This document shows, piece after piece, positions 1 through 64,000 of a stretch of 64,000 nucleotides of DNA. This DNA is from Acidobacteriota bacterium (GTDB taxonomy: Bacteria; Acidobacteriota; Thermoanaerobaculia; Thermoanaerobaculales; Sulfomarinibacteraceae). The notes beneath the pieces are model-generated. The model saw nothing but the letters and a program-made list of their open reading frames with translations, did not search any database and was not told the DNA's origin. Location of the stretch: positions 1,951-65,950 of the forward strand of contig JAHECW010000003.1 of the NCBI GenBank assembly GCA_024641545.1, in the 5' to 3' direction. Each line of letters begins with the position of its first letter. The first letter of the stretch is position 1. The position numbers were made by a program, and so were the translations under genes.

Positions 1-206
1 GGGTCGTCGGCGCCGCGGCCGCCCTCGGCAGTCGATCGCAGGGTCGCGAGCACCGGCAGCGGGCAGGCCGAAACCGCGGCGCGAATGTCGATTTGGGGAA
101 AAAGGTCAAGGCGGAGCTCGATGACCGCGGCCCCCTCGGGGGGAGTGGCGAGAGCGGCGAAAGGGTCTTCGGATACCTCGGGAGTCAGTGAGACGATCCA
201 ATCCAT
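1..206 (-). CDS. aroD: 3-dehydroquinate dehydratase type I, N-terminal fragment (gene continues past window start)
   Basis: Own translation of the minus strand from ATG at 206-204: MDWIVSLTPEVSEDPFAALATPPEGAAVIELRLDLFPQIDIRAAVSACPLPVLATLRSTAEGGRGADD. ELRLDLF and PLPVLxTLRSxAEGG resemble the AroD type I N-terminus. Absent from the ORF track because no stop lies inside the window. Confidence 0.5.
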   Translation of the reverse strand, partial: MDWIVSLTPEVSEDPFAALATPPEGAAVIELRLDLFPQIDIRAAVSACPLPVLATLRSTAEGGRGADD

Positions 207-275
207 GAAGGCAGATTACCACCTGTCTGTATTCCCGTGTCAGGGCGGACGGTGCGGGTCCACGGCCTTCCCTTC

Positions 276-330
276 ATGTCACCCTGAGCACCGCCGCACC
301 GAGAGGCGGTGCCTTGTCATGGAATGACGG
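276..330 (-). repeat. 55-nt conserved upstream motif, copy 1 (copy 2 at 20122-20178)
   Basis: Minus-strand reading CCGTCATTCCATGACAAGGCACCGCCTCTCGGTGCGGCGGTGCTCAGGGTGACAT. It shares CATTCCA.G....GGC...G......G..GCGG.GGTGCTCAGG.TGACA with the second copy. Both lie 30-125 nt upstream of a minus-strand start codon. Confidence 0.5.
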
Positions 331-333
331 GGC

Positions 334-361
334 AAAAAAGATGGCTCCCGGGGGAGGAGCC
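334..361 (-). terminator. Rho-independent terminator (minus strand)
   Basis: Minus-strand reading GGCTCC-TCCCCCG-GGAGCC followed by ATCTTTTTTG. This is the only canonical hairpin plus U-tract I found in the window. It lies downstream of gcdH and its repeat tail. Confidence 0.6.
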
Positions 362-520
362 AGATGAAGGAGGAGCTCGATGAAGGGTCGATCGGGATAA
401 GTTGGCTTATCTCCTGACACCCTCAGCTCAGGTAGGTTGTACGCACGAAACCGGGATTCGGTTTCAATTTCTTTTCTCTCAATATAGGTTCCGAGATCGG
501 TTTTGGCATCCCTTTGGTGA

Positions 521-720
521 AGAAATGAGGAGGCGAGGAGGTCAGCGCTCGCTTCGCTCGCTGTGAGGAGGTCAGCGCTCGCTTCGCTCGCTGTGAGAAG
601 GTCAGCGCTCGCTACGCTCGCTGTGAGGAGGTGCACTGCATGAGTGCACGGGAGGCCTTCAAGTTCTGTAGCAGGCCCACCTTCTAACTTCCTCACCTTC
701 TAACTTCCTGACCACCCTCC
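521..720 (+). repeat. Composite repeat (E1 family) copy A: 3 tandem 30-nt units + palindromic core + 8-nt pyrimidine words
   Basis: Units GAGGAGGTCAGCGCTCGCTTCGCTCGCTGT at 535-564, 565-594 and 595-624. Palindrome GTGCACT-GCATG-AGTGCAC at 631-649. Words CCTTCTAA/CTTCCTCA at 681-720. The core 625-712 matches the reverse complement of 6500-6608 (about 60 of 63 nt in the best stretch). Confidence 0.85.
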
Positions 721-723
721 GGC

Positions 724-1905
724 TCAGCCGGCGGGAGGCTCGAAGGCCGGGATTCCCGTGAGGTAGTTGCCGAGAACCAGGGTGTGAATATCGTGCGTTC
801 CCTCATAGGTGTAGACGGTCTCGATGTTCATCAGGTGGCGCATGATGGGGTACTCGTTGACGATGCCGTTGGCGCCGTGGATCTCCCGCGCGGTCTTGGC
901 GCACTCACGCGCCACGGCGACATTGTTGCGTTTCGCCAACGACACCGCCTCGTGGCGAAGGCTGCCGGCGTCTTTCATCCGCCCGAGTTGGAGCGCGACC
1001 AGCTGTCCCTTGACGATCTCGGAGTACATCTCGGCGAGCTTGACCTGGGTGATCTGGTGGGCGGCGATGGGCCTGCCGCTGAATTGAATTCGGGTCGAGG
1101 CGTAGTCGAGGGCCGCGGAGAAGGTCGCCATGGCCGAACCGAGGGCGCCCCAGGCGATCCCGTAACGGGCCTGATTGAGGCACATGAGCGCGTTCTTGAG
1201 CCCGGTTGTTCCCGGGAGCAGGTTCTCGGCCGGGATCCGGCAGTCCGAGAACGCGAGCTGCGAGGTCACCGAGACCCGGAGCGAGTATTTGCCCTTGTGA
1301 TCGATGGTTTCGAAGCCCTCGGTGCCTCTCTCGACGAGAAAGCCGCGCACGCCGTCGTCGGTGCGCGCCCAAACAACCGCGACATCGGCGATGCTGCCGT
1401 TGGTGATCCACGCCTTCGCGCCGTTGAGAATCCAGGAGTCGCCGTCGCGGACGGCGCGGGTCCGCATCCCACCGGGGTTGGAGCCGAAGTCGGGCTCGGT
1501 GAGGCCGAAACAGCCGATGGCCGTCCCGGCGCCGAGGGCGGGGATCCAGCGCTGCTTCTGTTCCTCCGAGCCCCACTTCAGGATCGGGAACATGACCAGC
1601 GAGGTCTGGACCGAAACAAAGGAACGCAGCCCGGAGTCGCCGGCCTCGAGCTCCTGGTTGATGAGCCCGTAGGCGATGGAGTTGAGCCCCGGTAGATCGT
1701 ACTCGCCGTAGGGCGCACCGAGGAGGCCGAGCTCGGCCATCTCGGGGACGAGCTCGGTGGGGAAGCGGCAGTCCCAGGCCCAGTCTTCGATGCCCGGCAG
1801 CACGCGCTCCCGAACCCACCGGCGCACCGAGTCGCGCACCATGCGCTCGTCATCGGTCAGCAGCGTGTCGATCTGGTAGAGGTCGAAGTCGGAATAATCA
1901 CGCAT
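724..1905 (-). CDS. gcdH: glutaryl-CoA dehydrogenase (acyl-CoA dehydrogenase family)
   Basis: Collinear with GCDH/ACAD proteins: GCFGLTEPDFGSNPGGM, AWITNG, RNNVAVARECAKTAREIHGANGI, YEGTHDIHTLVLG. Start taken at MRDYSDF (1905) because 1907-1934 is one arm of an inverted repeat; the track start at 1932 is possible. Confidence 0.9.
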   Translation of the reverse strand: MRDYSDFDLYQIDTLLTDDERMVRDSVRRWVRERVLPGIEDWAWDCRFPTELVPEMAELGLLGAPYGEYDLPGLNSIAYGLINQELEAGDSGLRSFVSVQTSLVMFPILKWGSEEQKQRWIPALGAGTAIGCFGLTEPDFGSNPGGMRTRAVRDGDSWILNGAKAWITNGSIADVAVVWARTDDGVRGFLVERGTEGFETIDHKGKYSLRVSVTSQLAFSDCRIPAENLLPGTTGLKNALMCLNQARYGIAWGALGSAMATFSAALDYASTRIQFSGRPIAAHQITQVKLAEMYSEIVKGQLVALQLGRMKDAGSLRHEAVSLAKRNNVAVARECAKTAREIHGANGIVNEYPIMRHLMNIETVYTYEGTHDIHTLVLGNYLTGIPAFEPPAG

Positions 1906-1906
1906 G

Positions 1907-2006
1907 AGGTGCCACCCTTCGCATCGTTGCATTGTGCCTCATCGGTAACCACATTTGTCAAAGCGGTATTGCGTCACTCAATGCGACAATGCGAAGGGTG
2001 GCACCT
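1907..2006. promoter_or_regulatory. 28-bp inverted repeat in the gcdH/2033 divergent intergenic region (candidate operator or RNA hairpin)
   Basis: 1907-1934 AGGTGCCACCCTTCGCATCGTTGCATTG versus the reverse complement of 1979-2006 AGGTGCCACCCTTCGCATTGTCGCATTG (26/28 match), with a 44-nt spacer. The right arm contains tandem CAATGCGA x2. Confidence 0.45.
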
Positions 2007-2032
2007 TGGGGAAATCGCGGTACCATCGGTCC

Positions 2033-3166
2033 ATGAAGATCCCTTGGTCGACGATCGCCGGGTGGGTCCACGCAGTGCTGCTGGCGGCGCTGCCGTGGTG
2101 GGCCTGGTGGGATCCCCGGTGGGTCCCCTTGATGGTGGGCGGTGCGGTCCTGGTGCACCAGCGGGCGCGGCGCCATCAGGCAACCGAGCCGTGGTCCAGC
2201 GCGCTGGTTTTCGTCTCTGCCGCGGCCTTCGTTCTTCTGACCTCCGGCTGGCGCGGTCCAGTGGGGTTGTGGATTCTCCTCGGTCTCGCGGTCGCGGCCA
2301 CGGCCCGTTTCGTCTCGTTCAACGACGGCGGCCGGCCCGACGCCGCGGACATCGTCGCGGTGGTGGCCTGGGCGGTGCCCTTTGCCGCCGATCCCGGGCT
2401 GCTCGAGACCGCCGCCGGCGGCTGGTTGGCGCCCGCGGTGCTGCTGGCGGCGGCGCGCCGTCTCGGATCGGTGCTCGCGTCGGGCGGTGCCGCCGGGAGA
2501 TCCCCGATCGGTCCGCCGACGCGCGAGGTCCGCGGCACCCTGAGCCTGCGCGGGGTGGTCGCGACCGCGGCCGGTCTGCCGGAGACGGTGCCCCTGCACC
2601 TCGATCTCCGGGCCGGTGAGTCGCTGGCGGTGATCTGTCGGGACCGGGTCGCGGGGCAGGCGCTCGCGGATGTCCTCGCCGGCCGGTCGAGGCCGCACGG
2701 CGGGGAAGTTCTCATTGATGGCAGCCCCGTCGGCCCCGCCGACCGCCTGATCGCGGTGATCGGCCCGGGCGAGCCGCTGGTCGCGGGCGGTCTCGACGCC
2801 AATCTGGCCGCGCTTCGGGAAGAAGCCCCCGATCGGGCGGCCCTCGGTGCCGCCCGCGACGCGTGTGGTTTGGCCGATGTCGCGGCGGCGTTGAGCGGCC
2901 GGTCCATGACCGCCGACGGCGAGCCGCTGACGACCTATCAACGGCTCCTGGTGCTGGCCGCGAGGGTGCTTGTTTCGCACTACCGGCTGGTCGTGGTGGT
3001 CGATCCGGAACCGTGGGTCGATTCGCGACGGGGTGATCTCTGGCGCGCCGCACTGGTGCGGGCCTCGGTCGGCCGGACGTCGATCTGGATCACCGGCGAT
3101 CCCGATCTCGCCGACCGCGCCGATCACGTCCACGAGCTGGAGGGTGGGGTGCTCAGACCGTCGTAG
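2033..3166 (+). CDS. membrane protein with C-terminal degenerate ABC-ATPase-like domain
   Basis: The N-terminal ~150 aa are hydrophobic helices (MKIPWSTIAGWVHAVLLAALPWW...). The C-terminal ~220 aa follow ABC ATPase order, but Walker A reads AVICRDRVAGQ, the signature reads LTTYQ and Walker B reads VVVVDPEP. Confidence 0.65.
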   Translation: MKIPWSTIAGWVHAVLLAALPWWAWWDPRWVPLMVGGAVLVHQRARRHQATEPWSSALVFVSAAAFVLLTSGWRGPVGLWILLGLAVAATARFVSFNDGGRPDAADIVAVVAWAVPFAADPGLLETAAGGWLAPAVLLAAARRLGSVLASGGAAGRSPIGPPTREVRGTLSLRGVVATAAGLPETVPLHLDLRAGESLAVICRDRVAGQALADVLAGRSRPHGGEVLIDGSPVGPADRLIAVIGPGEPLVAGGLDANLAALREEAPDRAALGAARDACGLADVAAALSGRSMTADGEPLTTYQRLLVLAARVLVSHYRLVVVVDPEPWVDSRRGDLWRAALVRASVGRTSIWITGDPDLADRADHVHELEGGVLRPS

Positions 3167-3298
3167 GCGCCGCGTGACCAGTGTCGAACCGGAATCTGCG
3201 GGCGGGACGCCCGCATCACGGAAAAGCGGAGCAAACCTGAAGAACCCGGCTCTGCGGTAGGATGGTGGCGGACGCTCGGCGTTCCAGGGGAGGTTCGA

Positions 3299-3577
3299 AT
3301 GGGCACTTTCATGGGTGGATCGGCGCCCGCCATGGCGCGCCAGGTGTGCGACGGCTACACCCTCTTGTCGATGACCAGCCTCAAACGGCTCAGCGTCGAA
3401 CAGATGCAGCAGCTCGAGTTCGAGATGGACAAGAATCTCCGCCTCGCCCGCGGCACGCAGCCGGACCTCAACGATCAGCCGGCGCTCCAGGAACGGAATC
3501 GACGGATCTTCAGGATCGAGGGACAACTCCGGGTGCTGCGCCACACCGCGCAACAGAAGAAGATGGGCAGGCTGTAG
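3299..3577 (+). CDS. hypothetical small charged/helical protein (92 aa)
   Basis: GGGGAGG lies 8 nt upstream of the ATG and third positions are GC-rich. I recognised no family. Confidence 0.45.
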   Translation: MGTFMGGSAPAMARQVCDGYTLLSMTSLKRLSVEQMQQLEFEMDKNLRLARGTQPDLNDQPALQERNRRIFRIEGQLRVLRHTAQQKKMGRL

Positions 3578-3700
3578 CGAGCGAGCGCTCGCTTCGCTCG
3601 CTGTAAGGAAGTAAGGAAGTGAGGAGGTTCCCTACCCTTCACTCTTCATTCTTCATTTCCTAACCCGCTAACCCCTAACTTCCTCACCTCCTCACCTCCA
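3571..3700 (+). repeat. E1-family partial copy: one 30-nt-type unit + purine words + pyrimidine words
   Basis: AGCGAGCGAGCGCTCGCTTCGCTCGCTGT overlaps the TAG stop (3575-3577). It is followed by TAAGGAAG TAAGGAAG TGAGGAGG (3605-3628), then pyrimidine words ending CTTCCTCACCTCCTCACCTCC (3679-3699), which can pair with the purine words. Confidence 0.75.
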
Positions 3701-3746
3701 GCCGTCTTGACCGCCAACCTCGAGTTCCATACCCTCGGGGCCCGAA

Positions 3747-4676
3747 ATGAAACCTGCACAGATTCCCGCATGCGCCCAGGGCTGGGAAGCGCTGCGCGGC
3801 GACTCCCTGGGTTGGCTGCTCGACCCGGAGCGGCCGAATCTCCACTGGCGGGTTCTGGTCGAGCTCGTGGGCCGGCCGCCGGACAGCCCCGCGGCGCGTC
3901 GGGCCCGCAGCGGCGCCAACGCCGCCGAACCCGTGGCGAGCCTGCTCGCCGAGCTTCATCCCGATGGGCGGTGGGCGACGGCGACGCCGTTGTGGAAGCC
4001 CTGCGCGGGGCCGGGTTGGCGCCTGATCGCGGCGGTGCAGTGGGGCGCCGATCCCGAGGATCCCCGGTTGCACGCGGCGTCGAAGCGCCTGCTCGAGACC
4101 GCTCCGGGTGATGGCGGGCTGGTTCGCCCGCGCGCGGCCCACCCGGATCCCCGGCTGACCGGCCGGGCCCTCGAAACCATGGTGGCCCTGGGCTGGGAGA
4201 AGCACCCGCGGGTTCAGGAGTGGCTCGCGTGGTTCGAGGCGACCGAGGGTTGGGAGGACGACCCGGCCACGGCGGCGGCGGTGCTCGCGGCAGGTCGCGG
4301 CGGACTGCGGCCGGTGCTCGCACAAAAGGCGGTCGAAGGGCTCGGGCGGAGGCTCGCCGAATCTCGAGGCAACCACTTCACCGCTCTCGGCCACCCGAAT
4401 CTCCTGCGCACCGACGCCGCCGAGATCTTCGCCGGGTTGGCGGCCGCGGGGATCGGGTTTCGGAGCGGGTGGCGGCGGTCCCTCGTTCAACTGCAGCAGG
4501 GTCAGGATCGGACGGGGAGGTGGTCCCGCCGGTCGCCGGTTCCCCGTTCGCTCGCGGTGCCCGAACCAGATCGGCCCTCGAAGTGGATCACCCTCAAAGC
4601 CACCAAGGCCCTGCTCGCCTACGCCGTCGAAGCGGAGTTGCCGCGGTTGTTTCCGTATCCACCAAAGCGACCGTAG
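3747..4676 (+). CDS. hypothetical protein, prenyltransferase/terpene-cyclase-like alpha-alpha toroid repeats (tentative)
   Basis: 309 aa with recurrent aromatic/Gly motifs (HPDGRWA, LWKPCAGPGWRL, LGWEKHP, TEGWEDDP). The TAG stop (4674-4676) is part of a REP GTAG head. Confidence 0.6.
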   Translation: MKPAQIPACAQGWEALRGDSLGWLLDPERPNLHWRVLVELVGRPPDSPAARRARSGANAAEPVASLLAELHPDGRWATATPLWKPCAGPGWRLIAAVQWGADPEDPRLHAASKRLLETAPGDGGLVRPRAAHPDPRLTGRALETMVALGWEKHPRVQEWLAWFEATEGWEDDPATAAAVLAAGRGGLRPVLAQKAVEGLGRRLAESRGNHFTALGHPNLLRTDAAEIFAGLAAAGIGFRSGWRRSLVQLQQGQDRTGRWSRRSPVPRSLAVPEPDRPSKWITLKATKALLAYAVEAELPRLFPYPPKRP

Positions 4677-4703
4677 GTGGGGCCGGCCCCAGTTCCACCC
4701 TAC
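4673..4703 (+). repeat. REP (GTAG-headed GC palindrome), upstream of RAYT
   Basis: GTAGGTGGGGCCGGCCCCAGTTCCACCCTAC: palindrome GGGGCC/GGCCCC plus an inverted GTAGGGTGG head. Confidence 0.75.
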
Positions 4704-4726
4704 GATGTGCGTGATATTTTTGCCAT

Positions 4727-5278
4727 ATGCCCAGGTACCGCAGAGTGAAGCTCGAAGGTGGAGTTTTTTTCTTCACCGTGGTGACGTTTCGACGCCGGCC
4801 CCTTCTGACTACTGAACGCGGTTTGCGGTGCCTTCGAAAGGCCTGGCGTGAGACCGGTGGAACCCGACCATTCGAGACCGAAGCGGTGTGCATTCTCCCC
4901 GACCACCTCCACACGATCTGGTCTCTACCCGAGGGTGACTCGGACTATCCGGCGAGGTGGAGGAAGCTCAAGGGGATATTCACCCGCGAGTATCGCAGGG
5001 CTGGAGGGACGTGGGTCGCTCCCGGCTCATCGAGGGAACGAAAAGGCGAAGCCGCGGTGTGGCAGCGGCGGTATTGGGAGCATCGAATCCGCGACGTTCG
5101 AGATTTTCGCCGCCACGTCGACTACATCCACTTCAACCCGGTGAAACACGGTTACGTGACCAACCTTGTTGATTGGGAGTGGTCGAGTTTTCACGATCAT
5201 GTGAAGAAGGGGTGGATCGAACCCGATTGGGGAACAATTGAACCCGACCATGTCGGCGTTCTTGACACGGGTGAATAG
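4727..5278 (+). CDS. rayT: REP-associated tyrosine transposase (RAYT; IS200/IS605 TnpA-like Y1 transposase)
   Basis: 183 aa. HUH motif LPDHLHTIW and catalytic Tyr region RHVDYIHFNPVKHGY. Flanked by GTAG-headed REPs. Confidence 0.85.
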   Translation: MPRYRRVKLEGGVFFFTVVTFRRRPLLTTERGLRCLRKAWRETGGTRPFETEAVCILPDHLHTIWSLPEGDSDYPARWRKLKGIFTREYRRAGGTWVAPGSSRERKGEAAVWQRRYWEHRIRDVRDFRRHVDYIHFNPVKHGYVTNLVDWEWSSFHDHVKKGWIEPDWGTIEPDHVGVLDTGE

Positions 5279-5316
5279 GATGACCGGGCGACGCCGACCC
5301 CACGATCTACCGCCAC

Positions 5317-5545
5317 GTAGGGTGGGGCTGGCCCCACCTTCAGAGGCGTGCCTGCACGGGGTGTTTCCGCACGTCGGTCCGAAGCAGATATCGGGGCCGT
5401 GCGATCGGCGGGCAATGCCCTGAACCCGTCGAAAATGCTGAAGGTGGGGCCAGCCCCACCCTACGTCGAATCAGAGTCGTTCATGTACGGGGTGGTTCCG
5501 CACGTCGGTCCGAGACAGCTGAAGGTGGAGCCGGCCCCACCCTAC
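5317..5545. repeat. REP cluster (BIME-like): one forward and two inverted GTAGGGTGGGGC(T/C)GGC(C/T)CCACCTTCAG copies
   Basis: 5317-5343 forward. 5438-5464 is its exact reverse complement. 5519-5545 is inverted with 2 changes. A ~33-nt companion repeat ACGGGGTG(T/G)TTCCGCACGTCGGTCCGA..CAG occurs twice between them. Confidence 0.85.
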
Positions 5546-6471
5546 GTCGGATCGGGCGCGCCCTTCATCGTCGTGATCCTGAGGATGGACCCGACGAGCA
5601 CCAGCCCGCCGAGCCACTGCCAGGCGCCGAGTCTGGTGCCGTTGACGATGTAGTCGAGGAACACGGCGCTCAGGGGCAGGCAGAGCTCGCAGATGGTCGC
5701 CACGGTGGCCCTGACCCTGGTGAGACCCCAGTAGTAGAGGAAGATCGCGCCCGACCCGGTGGTCAGCGAGATGATGACGACCACGACCCAGCTCGCCCGG
5801 GTCACCGTGGCGAAAGGCAGCCCGACTCCGCCGGCGATCAGGTAGACCAGTGCGAGCACCGATGTCAGCCCGTAACGGGCGAAGGTGGCGGTCTTGAAAT
5901 CGACGCTGCCGAGCAGGAGCTTGCCGAAAACCGTCGCGGCGCCGAAACAGACCGCGGCCATCAGGGCGAAGAACGCGGCCGACAGAGTACGGTCGCCACC
6001 CTCGAGATCGGGCAGGGAGAAACCGAAGGTGAGGAGATAGCCGCCGGCGATCGCGGCGATCGCCCACACGACGAACCGCCCGGTCAGTCTTTCCTTGAGC
6101 AGCAGGGAGGCGAGAGAGATGGCGAAGACCGGCTGGAGCTTCTGCAGCAGGACGACGACGCTGAGCTGTTTGAAATCGACCAGAAAGAGCGCCTTGACGA
6201 TGAACATGGTGCCCATGAGCCCGCCCGCGAAGGCGACGGAGAAGAGCACCAGCCAGGTCGTGCGGTCAAAGTTGCGGAGTTTCTTCCAGCAACCGAAGAG
6301 CAGGGGCTGCATGAGGCCGAAGGGTAGGGCGTGGAGGAGAAAAACCACGAACGGCACGGCGATGCCGGACAGCCGGGGCGTGAGGACCACGCCGTCGAGG
6401 CCCCAGAGGGCGGCGGCCACGCAGATGGCGAGGGCGCCGACGGTGGTGGTGGATCGGTTCACGGCCACCAT
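5542..6471 (-). CDS. EamA/DMT family transporter
   Basis: 309 aa with about 10 TM helices in two homologous halves. The stop TAG is the GTAG head of the REP at 5519-5545. Confidence 0.8.
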   Translation of the reverse strand: MVAVNRSTTTVGALAICVAAALWGLDGVVLTPRLSGIAVPFVVFLLHALPFGLMQPLLFGCWKKLRNFDRTTWLVLFSVAFAGGLMGTMFIVKALFLVDFKQLSVVVLLQKLQPVFAISLASLLLKERLTGRFVVWAIAAIAGGYLLTFGFSLPDLEGGDRTLSAAFFALMAAVCFGAATVFGKLLLGSVDFKTATFARYGLTSVLALVYLIAGGVGLPFATVTRASWVVVVIISLTTGSGAIFLYYWGLTRVRATVATICELCLPLSAVFLDYIVNGTRLGAWQWLGGLVLVGSILRITTMKGAPDPT

Positions 6472-6496
6472 GATAGTTGAGAGTGAGAGTTTCCTT

Positions 6497-6718
6497 GGTA
6501 AGGAAGTGAGGAAGTGAGGAGGTTAGAAGGTTAGAAAGTGAGGAGGTTAGAAGGTGGGCCTGCTACAGAACTTGAACGCCTCCCGTGCACTCATGCGATG
6601 CACCTCCTCACAGCGCGCGAAGCGAGCGCTTACTTCCTGACCTCTTCACAGCGACCGGAGGGAGCGCTGACCTCCACACCTTCTCACCAGCGACCGAAGG
6701 GAGCGCTCACCTCCTACA
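6497..6718 (-). repeat. E1-family copy B (inverted relative to 521-720)
   Basis: Purine words TAAGGAAG TGAGGAAG TGAGGAGG TTAGAAGG TTAGAAAG (6499-6556). Core GGTGGGCCTGCTACAGAACTTGAACGCCTCCCGTGCACTCATGCGATGCACCTCCTC. Then three degenerate units CACAGCG..CG.AG.GAGCGCT.ACCTCC up to 6718. Confidence 0.85.
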
Positions 6719-7547
6719 GCTCCACCCCCATCGGTTTCTTCAGCGCGAAGGCGAAAACCATGGTCAGGACGAAGAAGACCACCATCCAGGCGAAGCTCCA
6801 CTCCCAACTCCAACCGAAGATCTCCATGGTCGCTTCGGGGTAGGCGATGGTGATGCGCCGGATCTGAGCGTCTCGGTCAAAGGGCGGCTCCGACGGCCAC
6901 TCGAGCTGATCCATGAATCCGGACGGCGGACGTTCGGGCGACAGACGCACGACCCGGTCGGTGACGCTCACGGTCTTGGTCGCCGTCGTGCCGCCGATGG
7001 TGAAGCCGAGCTCGTAGTCGCCGGGGGCGTCGGCGGCGAGCTCCCAGTTGAGCTCGCCGAGAGAGGGGACCCACACCGCCGGAGTCTCGAGGTGGAGGCC
7101 CTCGGGGACCTCGATGGCGAGATCAGGGCGCGGTCCGCCCGTGGTCGCCAGCTCGACCCGCAGCAGCGCGGTCTCGCCGGGCGCAAAGCCGCGAAAACCG
7201 TAGAACATGTGGAGCTGGACCATGAGCAGCACCAGCGGCGGCAGGATGAAGACCATGGGCACCAGCGCCAACCCCTGATAGCGCAGGACGTGGCCGGTGA
7301 TCTCCCACTGGGCCCTGGCGATGGCGCGGAGATCGTCGTTGAAGAGCCGGATCTCGAAGAGCGAGGCGGCGATCTTGTTCTTGACCGCGGTGATCTTGTC
7401 CTGATTCGAGGTCTTGCCGAAGACCCACAGGGCGAAGACCGACACCGGGATCGACCACACGATCACCCCGACCATGGCCGGCAACCCGCTCAGGGGCGCC
7501 TGCAGCCAGTCGATCACCGTGCCGAGCATCGCATTAAGACTCGTCAT
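6714..7547 (-). CDS. hypothetical membrane protein
   Basis: 277 aa with TM helices at the N-terminus, the middle and the extreme C-terminus, and a central soluble segment. It lies 17 nt downstream of the 7564-7758 ORF on the same strand. No family recognised. Confidence 0.65.
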   Translation of the reverse strand: MTSLNAMLGTVIDWLQAPLSGLPAMVGVIVWSIPVSVFALWVFGKTSNQDKITAVKNKIAASLFEIRLFNDDLRAIARAQWEITGHVLRYQGLALVPMVFILPPLVLLMVQLHMFYGFRGFAPGETALLRVELATTGGPRPDLAIEVPEGLHLETPAVWVPSLGELNWELAADAPGDYELGFTIGGTTATKTVSVTDRVVRLSPERPPSGFMDQLEWPSEPPFDRDAQIRRITIAYPEATMEIFGWSWEWSFAWMVVFFVLTMVFAFALKKPMGVEL

Positions 7548-7563
7548 GGTCTGGAATCAACCC

Positions 7564-7758
7564 CTACGACATGTAGCCGAGGCCCTGGAGGCGTTTCTTG
7601 ATTTCCTCCTCGTCCCCGGCCTCCTCGAGCAGCGCGAGCTCCTTCTCGAGGGCGTGAGTGATGAACTCCTCGGGCGAGGAGTAACCGGCGATCTCGGCGA
7701 ATTTGCGAATCCGTTCGACGAGGCTCGCGTCGAGCTTGACCTTGGTGCTTCCGAACAT
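7564..7758 (-). CDS. small ribbon-helix-helix-like protein (64 aa)
   Basis: AGGAGG lies 7 nt upstream of the ATG. KVKLDASLVERIRKFAEIAGYSSPEEFITHALEKE fits a strand-helix-helix pattern. The C-terminus is EEEIKKRLQGLGYMS. Confidence 0.6.
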   Translation of the reverse strand: MFGSTKVKLDASLVERIRKFAEIAGYSSPEEFITHALEKELALLEEAGDEEEIKKRLQGLGYMS

Positions 7759-7771
7759 GTGGTGCCTCCTG

Positions 7772-7862
7772 GGGTGCCACGTTCACAATTGTTGAATTGT
7801 GCGGAAACCCCGCACCCTACGATTGTGAGCCACACAATTCAACAATTGTGAACGTGGCACCC
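7772..7862. repeat. perfect 28-30-bp inverted repeat with 31-nt spacer, carrying GTAGGGTG heads
   Basis: 7774-7801 GTGCCACGTTCACAATTGTTGAATTGTG is the exact reverse complement of 7833-7860. The reverse strand carries GTAGGGTGC at 7812-7820 and 7858-7866. Confidence 0.9.
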
Positions 7863-7868
7863 TACCGT

Positions 7869-10001
7869 TCATTTCAGTGATGCCTTGTCGAGCAGCGGCC
7901 TGCCGTCCATGTGCGCCGCCGGCCGGATCCCGAAGAGGGTGAGCACGGTGGGCGCGAGATCGACGATGTGCGGGTCCGCGGACGACACCTCGTGGTTGCA
8001 CAGGAGGATCCCGGGGACCAGCCGCGGATCGACGATGTGATCGCCGCTCCACGCCTTGACGTTGTCCTCGAAAACCTCGCCCGCGACCACCCCCGAGGCG
8101 CAGTCCCACGAGATCCGGTAGCCGTGGTTGTACCCCATGAGCAGATCGGGGGCGTTGCCCTTGTACGGCCCGCGGTAGAGGGTGTCGGTGTCGAAGGCCT
8201 CGTTGATGGCGATGTCACCGGTCTCGGTGTCCACCAGGCCCTGCAGGTTGGCGGCGATCTGCCGTTTGACCGCCTTGGCCTCTTCGCCGGGATCAACGAT
8301 GCCCCGGGCCTCGCGGCCGCGGATGTTGAGGAACATCCCGACCAGCCCGACGGCGTAGGCCTTGGTCGTCGACCAGTCCACCGACTGGAGCCAGGGCTGG
8401 GTGGGGTCGGCGCCCGGCTTGAGGTTGAGATAGCCCTCTTTCAGCAGCCAGGCGTTGAGGTTGACGCCGCGGCGGAACGAGGTGCAGCCGTGGTCCGAGA
8501 GCACGAAAAGAACGTCGTCGTCGTTGATCTTGTCGAGCGTCCTGCCGACGATGCCGTCGTTGCGGATGTACTGCCGCTCGATGGCGTCGGCGTACTCGGG
8601 GTCGTCGACCCCCGCGGCCGCCGGGTGACCCTCATCGATGTAGCGCCAGTACATGTGGTTGACGCGGTCGGTGGCGTCGAAGACCGTGACCAGCGCGCCC
8701 GACCGCAGCCGGTCGAGGGCGATGTCGAGCATCTGCTCACGCTCGCCGTCGACATCCTGGGTCTGGGTCCAGAAGGTGCCGTCGTCGGTGATTTGCTCGT
8801 TCAGGGCCCATGTATCTTCCGCCAATCCGAGGGTGGCGAAGGGGCCGATCTTCTTCTCGAGATAGCTCGAGTAGTAGGAGGGGTGCGAGATCGGCATGGC
8901 GGGCTTGCCGGGTTCGATGTTGATCGGCGACATGTAGAGCGAGACGTGCTCGCCGGTCTCGGTGAGCATGATCCGGGTGAGACCGCTGACCTTCATCCCG
9001 GGGATGACCTTGAAGTCGAGCTTGACCCAGTCGCTGAGCTCGCCGGTCCTGAGCTCGAGCCTGGTGCCGCTGATGGCGGCCGTCGCCGTCCCCGACTCCG
9101 GGTCGACATCGATGGTGAGCGGCAGCTCCATGGGCGGGTTGCCCTCGAAAAAGGAGTTCTCGGGGCCCAGCAAGGTGGCCTCGAAGCTCGTTGCCGAGCC
9201 GTTCCGGCTGAGGCTGACGCGGATCCCGCCCTCCTGGAAGGCCTCGTCCTCCGGGCGGGTCGTGAAGAGCATGAAGCTGCCCTGGGTGCCGAGGAGGTCC
9301 GGGATGCACATGGCGCCGAGCTGGGCGCCGTAGAACTTGTCGGGCGGGAAGGTGATGGGCACCCGGATGATGGTGCTCCAGATGTTGTTCTCGCCGAGGA
9401 TGGTCCACCACGGTTTGGACATCCGCAGCAGCCGGATATCGGGTTTGGCGAGCGGGATCCTCAGCTTGCCGATCTTCAGGGTTTTCTCCACCGGGCCGAT
9501 GTGGGCCGAGCTCAGGCGGGGGAGATAGGTTCGCGGGTCGCGGTCGAGGAAGTCGAAGATGTTGTGCCGGCCGGGGTTGGTTCCGGTGCTGAAGGATGAC
9601 CACGCCACCGGCGTGATCGACGGGAAGGTGGTGCGGAGCCTGCGGTAGCAGCCGCGTTCGGCGAGCCTGGAGAAGTTGGGCAGTTTGCCTTCGGCCATCA
9701 TCCGCTCGGTGATCTGTGCGTCCTGGCCGTCGAAGCCGATGAAGATCGTCCGCTTGACCAACGGTTTGGATTTGCGGCGGTGGCGAATCATCCGCCACAC
9801 GGTCCGGAAGGGCCAGGCGAGGATCGACACGCCGGCCAGAATCATGGTCACGAAGATCACGGCGAAGGAACCGAGAACCGCAAACCCCGCGCCCGGGCCG
9901 ATGTAGGCGTCGGCGGTGGCCGGCGCTCCCAACACGAGAAACACCAAGGCGGTCCCGACCCAGACCCCGGACCATCGGTGGGCGTGTGTTGTCGTCGTCA
10001 T
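7869..10001 (-). CDS. alkaline-phosphatase-superfamily enzyme, nucleotide pyrophosphatase/phosphodiesterase (NPP) type, membrane anchored
   Basis: 710 aa. N-terminal TM hairpin (YIGPGAGFAVLGSFAVIFV). FIGFDGQD...TFPSITPVAWSSFSTGTNPGRHNIFDF and VLSDHGC match NPP-family metal and nucleophile motifs. Confidence 0.8.
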   Translation of the reverse strand: MTTTTHAHRWSGVWVGTALVFLVLGAPATADAYIGPGAGFAVLGSFAVIFVTMILAGVSILAWPFRTVWRMIRHRRKSKPLVKRTIFIGFDGQDAQITERMMAEGKLPNFSRLAERGCYRRLRTTFPSITPVAWSSFSTGTNPGRHNIFDFLDRDPRTYLPRLSSAHIGPVEKTLKIGKLRIPLAKPDIRLLRMSKPWWTILGENNIWSTIIRVPITFPPDKFYGAQLGAMCIPDLLGTQGSFMLFTTRPEDEAFQEGGIRVSLSRNGSATSFEATLLGPENSFFEGNPPMELPLTIDVDPESGTATAAISGTRLELRTGELSDWVKLDFKVIPGMKVSGLTRIMLTETGEHVSLYMSPINIEPGKPAMPISHPSYYSSYLEKKIGPFATLGLAEDTWALNEQITDDGTFWTQTQDVDGEREQMLDIALDRLRSGALVTVFDATDRVNHMYWRYIDEGHPAAAGVDDPEYADAIERQYIRNDGIVGRTLDKINDDDVLFVLSDHGCTSFRRGVNLNAWLLKEGYLNLKPGADPTQPWLQSVDWSTTKAYAVGLVGMFLNIRGREARGIVDPGEEAKAVKRQIAANLQGLVDTETGDIAINEAFDTDTLYRGPYKGNAPDLLMGYNHGYRISWDCASGVVAGEVFEDNVKAWSGDHIVDPRLVPGILLCNHEVSSADPHIVDLAPTVLTLFGIRPAAHMDGRPLLDKASLK

Positions 10002-10200
10002 TCGTTACGAAGTCCTTTTTTGAAAGGCGGTTGGTCGGGTTCCCCCATCTCTCGATGCAGACAACCCTTCGGTTTCGACCGGCATTTCCCAGGGGGTGTA
10101 GTATAGGCGTCGCCGTCGGGGCGCGCAAGGGCGGCGGAGATCATCGAAGCGGCCTATCATCCTTGATTACCGGTGCTTACGGTCGCGGGAGAAACTCAGC

Positions 10201-10812
10201 ATGGGATCGATTCTCGGCAGACTGCTGCGCCGGCTCAAGTACGGTAAACCCATCGTGTTGGTGTCGGGGCTGCCGCGCTCCGGCACCTCCATGGCGATGA
10301 AGATGCTCGCGGCCGGCGGGATGGAGACCATCGTCGACAACATCCGAACCGCCGACGAGGACAACCCCAAGGGCTACTTCGAGGACGAGCGGGTCAAGAA
10401 CCTGGCCGAAATGGACGACACGAGGTGGCTCCGCGCCGCCCGCGGCAAGGTCATCAAGGTGGTCTCGTCGTTGCTCCAGTATCTGCCCGACGACAACACC
10501 TACAAGGTGATCTTCATGCGCCGCAATCTGCGCGAGGTCTTGGCGTCCCAGGCAAAGATGCTCGAGCGCCGCGGCGAAGAGAACACGGCTGACGACGACG
10601 CCATGCTCCGCATGTACGAAGCTCACCTGGACAAAATGAAGTTCCAGTTGAGATTCCGTGACTGGTTCGATGTTCTCTATCTCGATTTCGCCGACGTCGT
10701 CGCCGACCCCGAAACGGCCGCGCGGCAGATCAACGAGTTCCTCGGCGGCACGATGGATGTCGAAAAGATGGCCGTCGAGGTCGATCCGAATCTCTATCGC
10801 AATCGGGCGTAG
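10201..10812 (+). CDS. PAPS-dependent sulfotransferase family protein
   Basis: 203 aa. 5'-PSB-like loop VSGLPRSGTS and 3'-PB-like FMRRNLREVLAS. Confidence 0.7.
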   Translation: MGSILGRLLRRLKYGKPIVLVSGLPRSGTSMAMKMLAAGGMETIVDNIRTADEDNPKGYFEDERVKNLAEMDDTRWLRAARGKVIKVVSSLLQYLPDDNTYKVIFMRRNLREVLASQAKMLERRGEENTADDDAMLRMYEAHLDKMKFQLRFRDWFDVLYLDFADVVADPETAARQINEFLGGTMDVEKMAVEVDPNLYRNRA

Positions 10813-10815
10813 GCC

Positions 10816-11049
10816 CCTCGTCCGCGTCCGCGTCCGAGTCCGCCTCCGATGAGATGAGTTTCGCCAGACTGTCGCATTGATTGGTCGGTGGCTCGGCAGG
10901 AGATTCAGCCTGTTCTTTCCGCCCGAAAATCACACTGCCCGTCGTCACAATGGCTGCTGGTGAGCCGTATCCGCTCAGTGCTCGGTGTGGGCATCGCGAG
11001 CCGGTATGCTCGATTTCGGGCACGGACGCGGACGCGGACGCGGACGAGG
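10816..11049. repeat. MITE-like element: 21-bp perfect terminal inverted repeats made of hexamer (GTCCGC)n flanking ~190 bp
   Basis: 10816-10836 CCTCGTCCGCGTCCGCGTCCG is the reverse complement of 11029-11049. The element sits between convergent stops at 10812 and 11066. Confidence 0.7.
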
Positions 11050-11065
11050 ACTCGGACCGGGGCGT

Positions 11066-11551
11066 TCACTCCCACTCACCGTCGGCGATCGGCAGCCGCC
11101 GGATCGGGACGTGCTCGAAGATCAGCCTGGTCTCGATGTGGGCGACCTCGGATCTCGTCGTGAAGGCATCCATCGCGAGATCGCGGAGGTGGTCGGCATC
11201 GCGCACGGCGACGTGGACCAGGAAATCGTCGGCGCCGGCGACGTGGTAGACGGTGCGGACCTCGGTGAGCCCGAGGACGTACTCGCGGAACGAGGTCACG
11301 ACCTTGCGCGAGTGGCGCTGGAGGCGGACCGCGATCATGGCCTGGAGCCCGAACCCGAGCATGGCGAGATCGATGTCGGCGTGAAAGTCGCGGATGGCGC
11401 CCGCCTCCACCAATCGCCGAACCCGTTCCAGGCATGTCGACGGCGCCAGCCCGACGTGTTCGGCGAGATCCTTGTTCGAAATCCTCGCGTTGGTGTTCAG
11501 AACCGCCAGGATGGCGATGTCGGACGAATCCAGATCGGCGGGGTAGCGCAT
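11066..11551 (-). CDS. lrp: Lrp/AsnC family transcriptional regulator
   Basis: 161 aa. HTH ISNKDLAEHVGLAPSTCLERVRRLVEAG plus a C-terminal RAM/AsnC_trans_reg-like domain. Confidence 0.9.
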   Translation of the reverse strand: MRYPADLDSSDIAILAVLNTNARISNKDLAEHVGLAPSTCLERVRRLVEAGAIRDFHADIDLAMLGFGLQAMIAVRLQRHSRKVVTSFREYVLGLTEVRTVYHVAGADDFLVHVAVRDADHLRDLAMDAFTTRSEVAHIETRLIFEHVPIRRLPIADGEWE

Positions 11552-11556
11552 ACGTC

Positions 11557-11700
11557 AATTATGAATTATGAATGATGAATTATGAATGCACCGCAGCGCG
11601 AATACTCAATTCTCAATTCTCAATTTTGAATTGCCATCGCGGGGCTTCCGATGCGACGGTGCGATCGTGCGATGCAATTCATAATTCACAATTCATAATT
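11557..11700. repeat. AT-rich 7-nt-word hairpin element
   Basis: Left arm (AATTATG)n at 11557-11588. Right arm (AATTCAT/AATTCAC)n at 11676-11700, complementary at about 22/25. Internal arrays AATTCTC x3 and GTGCGAT x3. Confidence 0.8.
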
Positions 11701-13123
11701 TCTTGAGTTCCGGCAGATACCAACAGACCACTTTGGGTTCGGTCATCTCCTGGAGCGAGAACTTGACCCCTTCCCGGCCCAGCCCCGATCCCTTGATCCC
11801 GCCGAAGGGCATGGAGTCGAGGCGGTAATCGGTGGAGTCGTTGATCAGGACGCTGCCGGCATCGAGGCCCTGGACCAGCCGGTAGCAGATCTCGATGTCG
11901 CGGGCGAACGCGGCGGCGTGGAGACCGTAGTCGGCCGAGTTGGCGCTCGCGATGGCGTCGTCGAGTTCGTCGAAGGGATAGAGGTTGACCGTCGGACCGA
12001 AGACCTCTTCATAGTGGATGGTGGCGTCGGCCGGAACATTCTCGAGCACGGTGGGCTCGACGAGGGCCCCGCTGCGGCGCCCGCCGGCGGCGATGGTGGC
12101 GCCCTTCTCGACGGCCTCGGCGATCCAACGTTCGACGCGCTCGGCCTCGGCCTCGGTGATCATGGGACCCATGTCGGTGGCTTCATCGAGCTTGTCGCCG
12201 ATCCGATAGGCCTTGGTCCGTTCGACAAAGAGATCGCGGAAGCGGTCGTAGACGTCGCGGTGGATGTAGATTCGCTGGACGCCGATGCAGTTCTGTCCGG
12301 CGGCCCAGAAGGCGCCGGAGACGCAGGTCTCGGCGGCCCACTCGACGTCGGCGTCCCGCCACACCACGACCGGCGAGTTGGAGCCGAGCTCCATGCCGAT
12401 CTTTTTCAGTCCGGCCCTGGTGGTGATGCGCTTGCCTGCCTCGAGCCCGCCGGTGAAGCTCACCATGCGGACCCGCTCGTCGGCGACCAGGGCGTCCCCG
12501 AGGACGGCGCCGTTGCCGGTGATGGTCTGAAGGACGTCCTTCGGCAGCCCGGCCTCGAGGAAGGCCTCGGTGAGCTTGAGCGCCGACAGGGGAGTGACGG
12601 TGGCGGGCTTGAGGATCACCGAGTTGCCGCCGGCGATGGCCGGGCCGAGCTTGTGGGCGACGAGGTTGAGGGGGTCGTTGAACGGGGTGATGGCGAGGAC
12701 GACGCCGATGGGAACGCGCTCGTAGTGACCGCGCCGGTGCTCGCCGCCGGGGAAGGAGTCGAAGGGGATGGTCTCGCCGTTGAGCCGCTTGGCCTCCTCG
12801 GCGGAGATGGTCAGGGTGTTGACCGTGCGGTTGGCCTCCTTGCGCGCCTCCCTGATGGTCTTGGAGCCTTCGCGCGCGATGGTGGTGGCGAACTCCTCGA
12901 CCCGGGCGGCGACGATGGCGGCGGTCTTGAGCAGGATCCGGGAGCGCTCGTAGGTCGTCATCCGCCGCGCCGTCGCGCGCGCCGCGAAGGCCGCGGCCAT
13001 GGCGGTTTCGACATCGTCGTGGGTGGCCGAAGGAACCGTGTCGATGAGCGAGTTGTCAAAGGGGTCGCGGACGTCGATGGTCTCGGCGCGATCGACCCAC
13101 TCGCCGGCGAGGAGCATGCGCAT
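11693..13123 (-). CDS. NAD(P)-dependent aldehyde dehydrogenase family protein
   Basis: 476 aa from MRMLLAGEW. Catalytic motifs MELGSNSP and GQNCIG, plus PFGGIKGSG. The start ATG overlaps the hom stop (ATGA at 13121-13125). Confidence 0.9.
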   Translation of the reverse strand: MRMLLAGEWVDRAETIDVRDPFDNSLIDTVPSATHDDVETAMAAAFAARATARRMTTYERSRILLKTAAIVAARVEEFATTIAREGSKTIREARKEANRTVNTLTISAEEAKRLNGETIPFDSFPGGEHRRGHYERVPIGVVLAITPFNDPLNLVAHKLGPAIAGGNSVILKPATVTPLSALKLTEAFLEAGLPKDVLQTITGNGAVLGDALVADERVRMVSFTGGLEAGKRITTRAGLKKIGMELGSNSPVVVWRDADVEWAAETCVSGAFWAAGQNCIGVQRIYIHRDVYDRFRDLFVERTKAYRIGDKLDEATDMGPMITEAEAERVERWIAEAVEKGATIAAGGRRSGALVEPTVLENVPADATIHYEEVFGPTVNLYPFDELDDAIASANSADYGLHAAAFARDIEICYRLVQGLDAGSVLINDSTDYRLDSMPFGGIKGSGLGREGVKFSLQEMTEPKVVCWYLPELKKL

Positions 13124-14139
13124 CAGGACCTCCCGAGGTGGATGAGATCGTTGAGCAGTGAGAATCCGGTCTCGCGGCGGCCGGCGCCGGGACCGACGAT
13201 GGTGACGTCGCCCAGCGTGTCGGTGGTGATGGTCATGGCGTTGGTGGCGCCGCCGACCCCCGCCAGGGGGTGGGTGGTGTCGACGAGCTGCGGACCGACC
13301 GAGGCGCGAACCGCGGCGCCGTCCCGCCAGACCCGGCCGATGAGCTTGTACTTCTTGCCGTCGGCGGCCGCGGCCTCGATCTGCGCCGGGGTGATTTCGG
13401 TGATCCCCCGGCACGGTGAGTCGGCGGGGCGCAGCGCTGCGCCGAAGACGGTGTTGGCGAGAATGGTGACCTTCGCAAGCGCGTCGAAGCCGAGAACATC
13501 GGCGTCGGGCACCGCCTCGGCATAACCGAGCTCCTGCGCCTCGGCGAGGGCGGCGGCGTAGTCCATCCCACCCTCCATCCGGGTGAGGATGAAGTTGGTG
13601 GTGCCGTTGAGGATGCCCTTCATTTCGGTGATCTCGGATCCGGCAAGGGTCTCGCGGACGAGGTTGAGCAGTGGGGTGCCGGCCATCACCGTGCCCTCGA
13701 AGAGGAAGCGGGCGTCGTTGGCGGCGGCAAGCTCGGTGAGCTCCTGCGATGCGAGCGCGGTCGGACCTTTGTTGGTCGTGGTCACCGACATCCCCTTGGC
13801 GAGAGCGGCGCGGATGTGGTCGGTGGCCGGCTGGCCGGTCTTGATGTCGGTGTAGGTGATCTCGCACATGACATCGGCATCGGCCTCGTCGATCATCCTC
13901 AGCGCATCCCAGTCGCAGCCGCCCGGCAGGGATGACAGCGGTTCGCCGGCGGCGGCCTTGGCGAGCGCGGCCTCGAGGTCGATACCGGCGGGGTTGTGAC
14001 AGCTGCCCTTGAGCATGTCCGAGATCCCGACGACGGTGCAGTCGAGGCCGTGGTTCCGTTTCAGGTCGACCTTCTTCTCGATGAGGAGCTCGGCGAGCCC
14101 CTGACCGACGGTCCCGAATCCGATGAGTAGCAGTTTCAT
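13123..14139 (-). CDS. hom: homoserine dehydrogenase
   Basis: 338 aa from MKLLLIGFGTVGQG (NAD fold). NGTTNFILTRM and DVLGFDALAKVTILAN are hom signature-like. Confidence 0.85.
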   Translation of the reverse strand: MKLLLIGFGTVGQGLAELLIEKKVDLKRNHGLDCTVVGISDMLKGSCHNPAGIDLEAALAKAAAGEPLSSLPGGCDWDALRMIDEADADVMCEITYTDIKTGQPATDHIRAALAKGMSVTTTNKGPTALASQELTELAAANDARFLFEGTVMAGTPLLNLVRETLAGSEITEMKGILNGTTNFILTRMEGGMDYAAALAEAQELGYAEAVPDADVLGFDALAKVTILANTVFGAALRPADSPCRGITEITPAQIEAAAADGKKYKLIGRVWRDGAAVRASVGPQLVDTTHPLAGVGGATNAMTITTDTLGDVTIVGPGAGRRETGFSLLNDLIHLGRS

Positions 14140-14170
14140 GTCGTTCTCCTTGAAGTCACTGATCTCGTCG

Positions 14171-14267
14171 CAACCACGAAGGCACAAAGGCACAAAGAAA
14201 TCACAAAGGAGTTGTGTTTGAAAACCCTTGGTGATCCCCTTCGTGTCTTGGTGTCTTTGTGGTTGTG
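14171..14267. repeat. 8-nt-word imperfect hairpin (CACNAAGN words)
   Basis: Left arm CAACCACGAAGGCACAAAGGCACAAAGAAATCACAAAGG. The reverse complement of the right arm reads CAACCACAAAGACACCAAGACACGAAGGGGATCACCAAGG. Mismatches recur every 4 nt. Confidence 0.8.
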
Positions 14268-14282
14268 GCGCATGGTCTCGCC

Positions 14283-15650
14283 TTAAATCTGTGCGAGGGC
14301 CTGGTCGAGATCGTCGATGGTGTCGGCGGGGTGCTCGGCGCCGACGCAGAGCCGGACCATGGTCGGTGGAATCCCGGCGAGCCTGCGCCCCTCCTCGCCC
14401 TGCTGTTGGTGGGTCGAGATCGCGGGGATCGTGGCGACGCTCTTGATCCGGCCGAGATCGGTGGCGCGGAAGGTCCGCTGCAGGCCGTCGAAGAAGACCC
14501 GGGCGTCGGCAGCTGAACCGCGGATGATGAATGACATGAGGTGGCCGTAGGCCGGGGTCTCGTCGTCGACCACTTTCATGTAACGCGAAGCCAGCTCGTG
14601 CAGCGGGTGGTGCTCGAGACCGAGGTAGTCGACCCGCTCGATCTTCGGGTGGTCGGCGAGATAGCGCGCGACGACCATGGTGTTCTGCGACATCTGCGCC
14701 ATCTTGAGCCGCAGAGTCCGCATCTCGTTGAGCAGATAGTGGGCGGAGATCGGGGTCATGCACGGGCCCGAGTCGCGGAACGGCCAGAGCTTGAGCCAGA
14801 GAGCGTAGTCGGCCCGTTGGTCGTCGTCGAGGTGGCGCGCGGTCAGCCCGTGGCGGGCGACGATGCCGCCGGCGATGGCGTTGCCGCCCGCCCCGGCGGT
14901 CTTGGACAGCGAGTGGACGACGATGTCGGCGCCGTGGGCGAGCGGCCGCATGAGAGCCGGCGTGGCCACGGTGGCGTCGACGATGAGCGGCAGTCCGTGG
15001 CTGTGGGCGAGCTCGGCCGCGGCCTCGAGATCGGTGCAGGCCTGTTGCGGGTTGGACGGCATTTCGGCGTAGAGGAAGCGGGTGTGCTCGTCGATGAGCG
15101 GCTCCCAGGCCTCGATCTTCCACGGTTCGGTGACCCAGCGGACCTCGGCGCCGCGCTCGGCCATCCGCAGGTTGAAGAGCTGGAAGGTGCCGCCGTAGAC
15201 CTGCGCGGTTGAAATGAAATTGATCGGCTCGTTACCGCGTCTGGCGACGAGCGGCTCGATCGCCTGCTTGATCGCCGACATTCCGGACGAGGTGCAGAGC
15301 CCGGTGGCGTCGGCGGCGCAGCCGTAGGACTCGAGCAGGGCCAGGGTTTCTTCGAGGTAGAACACCGTGGGGTTGTGGATCCGCGAGTAGCACCAGGTGG
15401 GAATCCGGTACGAAAGCGCGGCTTCCATCTCGTCCGAGTCGCGGTAGGCCTGGGAGGTCGACGGGAAGATCGGTTCGACGATCCCGCCCTGGCCGCCGGC
15501 GAAGGCCTCCTCGAGGCCGTACATCCCGTGCACCGCGATCGTGTCGAAGCGCAGCTTGCGGACCCTGGCGCGGAGCTCGGCCCGCTTGGCGGTGGCTGCC
15601 CGGGCGGCCTCGATGTAGCGATCAACACCGTTCATGGTTGCCGTGGTCAT
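14283..15650 (-). CDS. metY: O-acetylhomoserine/O-succinylhomoserine sulfhydrylase-like PLP enzyme (Cys/Met metabolism family)
   Basis: 455 aa from MTTATMNG with GGAGG upstream. PLP-lysine context HSLSKTAGAGGNAIAG. Collinear with the MetY/MetZ family. Confidence 0.8.
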   Translation of the reverse strand: MTTATMNGVDRYIEAARAATAKRAELRARVRKLRFDTIAVHGMYGLEEAFAGGQGGIVEPIFPSTSQAYRDSDEMEAALSYRIPTWCYSRIHNPTVFYLEETLALLESYGCAADATGLCTSSGMSAIKQAIEPLVARRGNEPINFISTAQVYGGTFQLFNLRMAERGAEVRWVTEPWKIEAWEPLIDEHTRFLYAEMPSNPQQACTDLEAAAELAHSHGLPLIVDATVATPALMRPLAHGADIVVHSLSKTAGAGGNAIAGGIVARHGLTARHLDDDQRADYALWLKLWPFRDSGPCMTPISAHYLLNEMRTLRLKMAQMSQNTMVVARYLADHPKIERVDYLGLEHHPLHELASRYMKVVDDETPAYGHLMSFIIRGSAADARVFFDGLQRTFRATDLGRIKSVATIPAISTHQQQGEEGRRLAGIPPTMVRLCVGAEHPADTIDDLDQALAQI

Positions 15651-15842
15651 GGTCGCCTCCTCAGGTGTTTCGTTTGAGCGATCGGACACAAGGTATCCCT
15701 CGAAGGAAGCGCGTGCAAACTGGTGAATCTGATTCGGAAACGACAACAGAATTGGTAATTTACGGAATTTTGTTCGAAGAAACTTCAAGAACCTGGATTT
15801 TATGAGAAACGTGTCGTGCCGGGACGGGGGAGCGGGTGGAAC

Positions 15843-15990
15843 CCTGCCCCTGCCCCTGCCCCTGCCGCTGCCGCTGATTGCTGTCGCTGCCGCTGCCGCT
15901 GCCCCTGCCGCTGTACCGTCTTGTCGGGAAAGGGAAAGGGAAAGGGAAAGGGAAAGGGAGAGGGAGAGGGAGAGGGGGGCGGGGAAAGAG
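15843..15990. repeat. hexamer-periodic arrays: (CCCTGC/CGCTGC)n then (GGGAAA)5(GGGAGA)3
   Basis: 15843-15914 is a pyrimidine-type array. 15926-15985 holds G3N3 tracts. It lies in the 419-bp metY/cysC divergent region. Confidence 0.85.
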
Positions 15991-16069
15991 GGTGACGACA
16001 TGCACGAATCGCCGCCAGCCGTTACAATGTCGCCCTGCCGGGAGAAACGAACGCACGGAGACACGGATT

Positions 16070-17797
16070 TTGGACCACCTCATCAAGCCTCACGGAGGCG
16101 CCCTCGTCAATCTGCTCGTCGAACCCGAACGCGCCGCGGAGATTCGCGGGCTCTCCCGCGAATGGCCGTCCGTCGATCTCGACCGGCGCCAGCTCTGCGA
16201 TCTCGAGCTGCTGCTCAACGGCGGGCTGTCGCCGCTCGAGGGATTCATGGGTGCAGCGGACTTCGCCGGTGTGTGTTCGCGGATGCGCCTCGCCGACGGT
16301 GTGTTCTGGCCGCTGCCCCTGACCCTCGATGTCGACGAGGCGACGGCCGCGCGCCTGACGGTCGGCGAACCCGCGGCGTTGCGGGATGGCGAGGGCGTGA
16401 TGATCGCGGCCCTGACGGTGGAGGAGATCTTCCGACCCGATCGCGAGGCCGAGGCCGCCGCGCTGTTCGGCGCCGATGATCGGAACCGGGACTCCGTCGC
16501 GCGCTTTTTCCACCGCACGCCGCCGGTCGCAATCGCCGGCCGTATCGAGGGCCTCCAACCCCCGGTGCACTACGACTTTCGCGAGCTTCGGCTGACCCCC
16601 CTCGAGCTGCGGCGGAAATTCGCCCGACTGGGGTGGCGAAAGGTCCTCGCCTATCAGACCCACCGGATCATGCACCGCGCCCAGCAGGTGGCGAGCCTGA
16701 CCGCCGCGCAGGAGGCGGGAGCGAGCCTGCTCATCCACCCCGTCGTCGGACTCAACCAACCCGGCGATGTCGATCACTACGCGCGGGTCCGCTGCTATCA
16801 GGAGATCGTGCCGCACTATCCGGCGTTTCTGGCCCGTCTCAACCTGCTGCCCCTGGCGGTGCGCGGCGGCGGGCCGAGCGAGGCGATGCTGCACGCGATC
16901 ATCCACAAGAACCACGGCTGCACCCATTTCATGGTCGAGCAGAACGGCGAGGGATCGGTGCTCGAGGTGCGCGGCGCCCCGGGCTACGGCGACGCCCGGG
17001 CGCGCGAGGCCGTCTCGGCCCACGCCGCCGAACTCGGCATCGAGATGGTGCCCGCCGAGGAGTTCGTCTACGCCGAAAACCGCAAGCGCCATATCAGAGC
17101 CGCCGGGGCCGAAACCGATGATCGCGTGCTGAAAATGACCGGGGAGGACGTCCGCAACCGGCTTGCGGACGGTCGAGAGATTCCCGATTGGTTCAGTTTA
17201 CCGGGGGTGGTCCGTGAGCTTCGGCGGCGCCTGCCCGGAAGAAACCTGCAGGGGTTCACGGTCTTCTGCACCGGGCTCTCGGGGTCGGGCAAGTCGACCA
17301 TCGCCAACGGGCTGCGGGTCAAGCTCCTCGAGCTCGGCGGCCGCGGAGTCACCCTCCTCGACGGCGATCTGGTGCGCAAGAACCTCTCGTCCGAGCTCGG
17401 CTTCTCCAAGGAGCACCGCGATCTCAACATCCGCCGTATCGGTTTTGTCGCCTCCGAGATCACCCGCGGCGGGGGAGTCGCCATCTGCGCCCCGATTGCG
17501 CCGTATGACTCGGTCCGCCACGAGGTCCGCGAGATGGTCCGGCCCTGCGGCGGATTCATCCTGGTCCACGTCTCGACCCCGCTCGAGGTCTGCGAGGCGC
17601 GCGACCGCAAGGGCATGTACGCCAAGGCCAGGGCGGGGATCATCAAGGAGTTCACCGGGATCTCGGATCCCTACGAGGTTCCCGTCGACGCCGATGTGCG
17701 GATCGACACCGCCCAGGTCACCCCGGACGAGGCGGTGCGGGAGGTCCTGCTGTATCTGGAGCGCGAGGGGTACATCTCCGCTGCGGAGGCGGAATAA
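16070..17797 (+). CDS. cysC: adenylylsulfate (APS) kinase with N-terminal ATP-sulfurylase-like domain (sulfurylase motifs degenerate)
   Basis: C-terminal APS kinase P-loop CTGLSGSGKSTIA. The N-terminal domain is collinear with ATP sulfurylase (LIHPVVGLNQPGDVDHYARVRCYQEI), but QTRNPxHRAH reads QTHRIMHRAQ and GRDHAG reads EQNGEG. There is no in-frame ATG, so the start is guessed at TTG 16070 (GGAG 10 nt upstream). The track ORF starts at 15878 inside the repeat. Confidence 0.8.
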   Translation: MDHLIKPHGGALVNLLVEPERAAEIRGLSREWPSVDLDRRQLCDLELLLNGGLSPLEGFMGAADFAGVCSRMRLADGVFWPLPLTLDVDEATAARLTVGEPAALRDGEGVMIAALTVEEIFRPDREAEAAALFGADDRNRDSVARFFHRTPPVAIAGRIEGLQPPVHYDFRELRLTPLELRRKFARLGWRKVLAYQTHRIMHRAQQVASLTAAQEAGASLLIHPVVGLNQPGDVDHYARVRCYQEIVPHYPAFLARLNLLPLAVRGGGPSEAMLHAIIHKNHGCTHFMVEQNGEGSVLEVRGAPGYGDARAREAVSAHAAELGIEMVPAEEFVYAENRKRHIRAAGAETDDRVLKMTGEDVRNRLADGREIPDWFSLPGVVRELRRRLPGRNLQGFTVFCTGLSGSGKSTIANGLRVKLLELGGRGVTLLDGDLVRKNLSSELGFSKEHRDLNIRRIGFVASEITRGGGVAICAPIAPYDSVRHEVREMVRPCGGFILVHVSTPLEVCEARDRKGMYAKARAGIIKEFTGISDPYEVPVDADVRIDTAQVTPDEAVREVLLYLEREGYISAAEAE

Positions 17798-17904
17798 GAA
17801 CAATTCGTCGGACGAATTGTGGTGACTCTCGCTTTGCTCGTGCCAGTTCGATCACGCCGCCGCTTGCTTGCGCTCGCGCCGATGCGGACTCGCCGGCGCT
17901 GCAA

Positions 17905-18075
17905 CAGGCTGAGGCCCATTTTGGGGCCAACGCCCCCGCCGGCCGGGAGTCGACCACCTCCGTTAGCACTTCGCTCACTGTGGGGCCGGCGCCCCCGCCG
18001 GCCGGAGTTCATCGGCCCCGACAGCACTTCATTCATTGTGGCGCCGGCGCCCCCGCCGGCGTGAGTACCACCGAC
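17905..18075 (+). repeat. three tandem ~58-nt units, each with a CATTGTGG-headed GC hairpin (REP2 family)
   Basis: 17917-17950 CATTTTGGGGCCAACGCCCCCGCCGGCCGGGAGT. 17976-18007 CACTGTGGGGCCGGCGCCCCCGCCGGCCGGAGT. 18034-18066 CATTGTGGCGCCGGCGCCCCCGCCGGCGTGAGT. Stem GGCCGGCG/CGCCGGCC with loop CCCC. Confidence 0.85.
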
Positions 18076-18088
18076 AACGAAACACCGC

Positions 18089-19645
18089 CTACTCCGGCGC
18101 GGCGCCATCCAGAGGTCTGAGCGCGTAGATCTGCACCATCGGGGCGAGGTCGAGCTCGAGGGCCGCGTTTCGCGTCAGGTAGGTCCGGAGCCTGTCGTCG
18201 CGCTGGTCCAGCACCTCGGGTGCGACCTTGCCCTGGTAGTGGATCAGGTCCGACTCGGTGAGACGCTTCCGAGGGACGTAGATGAAATAGACCTCGCCGG
18301 CGGGCTCACGGGCCTGGAATTCGCGAATGGGTTTGATCCCAAGCGCGGGTTGAATCCGGCCCATGTTCCCCTCCTGGCGCAGGCGGACGCGAACGAACCC
18401 GGTGTCGTTGGTGAGGAACCGGGCATCCGGGTGGGTGTCGACAAACTCAGCGACGGCCGTTTGCGCCTGGACGAACATCCCGCCACGCGGCACCCGGATT
18501 CGATCGGCGAGGACGACGGCGACCAGGAAGGCACAAAGACCAACGGCGGTGCGCAGCGCCGCGCGACCGCGCCGGCCGGTCTTCGCGCCGATGACCTCGG
18601 CGGGGTATTCCATCCCGGCGACGATGAGCAGGCAATAAAACGGAAGCAGATAGACGAAGAACCGGGGGTGCAGGGTGAAGACCGGCGCGAAACAGGACAG
18701 CCCGTAGAGGGAGACGGGTGCGAGGAACAGGAGACCGACATAGTTTCTCAAGGTGCGGTTGTTCTTCAGGCCGACGAACCCGATCACCGCCAGGACGAAA
18801 ACCGCCAGCGAGAAGCCGTCGAGGTCGGTGCGGTAGTTGGTGCCGCCCAGGAAGTTGATCAGAGCGAGGGGAAACCCGGACTGAAAGGCGTAGTCGAAGC
18901 TCTCGGTACGGCTGAGGCGCAGCTGCGGCAGATACAGCGCGACCAGGAACGCGGCGGCCGCCGCGGGCGCCAGAACCGCCGGCGCCATGCGCCGCGCGCG
19001 CGCCGCGAGACCCTCCACTGCGGTCTTCCCGGGCCATGCAGCGATGAGAAGTGCGAGCAGCACCTGGGCGATGAGCACGTTGACCGCGAAGAGATGGGCG
19101 GTGCCGGCGAGAAAGCCGGTGACGGCGCAGCCGAGCCATCGCCACCATGAAAACGAACCAATCAGCCGCAGAAACAGGACGCTCGAAATCAGGGTGAACA
19201 GGATCATCCCCGCGTACCCGCGTCCGGAGACTGAAAACAGCACGACGGCCGGGTGCAGGCTGAGCAGGAGTGCGGCGGCAAAGCCGCTGAGGCGGCCGAA
19301 CTCGCGCGAGGCGACGACGAAGACAAGCACGATGGCGAGCATGGTGAAGACCAGGTTCGGCAGCCGCATCAGCGCCGGGTTCTCGCCTGAAAAGACATAG
19401 ACCGCTTTCATGATCAGCGAGTTGAGGAGATGGCTGTTGCTGTCGAAGGGGCCGAAGATGATGGCGCTGAAATCCCGACCCAGGACCATGTTGCTGAACG
19501 TGATCATCTCGTCGCCGTGCAGCGGACGGGAGAGATATCGCATTCGAGTCGCCAGGGTGACGACGAGCAGGGTCACCGCGGCGACCGGATCCCGATGGGC
19601 ACGCAGCAACGCTGCCTGGCGTTCAAACAGGGTGGGTGGTCTCAC
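18089..19645 (-). CDS. polytopic membrane glycosyltransferase, GT39/ArnT/PMT-like (tentative)
   Basis: 518 aa with about 11 TM helices and a soluble C-terminal domain. The N-terminal loop LHGDEMITFSN resembles the DE motif of GT-C enzymes. GTG start. Confidence 0.6.
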   Translation of the reverse strand: MRPPTLFERQAALLRAHRDPVAAVTLLVVTLATRMRYLSRPLHGDEMITFSNMVLGRDFSAIIFGPFDSNSHLLNSLIMKAVYVFSGENPALMRLPNLVFTMLAIVLVFVVASREFGRLSGFAAALLLSLHPAVVLFSVSGRGYAGMILFTLISSVLFLRLIGSFSWWRWLGCAVTGFLAGTAHLFAVNVLIAQVLLALLIAAWPGKTAVEGLAARARRMAPAVLAPAAAAAFLVALYLPQLRLSRTESFDYAFQSGFPLALINFLGGTNYRTDLDGFSLAVFVLAVIGFVGLKNNRTLRNYVGLLFLAPVSLYGLSCFAPVFTLHPRFFVYLLPFYCLLIVAGMEYPAEVIGAKTGRRGRAALRTAVGLCAFLVAVVLADRIRVPRGGMFVQAQTAVAEFVDTHPDARFLTNDTGFVRVRLRQEGNMGRIQPALGIKPIREFQAREPAGEVYFIYVPRKRLTESDLIHYQGKVAPEVLDQRDDRLRTYLTRNAALELDLAPMVQIYALRPLDGAAPE

Positions 19646-19649
19646 GGTT

Positions 19650-19695
19650 CAGTGACAACCCCTGGTTTCGTGACTGGTGACTGGTGACCAGTCAC
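19650..19695. repeat. CAGTCACC-word array/palindrome
   Basis: GTGACTGGTGACTGGTGACCAGTCAC contains the perfect palindrome GTGACTGGT-G-ACCAGTCAC. The same word in the opposite orientation occurs at 31227-31254. Confidence 0.8.
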
Positions 19696-20090
19696 AATCC
19701 AACCTTCACCACACGATAGCCGGCGCCCTCCAACCCTGCGACCGCCGCGTCGAGCTGGCTTCCCTGAACGAGCACGTAGTCGGTGTCGTAGGTCGAAATG
19801 GCGAAGATGGAAATCCCGGCGTCGGCGAGCACCCCGGAGATGCCTGCGAGGATGCCCACCAGCGAAAAATCGAGGGGACCACGGACCTTGAGGGCCCGCC
19901 ACCCCGCAGTGTGGGTGATTTCGGTGGGCACCGGATCGGCGGCGCAGACCAGCGAGAGCTCCTCATCGGTGCTGGTGATGCTGGTCAGTTCGCCCGACCA
20001 CGCCCATTTCGGCACCGGCGCATCGACCGGGAGCCGGCAGACGGCGAGCTCGTCGGGCAGGACCTCAAGGGCGAGCTTGGGGCTGGTCAT
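19692..20090 (-). CDS. ACT domain-containing protein
   Basis: 132 aa from MTSPKLALEV. GPLDFSLVGILAGISGVLADAGISIFAISTYDTDYVLV is a typical ACT fold segment. Confidence 0.7.
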   Translation of the reverse strand: MTSPKLALEVLPDELAVCRLPVDAPVPKWAWSGELTSITSTDEELSLVCAADPVPTEITHTAGWRALKVRGPLDFSLVGILAGISGVLADAGISIFAISTYDTDYVLVQGSQLDAAVAGLEGAGYRVVKVGL

Positions 20091-20121
20091 CTCGGGCCGA
20101 GTGTATGGCGTTCCGCTCGGG

Positions 20122-20178
20122 CTGTCATCCTGAGCACCACCGCGCGGTCGGGCAACGCCTGCCCGTGGAATGGCCCGT
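20122..20178 (-). repeat. 55-nt conserved upstream motif, copy 2
   Basis: Minus-strand reading ACGGGCCATTCCACGGGCAGGCGTTGCCCGACCGCGCGGTGGTGCTCAGGATGACAG. It lies 32-88 nt upstream of the ACT gene start. Confidence 0.5.
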
Positions 20179-20261
20179 GTTTCTCCATTCTCAACACCGA
20201 TCTGCGCGCGAGACGCGCGCACCACAACCTGCCCGCGTTCGTTGTTCACCCTGACGTTGGC

Positions 20262-20290
20262 CATTGTGGTGCGGGCGTCCCGCCCGCAAG
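20262..20290 (+). repeat. REP2-family copy with a different but still complementary stem
   Basis: CATTGTGG-TGCGGGCG-TCC-CGCCCGCA-AG: same head, 8-bp stem of different sequence. Confidence 0.6.
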
Positions 20291-20361
20291 GGGCCGATGA
20301 GAGTCTGTCGTAGGGAGCGCCGCCACGACAACGCGATGGAAAACCACTAAACTACGCCGGC

Positions 20362-22038
20362 ATGAGCATTCGATCTCTGATTCTCGCGATCGCAGGCTGT
20401 ACCGGTCTCCTGGCGATCGCAGGCTGCGGCCCGGACCCGGTCGACGGGTTCATTGCCCGGGTCGACGATCTCGCCGAGCTCGATGACCTCGACGAGGAGA
20501 TCGAGTTCTCACAGCCCGAGGACTGGGTCGAGAGCTATCGGCCGGAGGCCGGTTCTCCGGGTTACAACCTGATTCTCTACCGCCGTCGTGTGCCCACGCT
20601 CATCGACATGCAGGGCCGGGTCGTGCACCTCTGGCCGAAGGTACGGGCGGTGGGTCGGGTTCGTCTCGACGAGAACGGCCGGCTGACGGTGATCGGCGTC
20701 GACAATATGATCAAGGAGTACGACTGGGACGGCAAGCTGACCTGGGCCTACGGCCTGCCGAGACCGGAGGACCTCCCGCACCACGATTTCGCCAGGCTCG
20801 CCAACGGCAACGTCCTGGTGCTGGCGCAGGAGGTCGAGACCCGCTCGGACTACCTGCAGGAGGTCGATCGGCGCGGCCGGGTCGTCTGGGAGTGGTGGCC
20901 GAGGGACTCTCTCGACGAGCACTTCCCCGATCGCGATCGGCGGTACCCCGATCCCACCCATGTCAACTCGGTCTTCGAGCTGCCCGAGAACCGGTGGTTC
21001 GACGACGGGGACGTCCGCTTCCGACCGGGCAACATCCTCGTCAGCGCGCGCAACCTCAACACCATCTTCATCGTCGAAAAGAGGAGCGGGGAGATCGTCT
21101 GGATGCACACCGACGGCCTCGACTTCCAGCACGAAGCGCAGATGGTGCCGAAGGGAGTGCTCGGCGCCGGCCTGGTGGTCTTTTTCAACAACGGTTATCA
21201 CGACCTCAACGCCTACCGGCGGAGCGAGATCAGGGTCATTCACCCCATCGACGGCCGACTGCTCTGGTCGTACTCGGCGCCGGACTTCTACTCCACCGTC
21301 GCCGGTGTCGAACAGGTTCTGCCCAACGGCAATGTCCTGATCACCTCGAGCGAGGGCGGCCGGGTCTTCGAGGTGACCCCGGAGAAGCAGATCGCGTGGC
21401 AGTGGATCCCTCCCTACCTGCCCATGCGGGTCATCCGTTACCCGGCGGTTTTCTGTCCGCAGCTGGCCGCGCTCGGTCCCCTGGACAGCCGGGCGGTGAA
21501 CCGTTCCGACCGGCACCCCTGGGTCGACATCGAGCTCGGACAGTACGCCTTCGGCGGCGATTACCGGGTGGCGACGCTCTATGGTCTCGTGCGTGAGGTT
21601 CTGCTCGATCCCAGCGGTTGCCGCGAGCTCCTCCTGCCCGTGGACCCCGTGCTCCAGGTCGCCTACGGTTTCGACGACACGGCGCTCGAGGGCGCGCCGG
21701 CCTCGGCGAGCTTTCGGGTCACGGTGCGCGACCTCGCGACCGGTGAGACCCGGGTCGTGATCGACGACACCCTCCACCCTTCCGGTGACGAGATCTTCCG
21801 CGACCGGTACGTGGCCGTTCCGGGTTTCGGTCTCAAGCGCGCCGAGCTCTGTATCGAGGCGTCGGCCGGGGGCGGGCGCGGGATCGGCGAGCTCCACCCG
21901 TCGGTCTTTCTGTCGAACCCTCGTTTCTACTCCCGGGTGCGGGCGCAGCTCAACCGAAAGTGGAAGGAGAGTCGGATCAGCCTCCAGGAGCAGGCGCTGC
22001 AGGAGCGCCAGCTCCGCGCCATCGGTTACGTGCAGTGA
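20362..22038 (+). CDS. arylsulfotransferase (ASST)-like beta-propeller lipoprotein
   Basis: 558 aa. Lipobox LLAIAGC. HHDFARLANGNVLVL...THVNSV...NILVSARNLNTIFIVEK...FQHEAQ resembles the ASST/Arylsulfotran_2 family. The C-terminus is QERQLRAIGYVQ. Confidence 0.7.
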   Translation: MSIRSLILAIAGCTGLLAIAGCGPDPVDGFIARVDDLAELDDLDEEIEFSQPEDWVESYRPEAGSPGYNLILYRRRVPTLIDMQGRVVHLWPKVRAVGRVRLDENGRLTVIGVDNMIKEYDWDGKLTWAYGLPRPEDLPHHDFARLANGNVLVLAQEVETRSDYLQEVDRRGRVVWEWWPRDSLDEHFPDRDRRYPDPTHVNSVFELPENRWFDDGDVRFRPGNILVSARNLNTIFIVEKRSGEIVWMHTDGLDFQHEAQMVPKGVLGAGLVVFFNNGYHDLNAYRRSEIRVIHPIDGRLLWSYSAPDFYSTVAGVEQVLPNGNVLITSSEGGRVFEVTPEKQIAWQWIPPYLPMRVIRYPAVFCPQLAALGPLDSRAVNRSDRHPWVDIELGQYAFGGDYRVATLYGLVREVLLDPSGCRELLLPVDPVLQVAYGFDDTALEGAPASASFRVTVRDLATGETRVVIDDTLHPSGDEIFRDRYVAVPGFGLKRAELCIEASAGGGRGIGELHPSVFLSNPRFYSRVRAQLNRKWKESRISLQEQALQERQLRAIGYVQ

Positions 22039-22039
22039 C

Positions 22040-22215
22040 GGAGGTGAGGGGGTGAGCTCTCCCTTCGGTCGCTGGTCAGAAGGTCAGCGCTCGCGATGCT
22101 CGCTGTGAGGGGTGAGGCCTTCCTCCAATCGGCAGTGAGGAGGCCCAGAGCATCAGGCCCCCGACTCTCTGACTTTCTCACTTTCTCACTCTCGTACGTC
22201 TCACGTCTCACCCCG
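22040..22215 (+). repeat. E1-family partial copy
   Basis: GGTGAGCTCTCCCTTCGGTCGCTGGTCAGAAGGTCAGCGCTCGCGATGCTCGCTGTGAGG matches the reverse complement of units in 6604-6718. It ends in words CTTTCTCA x2 and CGTCTCAC x2. Confidence 0.7.
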
Positions 22216-22216
22216 T

Positions 22217-22321
22217 CTACCTGATGTAGCCCAGGGATTCGAGGAGTGCGCGTTCCTCTTCGGTGATGCCCGCATCACTCGGTTTCGACCTTTTGAGGCA
22301 TGCCGTACAATGTCCGACCAT
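22217..22321 (-). CDS. candidate 34-aa CxxC peptide (or 3' gene remnant)
   Basis: MVGHCTACLKRSKPSDAGITEEERALLESLGYIR. Its ATG (22321-22319) interlocks with the ATG of the sulfatase-like gene (CATG). GC3 is only about 64%, so the coding signal is weak. Confidence 0.25.
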   Translation of the reverse strand: MVGHCTACLKRSKPSDAGITEEERALLESLGYIR

Positions 22322-24791
22322 GAGGGGTCGTCTCGCGCTTGCGTTCATTCTCGGCGCCGTCGGTGTCATCGCCGGCTGCGGCGGCGGTTCCCGGGGTTTC
22401 TCCGAGCACACCGGAGAGCCCGGAAAGGGGCGGGTCCTCGTCGATCTGATCGACCGGGCGCGCTCGGCCGAGGTGATGGAAGAGATCACAGCGGTGGATT
22501 TCTCATCGCCGGTGGCGGCCTCGGCCCTGATCTCGGGTTGGGATCGTCCCGAGGGTCTTCAGGCGACCGGGGAAGGCTTCGCCTGGACCGTCGCTGAGAC
22601 CGCGGTGCTCGAGTTCAACCTCTTCGACACCGACCTCGATCGACTGGAGCTGAGCGCCCGCACGCTTGATCGGAAAGAGGGTCCTCCCCAGATCGTCACC
22701 GTGACGCTGAACGGGCGAGACCTCGGCCGGATCACGCTCGACGCCCGGTTCTCCGACCATTCCCTGACGGTTCCCCGGCGCCTGCTGGCGGTGGGAACCA
22801 ACCGGCTCGAGCTCCGGTGTGCGTGGATCGGCCGTCCCGCCGACCTGCTGCCGGACTCCAGCGATCGGCGCAGCCTGGGAGCGGCGTTCCGGCGGGTCGC
22901 ATTCGCCACCGAGTCGACGAAGACCTCCGGCGGTGGAGAGGTTCCTCGACCAGTGGTCGAGGGCGACCGGCTTATTCTCGCGCCCGGCTCGGGACTCCGT
23001 TACCGTTTCACCGCGCCCGAGGACGGTTTCCTCGAGCTGAAGATCGTCGATCCGGGTCCGGGTGAGCCGGTGTCACGGGCGTTGGTCTGGGTTGCCGAAC
23101 CGGGCCGGCCGGCGGCGGACTCGTTCTTCCTCGAGCCCGCGGGTGAAACCGGCGATGCGACGAGATGGACCATCAACTGGCCGGCCGGCAAGCCCGTTGA
23201 ACTCGGCCTCGCGGCTGTCGGGGAGGGCGGTCCCGAGACCGGGTTCGCCGTCGTCCGAGGGAGCGTGCGGGGCGAATCGGGCGGCGACGAGGGCATGCCG
23301 AACGTGCTGCTCATCGTGGTCGACACGCTGCGCGCCGACTACCTCGGTGTCTACGGCGCCGATCTCCACACGCCGACTGTGGATGGGCTCGCGGCCCGGG
23401 GAGTACTTTTCAGGCATGCGCGCTCGCACATTCCCATTACCGGCCCCAGCCACGCCTCGCTCTTCACATCGTTGCTGCCCATGGAGACCGGGGTCCACAA
23501 CAACGCCCAGCATCTCGCCGGAAACCTGCCGACTCTCGCCGAGTCCATGCGACTTTCTGGTCGTCGCACCGCCGCGGTGATCAGCCTCGGCGTGCTCCAA
23601 CGCGACTTCGGCTTTGATCGCGGTTTTGATCACTATGGCGACGACTTTCCCCGCGACTGGATGAAAGACGCGGTCGAGGTCACCGACGAGGCGCTCGCGG
23701 TCGCCGCCGATCAGCTGACCGATCCATTCTTCCTCTGGGTCCACTACTCCGACCCGCACGAGCCGTACGCGCCGCTCGGGGCAGAGTACCCGACCTTCGA
23801 CCTGCGGCTCGCCGGAGAGTCGATCGGAACCATGGACGCCTGCGGGCGCGGCTTCTGGTTCGATGTCGTGGTTCCTCCCGGTGAGAGCACCTTCGAATTC
23901 GTGCCCGTCGACCGCGATCCCGACCGGATCTTCCGGGTCGACAGTCTGAGGTTCCATCACGAGATGATCGACTCCGAGCCCCTCGACGGTTGGGAGGTGA
24001 TCCGTCGCCGGATGGGGAGAACCATGCTCCAGTCGTCCTTCCCGGCGACAATCCGCGTCACCAACCGTTCCGGCGCTCCGGTCGAGACCAGGCTGCTGGT
24101 GTCGGTCAAGGAGTTCCTGAGCAAACCGGAGATCCGGCGGAACTACGGCAGAGAGGTCGAGATCGCCGACCGGGAGATCGGCCGGTTGCTGGCCGAGCTC
24201 GGGGAGCGGGGATTGCTGCGCAACACCCTGGTGGTCTACGTTGCGGATCACGGCGAGGCTCTCGGGAACCACAACCAGATCGGGCACGTCAGCCAGCTCT
24301 ACGACACCTTGCTCCACGTGCCGCTGATAATGGTCTGGCCCGGACGACTGCCGGCGGGGTTGGCGGTCGATGACCCGGTGGGTCTGGTCGATGTCTTTCC
24401 CACCTTGGCCGATCTGCTCGGAATCGAGGCGCCGGCGGCCCCGTCGGGCGTCAGCCTCGTCCCCCTCATGCGGGGCGAGCAGCTTCCTGCCCGACCGTTC
24501 ATCGCAGCGACCTACCGGCCGGAGGCCGGATCGGACATCCGGGCCATCCTCATCGACGGTTTCAAGTACATCCACTCGTGGCGGGACGACAAGCACCGGG
24601 AGGAACTCTACGATGTGGTCAAGGACCCGGGCGAGCTCGATAACCTCGCGAAAGAGAACCCCGAGATGCTTGAAGCACTCCGCGCAGAGCTCGCTCGGCG
24701 GCTCGCCGAGATCGCCGAGAGATCGCCCGTCGAGGCGGAACTCAGCGTGGAGGACCGCGACAACCTCGAGGCGCTGGGATACGTCCACTGA
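22320..24791 (+). CDS. sulfatase-like (alkaline phosphatase superfamily) lipoprotein with Thr/His variant active-site motif
   Basis: Start at MRGRLALAFILGAVGVIAGC (lipobox). LLIVVDTLRADYLGVYG...SHIPITGPSHASLFTS...VADHGEALGNH is sulfatase-fold collinear, but C/S-x-P-x-R reads T-G-P-S-H. A large N-terminal beta-rich domain is present. The C-terminus is EDRDNLEALGYVH. Confidence 0.8.
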   Translation: MRGRLALAFILGAVGVIAGCGGGSRGFSEHTGEPGKGRVLVDLIDRARSAEVMEEITAVDFSSPVAASALISGWDRPEGLQATGEGFAWTVAETAVLEFNLFDTDLDRLELSARTLDRKEGPPQIVTVTLNGRDLGRITLDARFSDHSLTVPRRLLAVGTNRLELRCAWIGRPADLLPDSSDRRSLGAAFRRVAFATESTKTSGGGEVPRPVVEGDRLILAPGSGLRYRFTAPEDGFLELKIVDPGPGEPVSRALVWVAEPGRPAADSFFLEPAGETGDATRWTINWPAGKPVELGLAAVGEGGPETGFAVVRGSVRGESGGDEGMPNVLLIVVDTLRADYLGVYGADLHTPTVDGLAARGVLFRHARSHIPITGPSHASLFTSLLPMETGVHNNAQHLAGNLPTLAESMRLSGRRTAAVISLGVLQRDFGFDRGFDHYGDDFPRDWMKDAVEVTDEALAVAADQLTDPFFLWVHYSDPHEPYAPLGAEYPTFDLRLAGESIGTMDACGRGFWFDVVVPPGESTFEFVPVDRDPDRIFRVDSLRFHHEMIDSEPLDGWEVIRRRMGRTMLQSSFPATIRVTNRSGAPVETRLLVSVKEFLSKPEIRRNYGREVEIADREIGRLLAELGERGLLRNTLVVYVADHGEALGNHNQIGHVSQLYDTLLHVPLIMVWPGRLPAGLAVDDPVGLVDVFPTLADLLGIEAPAAPSGVSLVPLMRGEQLPARPFIAATYRPEAGSDIRAILIDGFKYIHSWRDDKHREELYDVVKDPGELDNLAKENPEMLEALRAELARRLAEIAERSPVEAELSVEDRDNLEALGYVH

Positions 24792-24821
24792 TTTTGTCGA
24801 CGAGCGTGCTATTCTCCGCTC

Positions 24822-25307
24822 ATGGCGCGCGCCGAGAAGATCACCCTGAAGGTCAACGGTGAGCCGCACTCGCTGACCATCGACCCCGGTGAGCCTCTGC
24901 TGTGGGTCCTGCGCGACCAGCTCAAGCTGACCGGGACGAAATTCGGCTGCGGCGAAGGAGAGTGCGGCGCCTGTTCGGTGCTCATCAACGGTGAGGTCTT
25001 CCGATCGTGCATGGTGACGGTCGGTGAGCTGGCGGCGGATGACCAAATCGTCACCATCGAGGGTCTCGGCCGACCGGGGAATCTGAGCGAGCTGCAACGC
25101 GCGTTTGTCGACCACACCGCCTTCGGTTGCGGCTACTGCACCCCGGGGATGATCGTCACCGCCGAGGCCTTGCTGCGGTCGAACCCGCACCCGAGCCGGG
25201 ACGAGATCGTCAGCGCCATGGACGACAATCTCTGCCGCTGTGCGTCCTACCCAGCCATCGTCGAGGCCGTCGCGAGCGTCGCCGGCGGTGTGAAACGGGA
25301 GGACTGA
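24822..25307 (+). CDS. (2Fe-2S)-binding small subunit of a xanthine-dehydrogenase-family oxidoreductase
   Basis: 161 aa with CGEGECGACSV and CGYCTPG...CRC cluster motifs. Confidence 0.9.
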   Translation: MARAEKITLKVNGEPHSLTIDPGEPLLWVLRDQLKLTGTKFGCGEGECGACSVLINGEVFRSCMVTVGELAADDQIVTIEGLGRPGNLSELQRAFVDHTAFGCGYCTPGMIVTAEALLRSNPHPSRDEIVSAMDDNLCRCASYPAIVEAVASVAGGVKRED

Positions 25308-27434
25308 GTGCCCCTGAACCGGCGGACCTTCCTCGAACTGCTCGGCGGCAGCACCGCATACGCATTCACCTTCTCCTGTTCGGATGGCACGGGCACGGTT
25401 GACGAGGCCCCGGTGGAGGCCGATGCCGGAGTCATCGCCAATCACGCGGTGCGCTACTTCGTCGACTACACCGAGTGGCTCTTCATCCACGCCGACGGGT
25501 CGGTGACCGCCCACGCCGGCCGGGTCGACATGGGCCAGGGTCTCAAGACCGTGCTCAGCAACCTCATCAGCCAGGGCCTCCAGCTTCCGCCCGAGAAGGT
25601 CGAGCTGGTGCTCGGCGACACCTCGAGCTGCCCCGACGACGGCCCCACCGAGGGCAGCAACGCGACCCGGATCGTCGGTTGGGGCTACTGGCGGGCGTGC
25701 GAGCGCATCCGTGACCACCTGGTCGAGCGGGCCGCCGGGATCCTCGGCGTCTCGCCGAAGAAGCTGGTTTATCGGGACGGCGCGATCGTGGCGAAAAACG
25801 ACCCGACGGTGCGGCTGGCCATCGGTGAGCTCGCCGACGGCACGGTCCACCTCGACACCATCGAGCCCCGCGCCTGGTATTCGAGTTCGACGCCGTATGT
25901 CGATCGCGGGACGCCGAGCGTCAACGGCGAGGCGATCGTCACCGGAACCCTGGTCTACACCGGTGACTTCGATCCCGGTGACTGCTGCTACGGCGCCTTT
26001 GCCTCGTCGCAGTACCACATCCAACTGACCGAGATCGAGGCCGCGGACTTCGCCGCCGCCGCAGCGGTCCCGGGAGTCGTGAAAGTGGAGCGTACCGGGG
26101 CATCGGCGATGGCGGTGGGGGAGAGTTTCACTTCCGTCCAGCGCGCCCTGAAGGCGCTCGCGCCGCGGTGGCGGATTCCGGAAAGGGATCGGATCCTCGA
26201 TGTCGAGGGCGAGATTCGCCGGGGGGCCGAGCTCCGGAAGACCGTCGAAGAGGCCGGTGATCCCGAGCGCAAGCTCGGTTCGAGCCCGGTCAGGATCAGT
26301 GAAACCTACATCACCCAATACGCCTCCCAGGTGCCCATGGAAACCGAGACCGCCGTCGCCGAGGTCGAGGGCGACCGCGCGACGGTGTGGGCGAGCACCC
26401 AGGCGCCCTTCAAGGCGCGGGTGCGGGTGGCGAAGAGGCTCAAGATCCCCGAGGAGAACGTCCGCATCATCGCCATGCCGGTGGGCGGCGCCTTCGGCGT
26501 CAAGGTGGACACCCCGGCGCCCGACGAGGCGGCGTTGCTCGCCCGGAAGACCGGTCGACGGGTCAAACACGTCTACACCCGCGAGTATCAGTTCAACGGC
26601 CGGGCGCGTTACAAGGAGGCCGTGGTCGCCGACATCACCAGCGGCGTCACCGAGAACGGACGGCTGGTGGCGCGGACGATCGATCTCTACCAGGACGAGG
26701 GTTTCGGAAGCGCTGATACCTATGACATTCCCCACGTCCGGACCCGGCTCTTTTCGTCGCCGATGCCGGCGAGGCACGGCACCATGCGCGGCACCAGCTT
26801 TGTCCAGACCTGTTTTGCGGTCGAGAGCCACACCGATGTCCTCGCCGAGGCCCTCGGGATCGATCCGCTCGAGTTCCGGAAAAGGAACCTGGCGGTCGCC
26901 TCGTTCGGGCCGCTCCTCGATGCCGTCGCGGAGATGATCGGTTATCAACGCGCGCCGGACGGCGACCACGGCATCGGCGTCGCCATCTGCCACCACGGAG
27001 GGCGGCAGTTGGGCGCGGTCGCCGCCGAGGTTTCGGTGGACAGGACTTCCGGGGTGGTGCGGGTCGAGCGGCTCGCCGGCGCCTTCGACATCGGGCTCGT
27101 CATCAACCTCAACACCCTCACCGCCAACACCAAGGGCGCCATGCTCTGGGGGCTCGGTTTCGCGCTCTTCGAGGAGGTCCGCGTCGACGGCCACCAAAGT
27201 TTCACGCGGGGTTTGAGCGACTACCGGATTCCGCGGTTTTCCGACGTGCCTCCCATGGAAATCGCCTTTCTTTCCAACGAAACCAAAGACGGATGGCCGA
27301 GGGGTTGCGGCGAGCTGCCGGTGATCCCCACCGTGAGCGCCATCGCCAATGCGGTTGCACGGGCCATCGGGGTGAGGTTCCACACCCTGCCGTTGACGCC
27401 GGAGCGGGTGCTCGAGGGTCTGCGGGAGAGCTGA
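25308..27434 (+). CDS. molybdopterin-binding large subunit (IorB/aldehyde-oxidase-like), Tat signal
   Basis: 708 aa. GTG start abuts the previous stop (TGAGTG). Twin-arginine leader NRRTFLELLGG. Collinear with isoquinoline 1-oxidoreductase beta-type subunits. Confidence 0.85.
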   Translation: MPLNRRTFLELLGGSTAYAFTFSCSDGTGTVDEAPVEADAGVIANHAVRYFVDYTEWLFIHADGSVTAHAGRVDMGQGLKTVLSNLISQGLQLPPEKVELVLGDTSSCPDDGPTEGSNATRIVGWGYWRACERIRDHLVERAAGILGVSPKKLVYRDGAIVAKNDPTVRLAIGELADGTVHLDTIEPRAWYSSSTPYVDRGTPSVNGEAIVTGTLVYTGDFDPGDCCYGAFASSQYHIQLTEIEAADFAAAAAVPGVVKVERTGASAMAVGESFTSVQRALKALAPRWRIPERDRILDVEGEIRRGAELRKTVEEAGDPERKLGSSPVRISETYITQYASQVPMETETAVAEVEGDRATVWASTQAPFKARVRVAKRLKIPEENVRIIAMPVGGAFGVKVDTPAPDEAALLARKTGRRVKHVYTREYQFNGRARYKEAVVADITSGVTENGRLVARTIDLYQDEGFGSADTYDIPHVRTRLFSSPMPARHGTMRGTSFVQTCFAVESHTDVLAEALGIDPLEFRKRNLAVASFGPLLDAVAEMIGYQRAPDGDHGIGVAICHHGGRQLGAVAAEVSVDRTSGVVRVERLAGAFDIGLVINLNTLTANTKGAMLWGLGFALFEEVRVDGHQSFTRGLSDYRIPRFSDVPPMEIAFLSNETKDGWPRGCGELPVIPTVSAIANAVARAIGVRFHTLPLTPERVLEGLRES

Positions 27435-27505
27435 CCCGGCGGTGGCCTCCAGCCGGCATCCGGGCCGGAGTTGAGGATTCCCCGCTGGACGATTGGGATC
27501 GGCGA

Positions 27506-29215
27506 TCAGTGATGACTGATCGCAACCGTGAGCACGAACACCGCTCCGCCGCCCTCCGCGTCAGCAAGCTCGAGATCCCCGCCCTGGGCCCGGGCGAGCG
27601 AGCGCGCGAGAGCGAGCCCGAGACCGAGGCCGGCGGGGGCGTTGTCGTCGTCGGGCCGCTGGAAGGCCTTGAAGAGCGATCGTCGCTCGGAGTGGGGTAT
27701 GCCGGGCCCGTTGTCTCTGACGGCGATCGTGACGCTGTCGGGCGCCGCGCGAACCGTCACCTCCGCCCGCCGATCGGGCTGCGCCCTGGTGTACTTCTCG
27801 GCGTTGTCGAGAAGGTTGTCGAGGATCTGGCAGAGGGCGTCGAAATCGAAGTCGGCGGTCGGCAGATCATCCTCGATGTCGGTGGTGATGCTCAGCCCCG
27901 CGTCGCCGAGGCCCGACTGGATCCGGTCGATGCAGCGGGTCACGGCTGCGCCGATGTCGCCGGGTTGCGGGCTCGCGATCTGCGCCCCGCGCTCGAGCCG
28001 AGCGAGGTCGAGCATGTTCGAGACCACTCTCCCGAGGCGGCCGGACTCCGAGGCCACCCTCGCGGCGTAGACCTTGGACTGCTCGGGTCTGCCGAGGCCC
28101 TCGCTGAGCATCTCGCTGTAGAGCCGCAGGCTGGCCAGGGGGGTCTTGAGCTCGTGCGCCGCGGCGGCGGCGAAACGTCCCCGTTGGCGCGCGAGTCGAT
28201 CGGTCTGGAAGAAGACGACCATGACGGCGAGGGCGGAGAACAGGACCGCGATCGCGCCGAGCGCGAAGATCCGGCGGAACTCGATGATGCCCCGCCGTCC
28301 GTCGGCCCGCGCCCGTTCGACGAGCGGGGTCGCGTCGGCGCTGAGCCACCAACCGGTGTCCGAGACCGGGGAAGAGAGCCGATCGGAAGGCAGCATGGCC
28401 GACGGTGTGAAATGCACCTCGGTCCCGTTGTCGGACCCGAGCCACTGCTCGACGCCGGAAGGGGCGACCACAAAACCCTGAATCCTGATCCCCAGGGGGG
28501 TTTCGACCTCTCGCAGTGCGGCGAGGGTCGGGCCGCTGCCGAAGACCATGGTGTGCCACCTCAGCGGGCCGACCCGGATGACGACCTGACCGGGATTCCC
28601 ATCGAGAGGTTTTCGCGGTGTCTCGCCCCGCCCGGTGATCGCGGCATAGACCTGGTCGGCGTCTCGGATCTGCTCCCACTCCGAGAGGCGGAGAACGAAC
28701 AACTCGCCTTCGAAGTACCCGCCGTCGTATCCTCCGGGGTTGTTGAGGCCCATCTCCATCGCGCTCTGCAGCTCGGCGAGGAGCGAGCAGAATCGGGTGA
28801 AATTCTCGCTCGACGAGAGCTCCGGGAAGCGCTCGTTCACCATGGGGAGGGTCACAACCCCGTTCTCGTTGAGCTGGAAGTGGGCCCAGACAAGCGGGTC
28901 GGAGACCCCCTGGGCCAACGGCGACGGCGTGACGGCGAGACCCTCCGCGGCGCCTCCCGGGTCGTGGGTGATGCTCTGGTAGTGGAAGAACGGCCGTACG
29001 CTCTCGTCGGCGCGAAGGCGTTCGAGACGAGAGGCGAGCCGGGCGGAGTCGCGGTGAAGGGCGCTCTGAAGATCGTCGACAACGGTGGTTTCCAACAGCC
29101 GTGCGCGGCGGTTGGCCTCGCTGGCGCCGGTGAGGTACCAGGCGGTGGTCGGGAGGATCACCGCGATCGCGAGGGCCAGGGCGGCGAGGGTCGTACGTCG
29201 ACGGGACGAGGTCAT
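27506..29215 (-). CDS. sensor histidine kinase (HisKA + HATPase_c) with large periplasmic domain
   Basis: 569 aa. Two TM segments flank about 300 aa. H-box AAAAHELKTPLASL, N-box LDNLLDNAEKY, G-boxes DNGPGI and GLGLGLA. Confidence 0.9.
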   Translation of the reverse strand: MTSSRRRTTLAALALAIAVILPTTAWYLTGASEANRRARLLETTVVDDLQSALHRDSARLASRLERLRADESVRPFFHYQSITHDPGGAAEGLAVTPSPLAQGVSDPLVWAHFQLNENGVVTLPMVNERFPELSSSENFTRFCSLLAELQSAMEMGLNNPGGYDGGYFEGELFVLRLSEWEQIRDADQVYAAITGRGETPRKPLDGNPGQVVIRVGPLRWHTMVFGSGPTLAALREVETPLGIRIQGFVVAPSGVEQWLGSDNGTEVHFTPSAMLPSDRLSSPVSDTGWWLSADATPLVERARADGRRGIIEFRRIFALGAIAVLFSALAVMVVFFQTDRLARQRGRFAAAAAHELKTPLASLRLYSEMLSEGLGRPEQSKVYAARVASESGRLGRVVSNMLDLARLERGAQIASPQPGDIGAAVTRCIDRIQSGLGDAGLSITTDIEDDLPTADFDFDALCQILDNLLDNAEKYTRAQPDRRAEVTVRAAPDSVTIAVRDNGPGIPHSERRSLFKAFQRPDDDNAPAGLGLGLALARSLARAQGGDLELADAEGGGAVFVLTVAISHH

Positions 29216-29228
29216 GGAAAGTGAGTTC

Positions 29229-29909
29229 TCAGTCTTCGCCCCAGGCGTAGCCCGCGCCCGTGACGGTGACCACGATCCTGGGGGCGGTCGGGTCGCGTTC
29301 GATCTTCTGCCGGAGCTTGGCGACGGTCATGTCCACGGTTCGGGTCTGGAGATCGCCGCTGGTTCCCCAGACCCGCTCCAGGAGCTCGGATCTCGACACC
29401 GCTCGGTTCTGGTGGCGATGGAGCCAACGCAGAATCCCGACCTCGCGAGCGGTGAGGTGGGTCATGTCGCCGTTGCGGATGGCGTGGTGGCGGCCGAGAT
29501 CCATGGTGCAGCCGTCGAGCTCGAGAATTTCGCGCTCGGCCGGGGCCGAGGAAGCCCGGCGAGCGAAGACCTCGATTCTGGCGAGCAACTCACGGACGCC
29601 GAAGGGCTTGGTGACATAGTCGTCGGCGCCGGCGGCAAATCCGGCGACCTTCTCGTCCTCGGAGCCCCGCGCGGTCAGCATCAGGATCGGGAGGGAGGGG
29701 CGGGACTGACGGAGGCGCCGACAGACCTCGATTCCGTCCATCTGCGGCAGCATCAGGTCGAGCAGCACCAGATCAAAGGTCTCGGAGATGCCGGTCTCGA
29801 CGGCGGTTCGGCCGTCTCCCACCGCGGTCACATCGTGGTCCGCAGCGGACAGCAGGTCCACCAGGCCTTCGCGGAGTCGGTGCTCGTCTTCAACAACCAG
29901 GATTCTCAT
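29229..29909 (-). CDS. OmpR-family response regulator
   Basis: MRILVVEDE receiver (DLVLLDLMLP) plus a winged-helix C-terminus (TVDMTVAKLRQKIE). It lies 13 nt upstream of the kinase. Confidence 0.9.
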   Translation of the reverse strand: MRILVVEDEHRLREGLVDLLSAADHDVTAVGDGRTAVETGISETFDLVLLDLMLPQMDGIEVCRRLRQSRPSLPILMLTARGSEDEKVAGFAAGADDYVTKPFGVRELLARIEVFARRASSAPAEREILELDGCTMDLGRHHAIRNGDMTHLTAREVGILRWLHRHQNRAVSRSELLERVWGTSGDLQTRTVDMTVAKLRQKIERDPTAPRIVVTVTGAGYAWGED

Positions 29910-30108
29910 TGTCCTACCCGTACTCAGCATAGCCGAGCCGTGCCCAACTGGGTATCACGATGCGGTAAATCGTTGTCAGGTTGCGAGTTCGATCCGGGCT
30001 CGCGGTCCGCCGCCCGGCGATCCCGGCGGGTGTTCTCACATCGCCCCGGTCCGATGGCCCTGTCCCTCTGGGAATGGGCACGATCTTCGCTTATTGTACA
30101 AAGCGGAA

Positions 30109-31191
30109 ATGGTGAGTCTCGGGAAGAAGCTGGGTGCGGTTCTGGCGGCGGCGGTCGCCCTGGCGGGCTGCGCCACCTCGGCGGTGGACTATGTCGGCTT
30201 TGCCTATTACTTCGATGGCCCGGAGGCCGCCCTCGAACTCCTCGACGAAGGAGATGTCTTCCCCGAGGACCGGGCTCTCGCCGAGGTTGAAAGGGCCGTC
30301 GCACTCCTCGAAGTCGGTCGCTACGAAGAGAGTGTGGCGGCCCTCTCCCGGGCCGAACTCGTGCTCGCAAACCAAAGGACCGTCGACCCGAAAACGCCGC
30401 CGTGGCAGCCCGAGTATCACGAGCGGGTGATGATCGCGACGATGAAGATCGCCGATGCGCTGGCGATACAGGACCTGGCGAACGCGGCGATCTGGGCCGA
30501 CGACGCCGTGGCCGCCGCCGCCGAGGTCGACTGCGAGCCGTGCCGATTCAGCTTCACCCGGGTTCTCGCCGCCATGGCCTTTTCCGGCGCCGGTCGTTTC
30601 GACGACGGTCTCGAGGTGCTTTCGGAGGTGGATTTGGCCGGGCGCGGCGGGGAGCTGGTCGAGGCCCTTCGGGAACGACTGAGTCGAGGCGCTCCCGGAA
30701 CCCAGCCCGAGGGTCTGGCGCCGCCGCCGGTCGAGCCCGAACGAAGCCTGACGGTGATCCTGCTCCTCGGCCGCGGGCCCTACAAGGACTACGACCGGTT
30801 GCCGATCACACGGTCGGAGACCATCCGCTGGACCCGCTACCTGCCCCGGGATCCGCAGGCGGTGACCTGGGCGTCGGCGGAGCTCGAGGATCCTGCGATC
30901 TCCGTCGAGCTCACCGATGTCGAGGAGCTCGCCGTCGCGGGCCTCCGTCTGCGGGCGGACCGGGTCGTGATGGCGGGCGGCGCCGGGGCCGGACCGAACC
31001 CCGGTGATCTGCGCCACTGGTCGAGCCTTCCCGCGAGCCTCCAGATCATGACCTTCGAGGTCCCGATGTGGATCGACAGCATCGATCTGGTCTACTACTC
31101 GCCGGACGGGTTCGAGGTCGACCGGGAGAACCTCCAGCTGCCGGAAACCTGGACCGGCGGACCGCTCTACGTCACGCGAAGGATGCCGTGA
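30109..31191 (+). CDS. hypothetical lipoprotein
   Basis: Start at MVSLGKKLGAVLAAAVALAGC (lipobox), 360 aa, with a TPR-like N-terminal helix pair. No family recognised. Confidence 0.65.
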   Translation: MVSLGKKLGAVLAAAVALAGCATSAVDYVGFAYYFDGPEAALELLDEGDVFPEDRALAEVERAVALLEVGRYEESVAALSRAELVLANQRTVDPKTPPWQPEYHERVMIATMKIADALAIQDLANAAIWADDAVAAAAEVDCEPCRFSFTRVLAAMAFSGAGRFDDGLEVLSEVDLAGRGGELVEALRERLSRGAPGTQPEGLAPPPVEPERSLTVILLLGRGPYKDYDRLPITRSETIRWTRYLPRDPQAVTWASAELEDPAISVELTDVEELAVAGLRLRADRVVMAGGAGAGPNPGDLRHWSSLPASLQIMTFEVPMWIDSIDLVYYSPDGFEVDRENLQLPETWTGGPLYVTRRMP

Positions 31192-31226
31192 CCAACGACG
31201 CCGGGCGCCCCACGACTCGACGGCCG

Positions 31227-31254
31227 CCAGTCACCAGTCACCAGTCACCAATCA
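31227..31254. repeat. (CAGTCACC)3 word array
   Basis: CCAGTCACCAGTCACCAGTCACCAATCA lies between convergent stops at 31191 and 31252. Confidence 0.8.
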
Positions 31255-33441
31255 ATGCCCCAACCGCTCCTTGAGATCCTCCAACAGCTCCACCGCGGCC
31301 TCGGCGATGACGGTCCCGGGGCCGAAGATATGGCCGGCGCCGGCTTCTCGGAGGGCCTCGTAGTCCTGGGGTGGGATCACCCCGCCGACAACGATGATGA
31401 TGTCCGACCGGCCGAGCGCGTCGAGGGCCTTCTTGAGCTCGGGGATGAGGGTCAGGTGGCCCGCGGCGAGGGAGGAGACCCCGACCACGTGGACGTCGTT
31501 CTCGACGGCCTGGCGGGCGGCCTCCCCGGGGGTGGAGAACATCGGACCGACATCGACATCGAAGCCGAGATCGGCGAACGCCGTGGCGATGACTTTTTGA
31601 CCCCGGTCGTGGCCGTCCTGACCGACCTTGGCGACCAGAATCCGCGGCCGGCGTCCCTCGAGCTCGGCGAGCTCGTCGGTGAGTCGGCGGGCCTCGCTGA
31701 CGTTTGCCATGCCATCTCCCACTTCGTTCCTGTAGACGCCGCTGATCGAGCGGATCACCGCCCGGTGGCGTCCGTAGACCTTTTCCAAAGCGTAGCTCAT
31801 CTCGCCGACGGTGGCGTTGACGCGTGCGGCTTCGATGCTGAGGGCGAGGAGGTTGCCCTCGCCGGTCTCGGCGGCCGCGGTGAGGGCGTCGAGGGCGGCC
31901 TCGACGGCGGCGCCGTCGCGTTCGGCGCGCAGCGCTCCGAGGCGGGCGACCTGGGCCTTGAGAACCGCCGAGTTGTCGACCTTGAGGACATCGATCTCCT
32001 CCTCGTGGTCGAGGGGGAAGCGGTTGAGTCCGACGATGGACTGGCGGCCCGAATCGATCCTGGCCTGGGTGCGGGCGGCGGCCTCTTCGATCCGCATCTT
32101 GGGCAGACCCGAAGAGATCGCCTTGGCCATCCCGCCGAGCTCCTCGATCTCGGCGATGTGCGTCCAGGCGCGCTCGGCGAGCTCGTGGGTCAGGCGTTCG
32201 ACGTAGTACGAGCCGCCCCACGGATCGGCGACGCGGCAGATCCCGGTCTCCTCCTGGAGTTGGATCTGGGTGTTGCGGGCGATCCGCGCGGAGAAGTCGG
32301 TCGGCAGGGCGAGGGCCTCGTCGAGCGAGTTGGTGTGCAGCGACTGGGTGTGGCCCATGGTCGCGGCCAGGGCCTCGAGACAGGTCCGGGCGATGTTGTT
32401 GAACGGATCCTGCGCGGTGAGGCTCCAGCCCGATGTCTGCGAGTGGGTGCGCAGCATCATGGACTTCGGGTCCTCGGCGCCGAGGGTCTTCATGATCTTC
32501 GCCCACAGCAGCCGCGCCGCGCGGAGCTTGGCGATCTCCATGAAGACGTTCATCCCGATCGCCCAGAAGAACGAGATCCTCGGGGCGAAGGCGTCGATGT
32601 CGAGACCCGATGCCTTGCCGGTGCGGACGTACTCGATGCCGTCGGCGAGGGTGTAGCCGAGCTCGAGATCGAGGGTTGCCCCGGCCTCCTGCATGTGGTA
32701 GCCGGAGATCGAGATCGAGTTGAAGCGCGGCATCGCCTCCGAGGTGTAGCGGAAGATGTCGGCGACGATCCGCATCGAGGGCTCGGGGGGGTAGATATAG
32801 GTGTTGCGGACCATGAACTCCTTGAGGATGTCGTTCTGGATGGTCCCGGCGAGGTGTTCGGGCGCGACGCCCTGTTCCTCAGCGGCGATGACATAGAGCG
32901 CCATCACCGGCAGCACCGCGCCGTTCATGGTCATGGAGACGCTGACCTGGTCGAGGGGGATGCCGTCGAAGAGGATCCGCATGTCCTTGATCGAGTCGAT
33001 GGCGACCCCGGCCATCCCGACGTCGCCGCGCACGCGCTCGTTGTCCGAGTCGTAGCCGCGGTGGGTGGCGAGATCGAAGGCGATGGACAACCCCTTCTGC
33101 CCGGCAGCCAGATTGCGGCGGTAGAAGGCGTTGGAGTCCTCGGCGGTGGAGAACCCGGCGTACTGGCGGATGGTCCACGGACGGCTGGCGTACATGGTGG
33201 GGTAGGGGCCGCGGTGGAACGGCGCCAACCCGGGAAGATATCCGAGGTGGTCGAGACCCTCGAGATCCGCGGCGTCGTAGAGGGGTTTGACCGGGATGCC
33301 CTCGGGGGTCTGCCAGAGGAGCTCGTCGGGATCGCGGCCGGTGGCGACTCGGACCGCGTCCTCCCAGGCCGGCCGCGAACCCTGCGCGCGGCGATCGGTG
33401 AGGTCGATCTTGCTGAAGTCGGGGAAGCGCTTCTCAGACAT
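31252..33441 (-). CDS. mutB: methylmalonyl-CoA mutase large (alpha) subunit
   Basis: 729 aa from [48 protein letters not shown] and the B12-binding GQDGHDRG. The start overlaps the mutA stop by 8 nt. Confidence 0.95.
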
Positions 33442-35536
33442 GGAGCACCCCCTCCTCCTCGAGCAGATCGACCAGCATCCGGTACCAGTCGCAGCCGATG
33501 TGGATGAACCCCGTGACACCGGCTTCGCGCCAGCCTTCCTCGTGCTCGCCGGGTTTGCCGGCCACCAGGATGGTGCGCGCACCCCGTTCCTCCAGCGTCC
33601 GAGCGAGCTCGGGGACGAGATCGGGGTAGCGGGCGTCGGACGAGCAGATGACCGCCATCGCGGTGCCCGCGGCCGAAAACGCTTCGGCGGCCTCGGTGGC
33701 GGTACTGAACCCCCCATTCCCCACGGTTTCGATCCCTCCCGCCTCGAAGAAGTTGGTGGCGAAGGTGGATCGGGGCTTGTGGTCGGGGACGGGACCCATG
33801 TTGGCGAGGAAGATCCGTGGGCGGACACCCTTGTCTTCGAGCCACACATCGGAGGCGTCGCGGAGGCTCTCGAAGATTTCGCCGTCGCGGTGGGCGGCGA
33901 GGGGCCGCATCGATGTCGCTTGCCGGGTGGCGCGGAGGGCGGCGGTCAACTGGACCACGGTGGCGCCGGCCGCGGCGGCATCGATGGCGAGCTCGAAGAC
34001 CGAACCGTCGCCGGTGGGTGAGTTGGCGGCCGTGAAAAGCCGGGCGAGCTGGCTCGTCGGAGCCTCGCCGGCGGGCGCCGCCGGCTCCGGCAACGAGGGG
34101 GTTGGACGCTGGAGCGACGTTTCGGCGAGGTTCGGGAACGAGCTCACACCGGTCACGGGTTCGCGTCGGGTCGCGATCAGCCGCTTTCGGGCTGCGTGCG
34201 ATCGCTGGAGCTCGTCGGCGATGCCGCCGTCGTGCAGGGCGGCGATGATCCCACCCCCGGCCTCGATGGCCTGGAAGCGCTTCCACGCGGCGTGGGCGAG
34301 CTCGTCGGTGAGCTTTTCGAGGTGCCACGACCCGCCGCCCGGATCGACCACCCGGCCGATGTGGCTCTCCTCGCGCAGAATCGTCTGGCTGTTGGTCGCG
34401 ATGCGGCGGGCGAGATCCTCGGGTTGGCCGATGGCGGCGTCGAAGGGCAGGACGGTGAGCAGGTCGGCGCCCCCCACCGCCGCGGCAAAGGCGCCGACGG
34501 TGGTCCGCAGGCAGTTGACCCAGGGATCACGGGTCGTCAGCGTCCGCGGCGAGGCGACGGCGTGGATCGGCGCCGCCCGGTCCTCCTCGGCCACGCCGCA
34601 GGCGCCGGCGGCGCGTGCCCAGAGTCGTCGGCAGGCCCGGAGCTTGGCCGCCTCCATGAAGAGATCGCGACCCACGGCGTGGCGGAAACCGATCTGACGG
34701 CAGACCACGCCCGGCTCGAAACCGCGACCGGTCAGGAAGCGGAGATACTCGATCCCGGTCGCCAGGGCATAGGCGAGCTCCTGGACCGCGCTGGCGCCGG
34801 CCATGTGATAGGGCAGGGTGCTGATGGTGATGGTGCGCAGCTCCGGGGCCCGCTTCTCGGCCCAGCGTGCGATCTCGGCCAGAAGATCGAGACTGCCGTC
34901 GAGGCCCAGCGGGAGCGCGCCGTCGGCGGCGAGGGCGGCGAGGGGGTCGCAGTCGAGGCTGCCCAGGAGCTGTCGGGGTTCGATTTCGCCACCGCGGGCG
35001 GCGGCGACGATGATTGCGGCAACGGCGGCGGAACTGCCGCCGGCAGTGAGGTGAATCGGCGTGGTCGGGAGGTCGACGCGCTCGAGGAACGGATCCAGAT
35101 CGCGAACCGAGGTCAGCCGGATTCCATCCCCCGGGATGGGATCGGCGTGGTCGGCGGCGGTGCGGGTGGCGGGGTCGAAGACCAGCCAGAGGGAATTCGC
35201 ACCCCGGCCGAGCTCTTCCCTTGCCTGCCGGGCGGCAACCTCGGGGTTCGGGTGGCCGATCCGTTGGCAGACGTCCCAGCCACCGGCGCCGGGGCCGAGG
35301 GCGGTGCGACCGCGGACAAAGGGCTGCCGGCCGGGATAGCCCGGATCGCCATTCGTGTCGGCCGCGGTGGCCAGCGGCGCGATCTCGATGCCTTCGTGGG
35401 TCTCGACCGTCAGCCGCTCGAGCGGTCGACCCTTGAGACTGGCCTCGGCGATCCGGCGCCAGTCGCCCGGCGAGGGCCGGTCGAAGAGCTCTTCCAGGGT
35501 TGGGAGCTCGGTCAGGGTGGGGTCCGATGATGCCAT
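33434..35536 (-). CDS. mutA: methylmalonyl-CoA mutase small (beta) subunit
   Basis: 700 aa, collinear with MutA (no DxHxxG His ligand). RBS CCGGAGGAC precedes the ATG. Confidence 0.85.
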
Positions 35537-35841
35537 GGGTCCTCCGGTGGGCGCTGCCGTTGGGGATCATAACGTATGTCGGGACGAGGTCGGAGCGGGG
35601 AGGGCTTCCGCTTCGCCGCTCGAGTTGTCGCTCGTGACCATGCATCTGTCGCGTCTGTCCATGGTGAGGTCGACCGACCGACAGTATCCTTGGAAAGGTT
35701 CGGATGTTCAGGAAAGCCACTTGGGCCGGGCCCTGGAGTTCCGGAATTGAGCCGCACGGGCGGCGACCGCGTTTTCCACTTGGGGCCGAGTCCGCAACGC
35801 GTCGATCTCTTTATCGACGTCGAGGGGAAGGAGCTCTCAGT

Positions 35842-37485
35842 ATGAATCGAACGATCCCTGTCACATCACGCGTGGTGTTGATCATCGTCGCATTGGCAGT
35901 GCTGCCGGGAACGGCGAGGGGAGAAACAACGGACATCGACGGTGGCGCGCTCACGTTCGAAGACGCGGGACGATTCGACTCTCCGTTCAAGGCGGTGGAT
36001 CCTGCATCCCGGCTCCCGGAGCGCGTGGTCGATCCGTCGTCGGTGAGGCCGTATCTCGTGCCCGAACACATCCGATCCGTCAGGGGCGCCTCCCCCGGCT
36101 CGGGCTCGGAAATGCTCAAGCAGCTCGAGCCTGAGCTGCGGGACAATGCCCTGATCGATCTCGAGTTGTTCGGCGATCCCGATCAGGTCCATCTTCTGCA
36201 GGCCGCCAACGTGGAAGAGCTGTGGAATGCCGGAAGCCACCGGGAGGCCGTCGAAAGCCTCGACGAGCTCGAAGCTTCGGGTTCGATCTTCGCGGTGGGT
36301 CTCTCCTGGAAACGTCCGATCGTAGTCGACACCAAGATGGTGTATCCGGATGTCCGGATCGGCAGCCGGACCGATGGCGCCGACGCCGCGCTCGATTTCG
36401 ACGCCGAAACCGGCAACATCTTCGCGATGATCGTCTGGAACGTCGGTTGGTCGATGAACATCTCGACGGACGGCGGCGCGAGCTGGGCCGAAACGTACTA
36501 TTACAGCGGGTATCAAACGATCGCCGACATGACGGTGTCCGGCGATTTCGCGTGGGTCGGTTACAGCGCCGACGCCGACGCCTACCACTCGTCCCGGTTC
36601 CGTCGGTTCGACGTCGCAACCGGTCTTCACGACGACGTCTACAGCTTCCAAATCGTCGCCGACGAAGCCCCCAATACCATGGTCGAGATCGCGGTTGTGG
36701 GAAACGCGCCCGACCTGGACAACCGTATCTACATCGCCTACCTCCTGGACGAGGACAACAGCATCCACTTCTGGTGGGCATACATCGAAGGCCTGTCGTT
36801 CCACGAGATCTCGCCCGCGGTCACCGATGCGGCATCGAGCCTCGACCTGTGCTGGAATCCAGCCACCTCGAGCGGGTACCGGCGGTGGATTTCGTATCTT
36901 TCGACCGGCGGTTCCGTCCGAATCTGGCGCAGCTCCGGGGATGCATGGAACCCCGAGGTGTCATGGACCTACACCGGCACCACGGAGCGAACCGCGATTT
37001 CCGCCTACGCCGATAACGTGTACTGTGCGTTCGAGTGCGAAACCGATCCGGACAAGTACGGGGCCTGCTACCTGTCCAGCTCCGACGCCGGCGTCACCTC
37101 CTGGGTTCACGACGACGCCTACTGGCCGACAGGAACCGAGGTGAGCGGTTACTCCCCCGACATCACCGTGCGCTCGGGCGTCGGCAGGGCGCTCGTCTTC
37201 AGCTCCGAGACCGGCTTTCTCGACGATGTGTACTACACCACTCGCCGAGGTTGGACCGCGGGAACGTGGTCCGACCCGGTGTGGTACAACAACTATGATC
37301 ACGTCTCGGGCGAGGCGACCTACATCGAGTGGCTCGGAGCGAGCTGCGTCTCGACCTTCGGGATGCTCTACTTCGATGGAACGGGTGATCATTCGCCCTA
37401 CTTCGATCTCATGACCCCGCGGGGCTATTTCTGCGACGGCTTTGAAGGCGGGTCCACCGGCGGCTGGAGTTCGGTGCTGCCGTAG
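35842..37485 (+). CDS. secreted BNR/Asp-box beta-propeller-like protein
   Basis: Start at MNRTIPVTSRVVLIIVALAVLPGTARG (signal peptide) with GGAAGGAG upstream. Asp-box STDGGASW. C-terminal tail YFCDGFEGGSTGGWSSVLP. Confidence 0.75.
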   Translation: MNRTIPVTSRVVLIIVALAVLPGTARGETTDIDGGALTFEDAGRFDSPFKAVDPASRLPERVVDPSSVRPYLVPEHIRSVRGASPGSGSEMLKQLEPELRDNALIDLELFGDPDQVHLLQAANVEELWNAGSHREAVESLDELEASGSIFAVGLSWKRPIVVDTKMVYPDVRIGSRTDGADAALDFDAETGNIFAMIVWNVGWSMNISTDGGASWAETYYYSGYQTIADMTVSGDFAWVGYSADADAYHSSRFRRFDVATGLHDDVYSFQIVADEAPNTMVEIAVVGNAPDLDNRIYIAYLLDEDNSIHFWWAYIEGLSFHEISPAVTDAASSLDLCWNPATSSGYRRWISYLSTGGSVRIWRSSGDAWNPEVSWTYTGTTERTAISAYADNVYCAFECETDPDKYGACYLSSSDAGVTSWVHDDAYWPTGTEVSGYSPDITVRSGVGRALVFSSETGFLDDVYYTTRRGWTAGTWSDPVWYNNYDHVSGEATYIEWLGASCVSTFGMLYFDGTGDHSPYFDLMTPRGYFCDGFEGGSTGGWSSVLP

Positions 37486-37605
37486 GTGCCGAAGAGCGAT
37501 GCAGGCCGGCATCGCGATGACGAGCAGGGCCGTCGCAATTGAGAGTGGTTTGCGGCTGGACGGTCGCCGTCGGCGAACGGCCGACGCCTGAGATCGAGGA
37601 CGGTT

Positions 37606-37750
37606 TGTCGGGACAGGGAGGGGGAAGATCATCGGGCACGGAAGCGGAAACGGACGCGGCCGCTGCCGCTGTCCCAGTCGGTGTCCCAGTCGGTGTCCCA
37701 GTCGCTGTCCCTGCCGCGGACGCGGGCATGGGAGGGGGAGGGCAAGGGGG
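37606..37750. repeat. hexamer-periodic array with G-tract ends
   Basis: GGAAGC GGAAAC GGACGC GGCCGC TGCCGC (TGTCCC AGTCGG)x3 ... CTGCCGCGGACGCGGGCATGGGAGGGGGAGGGCAAGGGGGG. It shares the GCCGCGGACGCGG end with the arrays at 42706-42812 and 49966-50050. Confidence 0.8.
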
Positions 37751-37751
37751 G

Positions 37752-38363
37752 TTAGCGGTAATCCGGAAACCAACACGACACGATGGTGCCGCCGCCGGGT
37801 CGATGCTGCAGGCTGATGCGGCCGCCGTGGCCTTCGACGATCTCGCGGCACAGCGCGAGGCCGAGCCCGCTGCCCGTTTTCTTGGTCGAGTAGAAGGGCA
37901 GCAAGGCTCGCTTCATGGTTTCCTCGTCCATGCCCCAGCCGCGGTCGAGGACTTGAACGCAGATGGGATCGGCGTGGTCGGCGTCGGTGCGGGTGGCGGG
38001 GTCGAAGACCAGCCAGAGCGAATTCGCACCCCGGCCAAGCTCTTCCCTTGCCTGCCGGGCGGCAACCTCGGGGTTCGGGTGGCCGATCCGTTGGCAGACC
38101 TCCCAGCCACCGGCGCCGGGACCGAGGGCGGTGCGACCGCGGACAAAGGGCTGCCGGCCGGGATAGCCCGGATCGCCATTCGTGTCGGCCGCGGTGGCCA
38201 GCGGCGCGATCTCGATTCCCTCGTGGGTCTCGACCGTCAGCCGCTCGAGCGGGCGGCCCTTGAGGCTGGCCTCGGCAATTCGGCGCCAGTCGTCGAGCGA
38301 CGGCCGGTCAAAGAGCTCTTCAAGGGTGGGGAGCTCGGTCAAGGTGGGGTCCGAAGAAGCCAT
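37752..38363 (-). CDS. chimeric ORF: MutA N-terminal copy fused in frame to a histidine-kinase C-terminal (G2-box) copy
   Basis: 203 aa. Residues 1-~147 are near identical to MutA (33434-35536) residues 1-147. The last ~57 aa are near identical to the C-terminus of the HK at 41341-42816. No internal stop, and the RBS is duplicated. Confidence 0.5.
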   Translation of the reverse strand: MASSDPTLTELPTLEELFDRPSLDDWRRIAEASLKGRPLERLTVETHEGIEIAPLATAADTNGDPGYPGRQPFVRGRTALGPGAGGWEVCQRIGHPNPEVAARQAREELGRGANSLWLVFDPATRTDADHADPICVQVLDRGWGMDEETMKRALLPFYSTKKTGSGLGLALCREIVEGHGGRISLQHRPGGGTIVSCWFPDYR

Positions 38364-38463
38364 GGTTCCTCCGGGTGGGGAGTCCACCCGGGGCTTATGC
38401 TACCGCAATCCCTTCGGCGCCACCGGCCGAAGCGGTCAGCCGATGAAATCTGCGGGATCCCGT

Positions 38464-39213
38464 TCAGTCGTTTTCGAAGAGCCGGGAGGAGAAGAGGTGC
38501 ATGCGGGCCAGGCGAAAACTCAGGGCCGTGCCGAGGCAGCCGAAACCGTATTTCACCGAGCGGAAGAAGTTGATTGACGAAGCGTCCCGGGCGTACCGGG
38601 TCGGACAGCTGATCTCCGCGATGAAGGTTCTTTTATAGAGGATCTGAGCCAAGATCTGGTTGTCGAACACGAAGTCGTCCGATCCCCGGTTGATCGGGAG
38701 GGACTCGAGCAATTCCCGGGAGAACGCACGGTACCCGGTGTGGAACTCCGACAAGTTGGCGTTCATCAGAAGGTTTTCGAAGATGGTGAGGAAGCGGTTC
38801 GAGACATAGCGCCACGGCGGCATTCCTCCGAGCATGGCGCCGCCGCCGAGGATGCGCGAGCCGAGAACGCAATGGTAGAGCCCGTTGCCGATCAGCGCAA
38901 CCATGGCGGGGATCAACTTCGGGGTGTACTGATAGTCCGGGTGGACCATGATGACGATGTCCGCTCCCTGTTCCAGCGCCAGCCGATAGCAGGTCTTCTG
39001 GTTCGCACCGTAACCGAGGTTTTTCTCATGGGTCACGACCAAGGTGTTGTCGAGGTCGCGGGCGATGTCAACGGTTCGGTCTTCACTGGCGTCGTCGACG
39101 ACGATCACCAGATCGACCACTCCCTGTTCGAGAACCTCGCGATGGCAGGTCTCGAGGGTCCCGGCTGCGTTGTATGCGGGCATCACCACCACGACCCGCT
39201 GACCTTTGAACAT
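38464..39213 (-). CDS. glycosyltransferase family 2
   Basis: 249 aa. VVVVMPAYNAAGTL, VVDDASEDRT and NLGYGANQK are typical GT-A/GT2 motifs. Confidence 0.85.
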   Translation of the reverse strand: MFKGQRVVVVMPAYNAAGTLETCHREVLEQGVVDLVIVVDDASEDRTVDIARDLDNTLVVTHEKNLGYGANQKTCYRLALEQGADIVIMVHPDYQYTPKLIPAMVALIGNGLYHCVLGSRILGGGAMLGGMPPWRYVSNRFLTIFENLLMNANLSEFHTGYRAFSRELLESLPINRGSDDFVFDNQILAQILYKRTFIAEISCPTRYARDASSINFFRSVKYGFGCLGTALSFRLARMHLFSSRLFEND

Positions 39214-39226
39214 GATCTCCCCCGGT

Positions 39227-41236
39227 TTAGGGCCATTCCCCCTGATTCACCGCGCCGGTCGTGTCCGGCGATCGCAAGCGCTCCTGGAGCTGCAGGTTCC
39301 GTGGATTCCCGGGCTCGAGCTTGCGAGCCCGCCCGAGCGTCGCCTCCGCCTCGTCGCGCCTGCCCGAGTCCAACAGGGCGATCGTCAGTCCTCGCCACGA
39401 CGGGGCGTGGCCAGGATCGATCGTGGTTGCACGCCGAAAACTCTCGATCGCGAGATCGAAGTGACCGAGCCTGCTTTGTGCCAGCCCGCAGTTGAAGTTG
39501 ATGTTGAGATCGGACGACTCGGCGGCTTCGGTTGCGCACAGCACCTCGGCGGCGGCATCGGGTTCCTGCCTTCGCAAGAGCTCGACTCCGAGGTTGTTGC
39601 GGGCTGGAATGAAACCGGGATCGCCGGCGAGCACTTCGCGGTAGTTGCGGATCGCCTGCTCGACGTCGCCGAGATCCCGGTACGCGTTGCCGAGGTTGAA
39701 GACGATGAGGGGCAGGTCCGGTTGCAGCCGGCGGGCCAGGTTGTAGGCCTCGATGGCCTTCTGCGGCTGACCCATCGCCATCTGCGACTTGCCGAGCAGC
39801 ACCGCCGACGCGTGTTGGGTCGGGTTGATCTCCAACGACCTGGCCGCATGGCGGGCGGCCTCTTCCGGATGGCCGTTGTCGATCAGTATCTCGGCGTAGT
39901 TCGTGTGGGCGACCCAGTTGTTCTCTGTCGCTTCGAGCGCCTGACGGTACAAGGTCTCGCTGTTTTTCCAGGTCGCCGTTTGACGCCATGCCAGCGCTGC
40001 GTACAGGACGACGACAACCGCAACCGTTGTCGTGATCGCGAATCGCAGCTGCGGCCGGTGGGCCACGAGATCGACGAGCCCCCATGCCAGCATCAGCCAC
40101 AGACCGATCTGGGGAAGATAGGAGTATCTGTCAGCCATGGCCTGGGAACCCACCTGCACGAGCCCGATCACCGGCAGCAGGGTGCCCATGAACCAGAACC
40201 AGCCGACGGCCAGGTACGGACGAGGTCGAACCTGCCGGAGCACGGCCGCCGTCACTGTGACCAGCAGTGCGCCGGCCGCCGCTGCCTGCCACCACGGGGT
40301 GCCGTTCACCGGGTGCGGGTAGAAGACCGCGAGATTGGTGGGAAACAGGGACTTGAGGATATACCCGACCCAGGCGACCGGAGCGTTGCTGAGGCGGGCC
40401 GAGAACGGCAGCTCCGACAGACCACCGAGAGCGCCGCGTTGGGCGATCATCGTGACCGCGCTCGAGGCGAGCGCCATCATCAGCAACGGCAGCTTTTCCA
40501 GGGCGAGGGGAAGACCACGACCCTCCGACGCATCGCCGAGCTGAAACCTCTGCAGAGGCCAGAAGTCGAGGAGAAGCAGAACAAAGGGGAGGGTGACCAG
40601 CATCGGTTTGGCCATCAGGCCGAGGGCGAAGAGGGCCGCCACCACCACATATCGTCCGGCTCCGGGACTCTTGACGTACCGGTTCCAGGCCAGGAGTACG
40701 GCCATGGAGAGCATCACCGACAGCACGTCTTTTCGTTCTGAAACCCAGGCGACGGACTCGGCCCGCATGGGATGGATCGCAAACAGCACCGCCACCAGCG
40801 CGCTCGGCCAAACCGACCCGGTCATGCGGCAGAGGGCGACGAAGAGGAGGACGACGCCGAGCGCGTGCAACGCCATGTTGGTGAGGTGGTGCTTGCCGGC
40901 GTCCAGACCGAAGAGCTGGCAGTCCACCATGTGGGAAATCCAGGTCAGGGGATGCCAGTTGTCGGCGTGGAACGAGGTGAAGGCCCAACGAAGCCCTTCC
41001 ACGCTCAGACCCCGTTGGACGATCGGGTTCTCGGTGACGTAGATCGGATCGTCAAACGTGACGAAACTGAAGTCGGCGGTCTGGGCGAAGACGATCACCA
41101 CTGCGAGCACCAGTCCGGCCGCCGTCATCGCGATCGTTCGTGGCAAGGTCGAAGCGTGGCCTCGAGACTGTGCTGGCTGAGCCGGCGGTCGATCCGGAGC
41201 TTTTCGGTTCTTTCGGAGTCGCCGATTCTTGCCCAT
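39227..41236 (-). CDS. TMTC-like membrane O-mannosyltransferase-type protein with C-terminal TPR repeats
   Basis: 669 aa. The N-terminal polytopic domain (FVTFDDPIYVTENP...HADNWHPLTW...) resembles PMT_2/DUF1736. The C-terminal ~280 aa are TPR repeats. Confidence 0.75.
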   Translation of the reverse strand: MGKNRRLRKNRKAPDRPPAQPAQSRGHASTLPRTIAMTAAGLVLAVVIVFAQTADFSFVTFDDPIYVTENPIVQRGLSVEGLRWAFTSFHADNWHPLTWISHMVDCQLFGLDAGKHHLTNMALHALGVVLLFVALCRMTGSVWPSALVAVLFAIHPMRAESVAWVSERKDVLSVMLSMAVLLAWNRYVKSPGAGRYVVVAALFALGLMAKPMLVTLPFVLLLLDFWPLQRFQLGDASEGRGLPLALEKLPLLMMALASSAVTMIAQRGALGGLSELPFSARLSNAPVAWVGYILKSLFPTNLAVFYPHPVNGTPWWQAAAAGALLVTVTAAVLRQVRPRPYLAVGWFWFMGTLLPVIGLVQVGSQAMADRYSYLPQIGLWLMLAWGLVDLVAHRPQLRFAITTTVAVVVVLYAALAWRQTATWKNSETLYRQALEATENNWVAHTNYAEILIDNGHPEEAARHAARSLEINPTQHASAVLLGKSQMAMGQPQKAIEAYNLARRLQPDLPLIVFNLGNAYRDLGDVEQAIRNYREVLAGDPGFIPARNNLGVELLRRQEPDAAAEVLCATEAAESSDLNINFNCGLAQSRLGHFDLAIESFRRATTIDPGHAPSWRGLTIALLDSGRRDEAEATLGRARKLEPGNPRNLQLQERLRSPDTTGAVNQGEWP

Positions 41237-41340
41237 GGCAGGATTCTACCTGGTCCCACTCATGCGAAACGAAGGGAAGCGGCAGGCTTTGGATGCTCCG
41301 ATCCGGCGTTGCTTTCAGGCGCTCCGCGACACGTCCCCCG

Positions 41341-42816
41341 TCACCCTCCCGGGGTGTGCGGCGGAAACCAGCACGAAACCACCGACCCGCCGCCGGATCG
41401 CTGTTGCAGGCTGATCCGGCCGCCGTGGCCCTCGACGATCTCGCGGCAGAGGGCGAGACCGAGACCGCTGCCGGTCTTTTTTGTCGAGTAGAAGGGCAGC
41501 AGGGCGCGCTTCATGGTTTCCTCGTTCATCCCTCGACCGCGGTCGAGGACCTGGACGCAGGCGCCGCCCTCGGCGGTCGCGAAGACCCTGAGGCTGATCT
41601 CGGGTTCGGCATCCGAGGCCTCGACCGCATTCACAAGCAGGTTGATCAGGAGCTGGCGAAACTGCGCGCGATCGAGCCAGACGGGCCGCGAGGGGAGCGG
41701 CCCGTCGATGGTGAGGGTCGGAAACTCGTCGAGGTGGTCGAGCAGCCCGGACCACGTCGCCTCCTCGCGGCGCGGCGCCGGCAGCCGCGCGAATCGTGCG
41801 TAGCCGTCGATGAACTCTCTGAGGTGTCCGAGCCTGTCGCGGATCGTGGCGAAGACCTCTTCGGCTCGATCGGCGTGTTCCGGGCGCCGGCTGATGAGCT
41901 CGGCGGAGTGGACCAGCGACGATACCGGCGCGAGTGAGTTGTTGAGTTCGTGCGAGATGACCCGGATGACCTTCTTCCAGATCGCCGCCTCCCTGCGGCC
42001 GAGCTCGGCGGTCATCCGGTAGAGCAGGACCAGGACGTGCTTTCGGCGGTTGAGAACGAACCCTCGTCGTGAAAGGTGGTAGGTTTCGATGCTGTCGCCG
42101 TCTCGAACCGAGAACACACCGTCACCGTCGCCGGCGAGGATCTCGCGCATCTGGGGCGGGCAGCTCTGTCGGATGTCGGCGGCAAACAGACGACCTTCGA
42201 GCCGGCCGCCGCCGGTCAGCAGCCGCCGCGCCTCGAGATTGGAAAAGACGACCCGGTCGCGGGGGTTGACCAGGACGACGGCGACCGGCGACTGGTCGAG
42301 GGCGCTGGAGAGCAGGAGCTCCCTGGAACGGACCGCCAGGCGTTCGTCGCGCAGGGTCTCGCCGACCCGGTTGTAGAGCCGGGCGAGATCGCCGAGCTCA
42401 TCCTTGCGGTCCGAGGCGAGCCGGACGCTGAAATCGTGGTCGTTGAAACTGGCGATGCCGAAGTGCAGGCCGCTGAGCGTCCGGTCGAGGGGGCGGAGGA
42501 TGCGGCTGACGAGCCAGGCGCCGACCGGGATGCCGATGAGCATGGCGAAGATCAGGCCGAGCCACGGATCGCCGGTGAGCCGCATCATCCCGGCTACGAG
42601 AACCCCTTGGATGACGAGCACGAAAACTATCGCCGCCGTGAGCCGGCCGGCGAGGGAGGGGCGGAAGGGAAGAGTCGTGGAGCCTTGGGGGCGTGAGGCC
42701 GACACCGCGGCTGATGTTGTCCCGGTCGCTGCTCCTGCCGCTGCCGCTGTTCCTGCCGCTGTTCCTGCCGCTGACTCTGCCGCTGACTCGGACGCGGACT
42801 CGGAGGGATCGGTCAT
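41341..42816 (-). CDS. sensor histidine kinase (HAMP-PAS-HisKA-HATPase_c), NtrB-like partner of the sigma-54 regulator
   Basis: H-box VISHELNNSLAPV, N-box LLVNAVEAS, G2 GSGLGLALCREIVEGHGG. ATG 42816 overlaps the regulator stop (ATGA). An alternative GTG at 42705 would skip the hexamer array. Confidence 0.85.
   Translation of the reverse strand: MTDPSESASESAAESAAGTAAGTAAAAGAATGTTSAAVSASRPQGSTTLPFRPSLAGRLTAAIVFVLVIQGVLVAGMMRLTGDPWLGLIFAMLIGIPVGAWLVSRILRPLDRTLSGLHFGIASFNDHDFSVRLASDRKDELGDLARLYNRVGETLRDERLAVRSRELLLSSALDQSPVAVVLVNPRDRVVFSNLEARRLLTGGGRLEGRLFAADIRQSCPPQMREILAGDGDGVFSVRDGDSIETYHLSRRGFVLNRRKHVLVLLYRMTAELGRREAAIWKKVIRVISHELNNSLAPVSSLVHSAELISRRPEHADRAEEVFATIRDRLGHLREFIDGYARFARLPAPRREEATWSGLLDHLDEFPTLTIDGPLPSRPVWLDRAQFRQLLINLLVNAVEASDAEPEISLRVFATAEGGACVQVLDRGRGMNEETMKRALLPFYSTKKTGSGLGLALCREIVEGHGGRISLQQRSGGGSVVSCWFPPHTPGG
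42706..42812. repeat. hexamer-periodic array lying between or inside the NtrC-HK gene pair
   Basis: GCTGAT GTTGTC CCGGTC GCTGCT CCTGCC GCTGCC GCTGTT CCTGCC GCTGTT CCTGCC GCTGAC TCTGCC GCTGAC TCGGAC GCGGAC TCGGAG. Confidence 0.85.
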
Positions 42817-44213
42817 GGCAGGGGAGAACGGCTTCTCGGGCGCCGTTCGAGCTCGATGCCGAACCGCGCCATCTTCCGATAGAGAGCCTGGCGCGTGATC
42901 TCGAGCTCGTCGGCCGCGCGCGCGACGATGCCGCGGTTCCGGTTGAGCACCGCCAAGAGCCGTTCGCGCTCGGCGAACTCGTCGTCCCCGAGCGGTCCGG
43001 CGCTCCGGTCATCGGCGTTGCTGATCCCGAGGTCCTCGGGGGTGATGGTCGTTCCGGACGCGACCACGGTCGCCCGCTGGATTCGATTCTCGAGCTCGCG
43101 GACGTTGCCCGGCCAATCGTGAACCGTGAGCGCCCCGACGGTCTCGTCGGCGAGTTCGAAGATCGCGCCGGGCGCGTGGTGGTCGAGAAAGTGGCGCGCG
43201 AGCGGGAGAACATCTTCGGCCCGCTCGGCCAGGGGCGGCAGCCGGAGCTCGACCACGTTGAGGCGATAGTAGAGATCCTCCCGGAACCGACCGTCGACCA
43301 CGGCGGCGACGAGATCGGCGTTGGTCGCGCTGATCACGCGGACATCGGCCGAACGCGCCTCGCTGCTGCCGAGCCGGCGGAACTCGCCGCTCTGCAGGAC
43401 CCGCAGGAGCTTGACCTGGCCGGCGAGGGAGAGCCCGTCGATCTCGTCGAGAAAGAGGGTGCCGCCGTGGGCGGTCTCGAAGTGACCGATCCGGCGGCTG
43501 GTGATCCCGGTGTAGGCGCCCGGTTCGGCGCCGAAGAGCTCACTCTCCATGAGGTCGTCGGGGATCGCACCGACATTGACGCGGACGAAGGGTCGGTTTC
43601 GGCGGGACGAGTTCGTCTGGACGATCTCCGCGAGCTTCTCCTTGCCCGAACCGCTCGGTCCGGTGATCAGGACCGGCGCCGACGAGTCGGCGACGCCGAT
43701 GGCGAGCGAGACCACCCGATGCATCGCCGCACTGCGGTAGACGACGCCGCAGAGCTCGTGCTCGGCGGCGAGCTCCGCCCGAGTCCGATCGAGCGCGGCG
43801 TGCAGGCGGCGGCTCTCCTGCCGCGCCGCGCGGAGCTCGACAAGATTGCGGACCGAGGTCACCAACTGATCGTCCTGCCACGGCTTCTCGAGGTAATCGG
43901 CGGCGCCGGCCTTGACCAGCTCGACCGCCGACTCGAGGGACGCCCAAGCGGTAATGACGACGATGGGAAGCTCGGGGTCGATCTCGCGCAGGCGGTGAAA
44001 AAGCTCGACGCCTTCATCCCCGCTGGTGACGTGGGGCGAGAAGTTCATGTCCATGACCACGGCGCCGAGGATTTCGCCGGCGACGATCCGGCAGGCCGCG
44101 CCCGGCGAGGCCGCCCCCAGGTTTGGGATGTCGTGGAGATCGAAGAGGACCCCCAGCGCGGTCAGCACCGCCGGCTGGTCGTCAACCACGAGAACCCGGA
44201 GGGAATCGGTCAC
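42813..44213 (-). CDS. sigma-54-dependent response regulator (NtrC family)
   Basis: 466 aa. Receiver domain (VVMDMNF). AAA+ domain with Walker A GPSGSGKE, GAFTGA variant GAEPGAYTGI and RVISATN. C-terminal Fis-type HTH (ELEITRQALYRKM). Confidence 0.9.
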   Translation of the reverse strand: MTDSLRVLVVDDQPAVLTALGVLFDLHDIPNLGAASPGAACRIVAGEILGAVVMDMNFSPHVTSGDEGVELFHRLREIDPELPIVVITAWASLESAVELVKAGAADYLEKPWQDDQLVTSVRNLVELRAARQESRRLHAALDRTRAELAAEHELCGVVYRSAAMHRVVSLAIGVADSSAPVLITGPSGSGKEKLAEIVQTNSSRRNRPFVRVNVGAIPDDLMESELFGAEPGAYTGITSRRIGHFETAHGGTLFLDEIDGLSLAGQVKLLRVLQSGEFRRLGSSEARSADVRVISATNADLVAAVVDGRFREDLYYRLNVVELRLPPLAERAEDVLPLARHFLDHHAPGAIFELADETVGALTVHDWPGNVRELENRIQRATVVASGTTITPEDLGISNADDRSAGPLGDDEFAERERLLAVLNRNRGIVARAADELEITRQALYRKMARFGIELERRPRSRSPLP

Positions 44214-44258
44214 GGTGGCCCCATTCTACGCGGCCCGGCGGCGCGCCGGTGCGTCACC

Positions 44259-45467
44259 TCACACCGTCCTCGTCGTGACCACCGGCGGCACCAGGGTGGC
44301 CTGGAAGGCGGGGGCGAGGGCCGACGCCACCCCGATGACCCACAGCAGGGCAATCCCTTCGGCCAGCAGGGTCCATTCGAGGGCCGGTGCCCCAGCGACG
44401 AGCGTGAGGGCGTAGTTGAGGACATAGGTCAGGACGACTCCGAGGGTGAGCCCGATCCCGGTGATCACCCAGATTTCGATGACGAAATACCGCATAACCT
44501 CGCCGCGGGTTGCACCGAGGGCGCGGCGGGTGCCGATCTCGCGGACCCGCTGGGTGACCGAGAACGAGGTCAGACCGATAATCCCGAGGGCGGTCACCCC
44601 GATGAGCAGCACGGTCAGTGCGGTCAGGATCTTCACCAGGACCAGCTCGCCGTCGAAATAGTCTCGTTTGTAATCCGAGAGCAGCCGAACGGTGACGACC
44701 CGGTCCGTGTTGACCGCCCGTACTGCGGGTTCCAGCTCGTTGAAGACGTGGTCCATGTCGCCGGGATGGGTTCTGACGACATAGCGGAGTTCACGCGGGT
44801 CGTCGGTCGGGCCCGGCCGGAGCATCACCGACTCGGCGATGGACGAACGCGGCCAGGCGTTGTGCATCTTGGCGATGATCCCGACGACGGTGCCGAAGAC
44901 CCGATCGGTGTCGACATCGTGCAGGGTCCTGCCGAGGGCGTCGCCGTCGGGGTAGAGCTTGTCGGCCAACGCCTGGGTGATGATGAGATTCTCGGGCTCG
45001 TCGGATTCGGGGTGGAGATCCGACTCGATGTGATCGCGGCCGGCGACGAGCTCCACGCCGAAGGCGTCGAGTGCTCCGAGGCCGGTGGTGAAATACGGCG
45101 CCGCTTGACCGTCGCCTTCGCTGTCGGCTGGTCGCAGCCGAGTGATCGCGCCACCCCCGGCGAGGGGAAGGTAATCCACGGCGGCGGCGGCTCGCACCCC
45201 GGGGAGCGCCTGCAGCCGGCGGAGGTCCTCCTCGCGGACGGTGTCGAGGAATGCCTGGTCCGCAAAATCGTCGGCGAAGGGCTGGGTCGTGACGACCACG
45301 AGATTGGGCTCGTCGATCCCCGAGGACCGGGTCAGCAGGTCGCGCCGGTCGAGGATGATGGCGACGCAGTTGGCGACGACGGCGAGGGTCAGCGCCACCT
45401 CGACGGTGATGAGCCAGAACCGGGTCGGGTTGTGCATCAGGGCGCGGATGATGGGGCCGAGTTCCAT
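44259..45467 (-). CDS. ABC transporter permease, FtsX/MacB type
   Basis: 402 aa. TM1, a large periplasmic domain and three C-terminal TM helices (FtsX). RALGATRGEV motif. Confidence 0.85.
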   Translation of the reverse strand: MELGPIIRALMHNPTRFWLITVEVALTLAVVANCVAIILDRRDLLTRSSGIDEPNLVVVTTQPFADDFADQAFLDTVREEDLRRLQALPGVRAAAAVDYLPLAGGGAITRLRPADSEGDGQAAPYFTTGLGALDAFGVELVAGRDHIESDLHPESDEPENLIITQALADKLYPDGDALGRTLHDVDTDRVFGTVVGIIAKMHNAWPRSSIAESVMLRPGPTDDPRELRYVVRTHPGDMDHVFNELEPAVRAVNTDRVVTVRLLSDYKRDYFDGELVLVKILTALTVLLIGVTALGIIGLTSFSVTQRVREIGTRRALGATRGEVMRYFVIEIWVITGIGLTLGVVLTYVLNYALTLVAGAPALEWTLLAEGIALLWVIGVASALAPAFQATLVPPVVTTRTV

Positions 45468-45479
45468 GCTTGAGACCTT

Positions 45480-46793
45480 TCACTGCAGCTTGAGGTGGAC
45501 GGCCGGTGCGACCCGACAGATCCGCCACGCGGGATAGACGCCGGCAACCAGGCCGGCAACCAGCGCCAATCCGATGCCGGCCCCGACCATGGTGAGATCG
45601 AGGCCGAACTGACCGCTGTTGTCGAGCAGCCGGTTGATCAGGCGGAGGGCGACGACGGAGAGACCGAGCCCGAAGACGCCGCCGAGGACCCCGACGAACT
45701 CGCACTCGACCAGGTGCTGGGCGAAGACCGACGCGCGGCTCGCGCCGAGGGCGCGCCGGACGCCGACCTCCGGGGCGCGGGCGAGGAACTTGCCGAGCAG
45801 GATCCCGATGAGGTTGACCGAACACACGAGCAGGAAGAGCAGCGAGATGACCAGCATCCCCGTCGCCTCCTCGGGCACCACCCGCCGTGTTTCCAGGAAG
45901 TGCATCACATCGAGGAGCCGGTTGTTGAGCGGTCGGGCGAAGCGGCCGAGCCTCTTCTGCTCCATGACATAGGCGGCGAGAAAGTCGCTGTAGGCCCGCC
46001 GCTGCTCGGCGGTGTCGAGTTGCACCCACATCTGGATCCAGACCGCCTCGGAGGTCAGGAACTCGGAGAAGCCGGTGCCGGCGCTGCCGTCCCAGATGAG
46101 CAGATTGCCCTCGGTGTAGACCTCGAAGAGGCGGAAGAACTCAAAGGGCAGGTAGATGCCCTCCGGGACCTGGTCGGCGCCGGTGTGGGGATCGTAGAAC
46201 CGCGGCGAAGGGCGCCACCGGGCGAGAACACCGACAACGGTGAAGAGCCGGTCCTCGATGCGGATGGTCCTGCCGACGGAATCGCCGCCGCCGAAGAGCT
46301 TCCGGTTGGTGGCGGCGTCAATGACCACCACGGGTTCGGGTCCCTGGTCGGCGTCCCGCCCCCATCCGCCGCCGAACTCGAACGGGACCTCGAAGAGAGG
46401 GAAGAAGTCGGAGAAACACATCCGTGCCCTTTCCCGATACGGCCGCTGCCCCTCCCCGTCGGGATGGACGGTGAGCGCGGCGACGAACATCCCGCTCTGG
46501 TGGGTGGGAATGTCGGATCTCATGATCCCCTGCATGTCGCGGTAGGTGATCTGTTCGGGTGGGATCTCGGGTCGCGACTGGGAGTACGGCCGGTCGGGCC
46601 CCCAGCTGTCCATTTCGACGTAGTACAGACGGTCGCTCTTGGCCGGGATCGGGTCGCCGGAGTAGACGTGGTGGACGGTCACGAAGGCCGTCGACACCGC
46701 AACCCCGAGGGCGATGGCGGCGACCAGCAGAGTCGACAGAACGGGGTTTCGCTTGAGGCTGAGCCACGCGATGCGGATTTGGTAGGCAAGCAT
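45480..46793 (-). CDS. ABC transporter permease, FtsX/MacB type (second paralog)
   Basis: 437 aa with the same architecture. RRALGASRASV motif. Confidence 0.85.
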   Translation of the reverse strand: MLAYQIRIAWLSLKRNPVLSTLLVAAIALGVAVSTAFVTVHHVYSGDPIPAKSDRLYYVEMDSWGPDRPYSQSRPEIPPEQITYRDMQGIMRSDIPTHQSGMFVAALTVHPDGEGQRPYRERARMCFSDFFPLFEVPFEFGGGWGRDADQGPEPVVVIDAATNRKLFGGGDSVGRTIRIEDRLFTVVGVLARWRPSPRFYDPHTGADQVPEGIYLPFEFFRLFEVYTEGNLLIWDGSAGTGFSEFLTSEAVWIQMWVQLDTAEQRRAYSDFLAAYVMEQKRLGRFARPLNNRLLDVMHFLETRRVVPEEATGMLVISLLFLLVCSVNLIGILLGKFLARAPEVGVRRALGASRASVFAQHLVECEFVGVLGGVFGLGLSVVALRLINRLLDNSGQFGLDLTMVGAGIGLALVAGLVAGVYPAWRICRVAPAVHLKLQ

Positions 46794-46805
46794 CCGGGTT
46801 GCTCC

Positions 46806-47534
46806 TCAGATCCGCGACGATACGGCGCGCTCGGCCGCGACCGCCAACGGCGCCGGTCGGTCGTCGGCCTCGAAATCGATGAGCCGGCCGTCAAGCAGGT
46901 GCAGGCAGCGCCGGGCGCGGGCGGCGAGATCGGGTTCGTGGGTCACCATCACGACGGTGGTTTCCATCTCGTTGATGGTCTCGAGCAGATCCAGGATCTC
47001 GTTGGCCATGGCGGTGTCGAGGTTGCCGGTGGGTTCGTCCGCGAGGATGAGGTTCGGGGCGCCGACGAGGGCTCGGGCCACCGCCACCCGCTGCTGTTGA
47101 CCGCCCGAGAGTTGGGCCGGGTGGTGTTTCGAACGCGCGCTGAGGCCGACGATGTCGAGCGCGTGGTCGATGGCCTTGCGGCGGTCCGCCGCCTTCATTC
47201 CGCGGTAGCGGAGCGGGACATCAACGTTGTCGAAGACGTTGAGGTCGGGGATGAGATTGAACGACTGAAAGATGAACCCGATCTTGCGGTTGCGGATCCT
47301 CGACATCTGACGATCGCTGAGCTTGCTGACATCCTCGCCGTCAAAGAGGTAGCGGCCCTGTTCGAAGGTGTCGAGGAGACCGGCGATGTTGAGCAGCGTC
47401 GTCTTGCCCGAACCCGACGGACCCATCACCGACACGAACTCCCCGGAGTCGATCTTGAGGGTGAAATCGGTCAGCGCGTGGGTTTCGACGTGCTGGGTTC
47501 GATAGATCTTGCGGATACCGTCCATCTCGATCAT
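46806..47534 (-). CDS. ABC transporter ATP-binding protein (MacB/LolD type)
   Basis: Start at MIEMDGIRKIY with AAGGAG upstream. Walker A GPSGSGKTT, signature LSGGQQQR, Walker B LILADEPTGNLD. Confidence 0.9.
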   Translation of the reverse strand: MIEMDGIRKIYRTQHVETHALTDFTLKIDSGEFVSVMGPSGSGKTTLLNIAGLLDTFEQGRYLFDGEDVSKLSDRQMSRIRNRKIGFIFQSFNLIPDLNVFDNVDVPLRYRGMKAADRRKAIDHALDIVGLSARSKHHPAQLSGGQQQRVAVARALVGAPNLILADEPTGNLDTAMANEILDLLETINEMETTVVMVTHEPDLAARARRCLHLLDGRLIDFEADDRPAPLAVAAERAVSSRI

Positions 47535-47557
47535 GAGCTTCTCCTTGCTTTTCCGGA

Positions 47558-48829
47558 CTAACGCACCAGCACGCGCTGCGCGCCTTCGAACCGGGTGGTG
47601 TCGGAAATGACGATCTCGTCTTCGGCTGCGAGGCCGGATCGAATCTCGACCTCGGAGATGCTGGTCGCGCCGATCTCGATCGGCCGCATCACCGCCATGC
47701 CGTCGGCGACGATGTAGGCCTGGCGGCCGCTGCCCGCCTCGAGCCACGGCCCGCGAGCGACCTTGAGCACGTCGCGACGGGTTTCGAGCACGATTCGGAC
47801 GCTGACGCGCTGGTTCTGCTTGAGACCTCCCGGGATGGCGCCCGTGAAGGCAACCCGCCCCTTGACCCGGTTCCCCTCGACCTCGGGCGAGATGCCGACC
47901 ACCGCACCGTCGAAGCTCTCGGCGCCGATGGTGATGACCGCGGAGGTCCCGGGGGTGACCTCGTCGGCGAGATTCTCGGCGACGGCGGTTTCGACCTCGA
48001 GGGCCGAGAGATCGACCACGGTGACGAGGGCTTCGTTGCGCGCCACCGCCTGGCTGTCTTCGACGTGGATCCGTGAAACCAGCCCGGCGACCGGCGCCCG
48101 GACGACGAGCGAGTCGACTCGGCGTTCGAGGTCGCTGGCCAGGAGGCGCTGGCGTTCGAGGCGCTGGCCCGCGTCTTCGAGTTCGAAGGCGTGCATCTCG
48201 CGCTCGAGGCTCTCGCGGCGTTGGGCCTTGCCGAGTTCGAGGGTGCGGATGGTGACCTCGTCGCGCGCGGTCTCGAGATCGATCTCGTTGACCAGACCGA
48301 TGTCGAAGAGGCGTTGGGATCGATCGAGGTTGCGTCGCGAGGCGGCCAGGCGGACCTCGGCAAGCTCGATATCCTGTTCGTTCTCGAGTTGTCGTTGGCG
48401 GCTGGAGATCTCGAGCCGATCGTGTTCCGAGGCTGCGGCGGCGAGGGACGCCCGCTCCTGCATCAGGCTGTTCTCGAGCTCGGGGCTCGAGACCCTGCCG
48501 AGAACCTGGCCCTCCTCGACGACCTCGCCCGCTTCCACATCGATGACGACGATTCCCTGGGCCGGACTGAAGGCCGTCGGGTTGGACCCGGCGACCACGC
48601 GCCCGTCCACCGCCACCTCGCGGACGAGATCGCCGCAGGCGACCGAGCCGAGGCGAATCTGGGCCCGCGGGACCGAGGTCTCCGATTGCGCCCAGCGTTT
48701 GATGGATGGTGCGAGCACGAGACCGCAGGTGACGAGGACGGCTGCGACAGAGCCGAGCACCAGCAGGTGTCGTTTTCGCCTCGGGCGGTCGTCGATCGCC
48801 CGGTCCATGGAGGAGACGTCGCGGATCAT
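47558..48829 (-). CDS. periplasmic adaptor (HlyD/MFP family)
   Basis: Start at MIRDVSSMD. One TM segment, a coiled-coil hairpin (EHDRLEISSRQRQLENEQDIELAEVRLAASRRNLDRSQRLF) and beta-barrel domains. Confidence 0.85.
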   Translation of the reverse strand: MIRDVSSMDRAIDDRPRRKRHLLVLGSVAAVLVTCGLVLAPSIKRWAQSETSVPRAQIRLGSVACGDLVREVAVDGRVVAGSNPTAFSPAQGIVVIDVEAGEVVEEGQVLGRVSSPELENSLMQERASLAAAASEHDRLEISSRQRQLENEQDIELAEVRLAASRRNLDRSQRLFDIGLVNEIDLETARDEVTIRTLELGKAQRRESLEREMHAFELEDAGQRLERQRLLASDLERRVDSLVVRAPVAGLVSRIHVEDSQAVARNEALVTVVDLSALEVETAVAENLADEVTPGTSAVITIGAESFDGAVVGISPEVEGNRVKGRVAFTGAIPGGLKQNQRVSVRIVLETRRDVLKVARGPWLEAGSGRQAYIVADGMAVMRPIEIGATSISEVEIRSGLAAEDEIVISDTTRFEGAQRVLVR

Positions 48830-48860
48830 GGGTGCTTCTTGTCCATCGGTCAACCGATCA

Positions 48861-48875
48861 GCAAGCCCCGTGCCA
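48861..48875 (-). promoter_or_regulatory. sigma-54 (-24/-12) promoter
   Basis: The minus strand reads TGGCAC-GGGGC-TTGC, an exact match to TGGCAC-N5-TTGC, 32 nt upstream of the adaptor ATG. Confidence 0.7.
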
Positions 48876-48951
48876 GTCGCGGGCACACAACTTAAGTTAT
48901 TCAATCGCAGTTGTTTCGCTCCTGTGCAACCGGTCGGAAAGCGGGGCACAG

Positions 48952-48987
48952 CCGGACAGGTGTCCGGTTCGAGCGGACAGACGTCCG
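48952..48987. promoter_or_regulatory. two GGACA-type palindromes, candidate enhancer-binding (UAS) sites
   Basis: CCGGACA-GG-TGTCCGG (48952-48967) and CGGAC-AGAC-GTCCG (48974-48987) lie 80-125 bp upstream of the -24/-12 element. Confidence 0.4.
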
Positions 48988-49093
48988 GGGTCGACCCGGC
49001 GTTGAACGGGGCCCGAGCCCGGCGACGACAAGGGATCAACCGCGCCGGCCTGCCGTCGATTGGTAACGGAGCGGGGGGAGCATAGTCTTATGG

Positions 49094-49590
49094 TTGGACT
49101 CCGAACTCGCTCGGGCGCCGGAGACGGGGGAGATGATGACGACAGGGCGGCTCGGTACGCTTGCGTTGGTGATTTTCACGGCGCTGACCGTCGCAACGTC
49201 CGGATGTGATCAGCGGTCACGTCGGATCGAGCGATTCGAGAACGGACTTCACCTGCAGCCGCGGATGGATGTCGCTCACCTCTTCAACTTCGATTCGGCC
49301 GGACTCCGAGTCGAGGATCGGATGCGCGAGCGGGTCTTCGAGCCGCTCGGGAGGACCTCCTGCGCCTACGAGTTCCCGTTCTCGCAGGAGACTCTCGCGC
49401 GAGTCGCTTTTCCCCCGACGGGGAAGGGAAGCCGCACATGAACGACCTCCACCCCTCGGCCCTCACGAACGGATTCGTCGTCATGGCCAACGGGGCCTCG
49501 GGTTTCGACCTCATCTTCGAGATCATCGCGGGGCTGACGGATCTCTACGGCTGGCCGGCGGTCGAGCTTGCACCTGACGACGACAGCTGA
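49094..49590 (+). pseudogene. decayed beta-lactamase-family serine hydrolase remnant (two short ORFs)
   Basis: ORF1 has a lipobox (LTVATSGC) and RVFEPLGRTSCAYEFP (compare the family motif PLGM..T.F). A 50-aa ORF2 (49438-49590, ATGA overlap) carries NGFVVMANGASG, like the C-terminal ..VVVLTN.. block. The SxxK region is absent. Confidence 0.35.
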
Positions 49591-49913
49591 TTCAAAGTGG
49601 TGTGAGTGCCGTGTCCGGAACCCGGCCTTCCGGGCCGCCTCCGGCGACCCGGCGTCGCACGATCAGCGTGGTCGTTCAAGGTTGATTGGGGGTTGTCGAC
49701 CACGCTGATCGGGCGCCGGCGGCCTCATGGCGACCGGGAGAGATGCACTGGGACGCTTTCGCCGTGGGTTGCCCGGCGTCGGCATTGTGCGGGGCATGAG
49801 GAGCTGCCGGAAGCTTGTTCCTGCACAATGCCGCGCCCGGCACGCCCCGGTGAACGTTTGGCTTTGGCTTCCCGGGACCGCGGTCGCTGCCGTCGCACCA
49901 GGAATCAGGGAGC

Positions 49914-49943
49914 CATTGTGGGGCCGGCGCCCCCGCCGGCCGG
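49914..49943 (+). repeat. REP2-family copy
   Basis: CATTGTGGGGCCGGCGCCCCCGCCGGCCGG is identical in its core to 17976-18005. Confidence 0.8.
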
Positions 49944-49965
49944 TCCGGCCTTCAGGTGGCCTTTG

Positions 49966-50050
49966 GCGCTGCCGCTGCCCCGGCCGCTGTCCCTGCCGCT
50001 GCCCCGGCCGCTGCCGCTGTCGCTGCCGCGGACGCGGACTCGGGCTCAGG
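49966..50050. repeat. hexamer-periodic array
   Basis: GCTGCC GCTGCC CCGGCC GCTGTC CCTGCC GCTGCC CCGGCC GCTGCC GCTGTC GCTGCC GCGGAC GCGGAC TCGGGC. Confidence 0.85.
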
Positions 50051-50089
50051 ATCGTTGCGGGCGTATAATCCCCCGGGTCTGGAGGCCCG

Positions 50090-52351
50090 ATGCGTTCCCT
50101 GCTCGTTCTTCTCGTGCTGTCTACCCTCATGTTCACAGTTGTCGCCGACGCCGCCGAGCGGCCGATCCTGGTTCGGGTCGAGGTCGGCGACCGCGCCGAG
50201 GCCCGCGAGGTCGGGGAGATCCTCAGCCTCGATGAGACGACGCGCGGCAATGTTCTCTACGGGTGGGGCACGGTCAAGGACATCGAGGCGGTGGAGAGGC
50301 TCGGCTATCTCGTCGAGGTCGTGCCGCTGGAACCGAAGGACCCCGACGCGCTCACGATGTGCTCCGAGCCGTTCGCGCCGCCGTTCCCGTGGAACTGCTA
50401 CCCGACGTGGTCGCAGTTCGAGACCATGATGAACTACTACGCGACGACCTACCCGTCGATCGCGCGGCTGGTCAACCTCGGGATGTCGGGTCAGGGGGAC
50501 CACGAGCTCTGGGCGCTCAAGATCACCGACAACCCCGACATCGAGGAGAACGAGCCCGAGGTCCTCTACACCGGGACCATGCACGGCGACGAGCTGGTCT
50601 GCTACGGGACCACCGTCCACCTCATCGACCACATCCTGGCGAGCTACGGCAGCGATCCTCAGATCAACAGGCTGGTGGACGAGACCGTTCTCTGGTTCAA
50701 CCCGCTGTCCAACCCCGACGGCACCTTCGACGGCGGAGACACCAATGTCAGCGGGGCGAGTCGAGGGTTGCCGGCCTCGGGTTATGCCGACCCCAACCGG
50801 AGCTTCCCGGATCCGAGCGTGCCCGAGGATCCCATGTCTCCGGGCTGGCCGGCCGAGGTGCAGGACATGATGGATCTGGCGGCGGCCGAGCACTTCACGA
50901 TCGCCGCCAACTGCCACGCCGGCGCGGAGGTCTTCAACTACCCGTGGGATGTCTGGAGCGTGCGGCACGTCGATGATGACTGGTGGATCGCGGCGGGTAC
51001 CGGCTACGCATCCAGCGCCCAGGCGGCGAGCCCGAGCGGCTACTTCACCATGTGTCCCGGCGCTTGCCCATTCCCGGGGGTCACCAACGGCTACGACTGG
51101 TACACCACCTCCGGCAACCGCCAGGATTTCATGAACTGGTACCACGGCTGCCGTGAGGTCACCCTCGAGCTGGCGGATGCCAAGTCACTGGATGTCAATC
51201 AGCTCGACGCCCACTTCGGCTACAACCGGCAGTCGCTGCTCGACTACTTCGAACTGTCGTTGACCGGGATCCGCGGGGTGGTCACCGACGCCGTTTCGGG
51301 CGCGCCGGTGGCGGCCGAGATCCGGGTTGTCGGTCACGACCTCGAGGCGCAGCGCAGCTGGGTGAGCACCGATCCCGAGATCGGCGACTACCACCGCCTC
51401 ATCGATCCCGGTACCCACGATCTCGAGATCAGCGCTCCGGGCTACGAGTCCGCGACCGTCAGCGGCGTCGTGGTGACGGCCGGATCCGACGCGACTATCC
51501 AAGATGTCGTGCTGACGCCGCTGCCGCGCTACACGGTGACTGGAATCGTCACCGATGCGGCGACCGCGGCGGCCGTGCCCGGCGCCACCGTGACGTTGGT
51601 CGGGACCTCGCTCACGCCGGCGACCACCGGTCCGACCGGCAGCTACACCATCACCGATGTTTGGGAGGGGACCTACGTCTTCCGCGTCGAGGCGCCGGGT
51701 TATGGCGTCGTCGAGACCGATCTCGCCGTCGGCCCCGGGAGCACCGTTCACGACTTCAGCTTGACGGTGGTCGTCACCTTCTTCACCGCGGATTTCGAAA
51801 GCGACGACGGTGGTCTGATTCCGTCCCAGGGGTGGGCCTGGGGTATCGACGCCACCGCCGGCTCGCACTCCCCGACCAGGGTGTGGGGCACCGTCCTCAA
51901 CGGCAACTACAGCAGCAGCGTTCAGTGGACCGTGACGACACCCTCGATGGCCCTCCCCGCCGGCGACGGCGCCGAGCTCCGCTTCTGGCAGTGGTACGCC
52001 ATCGAAAGCGGCTACGACGGCGGCAACATCAAGGTCGCCGTCGACGGCGGCGCCTTCAACCTGGTGACGCCGACGCCCGGTTACAACGACCCGACCATCA
52101 CCGCCTTCGGCGATACCCCCGGTTTCACCGGCAGCGCCGGCTGGCACGAGGTCGTCGTCGACCTGACGCCTTTTGCCGGACACTCGGTCGAGATCCGCTG
52201 GACCCTCGGCAGCGACGGCAGCATCACCGAACGCGGCTGGTACCTCGATGACATGACGGTCACCGTCTGGGGCGGCGAGGTCGTGCCGCCGTTCTTCGCC
52301 GACGGCTTCGAGTCCGGCGACACGACGGCGTGGTGGTCGGCAGAGCCTTAG
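50090..52351 (+). CDS. secreted M14 zinc carboxypeptidase with CarboxypepD_reg-like and jelly-roll C-terminal domains
   Basis: Signal peptide MRSLLVLLVLSTLMFTVVADA. Zinc site YTGTMHGDELV. Two GVVTDA..G.P domains. A final ~170-aa domain starts FFTADFESDDGG. C-terminal tail FFADGFESGDTTAWWSAEP. Confidence 0.85.
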   Translation: MRSLLVLLVLSTLMFTVVADAAERPILVRVEVGDRAEAREVGEILSLDETTRGNVLYGWGTVKDIEAVERLGYLVEVVPLEPKDPDALTMCSEPFAPPFPWNCYPTWSQFETMMNYYATTYPSIARLVNLGMSGQGDHELWALKITDNPDIEENEPEVLYTGTMHGDELVCYGTTVHLIDHILASYGSDPQINRLVDETVLWFNPLSNPDGTFDGGDTNVSGASRGLPASGYADPNRSFPDPSVPEDPMSPGWPAEVQDMMDLAAAEHFTIAANCHAGAEVFNYPWDVWSVRHVDDDWWIAAGTGYASSAQAASPSGYFTMCPGACPFPGVTNGYDWYTTSGNRQDFMNWYHGCREVTLELADAKSLDVNQLDAHFGYNRQSLLDYFELSLTGIRGVVTDAVSGAPVAAEIRVVGHDLEAQRSWVSTDPEIGDYHRLIDPGTHDLEISAPGYESATVSGVVVTAGSDATIQDVVLTPLPRYTVTGIVTDAATAAAVPGATVTLVGTSLTPATTGPTGSYTITDVWEGTYVFRVEAPGYGVVETDLAVGPGSTVHDFSLTVVVTFFTADFESDDGGLIPSQGWAWGIDATAGSHSPTRVWGTVLNGNYSSSVQWTVTTPSMALPAGDGAELRFWQWYAIESGYDGGNIKVAVDGGAFNLVTPTPGYNDPTITAFGDTPGFTGSAGWHEVVVDLTPFAGHSVEIRWTLGSDGSITERGWYLDDMTVTVWGGEVVPPFFADGFESGDTTAWWSAEP

Positions 52352-52357
52352 TTGCAA

Positions 52358-52437
52358 CGCAAAGACGCAGAGTCCGCAATCAGGATTGCAACGAGCGGAC
52401 GGCTGACCGTTCCTTTCGAGGCCCCTGCGTCTTTGCG
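52358..52437. repeat. 13-bp perfect inverted repeat hairpin between convergent genes
   Basis: CGCAAAGACGCAG (52358-52370) and CTGCGTCTTTGCG (52425-52437), with inner GTCCGC/GCGGAC and TTGCAACG x2. Confidence 0.8.
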
Positions 52438-52444
52438 GTGAATC

Positions 52445-54412
<1,968 letters not shown>

Positions 54413-54528
54413 GGCTTACTCCTGGTCGATGTCGTCAACGGGAATGCGCTCCGTTGGGCAAAACTCATGCATCGTTGAATCACCATATCAGTGACCGGTA
54501 CTCTTGACTCGCCGCAGCGTGGCATCCG

Positions 54529-55131
54529 TCACAGCAGCTGCCTCAGGTGGGTGGCGTCGAGCCGCGCGCGCAGGGCCAGGAAGAGCTCGGCGGTGGCCAG
54601 TGCGTCGGCGAGGGCGTGGTGGGATCGGTGCCGCGGCAGGCCGAGGTGTTCGCGCGCGGCGTCCAGGCCGCGCGGCAATGACGGCGGGTAGGGTTGAAGC
54701 CGCTCCATGCGTTGTTCGAGCCGGTACAGGAGCTGCACCGTGTCGACCACCGACGGCCCCGGCCAGCGGTATCGATTGCGGCGCGCGGCGGCCTTGAGAA
54801 AGCGGAGATCGACCGGGGCGTGGTGGACGAGGAGGACACGGCCCTCGAGTCGCTGGAAGACCTGCCGCACGACCTCGTGCTCGTCCGGTGCGAGCGCGGT
54901 GTCGCCCGGCAGGATCTGATGGACGCCGAGGGCGCCCGCTTCCGACGCCTCCCCGGCGCCCCTCACCAGGGTGTACAACCGCTCGCCCCAGCGAATGACG
55001 CCGTCTCGCACCGGCACCATGCCCACCGAAAGAATGTGGTCGCGACGCGGATCGAGACCCGTGGTTTCGAGATCCAGCGCCCAGTAGGTCGCATCGAACC
55101 ACGGCTGCCGGCGACCGGCCCACCATTTCAT
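54529..55131 (-). CDS. DnaQ-like 3'-5' exonuclease (DEDDh)
   Basis: Start at MKWWAGRR, with ATGA overlap to the upstream gene. Exo I WALDLETTGL and Exo III HHALADALATAE. Confidence 0.8.
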   Translation of the reverse strand: MKWWAGRRQPWFDATYWALDLETTGLDPRRDHILSVGMVPVRDGVIRWGERLYTLVRGAGEASEAGALGVHQILPGDTALAPDEHEVVRQVFQRLEGRVLLVHHAPVDLRFLKAAARRNRYRWPGPSVVDTVQLLYRLEQRMERLQPYPPSLPRGLDAAREHLGLPRHRSHHALADALATAELFLALRARLDATHLRQLL

Positions 55132-56999
55132 CCGAGCCGATCCGTGCCGAAGCGTTGGGTCAGAGATTCCTGGATCTCGCGGATCAGGGCGAAGCTGTCC
55201 TTGAGGTGGCGGCGCTCGAGGGACACCAGTTCGGCCAGGGGAATCCGGTTGTCGATCGGTCGGCCCCCGGCGTGGGCGCGGAGCTGGTGTTCGAGGCGGA
55301 GGCGGTGAATATAGCGAAAGGCCTCGGACAGACCATCGGCGCCGTCGGTGCTGAGGATCCCCGCCTCGCGCGCCGCCTGCAGCCGGTCGAGGGTGGCGCG
55401 GGAGCGACAGCCGGCTTCGAGGCCGACCACCCTGGCCAGGGAGACGATCGGCAGGATCCCGCCCTTCTTGACATCGATGCCTCCGTTTTCGTCTTTGAGC
55501 GTTCGAAACAGCCCGAGGGGCGGGCGGAACCGAAGACCGGCTGCGGCGAGGTGGGCGAGGAAGATCCGATTGCCGGCTGCGTCGTCGAGGACCCCGTCGA
55601 GGGCGTCCAGCGCCAGAGTTCCCCAGACTCGGCGGAAGTCGAAGAAGTTCGCGGCGCCGAGCAGTGCCTCGGGCTCGGGCTCGGCCACCCAGGAGGCGAA
55701 GAGAGACTCCCACTCGGTGAGCGGTTTGCACCAGTTGACCGCCATGAAGCCGCCGGCGCAGCGGGGGAACGAGGCGTGGACAAGGCCGCGCACCACGTAG
55801 TTGGCGAGTTGGGGAAAATATCGCCGGGCCGCCTTCCCGTTCTCGAGATAGACCAGGGCGTTGTCCTGATCGGTGAGCAGGGTCTGTTCGCGCCGACCTT
55901 CCGAACCGTGAACCATGAGCGCGTACCGGCAGGGCGGCGGCCCCAGCTCTTCCTCGGCCGCGCGCGCCACGCGAGCGATCACCGCGTCGTTGAGGGTCGA
56001 CACCACGTGCCCGATCTGGGCCGCATCGAGCCCGCTCACGACCATGTTCTCGACGAGACCGGCGAGGCGGTTGCCGTAGTCGGTCAGGACCTCCAACGAA
56101 GGTGCACGTTCGATGGACTTGAGCAGGTGGAACGGGCTCGTGAGGTGCTCGCGCAGCAGATCCGTGTCGGTTGCCACGCCGACGACTTCGCCGTCCTCAA
56201 GCAGCGGTACGTGGTGAACCCGGTGCTCGAGCATGAACACCAACATGGCGTAGAGCGAGGCCTCGGCATCCAGGGTGTGGATCGGCCGGGTCCAGGCTCG
56301 GGACACCGGCGTGTCCGCCGGCAGCCCGCGAGCCAGTACACGGTTGCGCAGATCGCGGTCGGTGAGAATCGCGAGCGGCGAGGTGTCGACGAGCACCGAA
56401 CTCACGCCGGCGCTGCTCATCACCCGCGCCGCCTCGGCGACGGTTGCGTCGGCGGCGACCATCACCGGCGGCCGGTCGCAGAGTTCGCGTGCCGGAGAGG
56501 CGAGATCGGCGGACATCAGTGCCGGCTCCGCCCGGAGAGCCCGGCGCAGCCGCTGTTGGAGACCGTCGAGGAAGAAGGCGGCGAAGGCCGGCTCGTCCAT
56601 GAGCTGGTCGAAGGTGACCTTCGGGATTCGGTAGAGCAGGCACTCTTCCTCGGCGACCACATCCACCGTCGGGCCGCTGCCCGAGATCAGCGAAGGAAAA
56701 CCGAAGCACTCGCCCTCCTCGAGAAGCTCGAGGCGGCGCTGTTCCGCCTCGAGTCGAACCACTCCTCTCCGCACGACGTAGAGCCAGGTGTTGATCGGAT
56801 CGGATCGGCTCAGAACGGGAGAGTTGCGGTTGGCGTAGCTGATTTCGAGAGTGCGACCGACCGCCTCCAGCGATGTCTGAGGCAGGCGGTCGAATGGCGG
56901 GTGTGCGCGCAGGAACTCGACCGGGTCGAGCGGGACCCCGTCGTTGAAAGAGGCCCCCGCGCTCGCGCGCGGGGGCGTCGATGGACGATCGTCATGCAT
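55128..56999 (-). CDS. cNMP-binding + tandem CBS + DUF294 putative nucleotidyltransferase protein
   Basis: 623 aa. A cyclic-nucleotide-binding-like N-terminus (GECFGFPSL), two CBS modules, the NTase motif GSEGRREQTLLTDQDNALV and a DUF294_C-like tail. Confidence 0.8.
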   Translation of the reverse strand: MHDDRPSTPPRASAGASFNDGVPLDPVEFLRAHPPFDRLPQTSLEAVGRTLEISYANRNSPVLSRSDPINTWLYVVRRGVVRLEAEQRRLELLEEGECFGFPSLISGSGPTVDVVAEEECLLYRIPKVTFDQLMDEPAFAAFFLDGLQQRLRRALRAEPALMSADLASPARELCDRPPVMVAADATVAEAARVMSSAGVSSVLVDTSPLAILTDRDLRNRVLARGLPADTPVSRAWTRPIHTLDAEASLYAMLVFMLEHRVHHVPLLEDGEVVGVATDTDLLREHLTSPFHLLKSIERAPSLEVLTDYGNRLAGLVENMVVSGLDAAQIGHVVSTLNDAVIARVARAAEEELGPPPCRYALMVHGSEGRREQTLLTDQDNALVYLENGKAARRYFPQLANYVVRGLVHASFPRCAGGFMAVNWCKPLTEWESLFASWVAEPEPEALLGAANFFDFRRVWGTLALDALDGVLDDAAGNRIFLAHLAAAGLRFRPPLGLFRTLKDENGGIDVKKGGILPIVSLARVVGLEAGCRSRATLDRLQAAREAGILSTDGADGLSEAFRYIHRLRLEHQLRAHAGGRPIDNRIPLAELVSLERRHLKDSFALIREIQESLTQRFGTDRLG

Positions 57000-58665
57000 G
57001 GGTGGCTTGGCCGGATCCCTTCGGAACGCGGAGGTTGAGCACCATGTCCTGGATTTCCTTCGGCGGCGGCGCCGTCATTCTCGATACGACAAAGGTGGTG
57101 ACGAGGTTGAAGATCATCCCCACGGTACCAATTCCCTGCGCCGAGATGTTGAAGAAGAACGGCGGCATCCCGAAGAACCGGTTGCCGATGATGTAGAAGC
57201 CGGTGAAACCGAGCCCGACCACCATTCCGGCGATGGCCCCCTCCTTGTTGGTGCGGGCGTCGAAGATCCCGAGCAGGATGACCGGGAAGAACGAGGCGGC
57301 CGCGAAACCGAACGCGAAGGCGACGACCTCGGCGACAAACCCCGGCGGGTTGATTCCGAAATAGCCGGCGACGATGATGGCGCCGAAGATCACACCGCGG
57401 CCGACCGCCAGCCGTTTTGCCTCGCTGGCCTCGGGGTTGATGAGGCGGGCGTAGAAATCGTGGGCCACCGAGCTCGAGATCACCAGGAGCAGCCCGGCGG
57501 CGGTGGACAGCGCCGCCGCCAGTCCGCCGGCGGCGACCAGCGCGATCACCCACGGCGCCATCTTGGCGACCTCGGGCGTCGACAGGACGATGATGTCGCG
57601 GTCGATCTTGATCTCCGAGGTGGTCTTGTCGGGCGTCATCTCGATGATGCCGTTGCCGTTCTTGTCCTCGAAGCCGAGGAGTCCGGTTTTCTCCCAACTC
57701 GCCGCCCAGTCGAGCTGCTGGATCTGGGCCACCGACTTGCCGTGGATGCTGTTGATCAGGTTGTAGCGGGCAAAGGCGGCGAGGGCCGGGGCGGTGGTGT
57801 AGAGCAGCGCGATGAAGAACAGCGCCCAGCCGGCCGAGTACCGCGCCGCGCGCACGTTGCGCACGGTGTAGAAGCGGACGATGATGTGCGGCAGCCCGGC
57901 GGTGCCCGCCATGAGCGCGAGGGTGATGCAGAAGACGTCGATGGCCGACTTCGAGGCGAACGGCTGGGTGTACTCGGTGAACCCGAGGTCGACCTGGATC
58001 TGGTTGAGCCGCGGCACGATGTCCGAGAACGTGAAGCTGAGCTGCGGAATCGGGTTGCCGGTCATGGTCCAGGCCAACGCGATCGCCGGAATCATAAAGG
58101 CGGAGATAAGGACGAAGTACTGCGCGACCTGGGTCCAGGTGATCCCCTTCATTCCGCCGAGAACGGCGAAGAACGCGACGATGGTCATGCCGATGATGAC
58201 GCCCCAGGTGATCGGGACATTGAGGAACCGCGAAAAGACGACGCCGACGCCGCGCATCTGGCCGGCGACATAGGTCAGCGACACAAAGACCGCGGCGACG
58301 GCGGCGATGACCCTCGCCACCGACGAGTAGTAGCGATCGCCGACGAAGTCGGGAACCGTGTACTTGCCGAACTTCCGCAGGTACGGGGCGAGGAGCAGGG
58401 CGAGCAGCACGTAGCCGCCGGTCCAGCCCATGAGGTAGACGGTGCCGTCGTAACCCATGAACGAGATCAGGCCCGCCATGGAGATGAACGACGCGGCCGA
58501 CATCCAGTCGGCGCCGGTGGCGGCGCCGTTGGCGATGGCCGGGACGCCGCGACCGGCGACATAGAAGCCGCCGGTGTCTTTGACGCGGTTGTAGTAGCCG
58601 ATGTAGAGATAGACGGCGAAGGTGATGCCGACGAAGCCATAAGTCCATACTTCGACGCTCATCAT
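56992..58665 (-). CDS. actP: cation/acetate symporter (SSS family)
   Basis: 557 aa with about 13-14 TM helices, collinear with ActP-type sodium:solute symporters. Overlaps both neighbours by 4-8 nt. Confidence 0.85.
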   Translation of the reverse strand: MMSVEVWTYGFVGITFAVYLYIGYYNRVKDTGGFYVAGRGVPAIANGAATGADWMSAASFISMAGLISFMGYDGTVYLMGWTGGYVLLALLLAPYLRKFGKYTVPDFVGDRYYSSVARVIAAVAAVFVSLTYVAGQMRGVGVVFSRFLNVPITWGVIIGMTIVAFFAVLGGMKGITWTQVAQYFVLISAFMIPAIALAWTMTGNPIPQLSFTFSDIVPRLNQIQVDLGFTEYTQPFASKSAIDVFCITLALMAGTAGLPHIIVRFYTVRNVRAARYSAGWALFFIALLYTTAPALAAFARYNLINSIHGKSVAQIQQLDWAASWEKTGLLGFEDKNGNGIIEMTPDKTTSEIKIDRDIIVLSTPEVAKMAPWVIALVAAGGLAAALSTAAGLLLVISSSVAHDFYARLINPEASEAKRLAVGRGVIFGAIIVAGYFGINPPGFVAEVVAFAFGFAAASFFPVILLGIFDARTNKEGAIAGMVVGLGFTGFYIIGNRFFGMPPFFFNISAQGIGTVGMIFNLVTTFVVSRMTAPPPKEIQDMVLNLRVPKGSGQATHA

Positions 58666-58907
58666 TCATCCTCCCCCACACCGTACTTGCGATCGAGCAC
58701 ATCCATGACCTTGGCGTAGACGAAAATCAGGATCACGAAGACGAACATCGAGCCCTGCTGGGCCCACCAGAAGCTCATCGGCAGCGATCCGATCTTGATG
58801 CCGTAGAGCGCCTTGGCGCCGAAGATGGCGAACCCGTACGAGACGGTCGCCCAGATTGTCAAGAGAACCGCGATGAGGATCTTGTTCTTTCTCCAGTACT
58901 CGTTCAT
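58662..58907 (-). CDS. DUF4212-type small membrane subunit of solute:sodium symporter
   Basis: 81 aa with two TM helices (SFWWAQQGSMFVFVILIFVYA). ATGA-type overlap with actP. Confidence 0.75.
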   Translation of the reverse strand: MNEYWRKNKILIAVLLTIWATVSYGFAIFGAKALYGIKIGSLPMSFWWAQQGSMFVFVILIFVYAKVMDVLDRKYGVGEDE

Positions 58908-58959
58908 TGATCATCCCTCCTGAGATGGCTTGGGTTCAGCTGCCCGAGTTCCATCGAGC

Positions 58960-60054
58960 TCAAAACATGAACACCTGAACTTGAAGAATGCCCCGAAAAC
59001 GATTCGGGGCGCCGTCGGTCTCGAGCTCGCCGAGGCCGAGCTTGATGTTCAGTCGCTGACCCATCGGGTAGTAGGCCAGACCGGCCTGCCAACTGGTCTG
59101 TTTCGGCGCCGATTCGGCCGCCGGGTCGCGGACGAGATACTGCAGGAAGGGCGCCAGTTTGATCTTGCCGAAGTAGTAGGCGACCTCGAAGAGCCAGGCG
59201 TCGGTCTCCGGCAGCGAGGTCAGGAAGTCGCCGCCGTCGTAGTGCACCCAGTCCGCCTGCAGGGTGAGCCCGTCGGAGCTGAAGAGCGGGTAGTCGAAGA
59301 AGACATCGAAGGCGTAGGTGCTGTAGTCGTCCTGGGTGTCGTAGCTGGCGCCGACCGAGAGCAGCTTCTTCTTGCCGAGCGAGCTTCCGACGTAGAACAG
59401 CCCCTTCTGCGGTTCGAGGAAATTCCACATGACACGACCGGTGTAGCGGAGGTCGTTGCTGCCGTCTTCGCCGCGATTGCCCTGGAAAACGCCGGCCCGG
59501 TACTCGAGGTGGTCGCCGGCGAGATAGCCGCGCGCCAGGATTCCGTAGTCGCGGCCGACGTTGGCGGTGGTCGGCGCCGACGACAGGAAGGAGTACGCAC
59601 CGTAGTCCACCGGCAGCAGCGAGGCCGCCGACTGGGTGCAGTTGTAACAGGTCGGAATCAGGATGAGACCGGCGTCGAGGGTGATCGCCTCGGCGAACTT
59701 GTAACTCAGGACGAAATCCTGGATGTAGACGTCCGAGCGTTGCTTGGTTCCGTCGGGGTTGCCCTTGCCCAGGTTCGGGCTGTCGGTCTCCATGAAGAAG
59801 GTGAACTTGTCGGTGATCTTGCCGCCGGCGAGCAGGCGCAACCGCCGGAAGTACAGGTCCTTTGCCGGGTCGTTCCCTTCGACCGAGTCGAAGGTTTCGG
59901 CCCGCCCCTGGACCAGGAAGCCGAACTTGATCGAGGATGCCCCGTCCTTGGACTCGATGACCCACTGGGCGTCGGCCGGTTCGGCCGCCGCCAAGACCAG
60001 GGCGACCGCAACCAGACACATCATCAGGGCTCGCCGTTGACTCTTTCCCCCCAT
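58960..60054 (-). CDS. outer-membrane porin (phosphate-selective porin O/P-like)
   Basis: Start at MGGKSQRRALMMCLVAVALVLAAAEPADA with AAGGAGGG upstream. Alternating beta-strand pattern and C-terminal ...LQVQVFMF. Confidence 0.7.
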   Translation of the reverse strand: MGGKSQRRALMMCLVAVALVLAAAEPADAQWVIESKDGASSIKFGFLVQGRAETFDSVEGNDPAKDLYFRRLRLLAGGKITDKFTFFMETDSPNLGKGNPDGTKQRSDVYIQDFVLSYKFAEAITLDAGLILIPTCYNCTQSAASLLPVDYGAYSFLSSAPTTANVGRDYGILARGYLAGDHLEYRAGVFQGNRGEDGSNDLRYTGRVMWNFLEPQKGLFYVGSSLGKKKLLSVGASYDTQDDYSTYAFDVFFDYPLFSSDGLTLQADWVHYDGGDFLTSLPETDAWLFEVAYYFGKIKLAPFLQYLVRDPAAESAPKQTSWQAGLAYYPMGQRLNIKLGLGELETDGAPNRFRGILQVQVFMF

Positions 60055-60274
60055 ACCGTCCCTCCTTTGGGCAGCCGGCCGTTTGATCCGGCCGCGAAGA
60101 TGTTGGGAGCAAGGTGCTCCGTCGATACATGCTGTTCGCGCGTCTGAGTTGCAACTCTTCATCGACGCTAACCATAGTTGCTAAATTGAGCAAGTCGCGA
60201 TGCGGCAATTCAAGACCAGGAATCATTTTCTGTTAGGATCGGGGTGACGAAGATCACCTATCGGAGGGCGCAAG

Positions 60275-62221
60275 ATGTCTGACCAGAACCGTCCGGACGT
60301 GGACCTGACCACCAGCCAACGCGCCGCCATCGAGGCGCTGATGCAGCGAGAGGAACCGATCCGGCCGCCGCTTTGGATGCGGCGCGGTGCGGCCATCGAC
60401 TACGCAACGGAATGCGCCCACGCCGACGAGGATCCGGCGGGGTTCTGGGCGGAGAAGGCGGCGGCCGTCGAGTGGTTCTCCCGCTGGGATCGGGTACTCG
60501 ATTTCGACCCGCCCCACCACCGCTGGTTTTCAGGCGGCACCCTCAACGCCACCGTCAGCTGCATCGACCGCCATGTCCACTCGGACCGCCGCAACAAGGC
60601 GGCCATCATCTGGATAGGTGAGACCGGTGAGGAGCGCACCTACACTTACAACCGCCTCTACCGCGAGGTGAACCGCTTCGCCAACGCCCTCAAGGCGCTC
60701 GGGGTCGAGACCGGCGACCGGGTCGTGCTCTACATGCCGCTGGTGCCCGAAGGCATCGTGGCGATGCTCGCGTGCGCCCGCATCGGCGCCATCCACTCGG
60801 TCGTCTACGCGGGCATGGGGAGTCAGTCGCTCAAGGCCCGCATCGAGGATGCCGGCGCCAAGGTGGTCATCTGCTCGGACTTCACTTTTCGCCGCGGCAA
60901 GGCGGTTCCCCTCAAGCCCACCGTCGATGAAGCGGTGCGCGATCTCTATGCCGTCGAGCACGTCATCGTCCACCGCCGCGGCTCACGGCCGGGCGACGAC
61001 CGGGTCGAGTTCGAGTCCGAGCGTGAGTACGATTTCTACGACATCCAGGAGCCGCGGGCGGTGCACTGCGAACCGGTTCCGGTGGACGCCGAACACCCGC
61101 TCTTCATCCTCTACACTTCGGGCACCACGGGACGGCCGAAGGGGGTGGTCCACGCCACCGGCGGATATCTGGTGGGCACCACCTACCTGAGCCGCGCCTT
61201 TTACCAGATCCAGGATCGCGACATCTACTGGTCGACCTCGGACATCGGCTGGATCGTCGGCCACTCGTTCATCGTCTACGGCCCGCTCTCGGTGGGCGCC
61301 ACCGTGCTCTGCCGCGAAGGGGTCCCGGACTACCCGTCGCCGGACGTGACCTGGGAACTGTGCGAGCGCTTCGGCGTCAACGTCATGTTCACCGCGCCGA
61401 CCGCGGTGCGGATGTGGATGAGCCACGGCGGCGACGTGCCGTCGAAGTTCGATCTGTCCAGGCTGCGGCTGGTGGCGTGCGCCGGGGAGCCCCTCAACCC
61501 CGAGGCGCACCGCTGGGCGCAGCGGTACCTCGTGTCGCAGGCCGACGGCTACGTCGTCGACAACTGGTGGCAGACCGAGATCGCGGGGCCGGTGCTCGGC
61601 ACGCTGCCCAACTTCGAGGCGCGGCCCGGCAAGGTCGGCCGACCGATGCCCGGGGTCGATGCCGCGGTGGTGGACCCCTCCGGACAACCGGTGGAGGCCG
61701 GCCAGGGCGGTTTGCTGGTCATCCGCAAGCCCCTGCCGTACATGCTGCGCACGGTGTGGAACGACCCCGACCGGTACGCCGAGTACTGGTCGTCCATCGA
61801 CGGTTGCTACGCCGCCGGCGACGTCGCCTTCAACGATCGGGACGGCTACATCGGCGTGCTCGGGAGGGCCGACGACGTCATCAACGTGGCCGGCCACCGG
61901 ATCGGCACCGCCGATGTCGAGAGCTCGCTGCTGCGGCATCCCGCGGTGGCCGAGAGCGCCGTCGTCGGCCTGCCGGACGAGCTCAAGGGCGAACGGATCG
62001 TGGTCTTTTTGGTGGTCAAGCCCGGGATCGAGGTCGGCACGGGTCTCAGGGGAAGCCTGAGGGACCACGTCCGCGAGGACCTCGGACCCATCGCGACGCC
62101 GTCCGAGATCATCCTCCGTGATTCGCTGCCCAAGACCCGGTCGGGCAAGATCATGCGGCGGCTGCTCAAGGCCGAGGCCATGGGGGAGGATCCGGGCGAC
62201 ACCTCGACCCTGGCGGACTGA
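60275..62221 (+). CDS. acetyl-CoA synthetase-family acyl-CoA ligase (second paralog)
   Basis: 648 aa: [29 protein letters not shown]. Substrate (acetate or propionate) undetermined. Confidence 0.85.
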
Positions 62222-62234
62222 ACGAGTCGAGCCG

Positions 62235-63377
62235 TCACTCTTTCGGCAGGTCCTGCTCCACGGTGGTGAGCAACCCGAGGGCCAGCTCGTAGACCTCGTC
62301 CTCGTCGTCGGGCGCCGGACGGGTCTGCCAGCTCACCCGGTAGACCGGCGCCGGGGCAAGCCGGTTGCGGATCTCGGTTTCGAGGTTCGATCGGTCAGGG
62401 GCCCTGGTCCAGCGACGTGGGAGATCGGCGAACGCGACCGGGTCGGGCTCGGGTTGGGCGGCGTCCGGGCCGGGCCTCACCATGGCGGTCACGAGATCCG
62501 GTTCCAGCCACCTGCCGACCATGGTTTCCAGCGAGCGCCAGAGGCTGACCGGGGGGCGCTCGATGAATCCCTCTTCCTCGGTGAATCCCTCGATCTCCAG
62601 AATCGGCCCGTCGGGGGCGACGGTCAGACGACCCTGGAAGGTGTCGAAGACCAGGCGCGAGAGCTCGTTGAGCGAGTAGGCCTGGCCTTTCTCGATGAGG
62701 AGGATGTCCGCGACCCGCTCCATGGAGTCGATCACCGCGGCCACCAGCTCTTCCTCGCCTTTGCTGAGGGGGGCGAGAGATTTTTCATCCTCGTCGAAGA
62801 TATATCCGAAGCACACAACGGCGCGGTCGGGCGCCCGGTCGAGATAGGCATAGAGTGCGGTGGCGGCCTCGAGGTAGGCGGCGACGTGCCCGGACCACGC
62901 GCCGATCTCGGTGTCGACCAGCTCGCGCTGCTGCCGGGTCGCCCGGCCTCCGCCCGTCGGGTAGAGCTCAAGCTCGCGGACCCTCCCGGTCTCCTCGTAG
63001 AAAGCGCCGAACCCTTCATCGTTGAGCAGTCGCTCGACCGGGCGGAAGGAGTCGACGAGGGCGCTGTGGATCCCACGGCGAACGTCGCCGTCGTGGCGCA
63101 CGATTGTGCTGCGATCGGCGATGGCGCCGAGATCGGAGAAGCTCCGGCTCCAGCGGTCGAGACCGGAAGCGAGATCGACTCGGGCTTCGTCTGTTCGCTC
63201 CTCGACGGCGCTGTTTTCGCCGGCCGCGGCCGGCGGCGCGATGTCGCGGACGGCGGTGACGACGATGACCGGACCCGGTGAGAAGACCAGGTGCAGGTGG
63301 TCGCGCACCGGCTCCTCATAGCAGGCGACGAGAGGCAGGCAGAAACCGAGAGCGAGAGCGGTGCGGACAGGTTTCAT
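62235..63377 (-). CDS. hypothetical lipoprotein
   Basis: Start at MKPVRTALALGFCLPLVAC (lipobox), 380 aa. No family recognised. Confidence 0.6.
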   Translation of the reverse strand: MKPVRTALALGFCLPLVACYEEPVRDHLHLVFSPGPVIVVTAVRDIAPPAAAGENSAVEERTDEARVDLASGLDRWSRSFSDLGAIADRSTIVRHDGDVRRGIHSALVDSFRPVERLLNDEGFGAFYEETGRVRELELYPTGGGRATRQQRELVDTEIGAWSGHVAAYLEAATALYAYLDRAPDRAVVCFGYIFDEDEKSLAPLSKGEEELVAAVIDSMERVADILLIEKGQAYSLNELSRLVFDTFQGRLTVAPDGPILEIEGFTEEEGFIERPPVSLWRSLETMVGRWLEPDLVTAMVRPGPDAAQPEPDPVAFADLPRRWTRAPDRSNLETEIRNRLAPAPVYRVSWQTRPAPDDEDEVYELALGLLTTVEQDLPKE

Positions 63378-63402
63378 CGTGCGCCCAGTGTAGATCAGCC
63401 GC

Positions 63403-64000
63403 TCAGGGAACCACCCGATTCCAGGCCGAGGTGTCGCCCGACTCGAAGCCGTCCGAGAAAAGCGCGAGTTCCAACGCCCACAGCTCGCGGCCGTTGACGA
63501 GGTCCATCGCTGAGAAGAAGACCCGGCGACCGGAGAGCAGCGGCGCCCAGGGATCGGACGAGTTCGGTCCGGGGACGAGATCGAAGACCAGGGTGCCTTG
63601 GGCAGACCCGTCGGTGACCACCAGCTCGCTGCCGAACCCGTCGATCCGGGCCGGGAAATAGAGCCGGCCGTCGTCGACCACGGCCTCGGAGTCAAAGGCC
63701 GGGAACCGGCTCCCCCCCGGGCCCTGGACGAGCTCGAAGGCCATGGCGGTGCCGGCTGATGTGCCGTCGGTGAGCCAGAGCTCCCAGCCGTGGACGCCGT
63801 CGGTGTGCCAGAAGGCCAGACGGCTGTCGAAGGAGGTGAGGCCGGTCGGCATAAAGGACTCGCTGCCCGGATAGACATCGGCGGTCATGGTCGTTCCCAC
63901 AGCGGTTCCGTCCGAGCTCCAGACCTCGGCGCCGTGCACGCCGTCGTTGGCGGTGAAGAAGACCCGGTCGCCGCGGCGGGTCAGCTGGAACGGCATCGAC
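63403..64000 (-). CDS. ELWxxDGT-repeat secreted protein, C-terminal part (5' end outside window)
   Basis: Repeats AEVWSSDGTAVGT, WELWLTDGTSAGT and SELVVTDGSAQGT. C-terminal tail LFSDGFESGDTSAWNRVVP. Confidence 0.7.
   Translation of the reverse strand, partial: SMPFQLTRRGDRVFFTANDGVHGAEVWSSDGTAVGTTMTADVYPGSESFMPTGLTSFDSRLAFWHTDGVHGWELWLTDGTSAGTAMAFELVQGPGGSRFPAFDSEAVVDDGRLYFPARIDGFGSELVVTDGSAQGTLVFDLVPGPNSSDPWAPLLSGRRVFFSAMDLVNGRELWALELALFSDGFESGDTSAWNRVVP

Follow-up and report, generated by a model that had tools for sequence, protein, structure and literature searches.

The window, that is, the whole stretch of 64,000 nucleotides that was analysed, has a G+C content of 63-70% and carries two composite copies, A and B, of a repeat referred to here as E1. 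The copies lie in opposite orientation on either side of a gene for a REP-associated tyrosine transposase (RAYT); copy A adjoins an acyl-CoA dehydrogenase gene, and copy B lies between a gene of 277 aa and an EamA transporter gene. Related loci are cited by L numbers, and L001 is the closest relative (95% protein identity in the acyl-CoA dehydrogenase), being collinear with positions 1-11366 of the window. The features of the locus are as follows.

510-513 and 715-718: the two CCCT copies at copy A, placed by comparison with the empty site of L001.
514-718, plus strand: copy A, a 205-bp insertion relative to L001 that comprises a 201-bp element and the second CCCT.
514-534, plus strand: degenerate purine words at the outer edge of copy A, T-TGGTGAAGAA ATGAGGAG GCGAGGAG, an imperfect terminal inverted repeat with 691-714.
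535-632, plus strand: the three 30-nt units of copy A (TRF: period 30, 3.3 copies, 95% matches).
541-562, 571-592 and 601-622, plus strand: the 22-nt modules of copy A, placed by module grammar and hairpin covariation.
631-649, plus strand: the palindrome GTGCACT-GCATG-AGTGCAC, part of the centre specific to A and B.
650-684, plus strand: the core of copy A, which alignment to a RAYT-flanking REP shows to be a degenerate REP whose loop is enlarged, GGGAGGCC[TTCAAGTT]CTG[TAGCA]GGCCCACC-TTC.
679-714, plus strand: the pyrimidine-word arm of copy A (ACCTTCTA ACTTCCTC and so on), the reverse complement of GTNAG words (TRF: period 16, 2.2 copies).
3575-3700, plus strand: a family member without the A/B centre, consisting from the stop codon onwards of a AGCGAGCG hairpin module, GTAAGGAA words and pyrimidine words.
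4672-4706, no strand assigned: a canonical GTAG-tagged REP upstream of the RAYT gene.
4727-5278, plus strand: the RAYT gene, between A and B (NCBIfam NF047646, E=6e-54; PDB 4ER8, TnpA-REP, E=2e-38).
5315-5343 (plus strand), 5438-5466 (minus strand) and 5519-5547 (minus strand): three canonical REPs, GTAG-GGTGGGGC-YG-GCCCCACC-TTCAG, downstream of the RAYT gene (inverted repeats I9, 100%, and I12, 93%, and a REP scan).
6496-6718, minus strand: copy B, opposite in orientation to copy A, with plus-strand purine words at 6498-6553, the core at 6553-6584, an imperfect palindrome at 6585-6603 and three 38-nt units at 6601-6718.
22040-22215, plus strand: a family member directly after the stop codon of the gene at 20362-22038, with two long modules and pyrimidine words.

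An inverted-repeat search of the window pairs positions 593-716 with 6518-6641 as arms of 124 nt that are 88% complementary. Within these arms, 619-681 of copy A and 6553-6615 of copy B differ at exactly 3 positions in the best 63 nt, and a 20-mer of the core, for which 0 matches are expected by chance, is identical in the two copies. When A and B are aligned end to end, the alignment is broken only by gaps of 9 nt and 8 nt, which are word indels. What they have in common is a unique 100-nt centre together with the arms; the palindrome occurs solely in A and B among all DNA compared, and it is imperfect in copy B (GTGCATC...). The exact core 20-mer gave 0 matches in the genome-contig and metagenome-contig collections, the source genome being absent from both, and the A/B centre appears, from these sequences, to be private to that genome.

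The units of the two copies follow one plan. Each 30-nt unit of copy A is made up of one 22-nt mini-hairpin module tagged with GTCAG and one 8-nt word (GTGAGGAG or GTGAGAAG), and the units of copy B have a 38-nt period (3.2 copies by TRF; 5-7 words). These units are contiguous, without spacers (30 = 22+8; 38 = 22+8+8), and the pyrimidine arm of copy A contains a minus-strand GTNAG chain at 681-712. With regard to the ends, the left end of copy A matches the reverse complement of its right end at 17 of 23 positions; in a hand alignment, the word end of copy B, which begins at 6496 with TGGT, agrees with the right end of A at 20 positions out of 24, and TGGT, read by eye from the sequences, begins three of the four A/B ends. 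The gene upstream of copy B has its TAG stop (6714-6716, minus strand) either within the outer end of the copy or directly beside it.

Much of this architecture had been described in a sequence-only reading of the same DNA, and the inverted pair with its 3 mismatches in 63 nt, the three 30-nt units (here with 95% matches) and the palindrome (here at 631-649) were all recovered. The partial relatives it placed at about 3575-3700 and at 22040-22215 are real, with unit-module matches at 3583, 22054 and 22085 and GTNAG chains in both. Its proposal that the flanks change by gain and loss of units and words around a shared centre agrees with the 9-nt and 8-nt gaps and with the strain differences in word number given below, and its exclusion of CRISPR holds because the units adjoin one another directly. 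That A and B might be assembly duplicates is excluded by their 12% divergence, by flanks unlike each other and by the presence of B orthologues in three other genomes.

The same grammar extends to the whole family. In 55 metagenome loci, the window and L001, every module opens with a GTNAG tag and is either a word of 7-8 nt, the commonest being GTGAGAAG and GTTAGAAG, or a 22-nt module holding a mini-hairpin. Neighbouring GTNAG heads are spaced by 8 nt in 380 cases, by 7 nt in 204, by 22 nt in 129 and by 23 nt in 52; the window contains 8 GTNAG chains, against 0-1 in 20 shuffles. On either strand, the left arm of an element is built of purine-strand modules and the right arm of their reverse complements, and the tags therefore point outward from a variable centre that measures from a few nt to 315 nt. 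The outer words decay, and no terminus is conserved throughout the family.

The mini-hairpin was analysed in 34 distinct 22-nt variants, which were extracted without any constraint on the inner 17 nt. In all of them, the tag positions G1, T2, A4 and G5 are invariant, N being G, C, T or A, and 99.3% of the cells are paired in the structure ......((..((...))..))., which has two 2-bp stems, a 2x2 internal loop and a 3-nt loop of hypervariable sequence; controls slid along the module pair at no more than 50%. Compensatory changes occur in three of the four pairs (11:17, with G:C in 24 and C:G in 9 variants; 12:16, with C:G, U:G and U:A; and 8:20, with C:G, U:G and U:A). The covariation score is 0.318 versus 0.126 for shuffled modules, and it was reached by 0 of 500 shuffles.

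A unit-pattern scan of metagenome contigs yielded the 55 loci, so that the family, copies A and B included, now counts 69 sites in 57 loci. Its members are common across a single narrow clade of uncultured Acidobacteriota. The relatives of the flanking acyl-CoA dehydrogenase all belong to uncultured Acidobacteriota labelled as Thermoanaerobaculia or Sulfomarinibacteraceae-like MAGs, and among 80 more distant relatives, GTNAG chains were found in L001, L008 and L019 only. The copy at 22040-22215 has an ortholog in the metagenome locus L098, and its centre is related to the A/B core (GAGGCCTTC...AGGCCC). In many of the distant relatives and at other spots of the window, analogous foldbacks are made of different 7-8-nt words.

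Searches of the databases and the literature gave no name for these elements, as the sequence-only reading had also stated. Rfam had no match at the gathering score in the window and 10 related loci, and copies A and B reached chance level only (E of at least 0.8). The viral-contig scan and the plasmid blastn search likewise returned no match to the element, and the open literature contained no description of the family and none of repeats in Thermoanaerobaculia. In general, E1 represents an apparently undescribed family of modular foldback repeats.

By comparing the window with its relatives, the history of individual sites may be followed. In L001, the site of copy A is cleanly empty, reading GGCATCCCT|CCGGCTCAGCCGG (also given as GGCATCCCT|CCGGCTCAGCCGGAGGG), and the window has 205 additional bases at 514-718; copy A is missing in L001, L024, L002 and L136. 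The comparison with L001 places CCCT on both sides of this single event, and the evidence for a target duplication and for termini is thus n=1. Copy A was inserted at the base of a 9-bp hairpin, the loop of which holds the stop codon of the acyl-CoA dehydrogenase gene. It is also 5 nt away from a -35-like hexamer of a conserved small-RNA candidate. The alignments show copy A to be a recent insertion, in which the whole 201-bp element was copied into a new site.

The site of copy B has a different record. In L001, L095 and L115, it is occupied by orthologous family members that have other modules and other centres, with neither the palindrome nor the core; a different hairpin family (GGGTGCCACGTTCAC...) stands there in L136, L138 and L024, and almost nothing in L003. 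Overall, E1 is present at this site in four genomes and another hairpin family in three. A TCCT pair can be seen at the boundaries of copy B, a pair that was chosen post hoc and is not common to the orthologues in L095 and L115. The site of B is older than that of A, and its occupants turn over. At the site of 3575, family members are found in the window, L001, L136 and L139, and their modules are almost wholly replaced between one genome and the next.

Changes in module number are visible between close strains as well. L096, L116 and L127 have about 4, 11 and 5 copies of a 7-nt word within flanks that are 99-100% identical, and L087 and L117 are two 8-nt words apart within flanks that are 100% identical. 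The elements thus persist for a long time at a site while their module numbers change fast by slippage, and the word arrays are length markers at strain level in sediment Acidobacteriota MAGs.

The elements sit just 3' of genes, often beside or in place of other hairpins. Their flanking genes are mostly convergent (17 cases) or tandem (14), with only 2 divergent cases. At 18 of 63 adjacent gene ends (about 29%), the stop codon is the TGA or TAA of the first GTNAG head, compared with about 4 ends at which it lies in the second word and about 3 in the third; in 26 cases, a native stop lies 4-14 nt upstream of the element. At one locus, represented by three orthologues (L081, L091 and L124), the element is located inside a gene of 1600 aa for a Pkinase-nSTAND1-WD40 protein, where it splits the nSTAND1 match, and a paralogue of this kinase-nSTAND1 gene is without the insert. 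These three copies differ in module content and are nevertheless open in the host frame, host-frame stops being avoided by GTCAG heads and by stops that fall out of frame; the arrays therefore need not stop translation. Both situations matter for annotation, as the elements provide the stop codons of about 29% of adjacent gene ends and can lie in frame inside large signalling proteins.

The RAYT gene was found by a motif scan, Pfam giving no match at E <= 0.001, and it is syntenic in L001, L136, L138 and L139. It is located 1.2 kb from copy B, and three of the four family members in the window are within 4.5 kb of it. The RAYT-flanking REP GTAGGGTGGGCC-TG-GGCCCACCTTCAG aligns with the A/B core as GGGAGGCC[TTCAAGTT]CTG[TAGCA]GGCCCACCTTC; in the relatives, RAYT-flanking REPs are always of the type GTAGGGTGGGCC-NN-GGCCCACC. 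The 11-mer GGCCCACCTTC occurs 16 times in 1.74 Mb, and of these occurrences 9 fall in REPs, 2 in the E1 cores and 5 at other places. True REPs or REPINs are also present in the centres of other members, for example at 12962-13310 of L001 (a REPIN) and in L099. On the other hand, GTNAG modules flank no RAYT in the window, L001, L136, L137, L138 and L139, where canonical REPs flank all of them, and the 55 metagenome loci yielded no RAYT. With no RAYT flanked by GTNAG modules, a role for this enzyme in moving E1 can therefore only be inferred: the RAYT is a candidate mobilising enzyme by its sequence context, and that it actually moves E1 is conceivable but rather doubtful. An autonomous parent was found neither in 1.7 Mb of related loci nor in plasmids; no gene stands between the two arms of any element, the longest centre measuring 315 nt.

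We prefer to read E1 as a mosaic repeat of the REP/BIME/MITE kind, selfish and non-autonomous, and consider this probable. Its behaviour is that of selfish DNA: new sites are rare, elements persist at gene ends, and module numbers shift quickly. Such an element would be a foldback whose arms are chains of GTNAG-tagged modules, with the module bodies facing a variable centre, and the centre of the A/B subfamily would have picked up the palindrome and a degenerate copy of the local REP. Copying may proceed through single-stranded hairpin DNA. The agent could be the RAYT, an HUH nuclease, which would recognise the REP-derived core or the tagged mini-hairpins, or it could be some other transposase, one with target duplications of 4 bp. 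The stop codons and the large 3'-UTR hairpins would then be side effects that make insertion at gene ends harmless, and not a selected function. The two arms of one element share no more 8-mers than the arms of different elements do (0.176 vs 0.210); being no more alike than unrelated arms, they form a "giant hairpin" only in a statistical sense, and this result weakens the hairpin-intermediate model.

These observations have also to be weighed against a process that involves no transposition. Hairpin-prone, microsatellite-like arrays might grow in place by slippage and be spread or homogenised through exchange between purine-rich word arrays, either by gene conversion or by microhomology-mediated template switching; for copy A, this would mean a templated insertion primed on the native GGAGGG beside the hairpin. 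The VNTR-like variation in word number is what such a process would give, as are outer boundaries that are fuzzy and decaying, with no family-wide termini. Both junctions of copy A lie in purine-rich, word-like sequence, in which CCCT/AGGG could be microhomology, and in L003, empty at the site of B, the native stop context already reads CTGTGAGCC, a GTGAG head; moreover, no transposase with matching ends was found. However, the unique 100-nt centre and the arms are common to A and B, and the whole composite element was therefore copied as a block, inverted. The inverted-repeat ends of copy A (17 of 23 positions) and the occurrence of the same modules in many unlinked loci and many genomes also speak against growth in place, and we regard this explanation of the family as unlikely.

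A selected role in RNA was considered as well, namely, that the elements are functional structures in 3' UTRs or between cistrons, acting as stabilisers of mRNA against 3' exonucleases, as factor-independent terminators or as insulators. Nearly all of them stand directly after stop codons, between convergent or tandem genes; copies A and B are predicted to fold with high stability (-92 to -96 kcal/mol), and each of the three intermediates in the stem of the mini-hairpin is a U-G wobble on the GTNAG strand (UG 1 + 2). The folding z-scores of A and B are, however, only -1.1 to -2.5, the MFE does not differ between sense and antisense (n=22, p=0.35), and within elements the two arms show no covariation. 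The idea of a long RNA hairpin under selection is rejected on account of these weak z-scores, the lack of strand asymmetry and the lack of arm matching within elements. Nor does either copy contain a terminator-like T-run site (514-718 and 6496-6718 were covered); copy A is reversed relative to its upstream gene in comparison with the other three members in the window, in four relatives the site of A functions with no element in it, and some copies are probably translated, to judge from their in-frame open reading. Thus, a functional RNA seems quite unlikely.

The sequence-only reading had described the purine-word arrays as a frame-independent series of stops and Shine-Dalgarno-like words; taken as a function, such a series would end stray translation and reload ribosomes. 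The purine arm of copy B does carry the stops TAA, TGA, TGA, TAG, TAG, TGA and TAG within 6498-6553, about every 8 nt and in all three frames, exactly as described, and GTGAGGAGGT contains a strong Shine-Dalgarno-like core; the statement that GGAAG or GGAGG follows each of the stops did not hold, as this applies to only 4 of the 7, the three TAGs being followed by AAGGT or AAAGT. In the family at large, GGAGG is near only 53 of 747 GTNAG heads (7%). By sequence geometry, the purine arm is always the 5' arm on either strand; a downstream gene therefore adjoins the pyrimidine arm and never the Shine-Dalgarno-like words, and the EamA gene after copy B has a start without a nearby Shine-Dalgarno sequence. 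On the minus strand, the purine arm of copy A leaves one frame open, and the three orthologous copies in the kinase gene are open in the host frame. What survives of the proposal, which as a function is improbable, is the kernel that the first head supplies the stop at 18 of 63 gene ends, far above the second and third words. The same reading's view of A and B as a pair bracketing 5.8 kb, and with it the idea of a composite transposon with A and B as its ends and with this interval and its RAYT as cargo, suggested by the inverted pair flanking a transposase-like gene, is refuted by L001, which is collinear through the interval and is missing copy A alone, and deserves practically no credence, given that the RAYT, EamA and neighbouring genes are syntenic in L136, L138 and L139 and that A, a young insertion missing in four relatives, has a 4-bp duplication of its own.

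Returning to the selfish mosaic repeat, a bolder version of it may be proposed with little confidence. The GTNAG modules might form a third superfamily of tagged palindromic repeats, beside GTAG and CGTC, in which the tag would be the point of cutting and rejoining by a single-strand nuclease/ligase (a RAYT or one of its relatives). This enzyme would add and remove the 8-nt and 22-nt modules singly, build foldback arrays at stop codons, and at times copy whole arrays to hairpin-adjacent sites or in frame into genes. If this were true, the word arrays would be an enzymatic by-product and not plain slippage, and the lineage-specific arrays across Thermoanaerobaculia-like genomes (TTCGGAT, AATTATG, CACAAAGG and others) would result from the same process acting on other tags. 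Few components of bacterial genomes are as poorly understood as small palindromic repeats, and the grammar of E1 is unusually legible, with a 5-nt tag, two module sizes and mirrored arms. Events are seen at three time depths, from a fresh insertion through a site of intermediate age to an ancient one at which module turnover is complete, and the family could show how palindromic repeats are built, move and decay. With a conserved RAYT/REP system nearby and a REP captured in the centre, whether RAYTs can mobilise composite elements becomes a testable question.

Among the known systems, GTAG-tagged REPs carry a terminal, unpaired tag of GTAG type (GYAG, GTRG and similar variants) and a 20-40-bp palindrome, which has a stem of 6-13 bp closed by a short loop (Di Nocera et al. 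2013, PMC3733652), and in REPINs two REPs are inverted and form one hairpin (Bertels & Rainey 2011, PMC3116915). Like REPs, BIMEs and REPtrons, E1 consists of short tagged hairpin units downstream of genes, between convergent or tandem ORFs (PMC3733652, PMC3116915); as in REPs and BIMEs, the tags point outward (HH arrangement), the units are clustered, the stems covary and tolerate G-T pairs, and a RAYT with flanking REPs is in the neighbourhood, the E1 core holding a REP-derived segment. In contrast to GTAG REPs, the tag is the 5-nt GTNAG, one base longer than any listed variant, and the stem is of 2+2 bp with an internal loop instead of 6-13 bp. In E1, unlike in REPs, units and 7-8-nt words follow one another head to tail to make up long arms; unlike the units of REPtrons, GTNAG modules are beside no RAYT examined, and unlike a REPIN, the A/B core has a single degenerate REP and not an inverted pair.

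Likeness to cyanobacterial repeats concerns the plan of the arrays. Elhai et al. reportedly described in 2008 the cyanobacterial STRR heptamer arrays and small dispersed repeats of 21-27 nt, and these would resemble E1 in their tandem 7-nt intergenic words with very small units (about 22 nt) nested inside; the phylum and the sequences differ. We know of no parent IS for E1 or for the BOX elements of Streptococcus pneumoniae. The latter (boxA-boxBn-boxC; PMC10969869) share with E1 a modular plan, terminal modules that can pair, a variable tandem internal unit, intergenic location and a non-autonomous nature, whereas their sequence is unrelated and repetition in E1 occurs at two levels (8-nt words and 22-nt modules), with one arm mirroring the other. 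The Rickettsia palindromic elements (RPE; PMC10969869) are, like E1, palindromic repeats found in frame inside protein-coding genes, but for E1 this concerns one locus with three orthologues in a mainly intergenic family, and sequence and host are unrelated. With MITEs (reviewed in PMC10969869), E1 shares a length of 200 bp, non-coding sequence and insertion polymorphism between relatives, and the imperfect inverted-repeat ends and the 4-bp duplication of copy A, the one datable insertion, may be further points of likeness; it differs in having no family-wide termini, no cognate IS that was found and hypervariable arms of tandem words. Of all these systems, it is REP/BIME clusters, BOX elements and MITEs that E1 resembles most in kind.

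Between copies A and B, two members of the E1 family of foldback repeats, the gene of the REP-associated tyrosine transposase (RAYT) is part of a complete REPtron. The REPs here are short palindromes, and a second REP type occurs elsewhere in the window.

Window 4672-5547: complete REPtron, comprising the RAYT gene (4727-5278) with canonical GTAG REPs on its flanks
Window 17917-18072: 58-nt unit in 2.7 tandem copies, including the second REP type

The REP stems at the window RAYT are GGTGGGGC/GCCCCACC, whereas the counterparts in four relatives (loci L001, the closest, L136, L138 and L139) are GGTGGGCC/GGCCCACC; these differences are compensatory changes, and the position of the RAYT gene upstream of EamA is unchanged across five genomes. 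The second REP type is GTGG-GGCCGGCG-CCCC-CGCCGGCC, which is also found at the centres of E1 family members in L099 and in L001 (12962-13310).

Other E1 family members differ in their setting or share a centre.

L081 6858-7014, L091 7456-7588 and L124 1439-1609: in-frame E1 family members within an nSTAND1 domain
L093 ~4900-5050 and L123 ~4440-4590: conserved centre of ~130 nt common to two E1 family members

The host of the in-frame copies is a 1600-aa Pkinase-nSTAND1-WD40 protein, in which they code for about 45-55 low-complexity residues (...SERSERS...); the insert is missing from the paralogue at L081 ~832-870. The centre common to L093 and L123 (…CCCAGTTTGCCAGTTCCGG…GAGACTCCCCCTCGTGA…GGCGGCAAC…) looks structured, and Rfam returned no match for it at the gathering score.

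Next to the copy A site, a candidate small RNA lies in the intergenic region that separates the dehydroquinase gene from the acyl-CoA dehydrogenase gene.

Window 335-474, minus strand: candidate small RNA, within a conserved block (330-513)

The candidate is 95.6% identical to its L001 counterpart, whereas the adjoining coding DNA is less conserved (about 82%). A promoter-like site is present at 509-481, and a terminator is formed by 362-342 and a T-run. The sequence CUCCUCCUUCAUC, the complement of a Shine-Dalgarno sequence plus AUG, occurs twice in the candidate. The candidate is kept in L001, L136, L024, L002 and L004, with a small number of compensatory changes, and it had no match in Rfam.

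Further hairpins and arrays occupy intergenic DNA of the window and its relatives.

Window 7772-7862 and 1907-2006: second hairpin family
L136 ~11690-11880, L138 ~1890-1990 and L024 ~6110-6190: second hairpin family in relatives
Window 11557-11700, 14175-14261, 15844-15976, 19670-19688 and 31227-31254: other intergenic short tandem-word arrays
L001 11385-11430 and L002 ~5820-5880: long, perfect palindromes at intergenic sites in relatives

The second hairpin family consists of long near-perfect inverted repeats starting with GGGTGCCACGTTCACAATTG; it fills the copy B site in three relatives, and in the window it is located at nearby intergenic sites. In two of the window arrays, a centre separates the words from an array of their reverse complements (AATTATG...CATAATT; CACAAAGG...CTTTGTG), and the remaining ones are CTGCCG x11 adjoining GGGAAA x8, and GTGACTG / CCAGTCA. 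Distant relatives have array words of their own (TTCGGAT...ATCCGAA and AATTCCT in L004; TTTCGAA in L003). The palindromes, for example TTTTTTTGCGGTTGCCTGC-TCC-GCAGGCAACCGCAAAAAAA and CATTCTCCGAAAACCGCCGAGGTTGGCTC..., lie at sites that hold other elements in the window or in other genomes. In this clade, many unrelated hairpins seem to fill a niche at gene 3' ends.

Follow-up and report, generated by a model that had tools for sequence, protein, structure and literature searches.

A mismatched hairpin in the metY-hom spacer as a probable copy of a dispersed palindromic CAC-N-AAG repeat of bacteria and phages

The metY-hom spacer and its element

The window, by which we mean the whole analysed stretch of 64,000 nt on contig JAHECW010000003.1 of an Acidobacteriota bacterium, has a GC content of 66%. 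On its minus strand lie metY and hom, two co-directional genes of amino-acid biosynthesis that are separated by a spacer of 143 nt. The spacer holds a palindromic element of 105 nt, with complementary arms of ~45 nt each and no open reading frame of its own. The element begins 12 nt past the stop codon of metY and ends 26 nt ahead of the ATG of hom. The features of the locus are the following:

14283 to 15650, minus strand: metY, the upstream gene, a PLP enzyme of Cys/Met metabolism (O-acetylhomoserine sulfhydrylase-like; PF01053, E 1.9e-83)
14166 to 14270, no strand: the whole palindromic element (RNA folds, pair table, inverted repeat I1)
14262 to 14270, no strand: right half of the outer stem, GTTGTGGCG (pair table)
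14226 to 14261, plus strand: right arm, words CCTTGGTG, (ATCC)CCTTCGTG, TCTTGGTG and TCTTTGTG, the reverse complements of CACNAAGn (sequence, TRF, pattern scan, pair table)
14210 to 14225, no strand: apical part, a 3-bp inner stem and a 9-nt loop (AGTTGTGTTTGAAAAC; pair table)
14175 to 14209, plus strand: left arm, words CACGAAGG, CACAAAGG, CACAAAGA and (AAT)CACAAAGG (sequence, TRF, pattern scan, invariant columns of alignment A1)
14166 to 14174, no strand: left half of the outer stem, CGTCGCAAC, which pairs with 14262-14270
14144 to 14151, minus strand: Shine-Dalgarno-like AAGGAGAA of hom, between the element and the ATG (read from the sequence)
13123 to 14139, minus strand: hom, the downstream gene, homoserine dehydrogenase (PF00742, E 9.3e-58; 92% identity to L001)

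The surroundings of the element are well conserved, with a gene order that is kept over ~20 kb in related MAGs and a hom protein that shares 92% identity with its counterpart at MAG locus L001 and 85-88% with those of L002, L003 and L006. Synteny and protein identity place the window in a Thermoanaerobaculales-like lineage of the Acidobacteriota. The content of the orthologous spacer differs from genome to genome. More specifically, the window carries CACNAAGN arrays, L001 carries (GACGTGA)11 facing CGTCTAA/CCCTAAC arrays, with one mismatch per word there too, and L039, L002 and L003 carry AAGTGAGA/CCTTCTAA-type arrays together with a AGCGCTCGCTTCGCTCGCTGT module. In L006 the spacer measures ~20 nt and has no array, and it is short in L013 and L021-L023. 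A distance of ~20 nt between metY and hom in relatives implies that the two genes are co-transcribed. An earlier note on this DNA had asked whether words turn over among related genomes while the architecture persists, and the metY-hom spacer answers in the affirmative, since five related Acidobacteriota MAGs have other arrays there or nothing.

Fold and pairing of the hairpin

The hairpin spans 14166-14270, slightly beyond the 14171-14267 that had first been reported, and its imperfect stem comprises 42 pairs, of which 37 are Watson-Crick and 5 are G.T (pair table). As RNA, the plus strand folds at -60.5 kcal/mol (z -8.09) and the minus strand, the sense strand for both neighbouring genes, at -46.1 kcal/mol (z -4.61); equally good folds were found in 0 of 200 shuffles for either strand. 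The left arm contains four octamer words of the form CACNAAGn and the right arm four of the form nCTTNGTG. Pairing is Watson-Crick at 24 of the 24 invariant CAC/AAG positions, and within the word region the G.T pairs and mismatches are confined to word position 4 (N, hereafter N4) or 8 (n). On the minus strand, blocks of 3 bp are split by single mismatches, giving a period of 4 nt, and on the plus strand several of the mismatches at positions 4 and 8 turn into G.U pairs. The earlier note had described a hairpin in which CAC and AAG pair, the N positions mostly mismatch and the mismatches recur every 4 nt, and all of this is borne out by the pair table and the folds. None of the four N4 pairs is Watson-Crick, and one is a G.T on the plus strand; with regard to N4 pairing, the window copy simply lies at the degenerate end of the CAC-N-AAG family described below.

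The word structure is also seen in the repeat searches. The pattern CACNAAGNCACNAAG has 4 exact matches inside the hairpin, against an expectation for the whole window of 0.05 even at up to one mismatch. TRF reports a period-8 array with 2.9 copies on each arm, and a repeat finder independently returned inverted arms of 32 nt. The whole window gave 0 Rfam hits at the gathering threshold, and a search of the locus with a permissive E-value added only sub-threshold matches to miRNA models of the generic-hairpin kind. A promoter consensus scan at the locus found nothing.

A probable sister element lies elsewhere in the window, and an element resembling it was also found in a spacer of L006 (6283-6598):

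52358 to 52437, no strand: probable sister element with the compensated word CGC-A-AAG / CTT-T-GCG and the outer stem ACGCAAAGACGCAG / CTGCGTCTTTGCG (fold -42.1 kcal/mol, z -3.86)

Anatomy of the CAC-N-AAG family

Elements of the same polarity, with four CTT-N-GTG words in each arm, occur at non-orthologous sites of L001 (4130-4295) and L039 (13155-13330), and a single arm was found at a non-orthologous site of L005 (about 1200-1245). The L005 arm and the window share the terminal GTGGTTGCGAC, and the left half of the outer stem of the window copy, CGTCGCAAC, consists of the family terminus AAC and a subfamily extension that is common to L005. In alignment A1 of the copies, the CTT.GTG columns are invariant. 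The L039 and L001 copies are missing from the orthologous spacers of other genomes.

The general anatomy of the family is T-N-AAC, then three to four words CAC-N-AAG-R(N0-2), a variable loop, three to four words CTT-N-GTG and finally GTT-N-A. The arms follow the order CAC then CTT in 59 copies and the reverse in 7 (genome and listed metagenome loci), and the number of words per arm is near-constant at 3-4 in the 59 paired copies. The loop measures 1-212 nt (median 29) and is conserved neither in length nor in sequence. In 58 paired copies, the termini are T-N-AAC followed by CAC and GTG followed by GTT-N-A; the AAC/GTT ends are 90-98% conserved, even on the arm outside the search pattern. Position N4 is G in 41%, A in 37%, C in 20% and T in 2% of words. 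The spacers are 1-2 purines, AAGG(A) appears in about half of the words, and ~40% of words are followed by A. Due to the purine spacers and the near-exclusion of T at N4, the CAC arm is essentially T-free.

Complementarity was measured by aligning the partner arm to the arm found with the pattern. It is highest at the six fixed positions (0.94-0.99), lower at N4 (0.69) and lowest in the spacers (0.49). Since CAC and AAG are fixed and complementary and N4 and the spacer are nearly free, departures from pairing recur with the period of the word. This profile makes the periodic mismatch a trait of the family and not a peculiarity of the window copy. Word position 2 covaries between the arms (A-T 268, G-C 14, G.T 10, A.C 10), and full CGC-N-AAG / CTT-N-GCG elements exist in the family. 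At an orthologous phage locus (L202/L221 compared with L238), the only 3 differences in ~150 nt all fall at N4 or in spacers, and the array keeps its 3 words with an unchanged copy number. We conclude that CAC-N-AAG is an intergenic palindromic repeat whose arms consist of short tandem words with a grammar of fixed triplets and free positions, and that it is common to bacteria and phages.

Distribution in metagenomes and phages

Metagenome and viral contigs were scanned for AACCAC-N-AAG followed by two further words. The pattern was matched in at least 120 metagenome stretches, with a contig GC of 0.33-0.72 among the matches listed, and in at least 120 stretches of viral contigs. By reading, and not by a family search, we took proteins encoded on the viral carrier contigs to be terminase, portal and tape-measure proteins, and among the matches listed there are up to five copies per 12 kb in viral contigs. 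In some bacterial contigs, nearly every gene is followed by a copy. Pairs of copies from one contig, at a distance of more than 400 nt, had the same N triplet in 63% of cases compared with 15% for copies from different contigs, and an identical three-word arm was shared by 9.3% within one contig compared with 0.3% between contigs. This shows that the copies within a contig use a common dialect in their N and spacer letters. As a whole, the data show a dispersed palindromic repeat with insertion polymorphism, genome-specific dialects and phage carriage.

The flanks of the copies were searched for signs of a mobility mechanism. When the proteins encoded in the flanks of metagenome copies were clustered, neither a protein family nor a transposase came up repeatedly, and a search for two arrays with an ORF between them, as expected of an autonomous parent element, found none (~1 Mb of flanks in both cases). 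The flanks of 58 paired copies showed no direct repeat that could be a target-site duplication, only the inverted T-N-AAC / GTT-N-A termini, and no conservation beyond T-N-AAC. With neither target-site duplication nor transposase nor autonomous parent found, we infer mobility from the distribution of the copies alone. Furthermore, a consensus element had no blastn match among the INPHARED phages or the PLSDB plasmids, in a search in which the low-complexity filter probably masks the query.

The AACCAC-N-AAG words, with their fixed polarity and free positions, provide a searchable signature for a family with many copies in phage contigs and in uncultured bacteria of soil and sediment. Such repeat families are useful as markers that link phages with hosts, and they represent natural experiments on the origin and maintenance of intergenic hairpins.

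Gene context of the paired copies

Paired copies between genes are flanked by co-directional genes in 20 cases, convergent genes in 15 and divergent genes in 6; for the metagenome and viral contigs, these context figures are based on our own crude ORF calls. Co-directional paired copies lie at a median of 21.5 nt past the upstream stop and 120 nt ahead of the next start, in agreement with the placement at gene ends that the earlier note had proposed. A weak A-rich tract precedes the copies of the family on the left, and a T-rich tract follows them on the right.

Across the family, RNA stability favours the sense and the antisense strand equally often (10:10). We considered G.U pairs as a mark of the functional RNA strand and rejected this idea, given the even split and the better antisense fold in the window. 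The better antisense fold, the 10:10 split and the lack of any Watson-Crick pair among the four N4 positions together give no sign of selection for a stem on the sense strand.

Comparison with known repeat classes

Bacterial MITEs such as Correia, ERIC and RU are non-coding elements of 70-250 nt with terminal inverted repeats that are dispersed between genes, show insertion polymorphism between relatives and are co-transcribed with their neighbours. The CAC-N-AAG element resembles them, by these general features, in its small size, in its terminal inverted repeats, in its lack of coding capacity and in its dispersed, polymorphic intergenic copies, which occur in the window, L001, L039 and L005 at sites that are empty in relatives. 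In contrast to MITEs, no target-site duplication (58 paired copies) and no parent IS (~1 Mb of flanks) was found for it, its inverted repeats are internally tandem, and solo arms, as half elements, are frequent and show a strand bias in phage contigs. The SAS/ESAS of cluster K mycobacteriophages is another short phage-borne repeat, which directly precedes many start codons and takes in the ribosome-binding site; inverted repeats accompany some of the copies. It consists of a single 13-bp motif without tandem words, is limited to one phage cluster and is not known to be shared with host chromosomes, and in these respects it is unlike CAC-N-AAG.

Integron attC sites have the core sites R''/R' = RYYYAAC ... 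GTTRRRY at the end of a gene cassette. This class was rejected, as the termini TCGCAAC / GTTGTGG are off consensus and the flanking genes are syntenic core metabolic genes. A CRISPR array, a parS site or DnaA box and a Type I restriction-modification site were dropped by eye as no fit.

REP/BIME elements and their RAYT proteins (Di Nocera et al. 2013, PMC3733652) offer a closer comparison. Like CAC-N-AAG copies, REP/BIMEs are short, imperfect, extragenic palindromes of high copy number that are enriched at gene ends and between convergent genes, occur in genome-specific types and have a proposed role in mRNA stabilisation (PMC3733652). Unlike CAC-N-AAG, REPs are palindromes of 20-40 nt with a terminal GTAG or CGTC tag and without tandem words (PMC3733652). 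The element studied here measures 105 nt and ends in T-N-AAC next to CAC, with no GTAG/CGTC tag, and assignment to REP/REPIN was rejected. The window does contain a RAYT gene with REPs of its own:

4727 to 5278: RAYT gene (NF047646, 181.8 bits), flanked by GTAGGGTGGGGCYGGCCCCAC repeats and not by CAC-N-AAG arrays
5317 to 5545: GTAG-tagged REPs, separate from the CAC-N-AAG element

Heptamer repeats known as STRRs were reportedly found in cyanobacteria by Mazel and colleagues in 1990. Long SSRs, in the summary that PMC4679880 gives of Mrazek 2007, are intergenic, have units of 5-11 nt dominated by heptamers and show a sporadic phylogenetic distribution, with slippage as the proposed mechanism; Acidobacteriota are not among the taxa that this summary describes. 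LSSR/STRR repeats share with our arrays the non-coding tandem organisation, the sporadic distribution and the dominance of period 7 seen in the window and related loci. The hairpin likewise shows head-to-tail intergenic iteration (period 8, 2.9 copies per arm), in an imperfect form with varying N4 and spacers. In contrast, LSSR/STRR repeats are defined by tandem iteration alone, whereas CAC-N-AAG has an inverted architecture, conserved termini and near-constant copy numbers; variability of the kind expected from slippage is not seen in the 3-4 words per arm of the 59 paired copies.

The GGGAATC heptamer arrays of Xanthomonas (Rehm et al. 2015, PMC4692102) form 70-75 facing pairs per genome that are able to form stem-loops, keep close to the upstream ORF (~28 nt) but at a long distance from the following one, and vary in length and sequence between close relatives. 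They resemble the present arrays as tandem 7-nt intergenic words in inverted pairs near the upstream ORF. They differ in having one G-rich word per genome in up to 14 or more perfect copies, studied as a G-quadruplex former (PMC4692102); CAC-N-AAG has free positions, 3-4 copies per arm, AAC/GTT termini, phage copies and a wide spread over taxa and GC contents. The TAACTGA repeats that MacGregor (2015, PMC4679880) described from marine Beggiatoaceae, Cyanobacteria and Bacteroidetes are patchy across phyla and comprise 2-6 tandem heptamers a few nt upstream of starts, with S1, Csp or CsrA as the proposed post-transcriptional reader. They are similar to the solo CAC-N-AAG arrays of phages, and they differ in their word and in having no described hairpin form, being almost never inverted (one indirect repeat in 170 sets; PMC4679880).

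The earlier note was not aware of any described class with the properties of these hairpins. For word arrays at large this does not fully stand, as heptamer long SSRs (Mrazek 2007 via PMC4679880) and the inverted arrays of Xanthomonas (PMC4692102) were already known; the CAC-N-AAG family of soil and sediment bacteria and their phages itself is apparently undescribed. A full-text literature search for the word arrays as literal strings returned 0 papers.

A dispersed repeat within the metY-hom unit

The hairpin is probably a copy of a dispersed, REP/MITE-like palindromic family that sits inside the metY-hom unit and would act there as a hairpin of the mRNA, not as a terminator. Dispersal is supported by the metY-hom spacer itself, in which four close relatives have unrelated arrays and which in other relatives is short or only ~20 nt long. 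New copies may arise by copy-and-paste, through trans-mobilisation or gene conversion, and the repeated words could serve as multiple recognition sites for a putative protein. The RAYT of the window is flanked by its own, different GTAG-type REPs and is not an obvious mobiliser of CAC-N-AAG copies. At the locus, the element would be transcribed within the metY-hom unit, which would place a sense-strand stem of -46 kcal/mol directly past the metY stop. This stem would most likely form a barrier to 3'-exonucleases or a processing site, making the stability of either cistron independent of the other, with hom keeping its own ribosome-binding site AAGGAGAA downstream of the stem.

A rather unlikely alternative, when set against the evidence as a whole, is a cis element acting at the RNA level, read by a sequence-specific single-strand binder or the ribosome and functional for host or phage instead of selfish. 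In intercistronic leaders, the U-free CAC-N-AAG-R array would then offer a platform for binding or standby, or one that resembles a Shine-Dalgarno sequence, with the CUU-N-GUG arm as its built-in antagonist and the hairpin as a conditional switch for translation of the next gene or for read-through. In favour of this, solo arrays in viral contigs are sense-biased by 87 vs 27 in our crude, codon-bias-filtered gene calls (between genes, ++ 57 vs -- 21; inside-sense 30 vs inside-antisense 6) and often lie in short spacers ahead of start codons. In L202, L221 and L238, the last word overlaps or supplies AAGGAG, 8 nt before ATG, and the ~150 nt around this array are invariant except at N and spacer positions. 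Furthermore, the sequence itself is conserved beyond pairing across the GC range of 0.33-0.72 (matches listed), and the purine spacers with AAGG(A) in about half of the words fit a platform of this kind.

The candidate readers, which we take to be cold-shock-domain proteins, S1 or the 16S 3' tail, remain putative; GUCUUUG within the CUU arm presumably resembles the heptamer preference of cold-shock proteins. Two invariant triplets split by a free base, in tandem and on both arms, predict a specific reader molecule, and this reader could be fished with oligonucleotides such as (CACGAAGGA)3 and (UCCUUCGUG)3. Similar proposals have been made for the TAACTGA heptamers upstream of starts (PMC4679880).

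Several observations speak against an RNA-level role. Metagenome solo arrays show little strand bias, paired copies lie nearer to the upstream stop than to the next start, and sense and antisense stability are equal across the family. The ~40% of words that are followed by A, and not by G, would make poor Shine-Dalgarno sequences, and in the window hom has a separate Shine-Dalgarno, with the array buried in the -46 kcal/mol stem. The proximity of ORF starts does not discriminate here, as a test for starts within 60 nt of solo arrays scored the same as its opposite-strand control (59 vs 58). On the other side, the strong conservation of the triplets over the GC range of the listed matches is no less compatible with a conserved host reader than with a selfish element, and the viral sense bias together with the array that supplies a Shine-Dalgarno sequence points to a role in RNA or translation that a pure mobile-DNA model does not predict.

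A bolder proposal, which we regard as unlikely, is that CAC-N-AAG arrays are the cis half of a new regulatory system of Acidobacteriota-type bacteria and tailed phages, in which a single-strand reader (protein or ribosome) would recognise the tandem triplets. Solo arrays would act as intercistronic translation platforms and the palindrome as a self-masked switch at gene ends, with phages spreading the arrays. If true, phage spread would explain both the arrays at new chromosomal sites and the genome-specific dialects.

Word arrays in the window and in related genomes

Returning to the dispersed repeat as the preferred reading, the hairpin has to be set against a background of many other word arrays. 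Within the 15 intergenic regions of the window (3,190 nt), TRF found 18 arrays of period 6-9 in 10 regions, compared with a mean of 0.11 arrays and a maximum of 2 in dinucleotide shuffles of the same regions. Across the window and 80 related genome loci (~1.2 Mb), period 7 is the commonest class. In the ~1.2 Mb of related loci, 148 arrays of period 7/8 comprise 95 distinct words, and an inverted partner lies within 200 nt of 42 arrays compared with a direct partner for 11. The genome-wide habit of intergenic arrays that the earlier note had suspected is therefore strong in this genome and its relatives, at levels of periodicity above shuffled intergenic sequence, and the excess of inverted over direct partners is in line with it.

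The same note had also proposed that gene-end hairpins consist of locally amplified words, with a word of its own for each locus; on such a model, the stem would have been built in place by slippage-amplification of a private word. The abundance and diversity of word arrays in the window and in relatives agree with such a model, as do the different words that different genomes carry in the one metY-hom spacer, and orthologous arrays do vary in copy number: CATTTCA is repeated x9.7 in L022 and x3.9 in its close relative L023, and (GATCCC)n hairpins differ between L039 and L006. The hairpin, however, is not private. The same element stands at other sites in L001, L039 and L005. Local amplification is further contradicted by the at least 120 stretches in metagenomes and the at least 120 in viral contigs, and by a word number that hardly departs from 3-4 in each arm. 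CAC-N-AAG recurs with the same termini at unrelated loci on hundreds of contigs, with the variable positions identical family-wide, and a repeated de novo origin of the same 7-mer, AAC/GTT termini and polarity is very unlikely. Nor does each locus have its own word, as GTGACTG/CCAGTCA is present at both 19670 and 31227 of the window and AACCTTCT-type words were found in 5 genomes. For the metY-hom locus, the private-word model is largely refuted, and we hold it to be highly improbable.

The least credible explanation is a factor-independent, possibly bidirectional terminator that ends the metY transcript: a long stable stem 12 nt past the stop codon, the enrichment of the family between convergent genes and close to stops, and the weak A-rich left and T-rich right flank tracts would suit it, but an intrinsic terminator is a GC-rich stem-loop with an immediate U/T run, and no such run follows the stem on either strand, a consensus scan returned 0 sites in 13900-14500, the lineage uses canonical GC-stem and T-tract terminators elsewhere (L001 and L002 spacers), the close spacing of metY and hom in relatives implies co-transcription, and solo, non-hairpin arrays belong to the same family.

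For the other arrays, which vary in copy number between relatives, the model of locally amplified words stays reasonable. Intergenic word arrays of this kind turn over very fast at fixed positions in Thermoanaerobaculia-like genomes, and the long-SSR/heptamer phenomenon is thereby extended to the Acidobacteriota.

Word arrays and hairpins in the intergenic spacers

Short tandem words recur across the spacers of the window, and the earlier note had proposed that gene-end hairpins are built from locally amplified 7-8-nt words, with each locus using its own. This exclusivity is contradicted by the heptamer GTGACTG, of which CCAGTCA is the rotated reverse complement; it is arrayed at two loci 11.5 kb apart, 19650-19695 and 31227-31254. 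L039, a locus of a related Acidobacteriota MAG, contains a degenerate counterpart of the former site.

One hairpin family is bounded by the termini GGTGCCAC...GTGGCACC:

7779-7866 and 1907-2006: copies in the window
L001 16067-16158; L039 16396-16409; L006 16157-16245 and 17314-17327: copies in related Acidobacteriota MAGs

The hairpin at 7779-7866 (z -7.8) has counterparts at the corresponding site of L001, L039 and L006, with its arms kept and its loop variable, and L006 carries an additional copy at a different site. In the related locus L002, a word hairpin of (CTCCCT)n and (AGGGAG)n takes the place of this site, and L003 lacks it. The copy at 1907-2006 has its termini in common with that at 7779, but is made of CGCATTG words.

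Further spacers of the window hold the following:

11557-11700: nested hairpin 3' of an aldehyde dehydrogenase gene
10819-10848 and 11023-11057: facing (CGTCCG)5 and (CGGACG)5.8 arrays, ~175 nt apart, between convergent genes
15844-15976: (CTGCCG)11.5 followed by (GGGAAA)8.5, upstream of the metY-like gene
17917-18072: 58-nt tandem repeat, 2.7 copies, between convergent genes

In the nested hairpin, (AATTATG)4 faces (AATTCAT)3.6 as the outer arms, and (AATTCTC)3.6 lies in the inner part together with GTGCGAT-type words. In the orthologous spacers, L001, L039, L006 and L002 have instead ordinary terminator-like hairpins with a GC stem and tracts of A and T. The facing CGTCCG/CGGACG arrangement recurs in L003 at higher copy number, and the corresponding spacer of L039 contains a CAC-N-AAG element, the dispersed hairpin repeat. 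At the position of 15844-15976, a short GC hairpin is found in relatives instead. Each unit of the 58-nt repeat holds the GC-rich palindrome GGCGCCCCCGCCGGCC, and other content is found at this position in relatives.

Between L022 and L023, loci of two related MAGs of the Holophagae, orthologous arrays of heptamers (for example, L022 12848-12915 versus L023 12840-12866) differ in copy number, with CATTTCA at x9.7 versus x3.9 and AATCTGC at x6.3 versus x4.4. These differences show that word arrays other than CAC-N-AAG have slippage-type dynamics.

Composite elements, phage contigs and recurrent words

Larger assemblies of words are also present:

535-713 and 6501-6723: composite element of ~190 nt, two inverted copies ~5.8 kb apart
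3580-3700 and 22030-22229: related pieces

Each copy joins a 30-38-nt unit with AGCGCTCGCTTCGCTCGCTGT to 8-mer arrays (e.g., AGGAAGTG, AGGTTAGA, CACCTTCT). Its modules occupy spacers of L001, L002, L003 and L039, at orthologous positions and elsewhere, with none in L006. Some of the words look like Shine-Dalgarno/anti-Shine-Dalgarno sequences (GGAGGTGA / TCACCTCC).

In three viral contigs (L217, L258 and L259), intergenic DNA consists almost entirely of mosaics of several different tandem words (CACAGATGAA, GACGGCT and CAGAGGG among them), which adjoin CAC-N-AAG arrays. The dialect differs contig by contig, the rare CACTAAG being used throughout L258.

ACGGAT/ATCCGT words (e.g., ATCCGTGTCCCATT) recur as follows:

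L001 ~4340-4370; L039 ~3900-3930; L006 ~4150-4200: adjoining one gene start common to three related MAGs
L103: unrelated metagenome contig

These words may represent a conserved regulatory site.

A REP-associated transposase locus

The window also holds a classic REPtron, comprising a transposase gene and its flanking palindromes:

4727-5278, + strand: REP-associated tyrosine transposase gene (NF047646, 181.8 bits; profile cutoff 80 bits)
4672-4706, 5317-5337, 5444-5464, 5525-5545: GTAG-tagged palindromes GTAGGGTGGGGCYGGCCCCAC

The REPs bear no relation to the word hairpins. The transposase gene is kept at the syntenic position in L001.

Follow-up and report, generated by a model that had tools for sequence, protein, structure and literature searches.

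In AP-superfamily sulfatases and PMHs, subgroup-specific C-terminal extensions mediate oligomerization, and in the choline sulfatase of Sinorhizobium they reach the active-site entrance of the neighbouring protomer through fully conserved residues (PMC5870055). In the 64,000-nucleotide stretch of acidobacterial DNA analysed here (the window), three genuine proteins and the remnant of a further gene end alike, in a short acidic helix and then Leu-Gly-Tyr, a tail with the motif [LIVM]xx[LIVM]GY[LIVM] (Table 1). Within the AP superfamily, a large sulfatase-like family of the Thr type (TxPxH) carries the tail as an invariant C-terminal extension specific to its clade. The tail is just as constant in the ASST-like lipoproteins, whose genes always lie beside those of the family, and in RHH64, a small protein encoded behind Phosphodiest-type AP enzymes.

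Table 1 Features of the window discussed in the text
Feature	Position	Strand	Basis or context
277-aa membrane protein	6714..7547	-	downstream of RHH64
RHH-like 64-aa protein (RHH64)	7564..7758	-	homologue family; Pfam RHH_1 weak
RHH64 tail EEEIKKRLQGLGYMS	7567-7611	-	part of RHH64
Phosphodiest-family AP-superfamily enzyme, membrane-anchored, 710 aa, tail-less	7869..10001	-	Pfam PF01663 8e-30
Sulfotransfer_1/_3-family sulfotransferase	10201..10812	+	Pfam; divergent from Phosphodiest-RHH64 operon
ACT-domain protein	19692..20264	-	Pfam ACT_7; left neighbour of sulfatase-like/ASST-like cluster
ASST-like (arylsulfotransferase-family beta-propeller) lipoprotein, 558 aa	20362..22038	+	Pfam PF05935 + PF14269; lipobox ..AIAGC
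ASST tail SLQEQALQERQLRAIGYVQ + stop	21979..22038	+	terminal part of 29-residue C-terminal helix
3'-end relic of lost convergent sulfatase paralogue, AGITEEERALLESLGYIR + stop	22217..22273	-	similarity to L001 sulfatase tail
Sulfatase-like (AP-superfamily) lipoprotein, 823 aa from ATG	22320..24791	+	Pfam Sulfatase, SGSH_C, TGPSH
Sulfatase tail ELSVEDRDNLEALGYVH + stop	24738..24791	+	invariant L-G-Y; AF2 helix

Recurrence of the tail in the window

Among the 928 stop-to-stop segments of at least 30 aa in the six frames of the window, exactly four carry GY at positions -4/-3, and they are those that a sequence-only reading had named: the ASST-like lipoprotein (..QERQLRAIGYVQ), the sulfatase-like lipoprotein (..EDRDNLEALGYVH), RHH64 (..EEIKKRLQGLGYMS) and a 34-aa antisense ORF at 22217-22321(-) (..EERALLESLGYIR). 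The recurrence is confirmed as non-random: GY at one fixed register was expected 0.70 times (P(≥4) = 0.006), and the full motif, found seven times in six frames, stands one residue before a stop in four cases against 0.06 expected, although the four tails are not independent, the sulfatase and the relic being paralogous and the antisense ORF no conserved gene. The ASST and sulfatase tails share L[ST]E[EQ]ER..L[RK]A[LI]GY[VI]x. As synonymous codons differ and the DNA 3' of the tails is unrelated, conservation is at the level of protein and not that of a DNA repeat. With the stop two residues after GY and no transmembrane segment, the earlier view that this is not a sortase- or exosortase-type signal holds.

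Three of the four ORFs proved to be real genes; the antisense ORF is a pseudogene fragment by sequence comparison. It resembles the tail of a 767-aa sulfatase at the related locus L001 (78% amino acid and ~80% nucleotide identity). In the corresponding region of L001 the stop codon is not kept and a 1-nt indel lies upstream, and on these grounds, together with the sulfatase similarity, we rejected the ORF as a gene. Its stop lies 179 nt past that of the ASST gene; in L007 and L004 the convergent sulfatase gene is intact and ends 171 and 264 nt past it, respectively. The ORF is what remains of the 3' end of a convergent sulfatase paralogue that has been lost. The window holds four copies because both conserved gene clusters described below are present in it along with this relic of a third sulfatase gene.

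Tail-bearing families and their gene clusters

The sulfatase-like lipoprotein (alternative start GTG at 22263) matches Pfam Sulfatase (1.6e-44) and SGSH_C, the latter ending at aa 799; Foldseek assigns it the sulfatase/PMH fold, and its Thr-type TGPSH aligns with SQPSR of 3b5q. Its tail is covered by no Pfam model and no solved sulfatase. Among the 150 best representatives from an exhaustive search (pairwise identity <50%), 88 end exactly two residues after GY and a further 15 stop three residues after it, and 76 diverse homologues keep L519, G520 and Y521 without exception, just like the catalytic H, D and H. The tail tracks the Thr-type TxPxH clade, and nine of ten CxPxR sulfatases are without it. 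Because Thr stands in place of the formylglycine precursor, members of the clade are probably not sulfatases at all. In the AF2 model, helix 510-518 is followed by L519-G520-Y521, ending one residue before the Gly, with block-mean pLDDT of 94 (residues 501-510) and 85 (511-520) and a beta-bridge at 505.

In the ASST-like lipoprotein, PF05935 and PF14269 both exceed Pfam cut-offs. The ending ..QQL[RKE]A[LI]GY[VI]x is kept in 119 of 120 homologues, at identities down to 44%, and L551, G555 and Y556 are invariant in the alignment (n = 111 sequences). In its AF2 model (pLDDT 92), residues 525-553 form a helix that again ends one residue before G555-Y556, with I-G-Y next; confidence falls from 95 to 73 along this helix, which fits a projecting rather than a packed helix. 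The ASST-like and sulfatase-like genes were adjacent in all six distinct genomes examined, with the tail on every copy, and the ACT-domain gene is also the left neighbour of the cluster in L004, L007 and L012.

RHH64 has 2,655 homologues, most of those listed having a fixed length of 64 aa, and reaches only E = 0.021 with Pfam RHH_1, under the cut-off. GY at -4/-3 is kept in 118 of 120 homologues (LGY[MILT]S), and 29 columns are invariant, including R56, L57, G59, L60, G61, Y62 and S64. The protein lacks a signal peptide, yet has the tail. The Phosphodiest gene lies directly upstream of it in the window; in all genomes examined RHH64 comes right after one or two Phosphodiest genes, overlapping the upstream stop in some. 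The operon of one or two Phosphodiest genes, RHH64 and the 277-aa membrane protein, for which Pfam gave no match, is kept in L002, L008, L009 and L010, with RHH64 upstream of the membrane protein gene as in the window. These loci also share the divergent sulfotransferase, which we take from its family to be PAPS-dependent.

Distribution and internal copies

A tail HMM run over six-frame translations of ~210 kb of related loci matched the sulfatase-like, ASST-like and RHH64 proteins and the relic, and no other gene there carried the tail. The notion of a general proteome tag is not borne out by this confinement: rather than an address label for the whole proteome, the tail is a widespread ending, conserved within families, of sulfatase-like modules and of a few proteins encoded near them. 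Metagenomes sampled without bias contained 121 in-frame occurrences of LRALGY[VILMF], of which 51 (42%) stop two residues after the Tyr, where ~3% would be expected; the proteins are PF00884, PF01663, PAPS_reduct and small RHH-like proteins, mostly AP-superfamily enzymes. At locus L060, where no AP enzyme is encoded in the vicinity, tail-bearing RHH-like small proteins lie beside an oxyanion ABC transporter, and CysD-like PAPS_reduct proteins have a similar ending.

That three unrelated folds, in gene clusters with linked functions, have near-identical tails may point to a common binding function, for which a mere helix cap has no need. The tail could be a portable helix that docks on sulfatase-like or Phosphodiest-type catalytic domains, in cis or on a like subunit when fused and in trans on partners, a reading we hold to be unlikely. 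The ASST-like lipoprotein would then associate in the periplasm with the sulfatase-like enzymes encoded next to it, and RHH64 would lend the helix to the Phosphodiest enzyme of the gene directly upstream, an enzyme with no tail of its own. The constancy of both gene arrangements and the lack of the tail in the remaining genes of the ~210 kb favour such docking, as does its presence in cis on Phosphodiest homologues elsewhere, which run ~50 aa past the end of the window protein to ..LRALGYVE. The L060 proteins and the CysD-like endings speak against it, and the sulfatase-like proteins' own tails would fill the site unless it lay between subunits.

The motif also occurs inside proteins. It closes each module of tandem sulfatases (P0203, P0222, P0238, P0247, P0294 and P0297), precedes TPR arrays in P0202, P0262, P0267, P0280, P0301, P0311, P0318 and P0328, and is internal in 7 of 52 sulfatase-like matches from the metagenomes sampled without bias. 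The tail thus needs no free C-terminus; since fusions keep it internally, it marks where a folded module ends, not where the polypeptide does, and the fixed register of GY arises because most genes stop one residue past the last structured residue.

These internal copies bear directly on the proposal of the sequence-only reading that the tail is a docking peptide for a separate receptor, for instance a TPR domain or PDZ protease, which now appears very improbable. Like TPR (Hsp70/90 EEVD) and PDZ or tail-specific protease ligands, the tail has an acidic stretch before a short conserved motif near the C-terminus, a TPR-bearing PMT_2-like protein is encoded in the window, and the common sulfatase-LGY-linker-TPR fusions lend weak support, by the Rosetta-stone argument, to some functional tie between TPR arrays and these modules. 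However, such ligands depend on a free carboxylate at the terminus and on a particular final residue, whereas the LGY tail works internally, has its Tyr at -3 and, in the sulfatase-like proteins, ends in a variable polar residue (R, H, Q, N or E), unlike PDZ, Tsp and EEVD ligands. Tails occur in periplasm and cytoplasm alike, on lipoproteins and on a protein without a signal peptide, so one common receptor is unlikely. None of the clusters examined has a conserved TPR or PDZ gene: the suggested link to the TMTC-like gene at 39227-41236 finds no conserved linkage at related loci, and the PMT_2 neighbour in L008 has neither TPR nor homology to window proteins.

A proposed self-capping helix and known C-terminal motifs

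We favour, with a probability of roughly 0.55, the reading that the tail is a self-capping terminal helix, a clade-specific C-terminal extension of these enzymes that probably serves packing or oligomerization and is no PDZ or TPR carboxy-terminal ligand. The helix would begin at an N-cap, L-[ST]-x-E-E, continue acidic first and then basic, and stop at the Gly of a Schellman-type C-cap, L-x-x-L-G-Y, the cap Tyr packing back onto the Leu four positions N-terminal to the Gly. Next would come a single hydrophobic anchor [VILM], in most cases one polar residue, and the stop codon. By likeness to the extensions of AP-superfamily sulfatases and PMHs, the helix may pack on the catalytic domain and/or make a subunit interface, which would explain why L-G-Y is conserved as strictly as the catalytic residues. 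Any such packing or subunit contact is putative, and high pLDDT in a conserved helix is no proof of docking. Against this reading, a plain helix cap rarely needs an invariant Tyr, and the ASST helix loses confidence towards its end.

That Tyr, invariant in all three families, might instead be a phenolic acceptor or donor (sulfo-tyrosine) for the sulfotransferase and sulfatase-like enzymes of the clusters, which bring together ASST-like, sulfatase-like, Sulfotransfer_1/_3-family sulfotransferase and ATP-sulfurylase/APS-kinase genes; bacterial ASSTs are able to sulfate tyrosine-containing peptides. We regard this as highly improbable, given a clade that is probably no sulfatase, basic and not acidic residues within five positions of the RHH64 Tyr, and models in which the Tyr is the packed C'' position of the cap. 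LxxLGY also recurs as a generic helix ending, terminating helices or whole proteins among solved structures that are unrelated to these families: the MDH of A. fulgidus (2x0i, C-terminus RERLEELGY) and the ribosomal proteins uL13 (..QLAALGY) and eS17.

Sorting signals (LPXTG, PEP-CTERM, GlyGly-CTERM, PGF-CTERM and the T9SS CTD) likewise recur at the C-termini of several exported proteins of one genome, but no transmembrane helix, basic cluster or folded CTD follows LGY, which is also found internally and on a protein without a signal peptide. The HbYX motif of proteasome activators (PAN, Rpt, Mpa/Bpa GQYL) has a conserved near-C-terminal Tyr that docks into a pocket; there, however, the Tyr is penultimate and the setting cytoplasmic, on proteasomes, whereas the LGY Tyr stands at -3 and is found on exported lipoproteins, outside any proteasome setting. 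In a Schellman (alpha-L) C-cap, the pattern is hydrophobic-x-x-x-Gly-hydrophobic with a hydrophobic C3-C'' contact. The LGY tail has the same pattern, and in both AF2 models the helix stops one residue short of the Gly; invariance across families below 50% identity, and a stop at a fixed distance, are not usual for generic caps.

The choline-sulfatase-type extension (PMC5870055) differs in being ~60 residues and three helices long, against one capped helix of unrelated sequence in the LGY tail. No solved structure from the tail's own Thr-type TxPxH clade covers it, and it stands also on non-AP ASST-like and RHH-like proteins. Common to both is a conserved, clade-specific extension past the catalytic core, and the fold of the window protein matches.

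A recurrent C-terminal tail in the window

The sequence-only reading had described four ORFs that end with Gly-Tyr at positions −4/−3 from the C-terminus, and all four tails were confirmed as described (see table). In a six-frame, stop-to-stop translation, GY occurs in this register in just these 4 of 928 segments of at least 30 aa. By chance, 0.70 cases of GY alone and 0.06 of the full motif would be expected at this register, which bears out the claim that the recurrence is beyond chance. The pattern [LIVM]xx[LIVM]GY[LIVM] occurs seven times in the six frames of the window, four of them one residue ahead of a stop. Because synonymous codon positions differ between the tail-encoding stretches and the DNA downstream of them is unrelated, the tail is conserved at the protein level and not as a DNA repeat; a DNA-level repeat or mobile element as the source of the stop codon is ruled out by the same observations. 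The motif is real, non-random and previously unannotated. Three of the four ORFs stand as proteins and the fourth, the antisense case, is a gene relic.

Three further genes of the window share another recurrent C-terminal ending. One encodes an M14 carboxypeptidase with CarboxypepD_reg and MAM-like domains, and the other two have no Pfam match.

Features of the window and their C-terminal sequences
Feature	Position	Strand	C-terminus
ASST-like lipoprotein	20362-22038	+	..QERQLRAIGYVQ
Sulfatase-like lipoprotein	22320 (ATG) to 24791	+	..EDRDNLEALGYVH
Antisense ORF	22217-22321	-	..EERALLESLGYIR
RHH-like 64-aa protein (RHH64)	7564-7758	-	..EEIKKRLQGLGYMS
Phosphodiest, membrane-anchored alkaline-phosphatase (AP) superfamily enzyme	7869-10001	-	
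ASST-sulfatase intergenic region	22039-22216 (tested for RNA structure: 22039-22219)		
Rearranged cluster	20362-29930		
2Fe-2S/molybdopterin oxidoreductase pair	24822-27434		
TPR-bearing PMT_2 (TMTC-like) gene	39227-41236		
Second recurrent ending, first carrier	35704-37485	+	..GFEGGSTGGWSSVLP (stop)
Second recurrent ending, second carrier	50090-52351	+	..GFESGDTTAWWSAEP (stop)
Second recurrent ending, third carrier	63403-63996	-	..GFESGDTSAWNRVVP (stop)

The antisense ORF and its surroundings

In L001, a locus from a related Acidobacteriota MAG, the sulfatase ortholog is 82% identical to that of the window and the tails of both the ASST-like and sulfatase-like proteins are kept. The antisense peptide ITEEERALLESLGYIR is also present there, but its frame reads on (..RLAGWG) and is broken by a 1-nt indel upstream. 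Over 18 aa (54 nt), the relic shares 78% amino acid and ~80% nucleotide identity with the tail of a 767-aa sulfatase paralog of L001 (..ITDEERALLEALGYVRD). More distant genomes have the ancestral layout of sulfatase-like(+), ASST-like(+), convergent sulfatase-like(-), histidine kinase and response regulator, in which the convergent gene ends 171 nt (locus L007) or 264 nt (locus L004) past the ASST stop. The relic stop lies 179 nt past the ASST stop, like those of intact convergent genes, which argues that the '34-aa ORF' is what remains, at the 3′ end, of a convergent sulfatase gene that was lost or displaced. We rejected a genuine micro-protein on the basis of the unconserved stop, the frameshifting indel and the fact that it is homologous to a sulfatase tail and lies where the convergent gene was lost.

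The surrounding cluster is rearranged relative to four compared loci (L004, L007, L012 and L013). In these relatives, a ~820-aa sulfatase-like gene lies upstream of the ASST-like gene with a convergent sulfatase-like gene of ~770 aa on its other side; the window lacks the convergent gene and has both the ~820-aa gene and the oxidoreductase pair between the ASST-like and histidine kinase genes. Between the ASST-like and sulfatase-like genes, the intergenic region is ~95% identical to that of L001, above the wobble positions of the flanking genes, and consists of a GTGAG-rich half followed by a CTCAC-rich half. It may be a former terminator of the convergent gene, or a promoter region; a structured RNA or terminator in the conserved stretch was rejected (fold z-score −0.72, no Rfam match).

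Protein families that carry the tail

As the tail HMM reaches only ~18 bits on independent instances, which is insufficient against 1.8e9 sequences, the query for an exhaustive phmmer search of 1.84e9 cluster representatives was the C-terminal 250 aa of the sulfatase. Among the best 150 matches examined, 88 stop exactly two residues past GY, 15 stop three residues past it, and ~20 more carry the motif within 35 residues of the end. A word-index search with tail alignments found only fragments of the same orthologs, and a scan of genome contigs with the sulfatase returned one locus, L001. The consensus in the sulfatase-like family is ELSEEE..RLRALGY[VIL][RHQN], and across 76 aligned, diverse homologs L-G-Y shows no variation, as is the case for the catalytic His and Asp. 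The SGSH_C match ends at aa 799 of 823, short of the tail, which is covered by no Pfam or NCBIfam model; in the PDB, no solved sulfatase sequence aligns over it, and a few literature searches returned nothing relevant on the motif. These alignments point to a conserved, clade-specific extension past the AP catalytic core.

A free C-terminus is not a requirement for the tail. Tandem two-sulfatase proteins carry the motif at the close of each module, with an acidic or Pro-rich linker after it, and many other sulfatase-like homologs have G..LPDPKD and a TPR array behind the motif.

The window's sulfatase-like protein has the Sulfatase/AP-superfamily fold (PF00884, 1.6e-44), and its AlphaFold2 (AF2) model matches sulfatase, PMH and choline-sulfatase structures (E ~1e-27, TM ~0.6). 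In type I (S1) sulfatases, the motif C/S-x-P-x-R supplies the formylglycine nucleophile. This motif is absent from the window protein, where T-G-P-S-H (aa ~390-400) aligns to S-Q-P-S-R of 3b5q; its Thr and His are at least 90% conserved among the 76 homologs. The tail co-occurs with TxPxH and not with CxPxR, nine of ten CxPxR matches being without it. Since TGPSH replaces C/S-x-P-x-R and the tail tracks TxPxH, the window protein should not be filed as a true sulfatase. Judging from these residues, tail-bearing TxPxH proteins are probably not formylglycine sulfatases, and the 'sulfatase' is probably a mis-annotated Thr-nucleophile phospho- or other transferase/hydrolase. Ahead of the catalytic domain is an N-terminal region of ~300 aa, which is called DUF7024 in the homolog from locus L002, and within the catalytic domain the model has an all-beta insertion of ~100 residues and ~10 strands (model residues 192-298, protein aa ~492-598).

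The ending is as strict in the ASST-like family, where 119 of 120 homologs, down to 44% identity, end ..EQER.LREQQL[RKE]A[LI]GY[VI][QNED], with L551, G555 and Y556 invariant in the tail. The window protein matches PF05935 (65.5 bits) and PF14269 (57.5 bits) above the gathering cut-offs of 24.2 and 27, has several invariant His (H89, H140, H141, H200 and H257), and is modelled as all-beta up to residue 524.

Homologs of RHH64 number 2655, from Thermoanaerobaculales and Holophagae; most of those listed are exactly 64 aa, and the tail, EEEIKKRLQGLGYMS, is nearly invariant. Its RHH assignment is no more than suggestive: RHH_1 of Pfam is matched at E = 0.021 and 15.2 bits, under the 20.5 cut-off, the beta-alpha-alpha pattern was seen by eye only, and a 40-sequence profile found no sequence relative in the PDB. 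The tail pattern is nearly repeated inside the protein, as IRKFAEIAGYSS at the end of helix 1 and IKKRLQGLGYMS at the C-terminus. Some database entries have an N-terminus 21 aa longer, MRRKGKGEGEGKGEDIERELT.

The window's Phosphodiest is homologous to tail-bearing members of its family and stops ~50 residues short of their tail. The idea that RHH64 is a simple split-off of the Phosphodiest C-terminus found no support, the extra 50 aa of the tail-bearing homologs looking linker-like and not RHH-like. At its N-terminus, Phosphodiest has a signal-like segment followed by YIGPGAG, a second TM segment and a basic cluster (RHRRKSK), a topology that, judged by eye only, suggests a catalytic domain facing the cytoplasm.

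We also scanned metagenome contigs for DNA encoding LRALGY followed by a codon with T at the second position, leaving the stop unspecified. Of 121 in-frame occurrences, 51 (42%) stop exactly two residues past Tyr, against ~3% expected in random DNA, and 61 lie within three residues of a stop. These 61 comprise 39 sulfatase-like proteins, at least seven other AP-superfamily proteins matching the window Phosphodiest (PF01663 in the three searched with Pfam), five that look CysD-like and end LRALGYM (the one checked with Pfam being PAPS_reduct), two small RHH-like proteins, and fragments. The CysD-like proteins (L023, L041, L042, L063 and L117) are ~270-300 aa long and end ..GRAQDKE....M.KLRALGYM, with the stop one residue past GY; the Pfam match is that of L023 (PF01507). 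E. coli CysD has a similar ending (..KKRQGYF). Both small RHH-like proteins, from other lineages (L060, 5871-6119(+); L083, 364-636(+)), end ..ERLRALGYLD. The L060 gene lies between two SBP_bac_11 oxyanion ABC-transporter operons, one fused to DsrE, and no AP enzyme was found within the ~7 kb examined around it.

Within the lineage, the carriers fall into two gene clusters. Cluster A consists of (ATP sulfurylase/APS kinase), ACT, sulfatase-like, ASST-like (one or two copies), convergent sulfatase-like, histidine kinase and response regulator genes; cluster B consists of a divergent sulfotransferase, Phosphodiest (one or two copies), RHH64 and a 277-aa membrane protein. In non-redundant loci the tail is present in 12/12 sulfatase-like, 8/8 ASST-like and 4/4 RHH64 copies. 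With respect to the proteome-wide enrichment that the sequence-only reading had proposed to look for, the tail HMM, run over ~210 kb of six-frame translation, found no carriers besides the tailed cluster proteins and the relic; in this sample of the lineage, the tail is not a general proteome tag.

Structure, likely role and known systems

We examined monomer models from AF2, run with alignments, with helices assigned by DSSP. The catalytic part of the sulfatase is modelled at a mean pLDDT of 94; residues 501-510 also average 94, with a beta-bridge at 505. Next comes a short helix (510-518), most of which lies in the 511-520 block (mean pLDDT 85), and then L519-G520-Y521-V-H. In the ASST-like model (mean pLDDT 92), the C-terminal helix is 29 residues long (525-553) and leads into I-G-Y-V-Q, confidence dropping from 95 to 73. 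The segment L-[ST]-x-E-E upstream of the tail helix looks like an N-cap.

The tail is a module-end helix conserved in a large Thr-type sulfatase-like clade and a few other families. Most likely it is an extension that serves structure or oligomerisation, and not a new system for targeting or docking. By analogy with other subgroup-specific extensions in the AP superfamily, the helix would pack onto the catalytic domain and/or build a subunit interface, a role that would account for L-G-Y being as strictly conserved as the catalytic residues. GY stands at a constant distance from the C-terminus because the genes stop one residue past the hydrophobic anchor.

A more elaborate possibility, which we consider unlikely, is that the LGY helix acts as a portable tag for docking to AP-fold enzymes: fused in cis it would link subunits, and in trans, on ASST-like proteins and RHH64, it would recruit these partners to sulfatase-like and Phosphodiest enzymes, building periplasmic and cytoplasmic complexes in sulfation-related clusters, with TPR arrays perhaps replacing the receptor in fusions. 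The strict co-clustering of the genes and the Phosphodiest homologs with cis tails speak for it. That the tail Tyr is a sulfo-tyrosine site is speculative.

The tail cleanly marks a very large, uncharacterised clade annotated 'sulfatase' in which Thr replaces the formylglycine motif; with a model of the tail, annotation would improve and module boundaries in multi-domain proteins would be easier to set. Should the helix prove to mediate contact between subunits or partners, this would account for why ASST-like, sulfatase-like, Phosphodiest and RHH64 genes co-cluster so strictly in Thermoanaerobaculia/Holophagae, and the tail would offer a simple sequence handle to test complex formation. More generally, what looks like a 'C-terminal tag' can be a structural motif that closes a module.

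Among known C-terminal signals, those of the sortase, exosortase, rhombosortase and T9SS systems have a TM helix plus basic residues, or a folded CTD, after the motif, whereas the tail proteins stop two residues past GY, and the earlier exclusion of a sortase- or exosortase-type signal holds. PDZ and TPR carboxylate-clamp ligands have a free C-terminus and a defined last residue; the tail, in contrast, has internal copies, in tandem and TPR fusions, and ends in R, H, Q, N, E, D, K or S. Together with tails in two compartments and the lack of a conserved TPR or PDZ neighbour gene, this weakens the proposal that the tail is a docking peptide for a PDZ protease or TPR domain. Its suggested partner, the TPR-bearing PMT_2 gene, likewise falls away: the neighbourhood is not conserved, and the PMT_2 neighbour in locus L008 has neither a TPR nor homology to window proteins. 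In the HbYX motif of proteasome activators Tyr is penultimate, but it stands at −3 in 4/4 window tails and most homologs.

Closer parallels are structural. LxxLGY endings occur in unrelated solved proteins, including A. fulgidus malate dehydrogenase (C-terminus RERLEELGY), uL13 (..QLAALGY) and eS17. In a Schellman-type C-cap, a helix terminates just before Gly, with hydrophobic residues at C3 and C''. Both AF2 models match this pattern, as predictions: the helix stops one residue before Gly (at A518 and A553), with Leu at C3 (L516 and L551) and Tyr at C''. Among AP-superfamily sulfatases and PMHs, subgroup-specific C-terminal extensions mediate oligomerisation and can reach the active-site entrance of a neighbouring subunit (PMC5870055).

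Follow-up and report, generated by a model that had tools for sequence, protein, structure and literature searches.

A short in-frame ORF joining mutA and histidine kinase fragments is best read as a recombination scar between two diverged versions of one locus in tandem

In the window, i.e. the whole 64-kb stretch of DNA that was analysed, a short intact ORF carries the 5' end of a mutA gene fused in frame to the 3' end of a histidine kinase gene, and full-length copies of both genes lie within a few kilobases of it. The locus raises the question of how such an ORF arose, and why most of its differences from the resident mutA are synonymous. The original prediction had offered three possible answers, namely selection on the peptide, donor sequences from a related strain or a paralogous locus, and a metagenomic mis-join. 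The 203-codon ORF is best read as a scar of illegitimate recombination joining two diverged versions of one locus in tandem, and less well as a gene maintained for its product. The parts of the ORF and their counterparts in the window are as follows.

37752-38363, minus strand: chimeric ORF, 203 aa, 612 nt; ATG at 38363, with the Shine-Dalgarno sequence GGAGGA upstream
37962-38379, minus strand: mutA' fragment, mutA -16 to +402, 134 codons; its upstream side is collinear with GT2 as in L033-L036
37752-37961, minus strand: HK' fragment, comprising the final 69 codons of a histidine kinase; G1, F and G2 boxes present, N-box absent
37961-37962, minus strand: illegitimate junction ATC/TGC, in frame, with 1 nt of microhomology
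38380-38463, minus strand: GT2-mutA' intergenic region, conserved with L033 and L031; holds the -10-like TAGCAT
35135-35551, minus strand: 5' end of mutA homologous to the chimera (self-blastn); functional gene
41362-41560, minus strand: 3' end of the kinase homologous to HK' (self-blastn); the full-length kinase ORF is 41341-42816

Self-blastn, translation and Pfam bore out the predicted structure, in which a copy of the mutA 5' end is joined in frame to a copy of the kinase 3' end. The segment 37962-38379 aligned with 35135-35551 at 94.3% identity (418 nt, 23 mismatches and 1 gap), and the coordinates and number of differences predicted for this part were right to within 2 nt. The segment 37764-37962 aligned with 41362-41560 at 85.4% identity over 199 nt; here, the predicted identity of approximately 85% held, but the coordinates had been off by approximately 15-21 nt, since the C-termini of the chimera (last 4 codons, WFPDYR and stop) and the kinase (last 7 codons, WFPPHTPGG and stop) cannot be aligned. 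When the 64-kb window was compared with itself, these two matches of the chimera were the sole substantial internal repeats.

The translation of the ORF was exactly the 203-aa product that had been quoted, and the frame is kept at the junction as claimed. The junction reads ...GAT CCC ATC / TGC GTT CAA..., at a codon boundary and with a single C common to both sides, and the corresponding peptide of the product is ...DHADPICVQVLDR.... Distinguishing SNPs flank the junction unevenly: on one side the last of them precedes it by 22 nt, and on the other the first follows after 6 nt. Pfam analysis of the product showed MM_CoA_mutase positions 1-116 of 512 followed by HATPase_c positions 35-109 of 111. 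The exact chimera protein (P0001) has a single database entry, from a 75,029-nt NCBI contig, and a search of 5.8 billion clustered proteins gave no second one that spans both halves. The same fusion was looked for in related genomes, as had been advised, and was seen on one contig only; L032, the contig of a closely related strain, is without it. A 135-aa MutA-like protein (P0008) was considered as a second chimera and rejected, as it is a piece of the L030 mutA, which is split into several called genes (probably by frameshifts).

In the direction of mutA (descending coordinates), the order of the genes in the window is acetyl-CoA synthetase, PepM14, array, HlyD, ABC, MacB, FtsX, RR54, HK, TPR669, GT2, chimera, array, orf593, mutA and mutB. 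The GT2 and TMTC-like (i.e. TPR669) genes on the same strand and the adjoining array were present as described earlier; a 12-nt array lies at 37670-37711.

52445-54412: acetyl-CoA synthetase
50090-52351, strand opposite to mutA: PepM14 carboxypeptidase
49967-50045: hexamer array
42813-44213: RR54, sigma-54 response regulator
41341-42816, minus strand: kinase (HK), full length
39227-41236, minus strand: TPR669, TPR protein
38464-39213, minus strand: GT2 glycosyltransferase
37655-37727: hexamer array
35704-37485, plus strand: orf593, secreted, no Pfam match, GC3 0.78
33434-35536, minus strand: mutA; MM_CoA_mutase profile positions 1-502 in the full MutA
38464-41236, minus strand: allele-1 cargo between kinase and mutA', TPR669 and GT2; syntenic with L033-L035 at approximately 78-80% nucleotide identity
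35552-37763, no strand assigned: allele-2 cargo between HK' and the functional mutA, hexamer array and orf593
37503-50028, no strand assigned: 12.5-kb block missing from L032, with chimera, GT2, TPR669, HK, RR54, FtsX, MacB, ABC and HlyD

The edges of the two cargo segments coincide, on the left at 41362 of HK and 37764 of HK', and on the right at 38379 of mutA' and 35551 of mutA. No similarity was found between the segments themselves (38380-41361 and 35552-37763). Two unrelated pieces of cargo, each bounded by a kinase tail and by mutA -16, indicate that the window carries in tandem two alternative alleles of one interval, 'kinase tail - X - mutA head', a point absent from the original prediction.

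The relatives that were found are all uncultured, metagenome-assembled Acidobacteriota. Three assemblies (L033, L034 and L035) have the order HlyD-ABC-MacB-FtsX-RR54-HK-TPR-GT2-mutA(full)-mutB, and the window from 37985 to 44233 is collinear with L033 at 78%, the 100-nt GT2-mutA spacer included. This synteny and collinearity show that the position of TPR-GT2 between kinase and mutA is native and old, and the mutA' of the chimera is the truncated mutA of the HK-TPR-GT2-mutA order. In L002 and L030, HlyD-ABC-MacB-FtsX-RR54-HK is followed after approximately 1 kb by mutA-mutB, with direct HK-mutA adjacency. The independent JGI contig L032 is 96-98% identical to window 23721-37502 and has the order PepM14 - array - orf593 - mutA - mutB; window 37503-50028 is entirely absent from it (L032 4621-4868). 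In L001, PepM14 is followed by a short repeat element and then by mutA.

As to the parental arrangements, allele 1 with a full mutA was found (L033-L035), and allele 2 was found solely as orf593-mutA without the kinase (L032). The postulated second parent, with an intact HK' followed by array-orf593-mutA, was not recovered, as a metagenome scan for orf593 was empty. A degenerate DNA pattern for the HK'-specific C-terminus (GGGTIVSCWFPDYR and stop) likewise gave no match, and the distant homologues of orf593 (50-60% identity) lie in unrelated contexts that are uninformative on the second parent.

Other relatives carry altered versions of the same interval, which these comparisons mark as a rearrangement hotspot in the clade. 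In L003 (581-631) the kinase body is missing, and what is left of the kinase G2 box (SGLGLAPRREIVEGLGG), in decayed form, lies 70 nt upstream of mutA. In L031 (326-874), an ENA scaffold of 1068 nt, the N-terminus of a sodium:dicarboxylate symporter (113 aa) is fused in frame to a tail of the same kinase family; this fusion lies 155 nt upstream of the mutA start, and its breakpoint is 8 codons from that in the window. We also noted another variant of the locus in L036 (1-940), where GT2-mutA is preceded by a different, 177-aa gene, with no TPR protein there.

The differences between the chimera and its resident counterparts were counted by the method of Nei and Gojobori, by which the following values for synonymous and non-synonymous substitutions, dS and omega were obtained.

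Chimera versus resident mutA, whole 402 nt: 18 synonymous, 4 non-synonymous; dS 0.19; omega 0.07
Chimera versus resident mutA, CDS 1-150: 15 synonymous, 2 non-synonymous; dS 0.53; omega 0.03
Chimera versus resident mutA, CDS 151-402: 3 synonymous, 2 non-synonymous; dS 0.046; omega 0.24
Kinase tails: 22.5 synonymous, 6.5 non-synonymous; dS 0.73; omega 0.06
Window versus L032, rest of mutA (baseline): 10 synonymous, 14 non-synonymous; dS 0.022; omega 0.51

The differences in the mutA part are thus mostly synonymous, as had been estimated by hand (17 versus 6), and the formal dN/dS that the prediction had called for was well below 1 in both the mutA part and the kinase part. In CDS 1-147, all five substitutions assignable to the chimera lineage by outgroup polarisation were at third positions. 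HK' was equidistant (approximately 84-86%) from the kinase of the window, the L002 kinase and the L033 kinase; its C-terminus, WFPDYR and stop, is of the L002 type, and the C-terminus of the resident kinase is of the L033 type. A dS of 0.5-0.7 with an omega of approximately 0.05 indicates that nearly all of the divergence arose in working genes, in separate lineages, before the join. The synonymous excess is thus no sign of selection on the fusion peptide, and it is better explained by pre-join divergence between functional alleles. Of the earlier suggestions, donor sequences from a related strain are the one favoured by the dS values, the third-position changes and the equidistance of HK'. 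There is no need to invoke selection on the peptide, which is implausible for a product that is without the N-box and DHp and has 23% of the mutase domain.

The halves of the chimera have diverged unequally, the mutA' half being 92-94% identical to the resident mutA versus 85% for the HK' half and the resident kinase. The density of differences also shifts within the mutA portion (Fisher p = 1e-4). When the chimera, the mutA of the window and L032 were compared site by site, the results showed that: (i) in CDS 1-147 the chimera stood alone at 15 sites and L032 at none, and (ii) in CDS 165-383 L032 stood alone at 13 sites, where the chimera and the window mutA agree, and the chimera at 3. The identity of the window mutA to L032 was 98.7% to approximately +150, 94.7% from there to +402, and approximately 99% (approximately 0.5% divergence) right after it.

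35154-35372, minus strand: minimum gene-conversion tract in the functional mutA, CDS 165-383, with the haplotype of the chimera

This minimum tract differs from L032 by 6%, versus approximately 0.5-1.5% on either side. The simplest reading is that one conversion event would have copied the haplotype of the chimera into the functional mutA (approximately CDS 150-402), stopping at the limit of the homology. Several amino-acid changes would have entered MutA by this conversion. Through gene conversion, a scar of this kind can return sequence to an essential gene.

We consider it likely that the locus is a scar from homeologous integration and that the ORF marks the join point of an additive recombination event. 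The interval 'kinase 3' end - cargo - mutA 5' end' would exist in the lineage as two diverged alleles, with TPR669 and GT2 as the cargo of allele 1 (as in L033-L035), and the hexamer array and opposite-strand orf593 as that of allele 2 (as upstream of the L032 mutA). DNA of a related strain with the other allele would have integrated next to the resident one. The resulting tandem would be HK - TPR - GT2 - mutA'(-16 to +402) / HK'(last 69 codons) - array - orf593 - mutA - mutB, where the chimera links mutA +402, at which allele 1 ends, to the point 69 codons short of the kinase stop at which allele 2 starts. We infer two possible routes. In homology-facilitated illegitimate recombination (HFIR), one side would have recombined by a homologous crossover and the other by an illegitimate end-join with 1-nt microhomology. 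Alternatively, a fragment reaching from the kinase to mutA would have circularised and then integrated by a single crossover in the kinase tail. The join would be in frame by chance, and since mutA' kept its ribosome-binding site and upstream region, an intact 203-codon ORF would result, with a low dN/dS inherited from the parent alleles. An intact ORF of 612 nt is unremarkable, given that the sequence has diverged by at most 1-2% since it was joined. After the join, mutA' of the chimera would have converted part of the functional mutA.

Additive integration is consistent with the novel junction between non-homologous sequences that share 1 nt, and with the diverged DNA having evolved as functional genes elsewhere (dS 0.5-0.7, omega 0.03-0.07). 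Experimental HFIR junctions usually have a few nucleotides of microhomology, and the single nucleotide found here counts against that route. The unequal divergence of the two halves also counts against additive integration, as it requires the conversion event and some rate heterogeneity. The searches for the second parent, which gave no match, and the occurrence of the fusion on one contig only weigh against it too. Campbell integration with a crossover inside mutA was rejected, since it predicts that the chimera is the same as L032 in CDS 165-402, the opposite of what was observed. PepM14 is 90% identical to L032, versus a 98% baseline; this divergence hints at a long donor tract that may reach to at least 52334.

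The fusion could also be an artefact in which the assembler or a chimeric read linked two co-occurring strains, one with allele 1 and the other with allele 2, as in the mis-join of the original prediction; no cell would then contain the ORF. The metagenomic origin of all the relatives found, the separate occurrence of both alleles in other assemblies, the presence of the fusion on one contig only, and the strain-level mosaicism around the locus (PepM14 again) would fit such an artefact. Nevertheless, the overlap of 1 nt, the lack of a shared k-mer and the uneven SNP flanks (22 nt and 6 nt) are unlike a de Bruijn graph merge, and there are no other duplicated haplotype segments in the 64-kb window. 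Moreover, the chimera-type patch in the functional mutA ends with the duplicated homology, as for intragenomic gene conversion; a tract that ends there implies that both mutA copies were in one chromosome, and this is the chief internal argument against mis-assembly. We regard the artefact as unlikely. An in-situ tandem duplication from the kinase interior to mutA +402 in one genome, with later divergence and independent cargo replacement or insertion, is quite unlikely as well. The order of a mutA head followed by a kinase tail is the classic join point of such a duplication, and the locus is rearrangement-prone, as the kinase remnant in L003, the other fusion in L031 and the absence of the block from L032 indicate. 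However, the copies have no cargo in common, so that at least two further replacement events would be required, and the dS of 0.5-0.7 with an omega of approximately 0.05 would need a dead copy under strong purifying selection. In addition, HK' is no nearer to the resident kinase than to the kinases of other species, and TPR-GT2 is an old, vertically shared arrangement.

It is also conceivable that a selected fusion protein, e.g. a kinase-tail decoy or a mutase-associated regulator, has been kept intact by purifying selection. The intact in-frame ORF with its Shine-Dalgarno sequence and conserved upstream region, the omega of approximately 0.06, and the second in-frame fusion to a tail of the same kinase family upstream of mutA in L031 are in line with this. 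We nevertheless find it hardly credible, as the fusion is unique among 5.8 billion clustered proteins, is absent from the closely related strain L032, and is without the N-box, the first 34 positions of HATPase_c, DHp/HisKA and 77% of the mutase domain. Pre-fusion divergence explains the low omega, and the possible post-conversion differences, just 3 synonymous and 2 non-synonymous, give no statistical power. An in-frame join has a prior probability of one in three.

The product retains the G1, F and G2 boxes (DRGWG, FYSTK and GSGLGL). It has no kinase sequence upstream of CVQVLDRG, and DHp/HisKA with the phospho-accepting His is therefore absent. The N-box, which in the full kinase reads LLINLLVNAVEAS, is on the upstream side of the breakpoint, so the Bergerat fold is incomplete, and the 23% of the mutase domain that is kept leaves approximately 77-80% of it missing. 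The 203-aa ORF is plausibly expressed, since it retains the Shine-Dalgarno sequence of mutA and its upstream region is also conserved in L033 and L031; an expressed product would probably be non-functional. The -10-like TAGCAT (38397-38402) is located approximately 33 nt upstream of the chimera ATG, and this region may be mutA's own promoter, kept by the chimera. A generic scan for sigma-70 promoters and terminators found nothing above chance.

A -10-like hexamer TA(G/C/T)(C/G)AT was observed approximately 33-36 nt upstream of the mutA ATG across lineages (38397-38402, 35565-35575, L033 at approximately 10785 and L031 at approximately 985). The motif TTGCGGTAGCAT is common to the chimera, L033 and L031, and may be the mutAB promoter.

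Pieces of the kinase tail have been kept after the kinase body was lost or displaced in three lineages (window, L031 and L003), which raises the idea of the kinase 3' end as an element that recurs upstream of mutA and is possibly under selection. We consider this very unlikely. If it were true, the tail could carry regulatory signals for mutAB, or tail-only HATPase peptides on arbitrary N-termini could be expressed and used; alternatively, there could be a sequence-specific breakage hotspot near the G1 box.

The two hexamer arrays (37655-37727 and 49967-50045), which are approximately 75% alike, flank the 12.5-kb block missing from L032. This suggests that the block was gained or lost through the arrays by insertion or deletion, and the state of L032 is most simply explained by a deletion between them. 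The PepM14-repeat element adjacency common to L001, together with the HlyD...HK-mutA synteny common to L002 and L033, points to an ancestral position of the block. Pfam, tRNA and Rfam scans showed no integrase, transposase, tRNA or known RNA in or beside it. Thus, as regards an integrase- or transposase-borne island, there is no recombinase, tRNA/att site or terminal repeat, and only the low-complexity hexamer arrays flank the block. The idea that these arrays are copies of the kinase 5' end was rejected as unsafe, since similar short-period arrays are common intergenically across the window.

Passages in PMC3240628, and PMC5361080 with its references 41, 42 and 47, document both HFIR and circularisation with a single crossover as outcomes for incoming linear DNA. 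According to these passages, HFIR is known from Acinetobacter, Streptococcus pneumoniae and Pseudomonas stutzeri, and also, with a low frequency, from conjugation in E. coli. The locus resembles HFIR in that diverged DNA is added beside a homologous anchor, the far end is joined without homology and with minimal microhomology, mobile-element genes play no part, and extra cargo and truncated gene pieces result. Unlike HFIR, it is known from sequence alone, its anchor side is unlocatable and its microhomology is 1 nt; furthermore, the incoming DNA would be an alternative allele of the same locus, so that the product resembles a tandem 'hetero-duplication'. Campbell-type integration by circularisation and a single crossover (PMC3240628) predicts exactly the permuted join, mutA end to kinase start, with the alleles in tandem; however, a crossover in mutA is excluded by the site patterns, and only one in the 200-nt kinase tail would fit.

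HFIR and circularisation with a single crossover have also been put forward to explain the displaced gene remnants of T6SS and Rhs loci (PMC5361080). As with the orphan 3' ends of T6SS effector-immunity, Rhs and CDI systems, where a new module displaces the old one, a 3' remnant lies downstream and HFIR is the proposed cause (PMC5361080), a kinase 3' remnant is found here; in contrast to them, there is no toxin-immunity logic or repeated orphan array, and an in-frame fusion links the remnant to part of a second gene. Chimeric genes at tandem-duplication join points likewise begin with 5' sequence of the downstream gene and pass, across a novel junction, into 3' sequence of the upstream gene, whereas the copies in the window have different cargo, are 6-15% diverged and show an omega far below 1, which sets them apart from a simple duplication.

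The fusion is thus a known kind of event, an illegitimate-recombination scar, and constitutes no new protein family or mechanism. It is a clear case from nature, found in uncultured Acidobacteriota, in which additive recombination of diverged alleles would add cargo (TPR669 and GT2 alongside orf593) and also leave an intact-looking hybrid ORF. The instructive twist is that the low dN/dS would be inherited from the parent genes and that back-conversion would have reached the working mutA. A low dN/dS between a fragment and its parent is no proof of selection on the fragment when the divergence predates the rearrangement.

Some further observations were made around the locus. Positions 35550-36000, which comprise the divergent intergenic region between orf593 and mutA and the N-terminus of orf593, are only 83-85% identical to L032, whereas mutAB is approximately 98.5% identical. 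The overall omega of orf593 versus L032 is 0.53, suggesting a fast-evolving secreted protein. PepM14 (50090-52351 versus L032 2299-4560) is 90.4% identical with a dS of 0.31, compared with the baseline of 98.3%, and L032 1-2315 has no counterpart in the window, which is further strain-level mosaicism beside the block. The acetyl-CoA synthetase (52445-54412) shows 96.6% amino-acid identity to L001 639-2591, whereas MutA shows only 80%; the closeness to L001 reflects either strong conservation or exchange between lineages.

Tandem arrays with periods of 6-12 nt are unusually frequent in the intergenic DNA and in the kinase N-terminus (e.g. 10819-10848, 11023-11057, 15844-15913, 15926-15976, 42727-42804 and 49967-50035), and two of them (42727-42803 and 49967-50043) resemble each other at 83% over 77 nt. 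The motif CATTGTGGGGCCGGCGCCCCCGCCGGCCGG is found at approximately 49914-49945, adjoining a GC-rich element, and elsewhere in the window as a 58-nt, 2.7-copy tandem (17917-18072). The GC-rich element itself, of approximately 210 nt, is present in seven copies at a spacing of approximately 450-490 nt in L005 (1-3800), in one copy in L001 (9518-9604), and at 49641-49856 in the window; it may be a REP- or MITE-like repeat.
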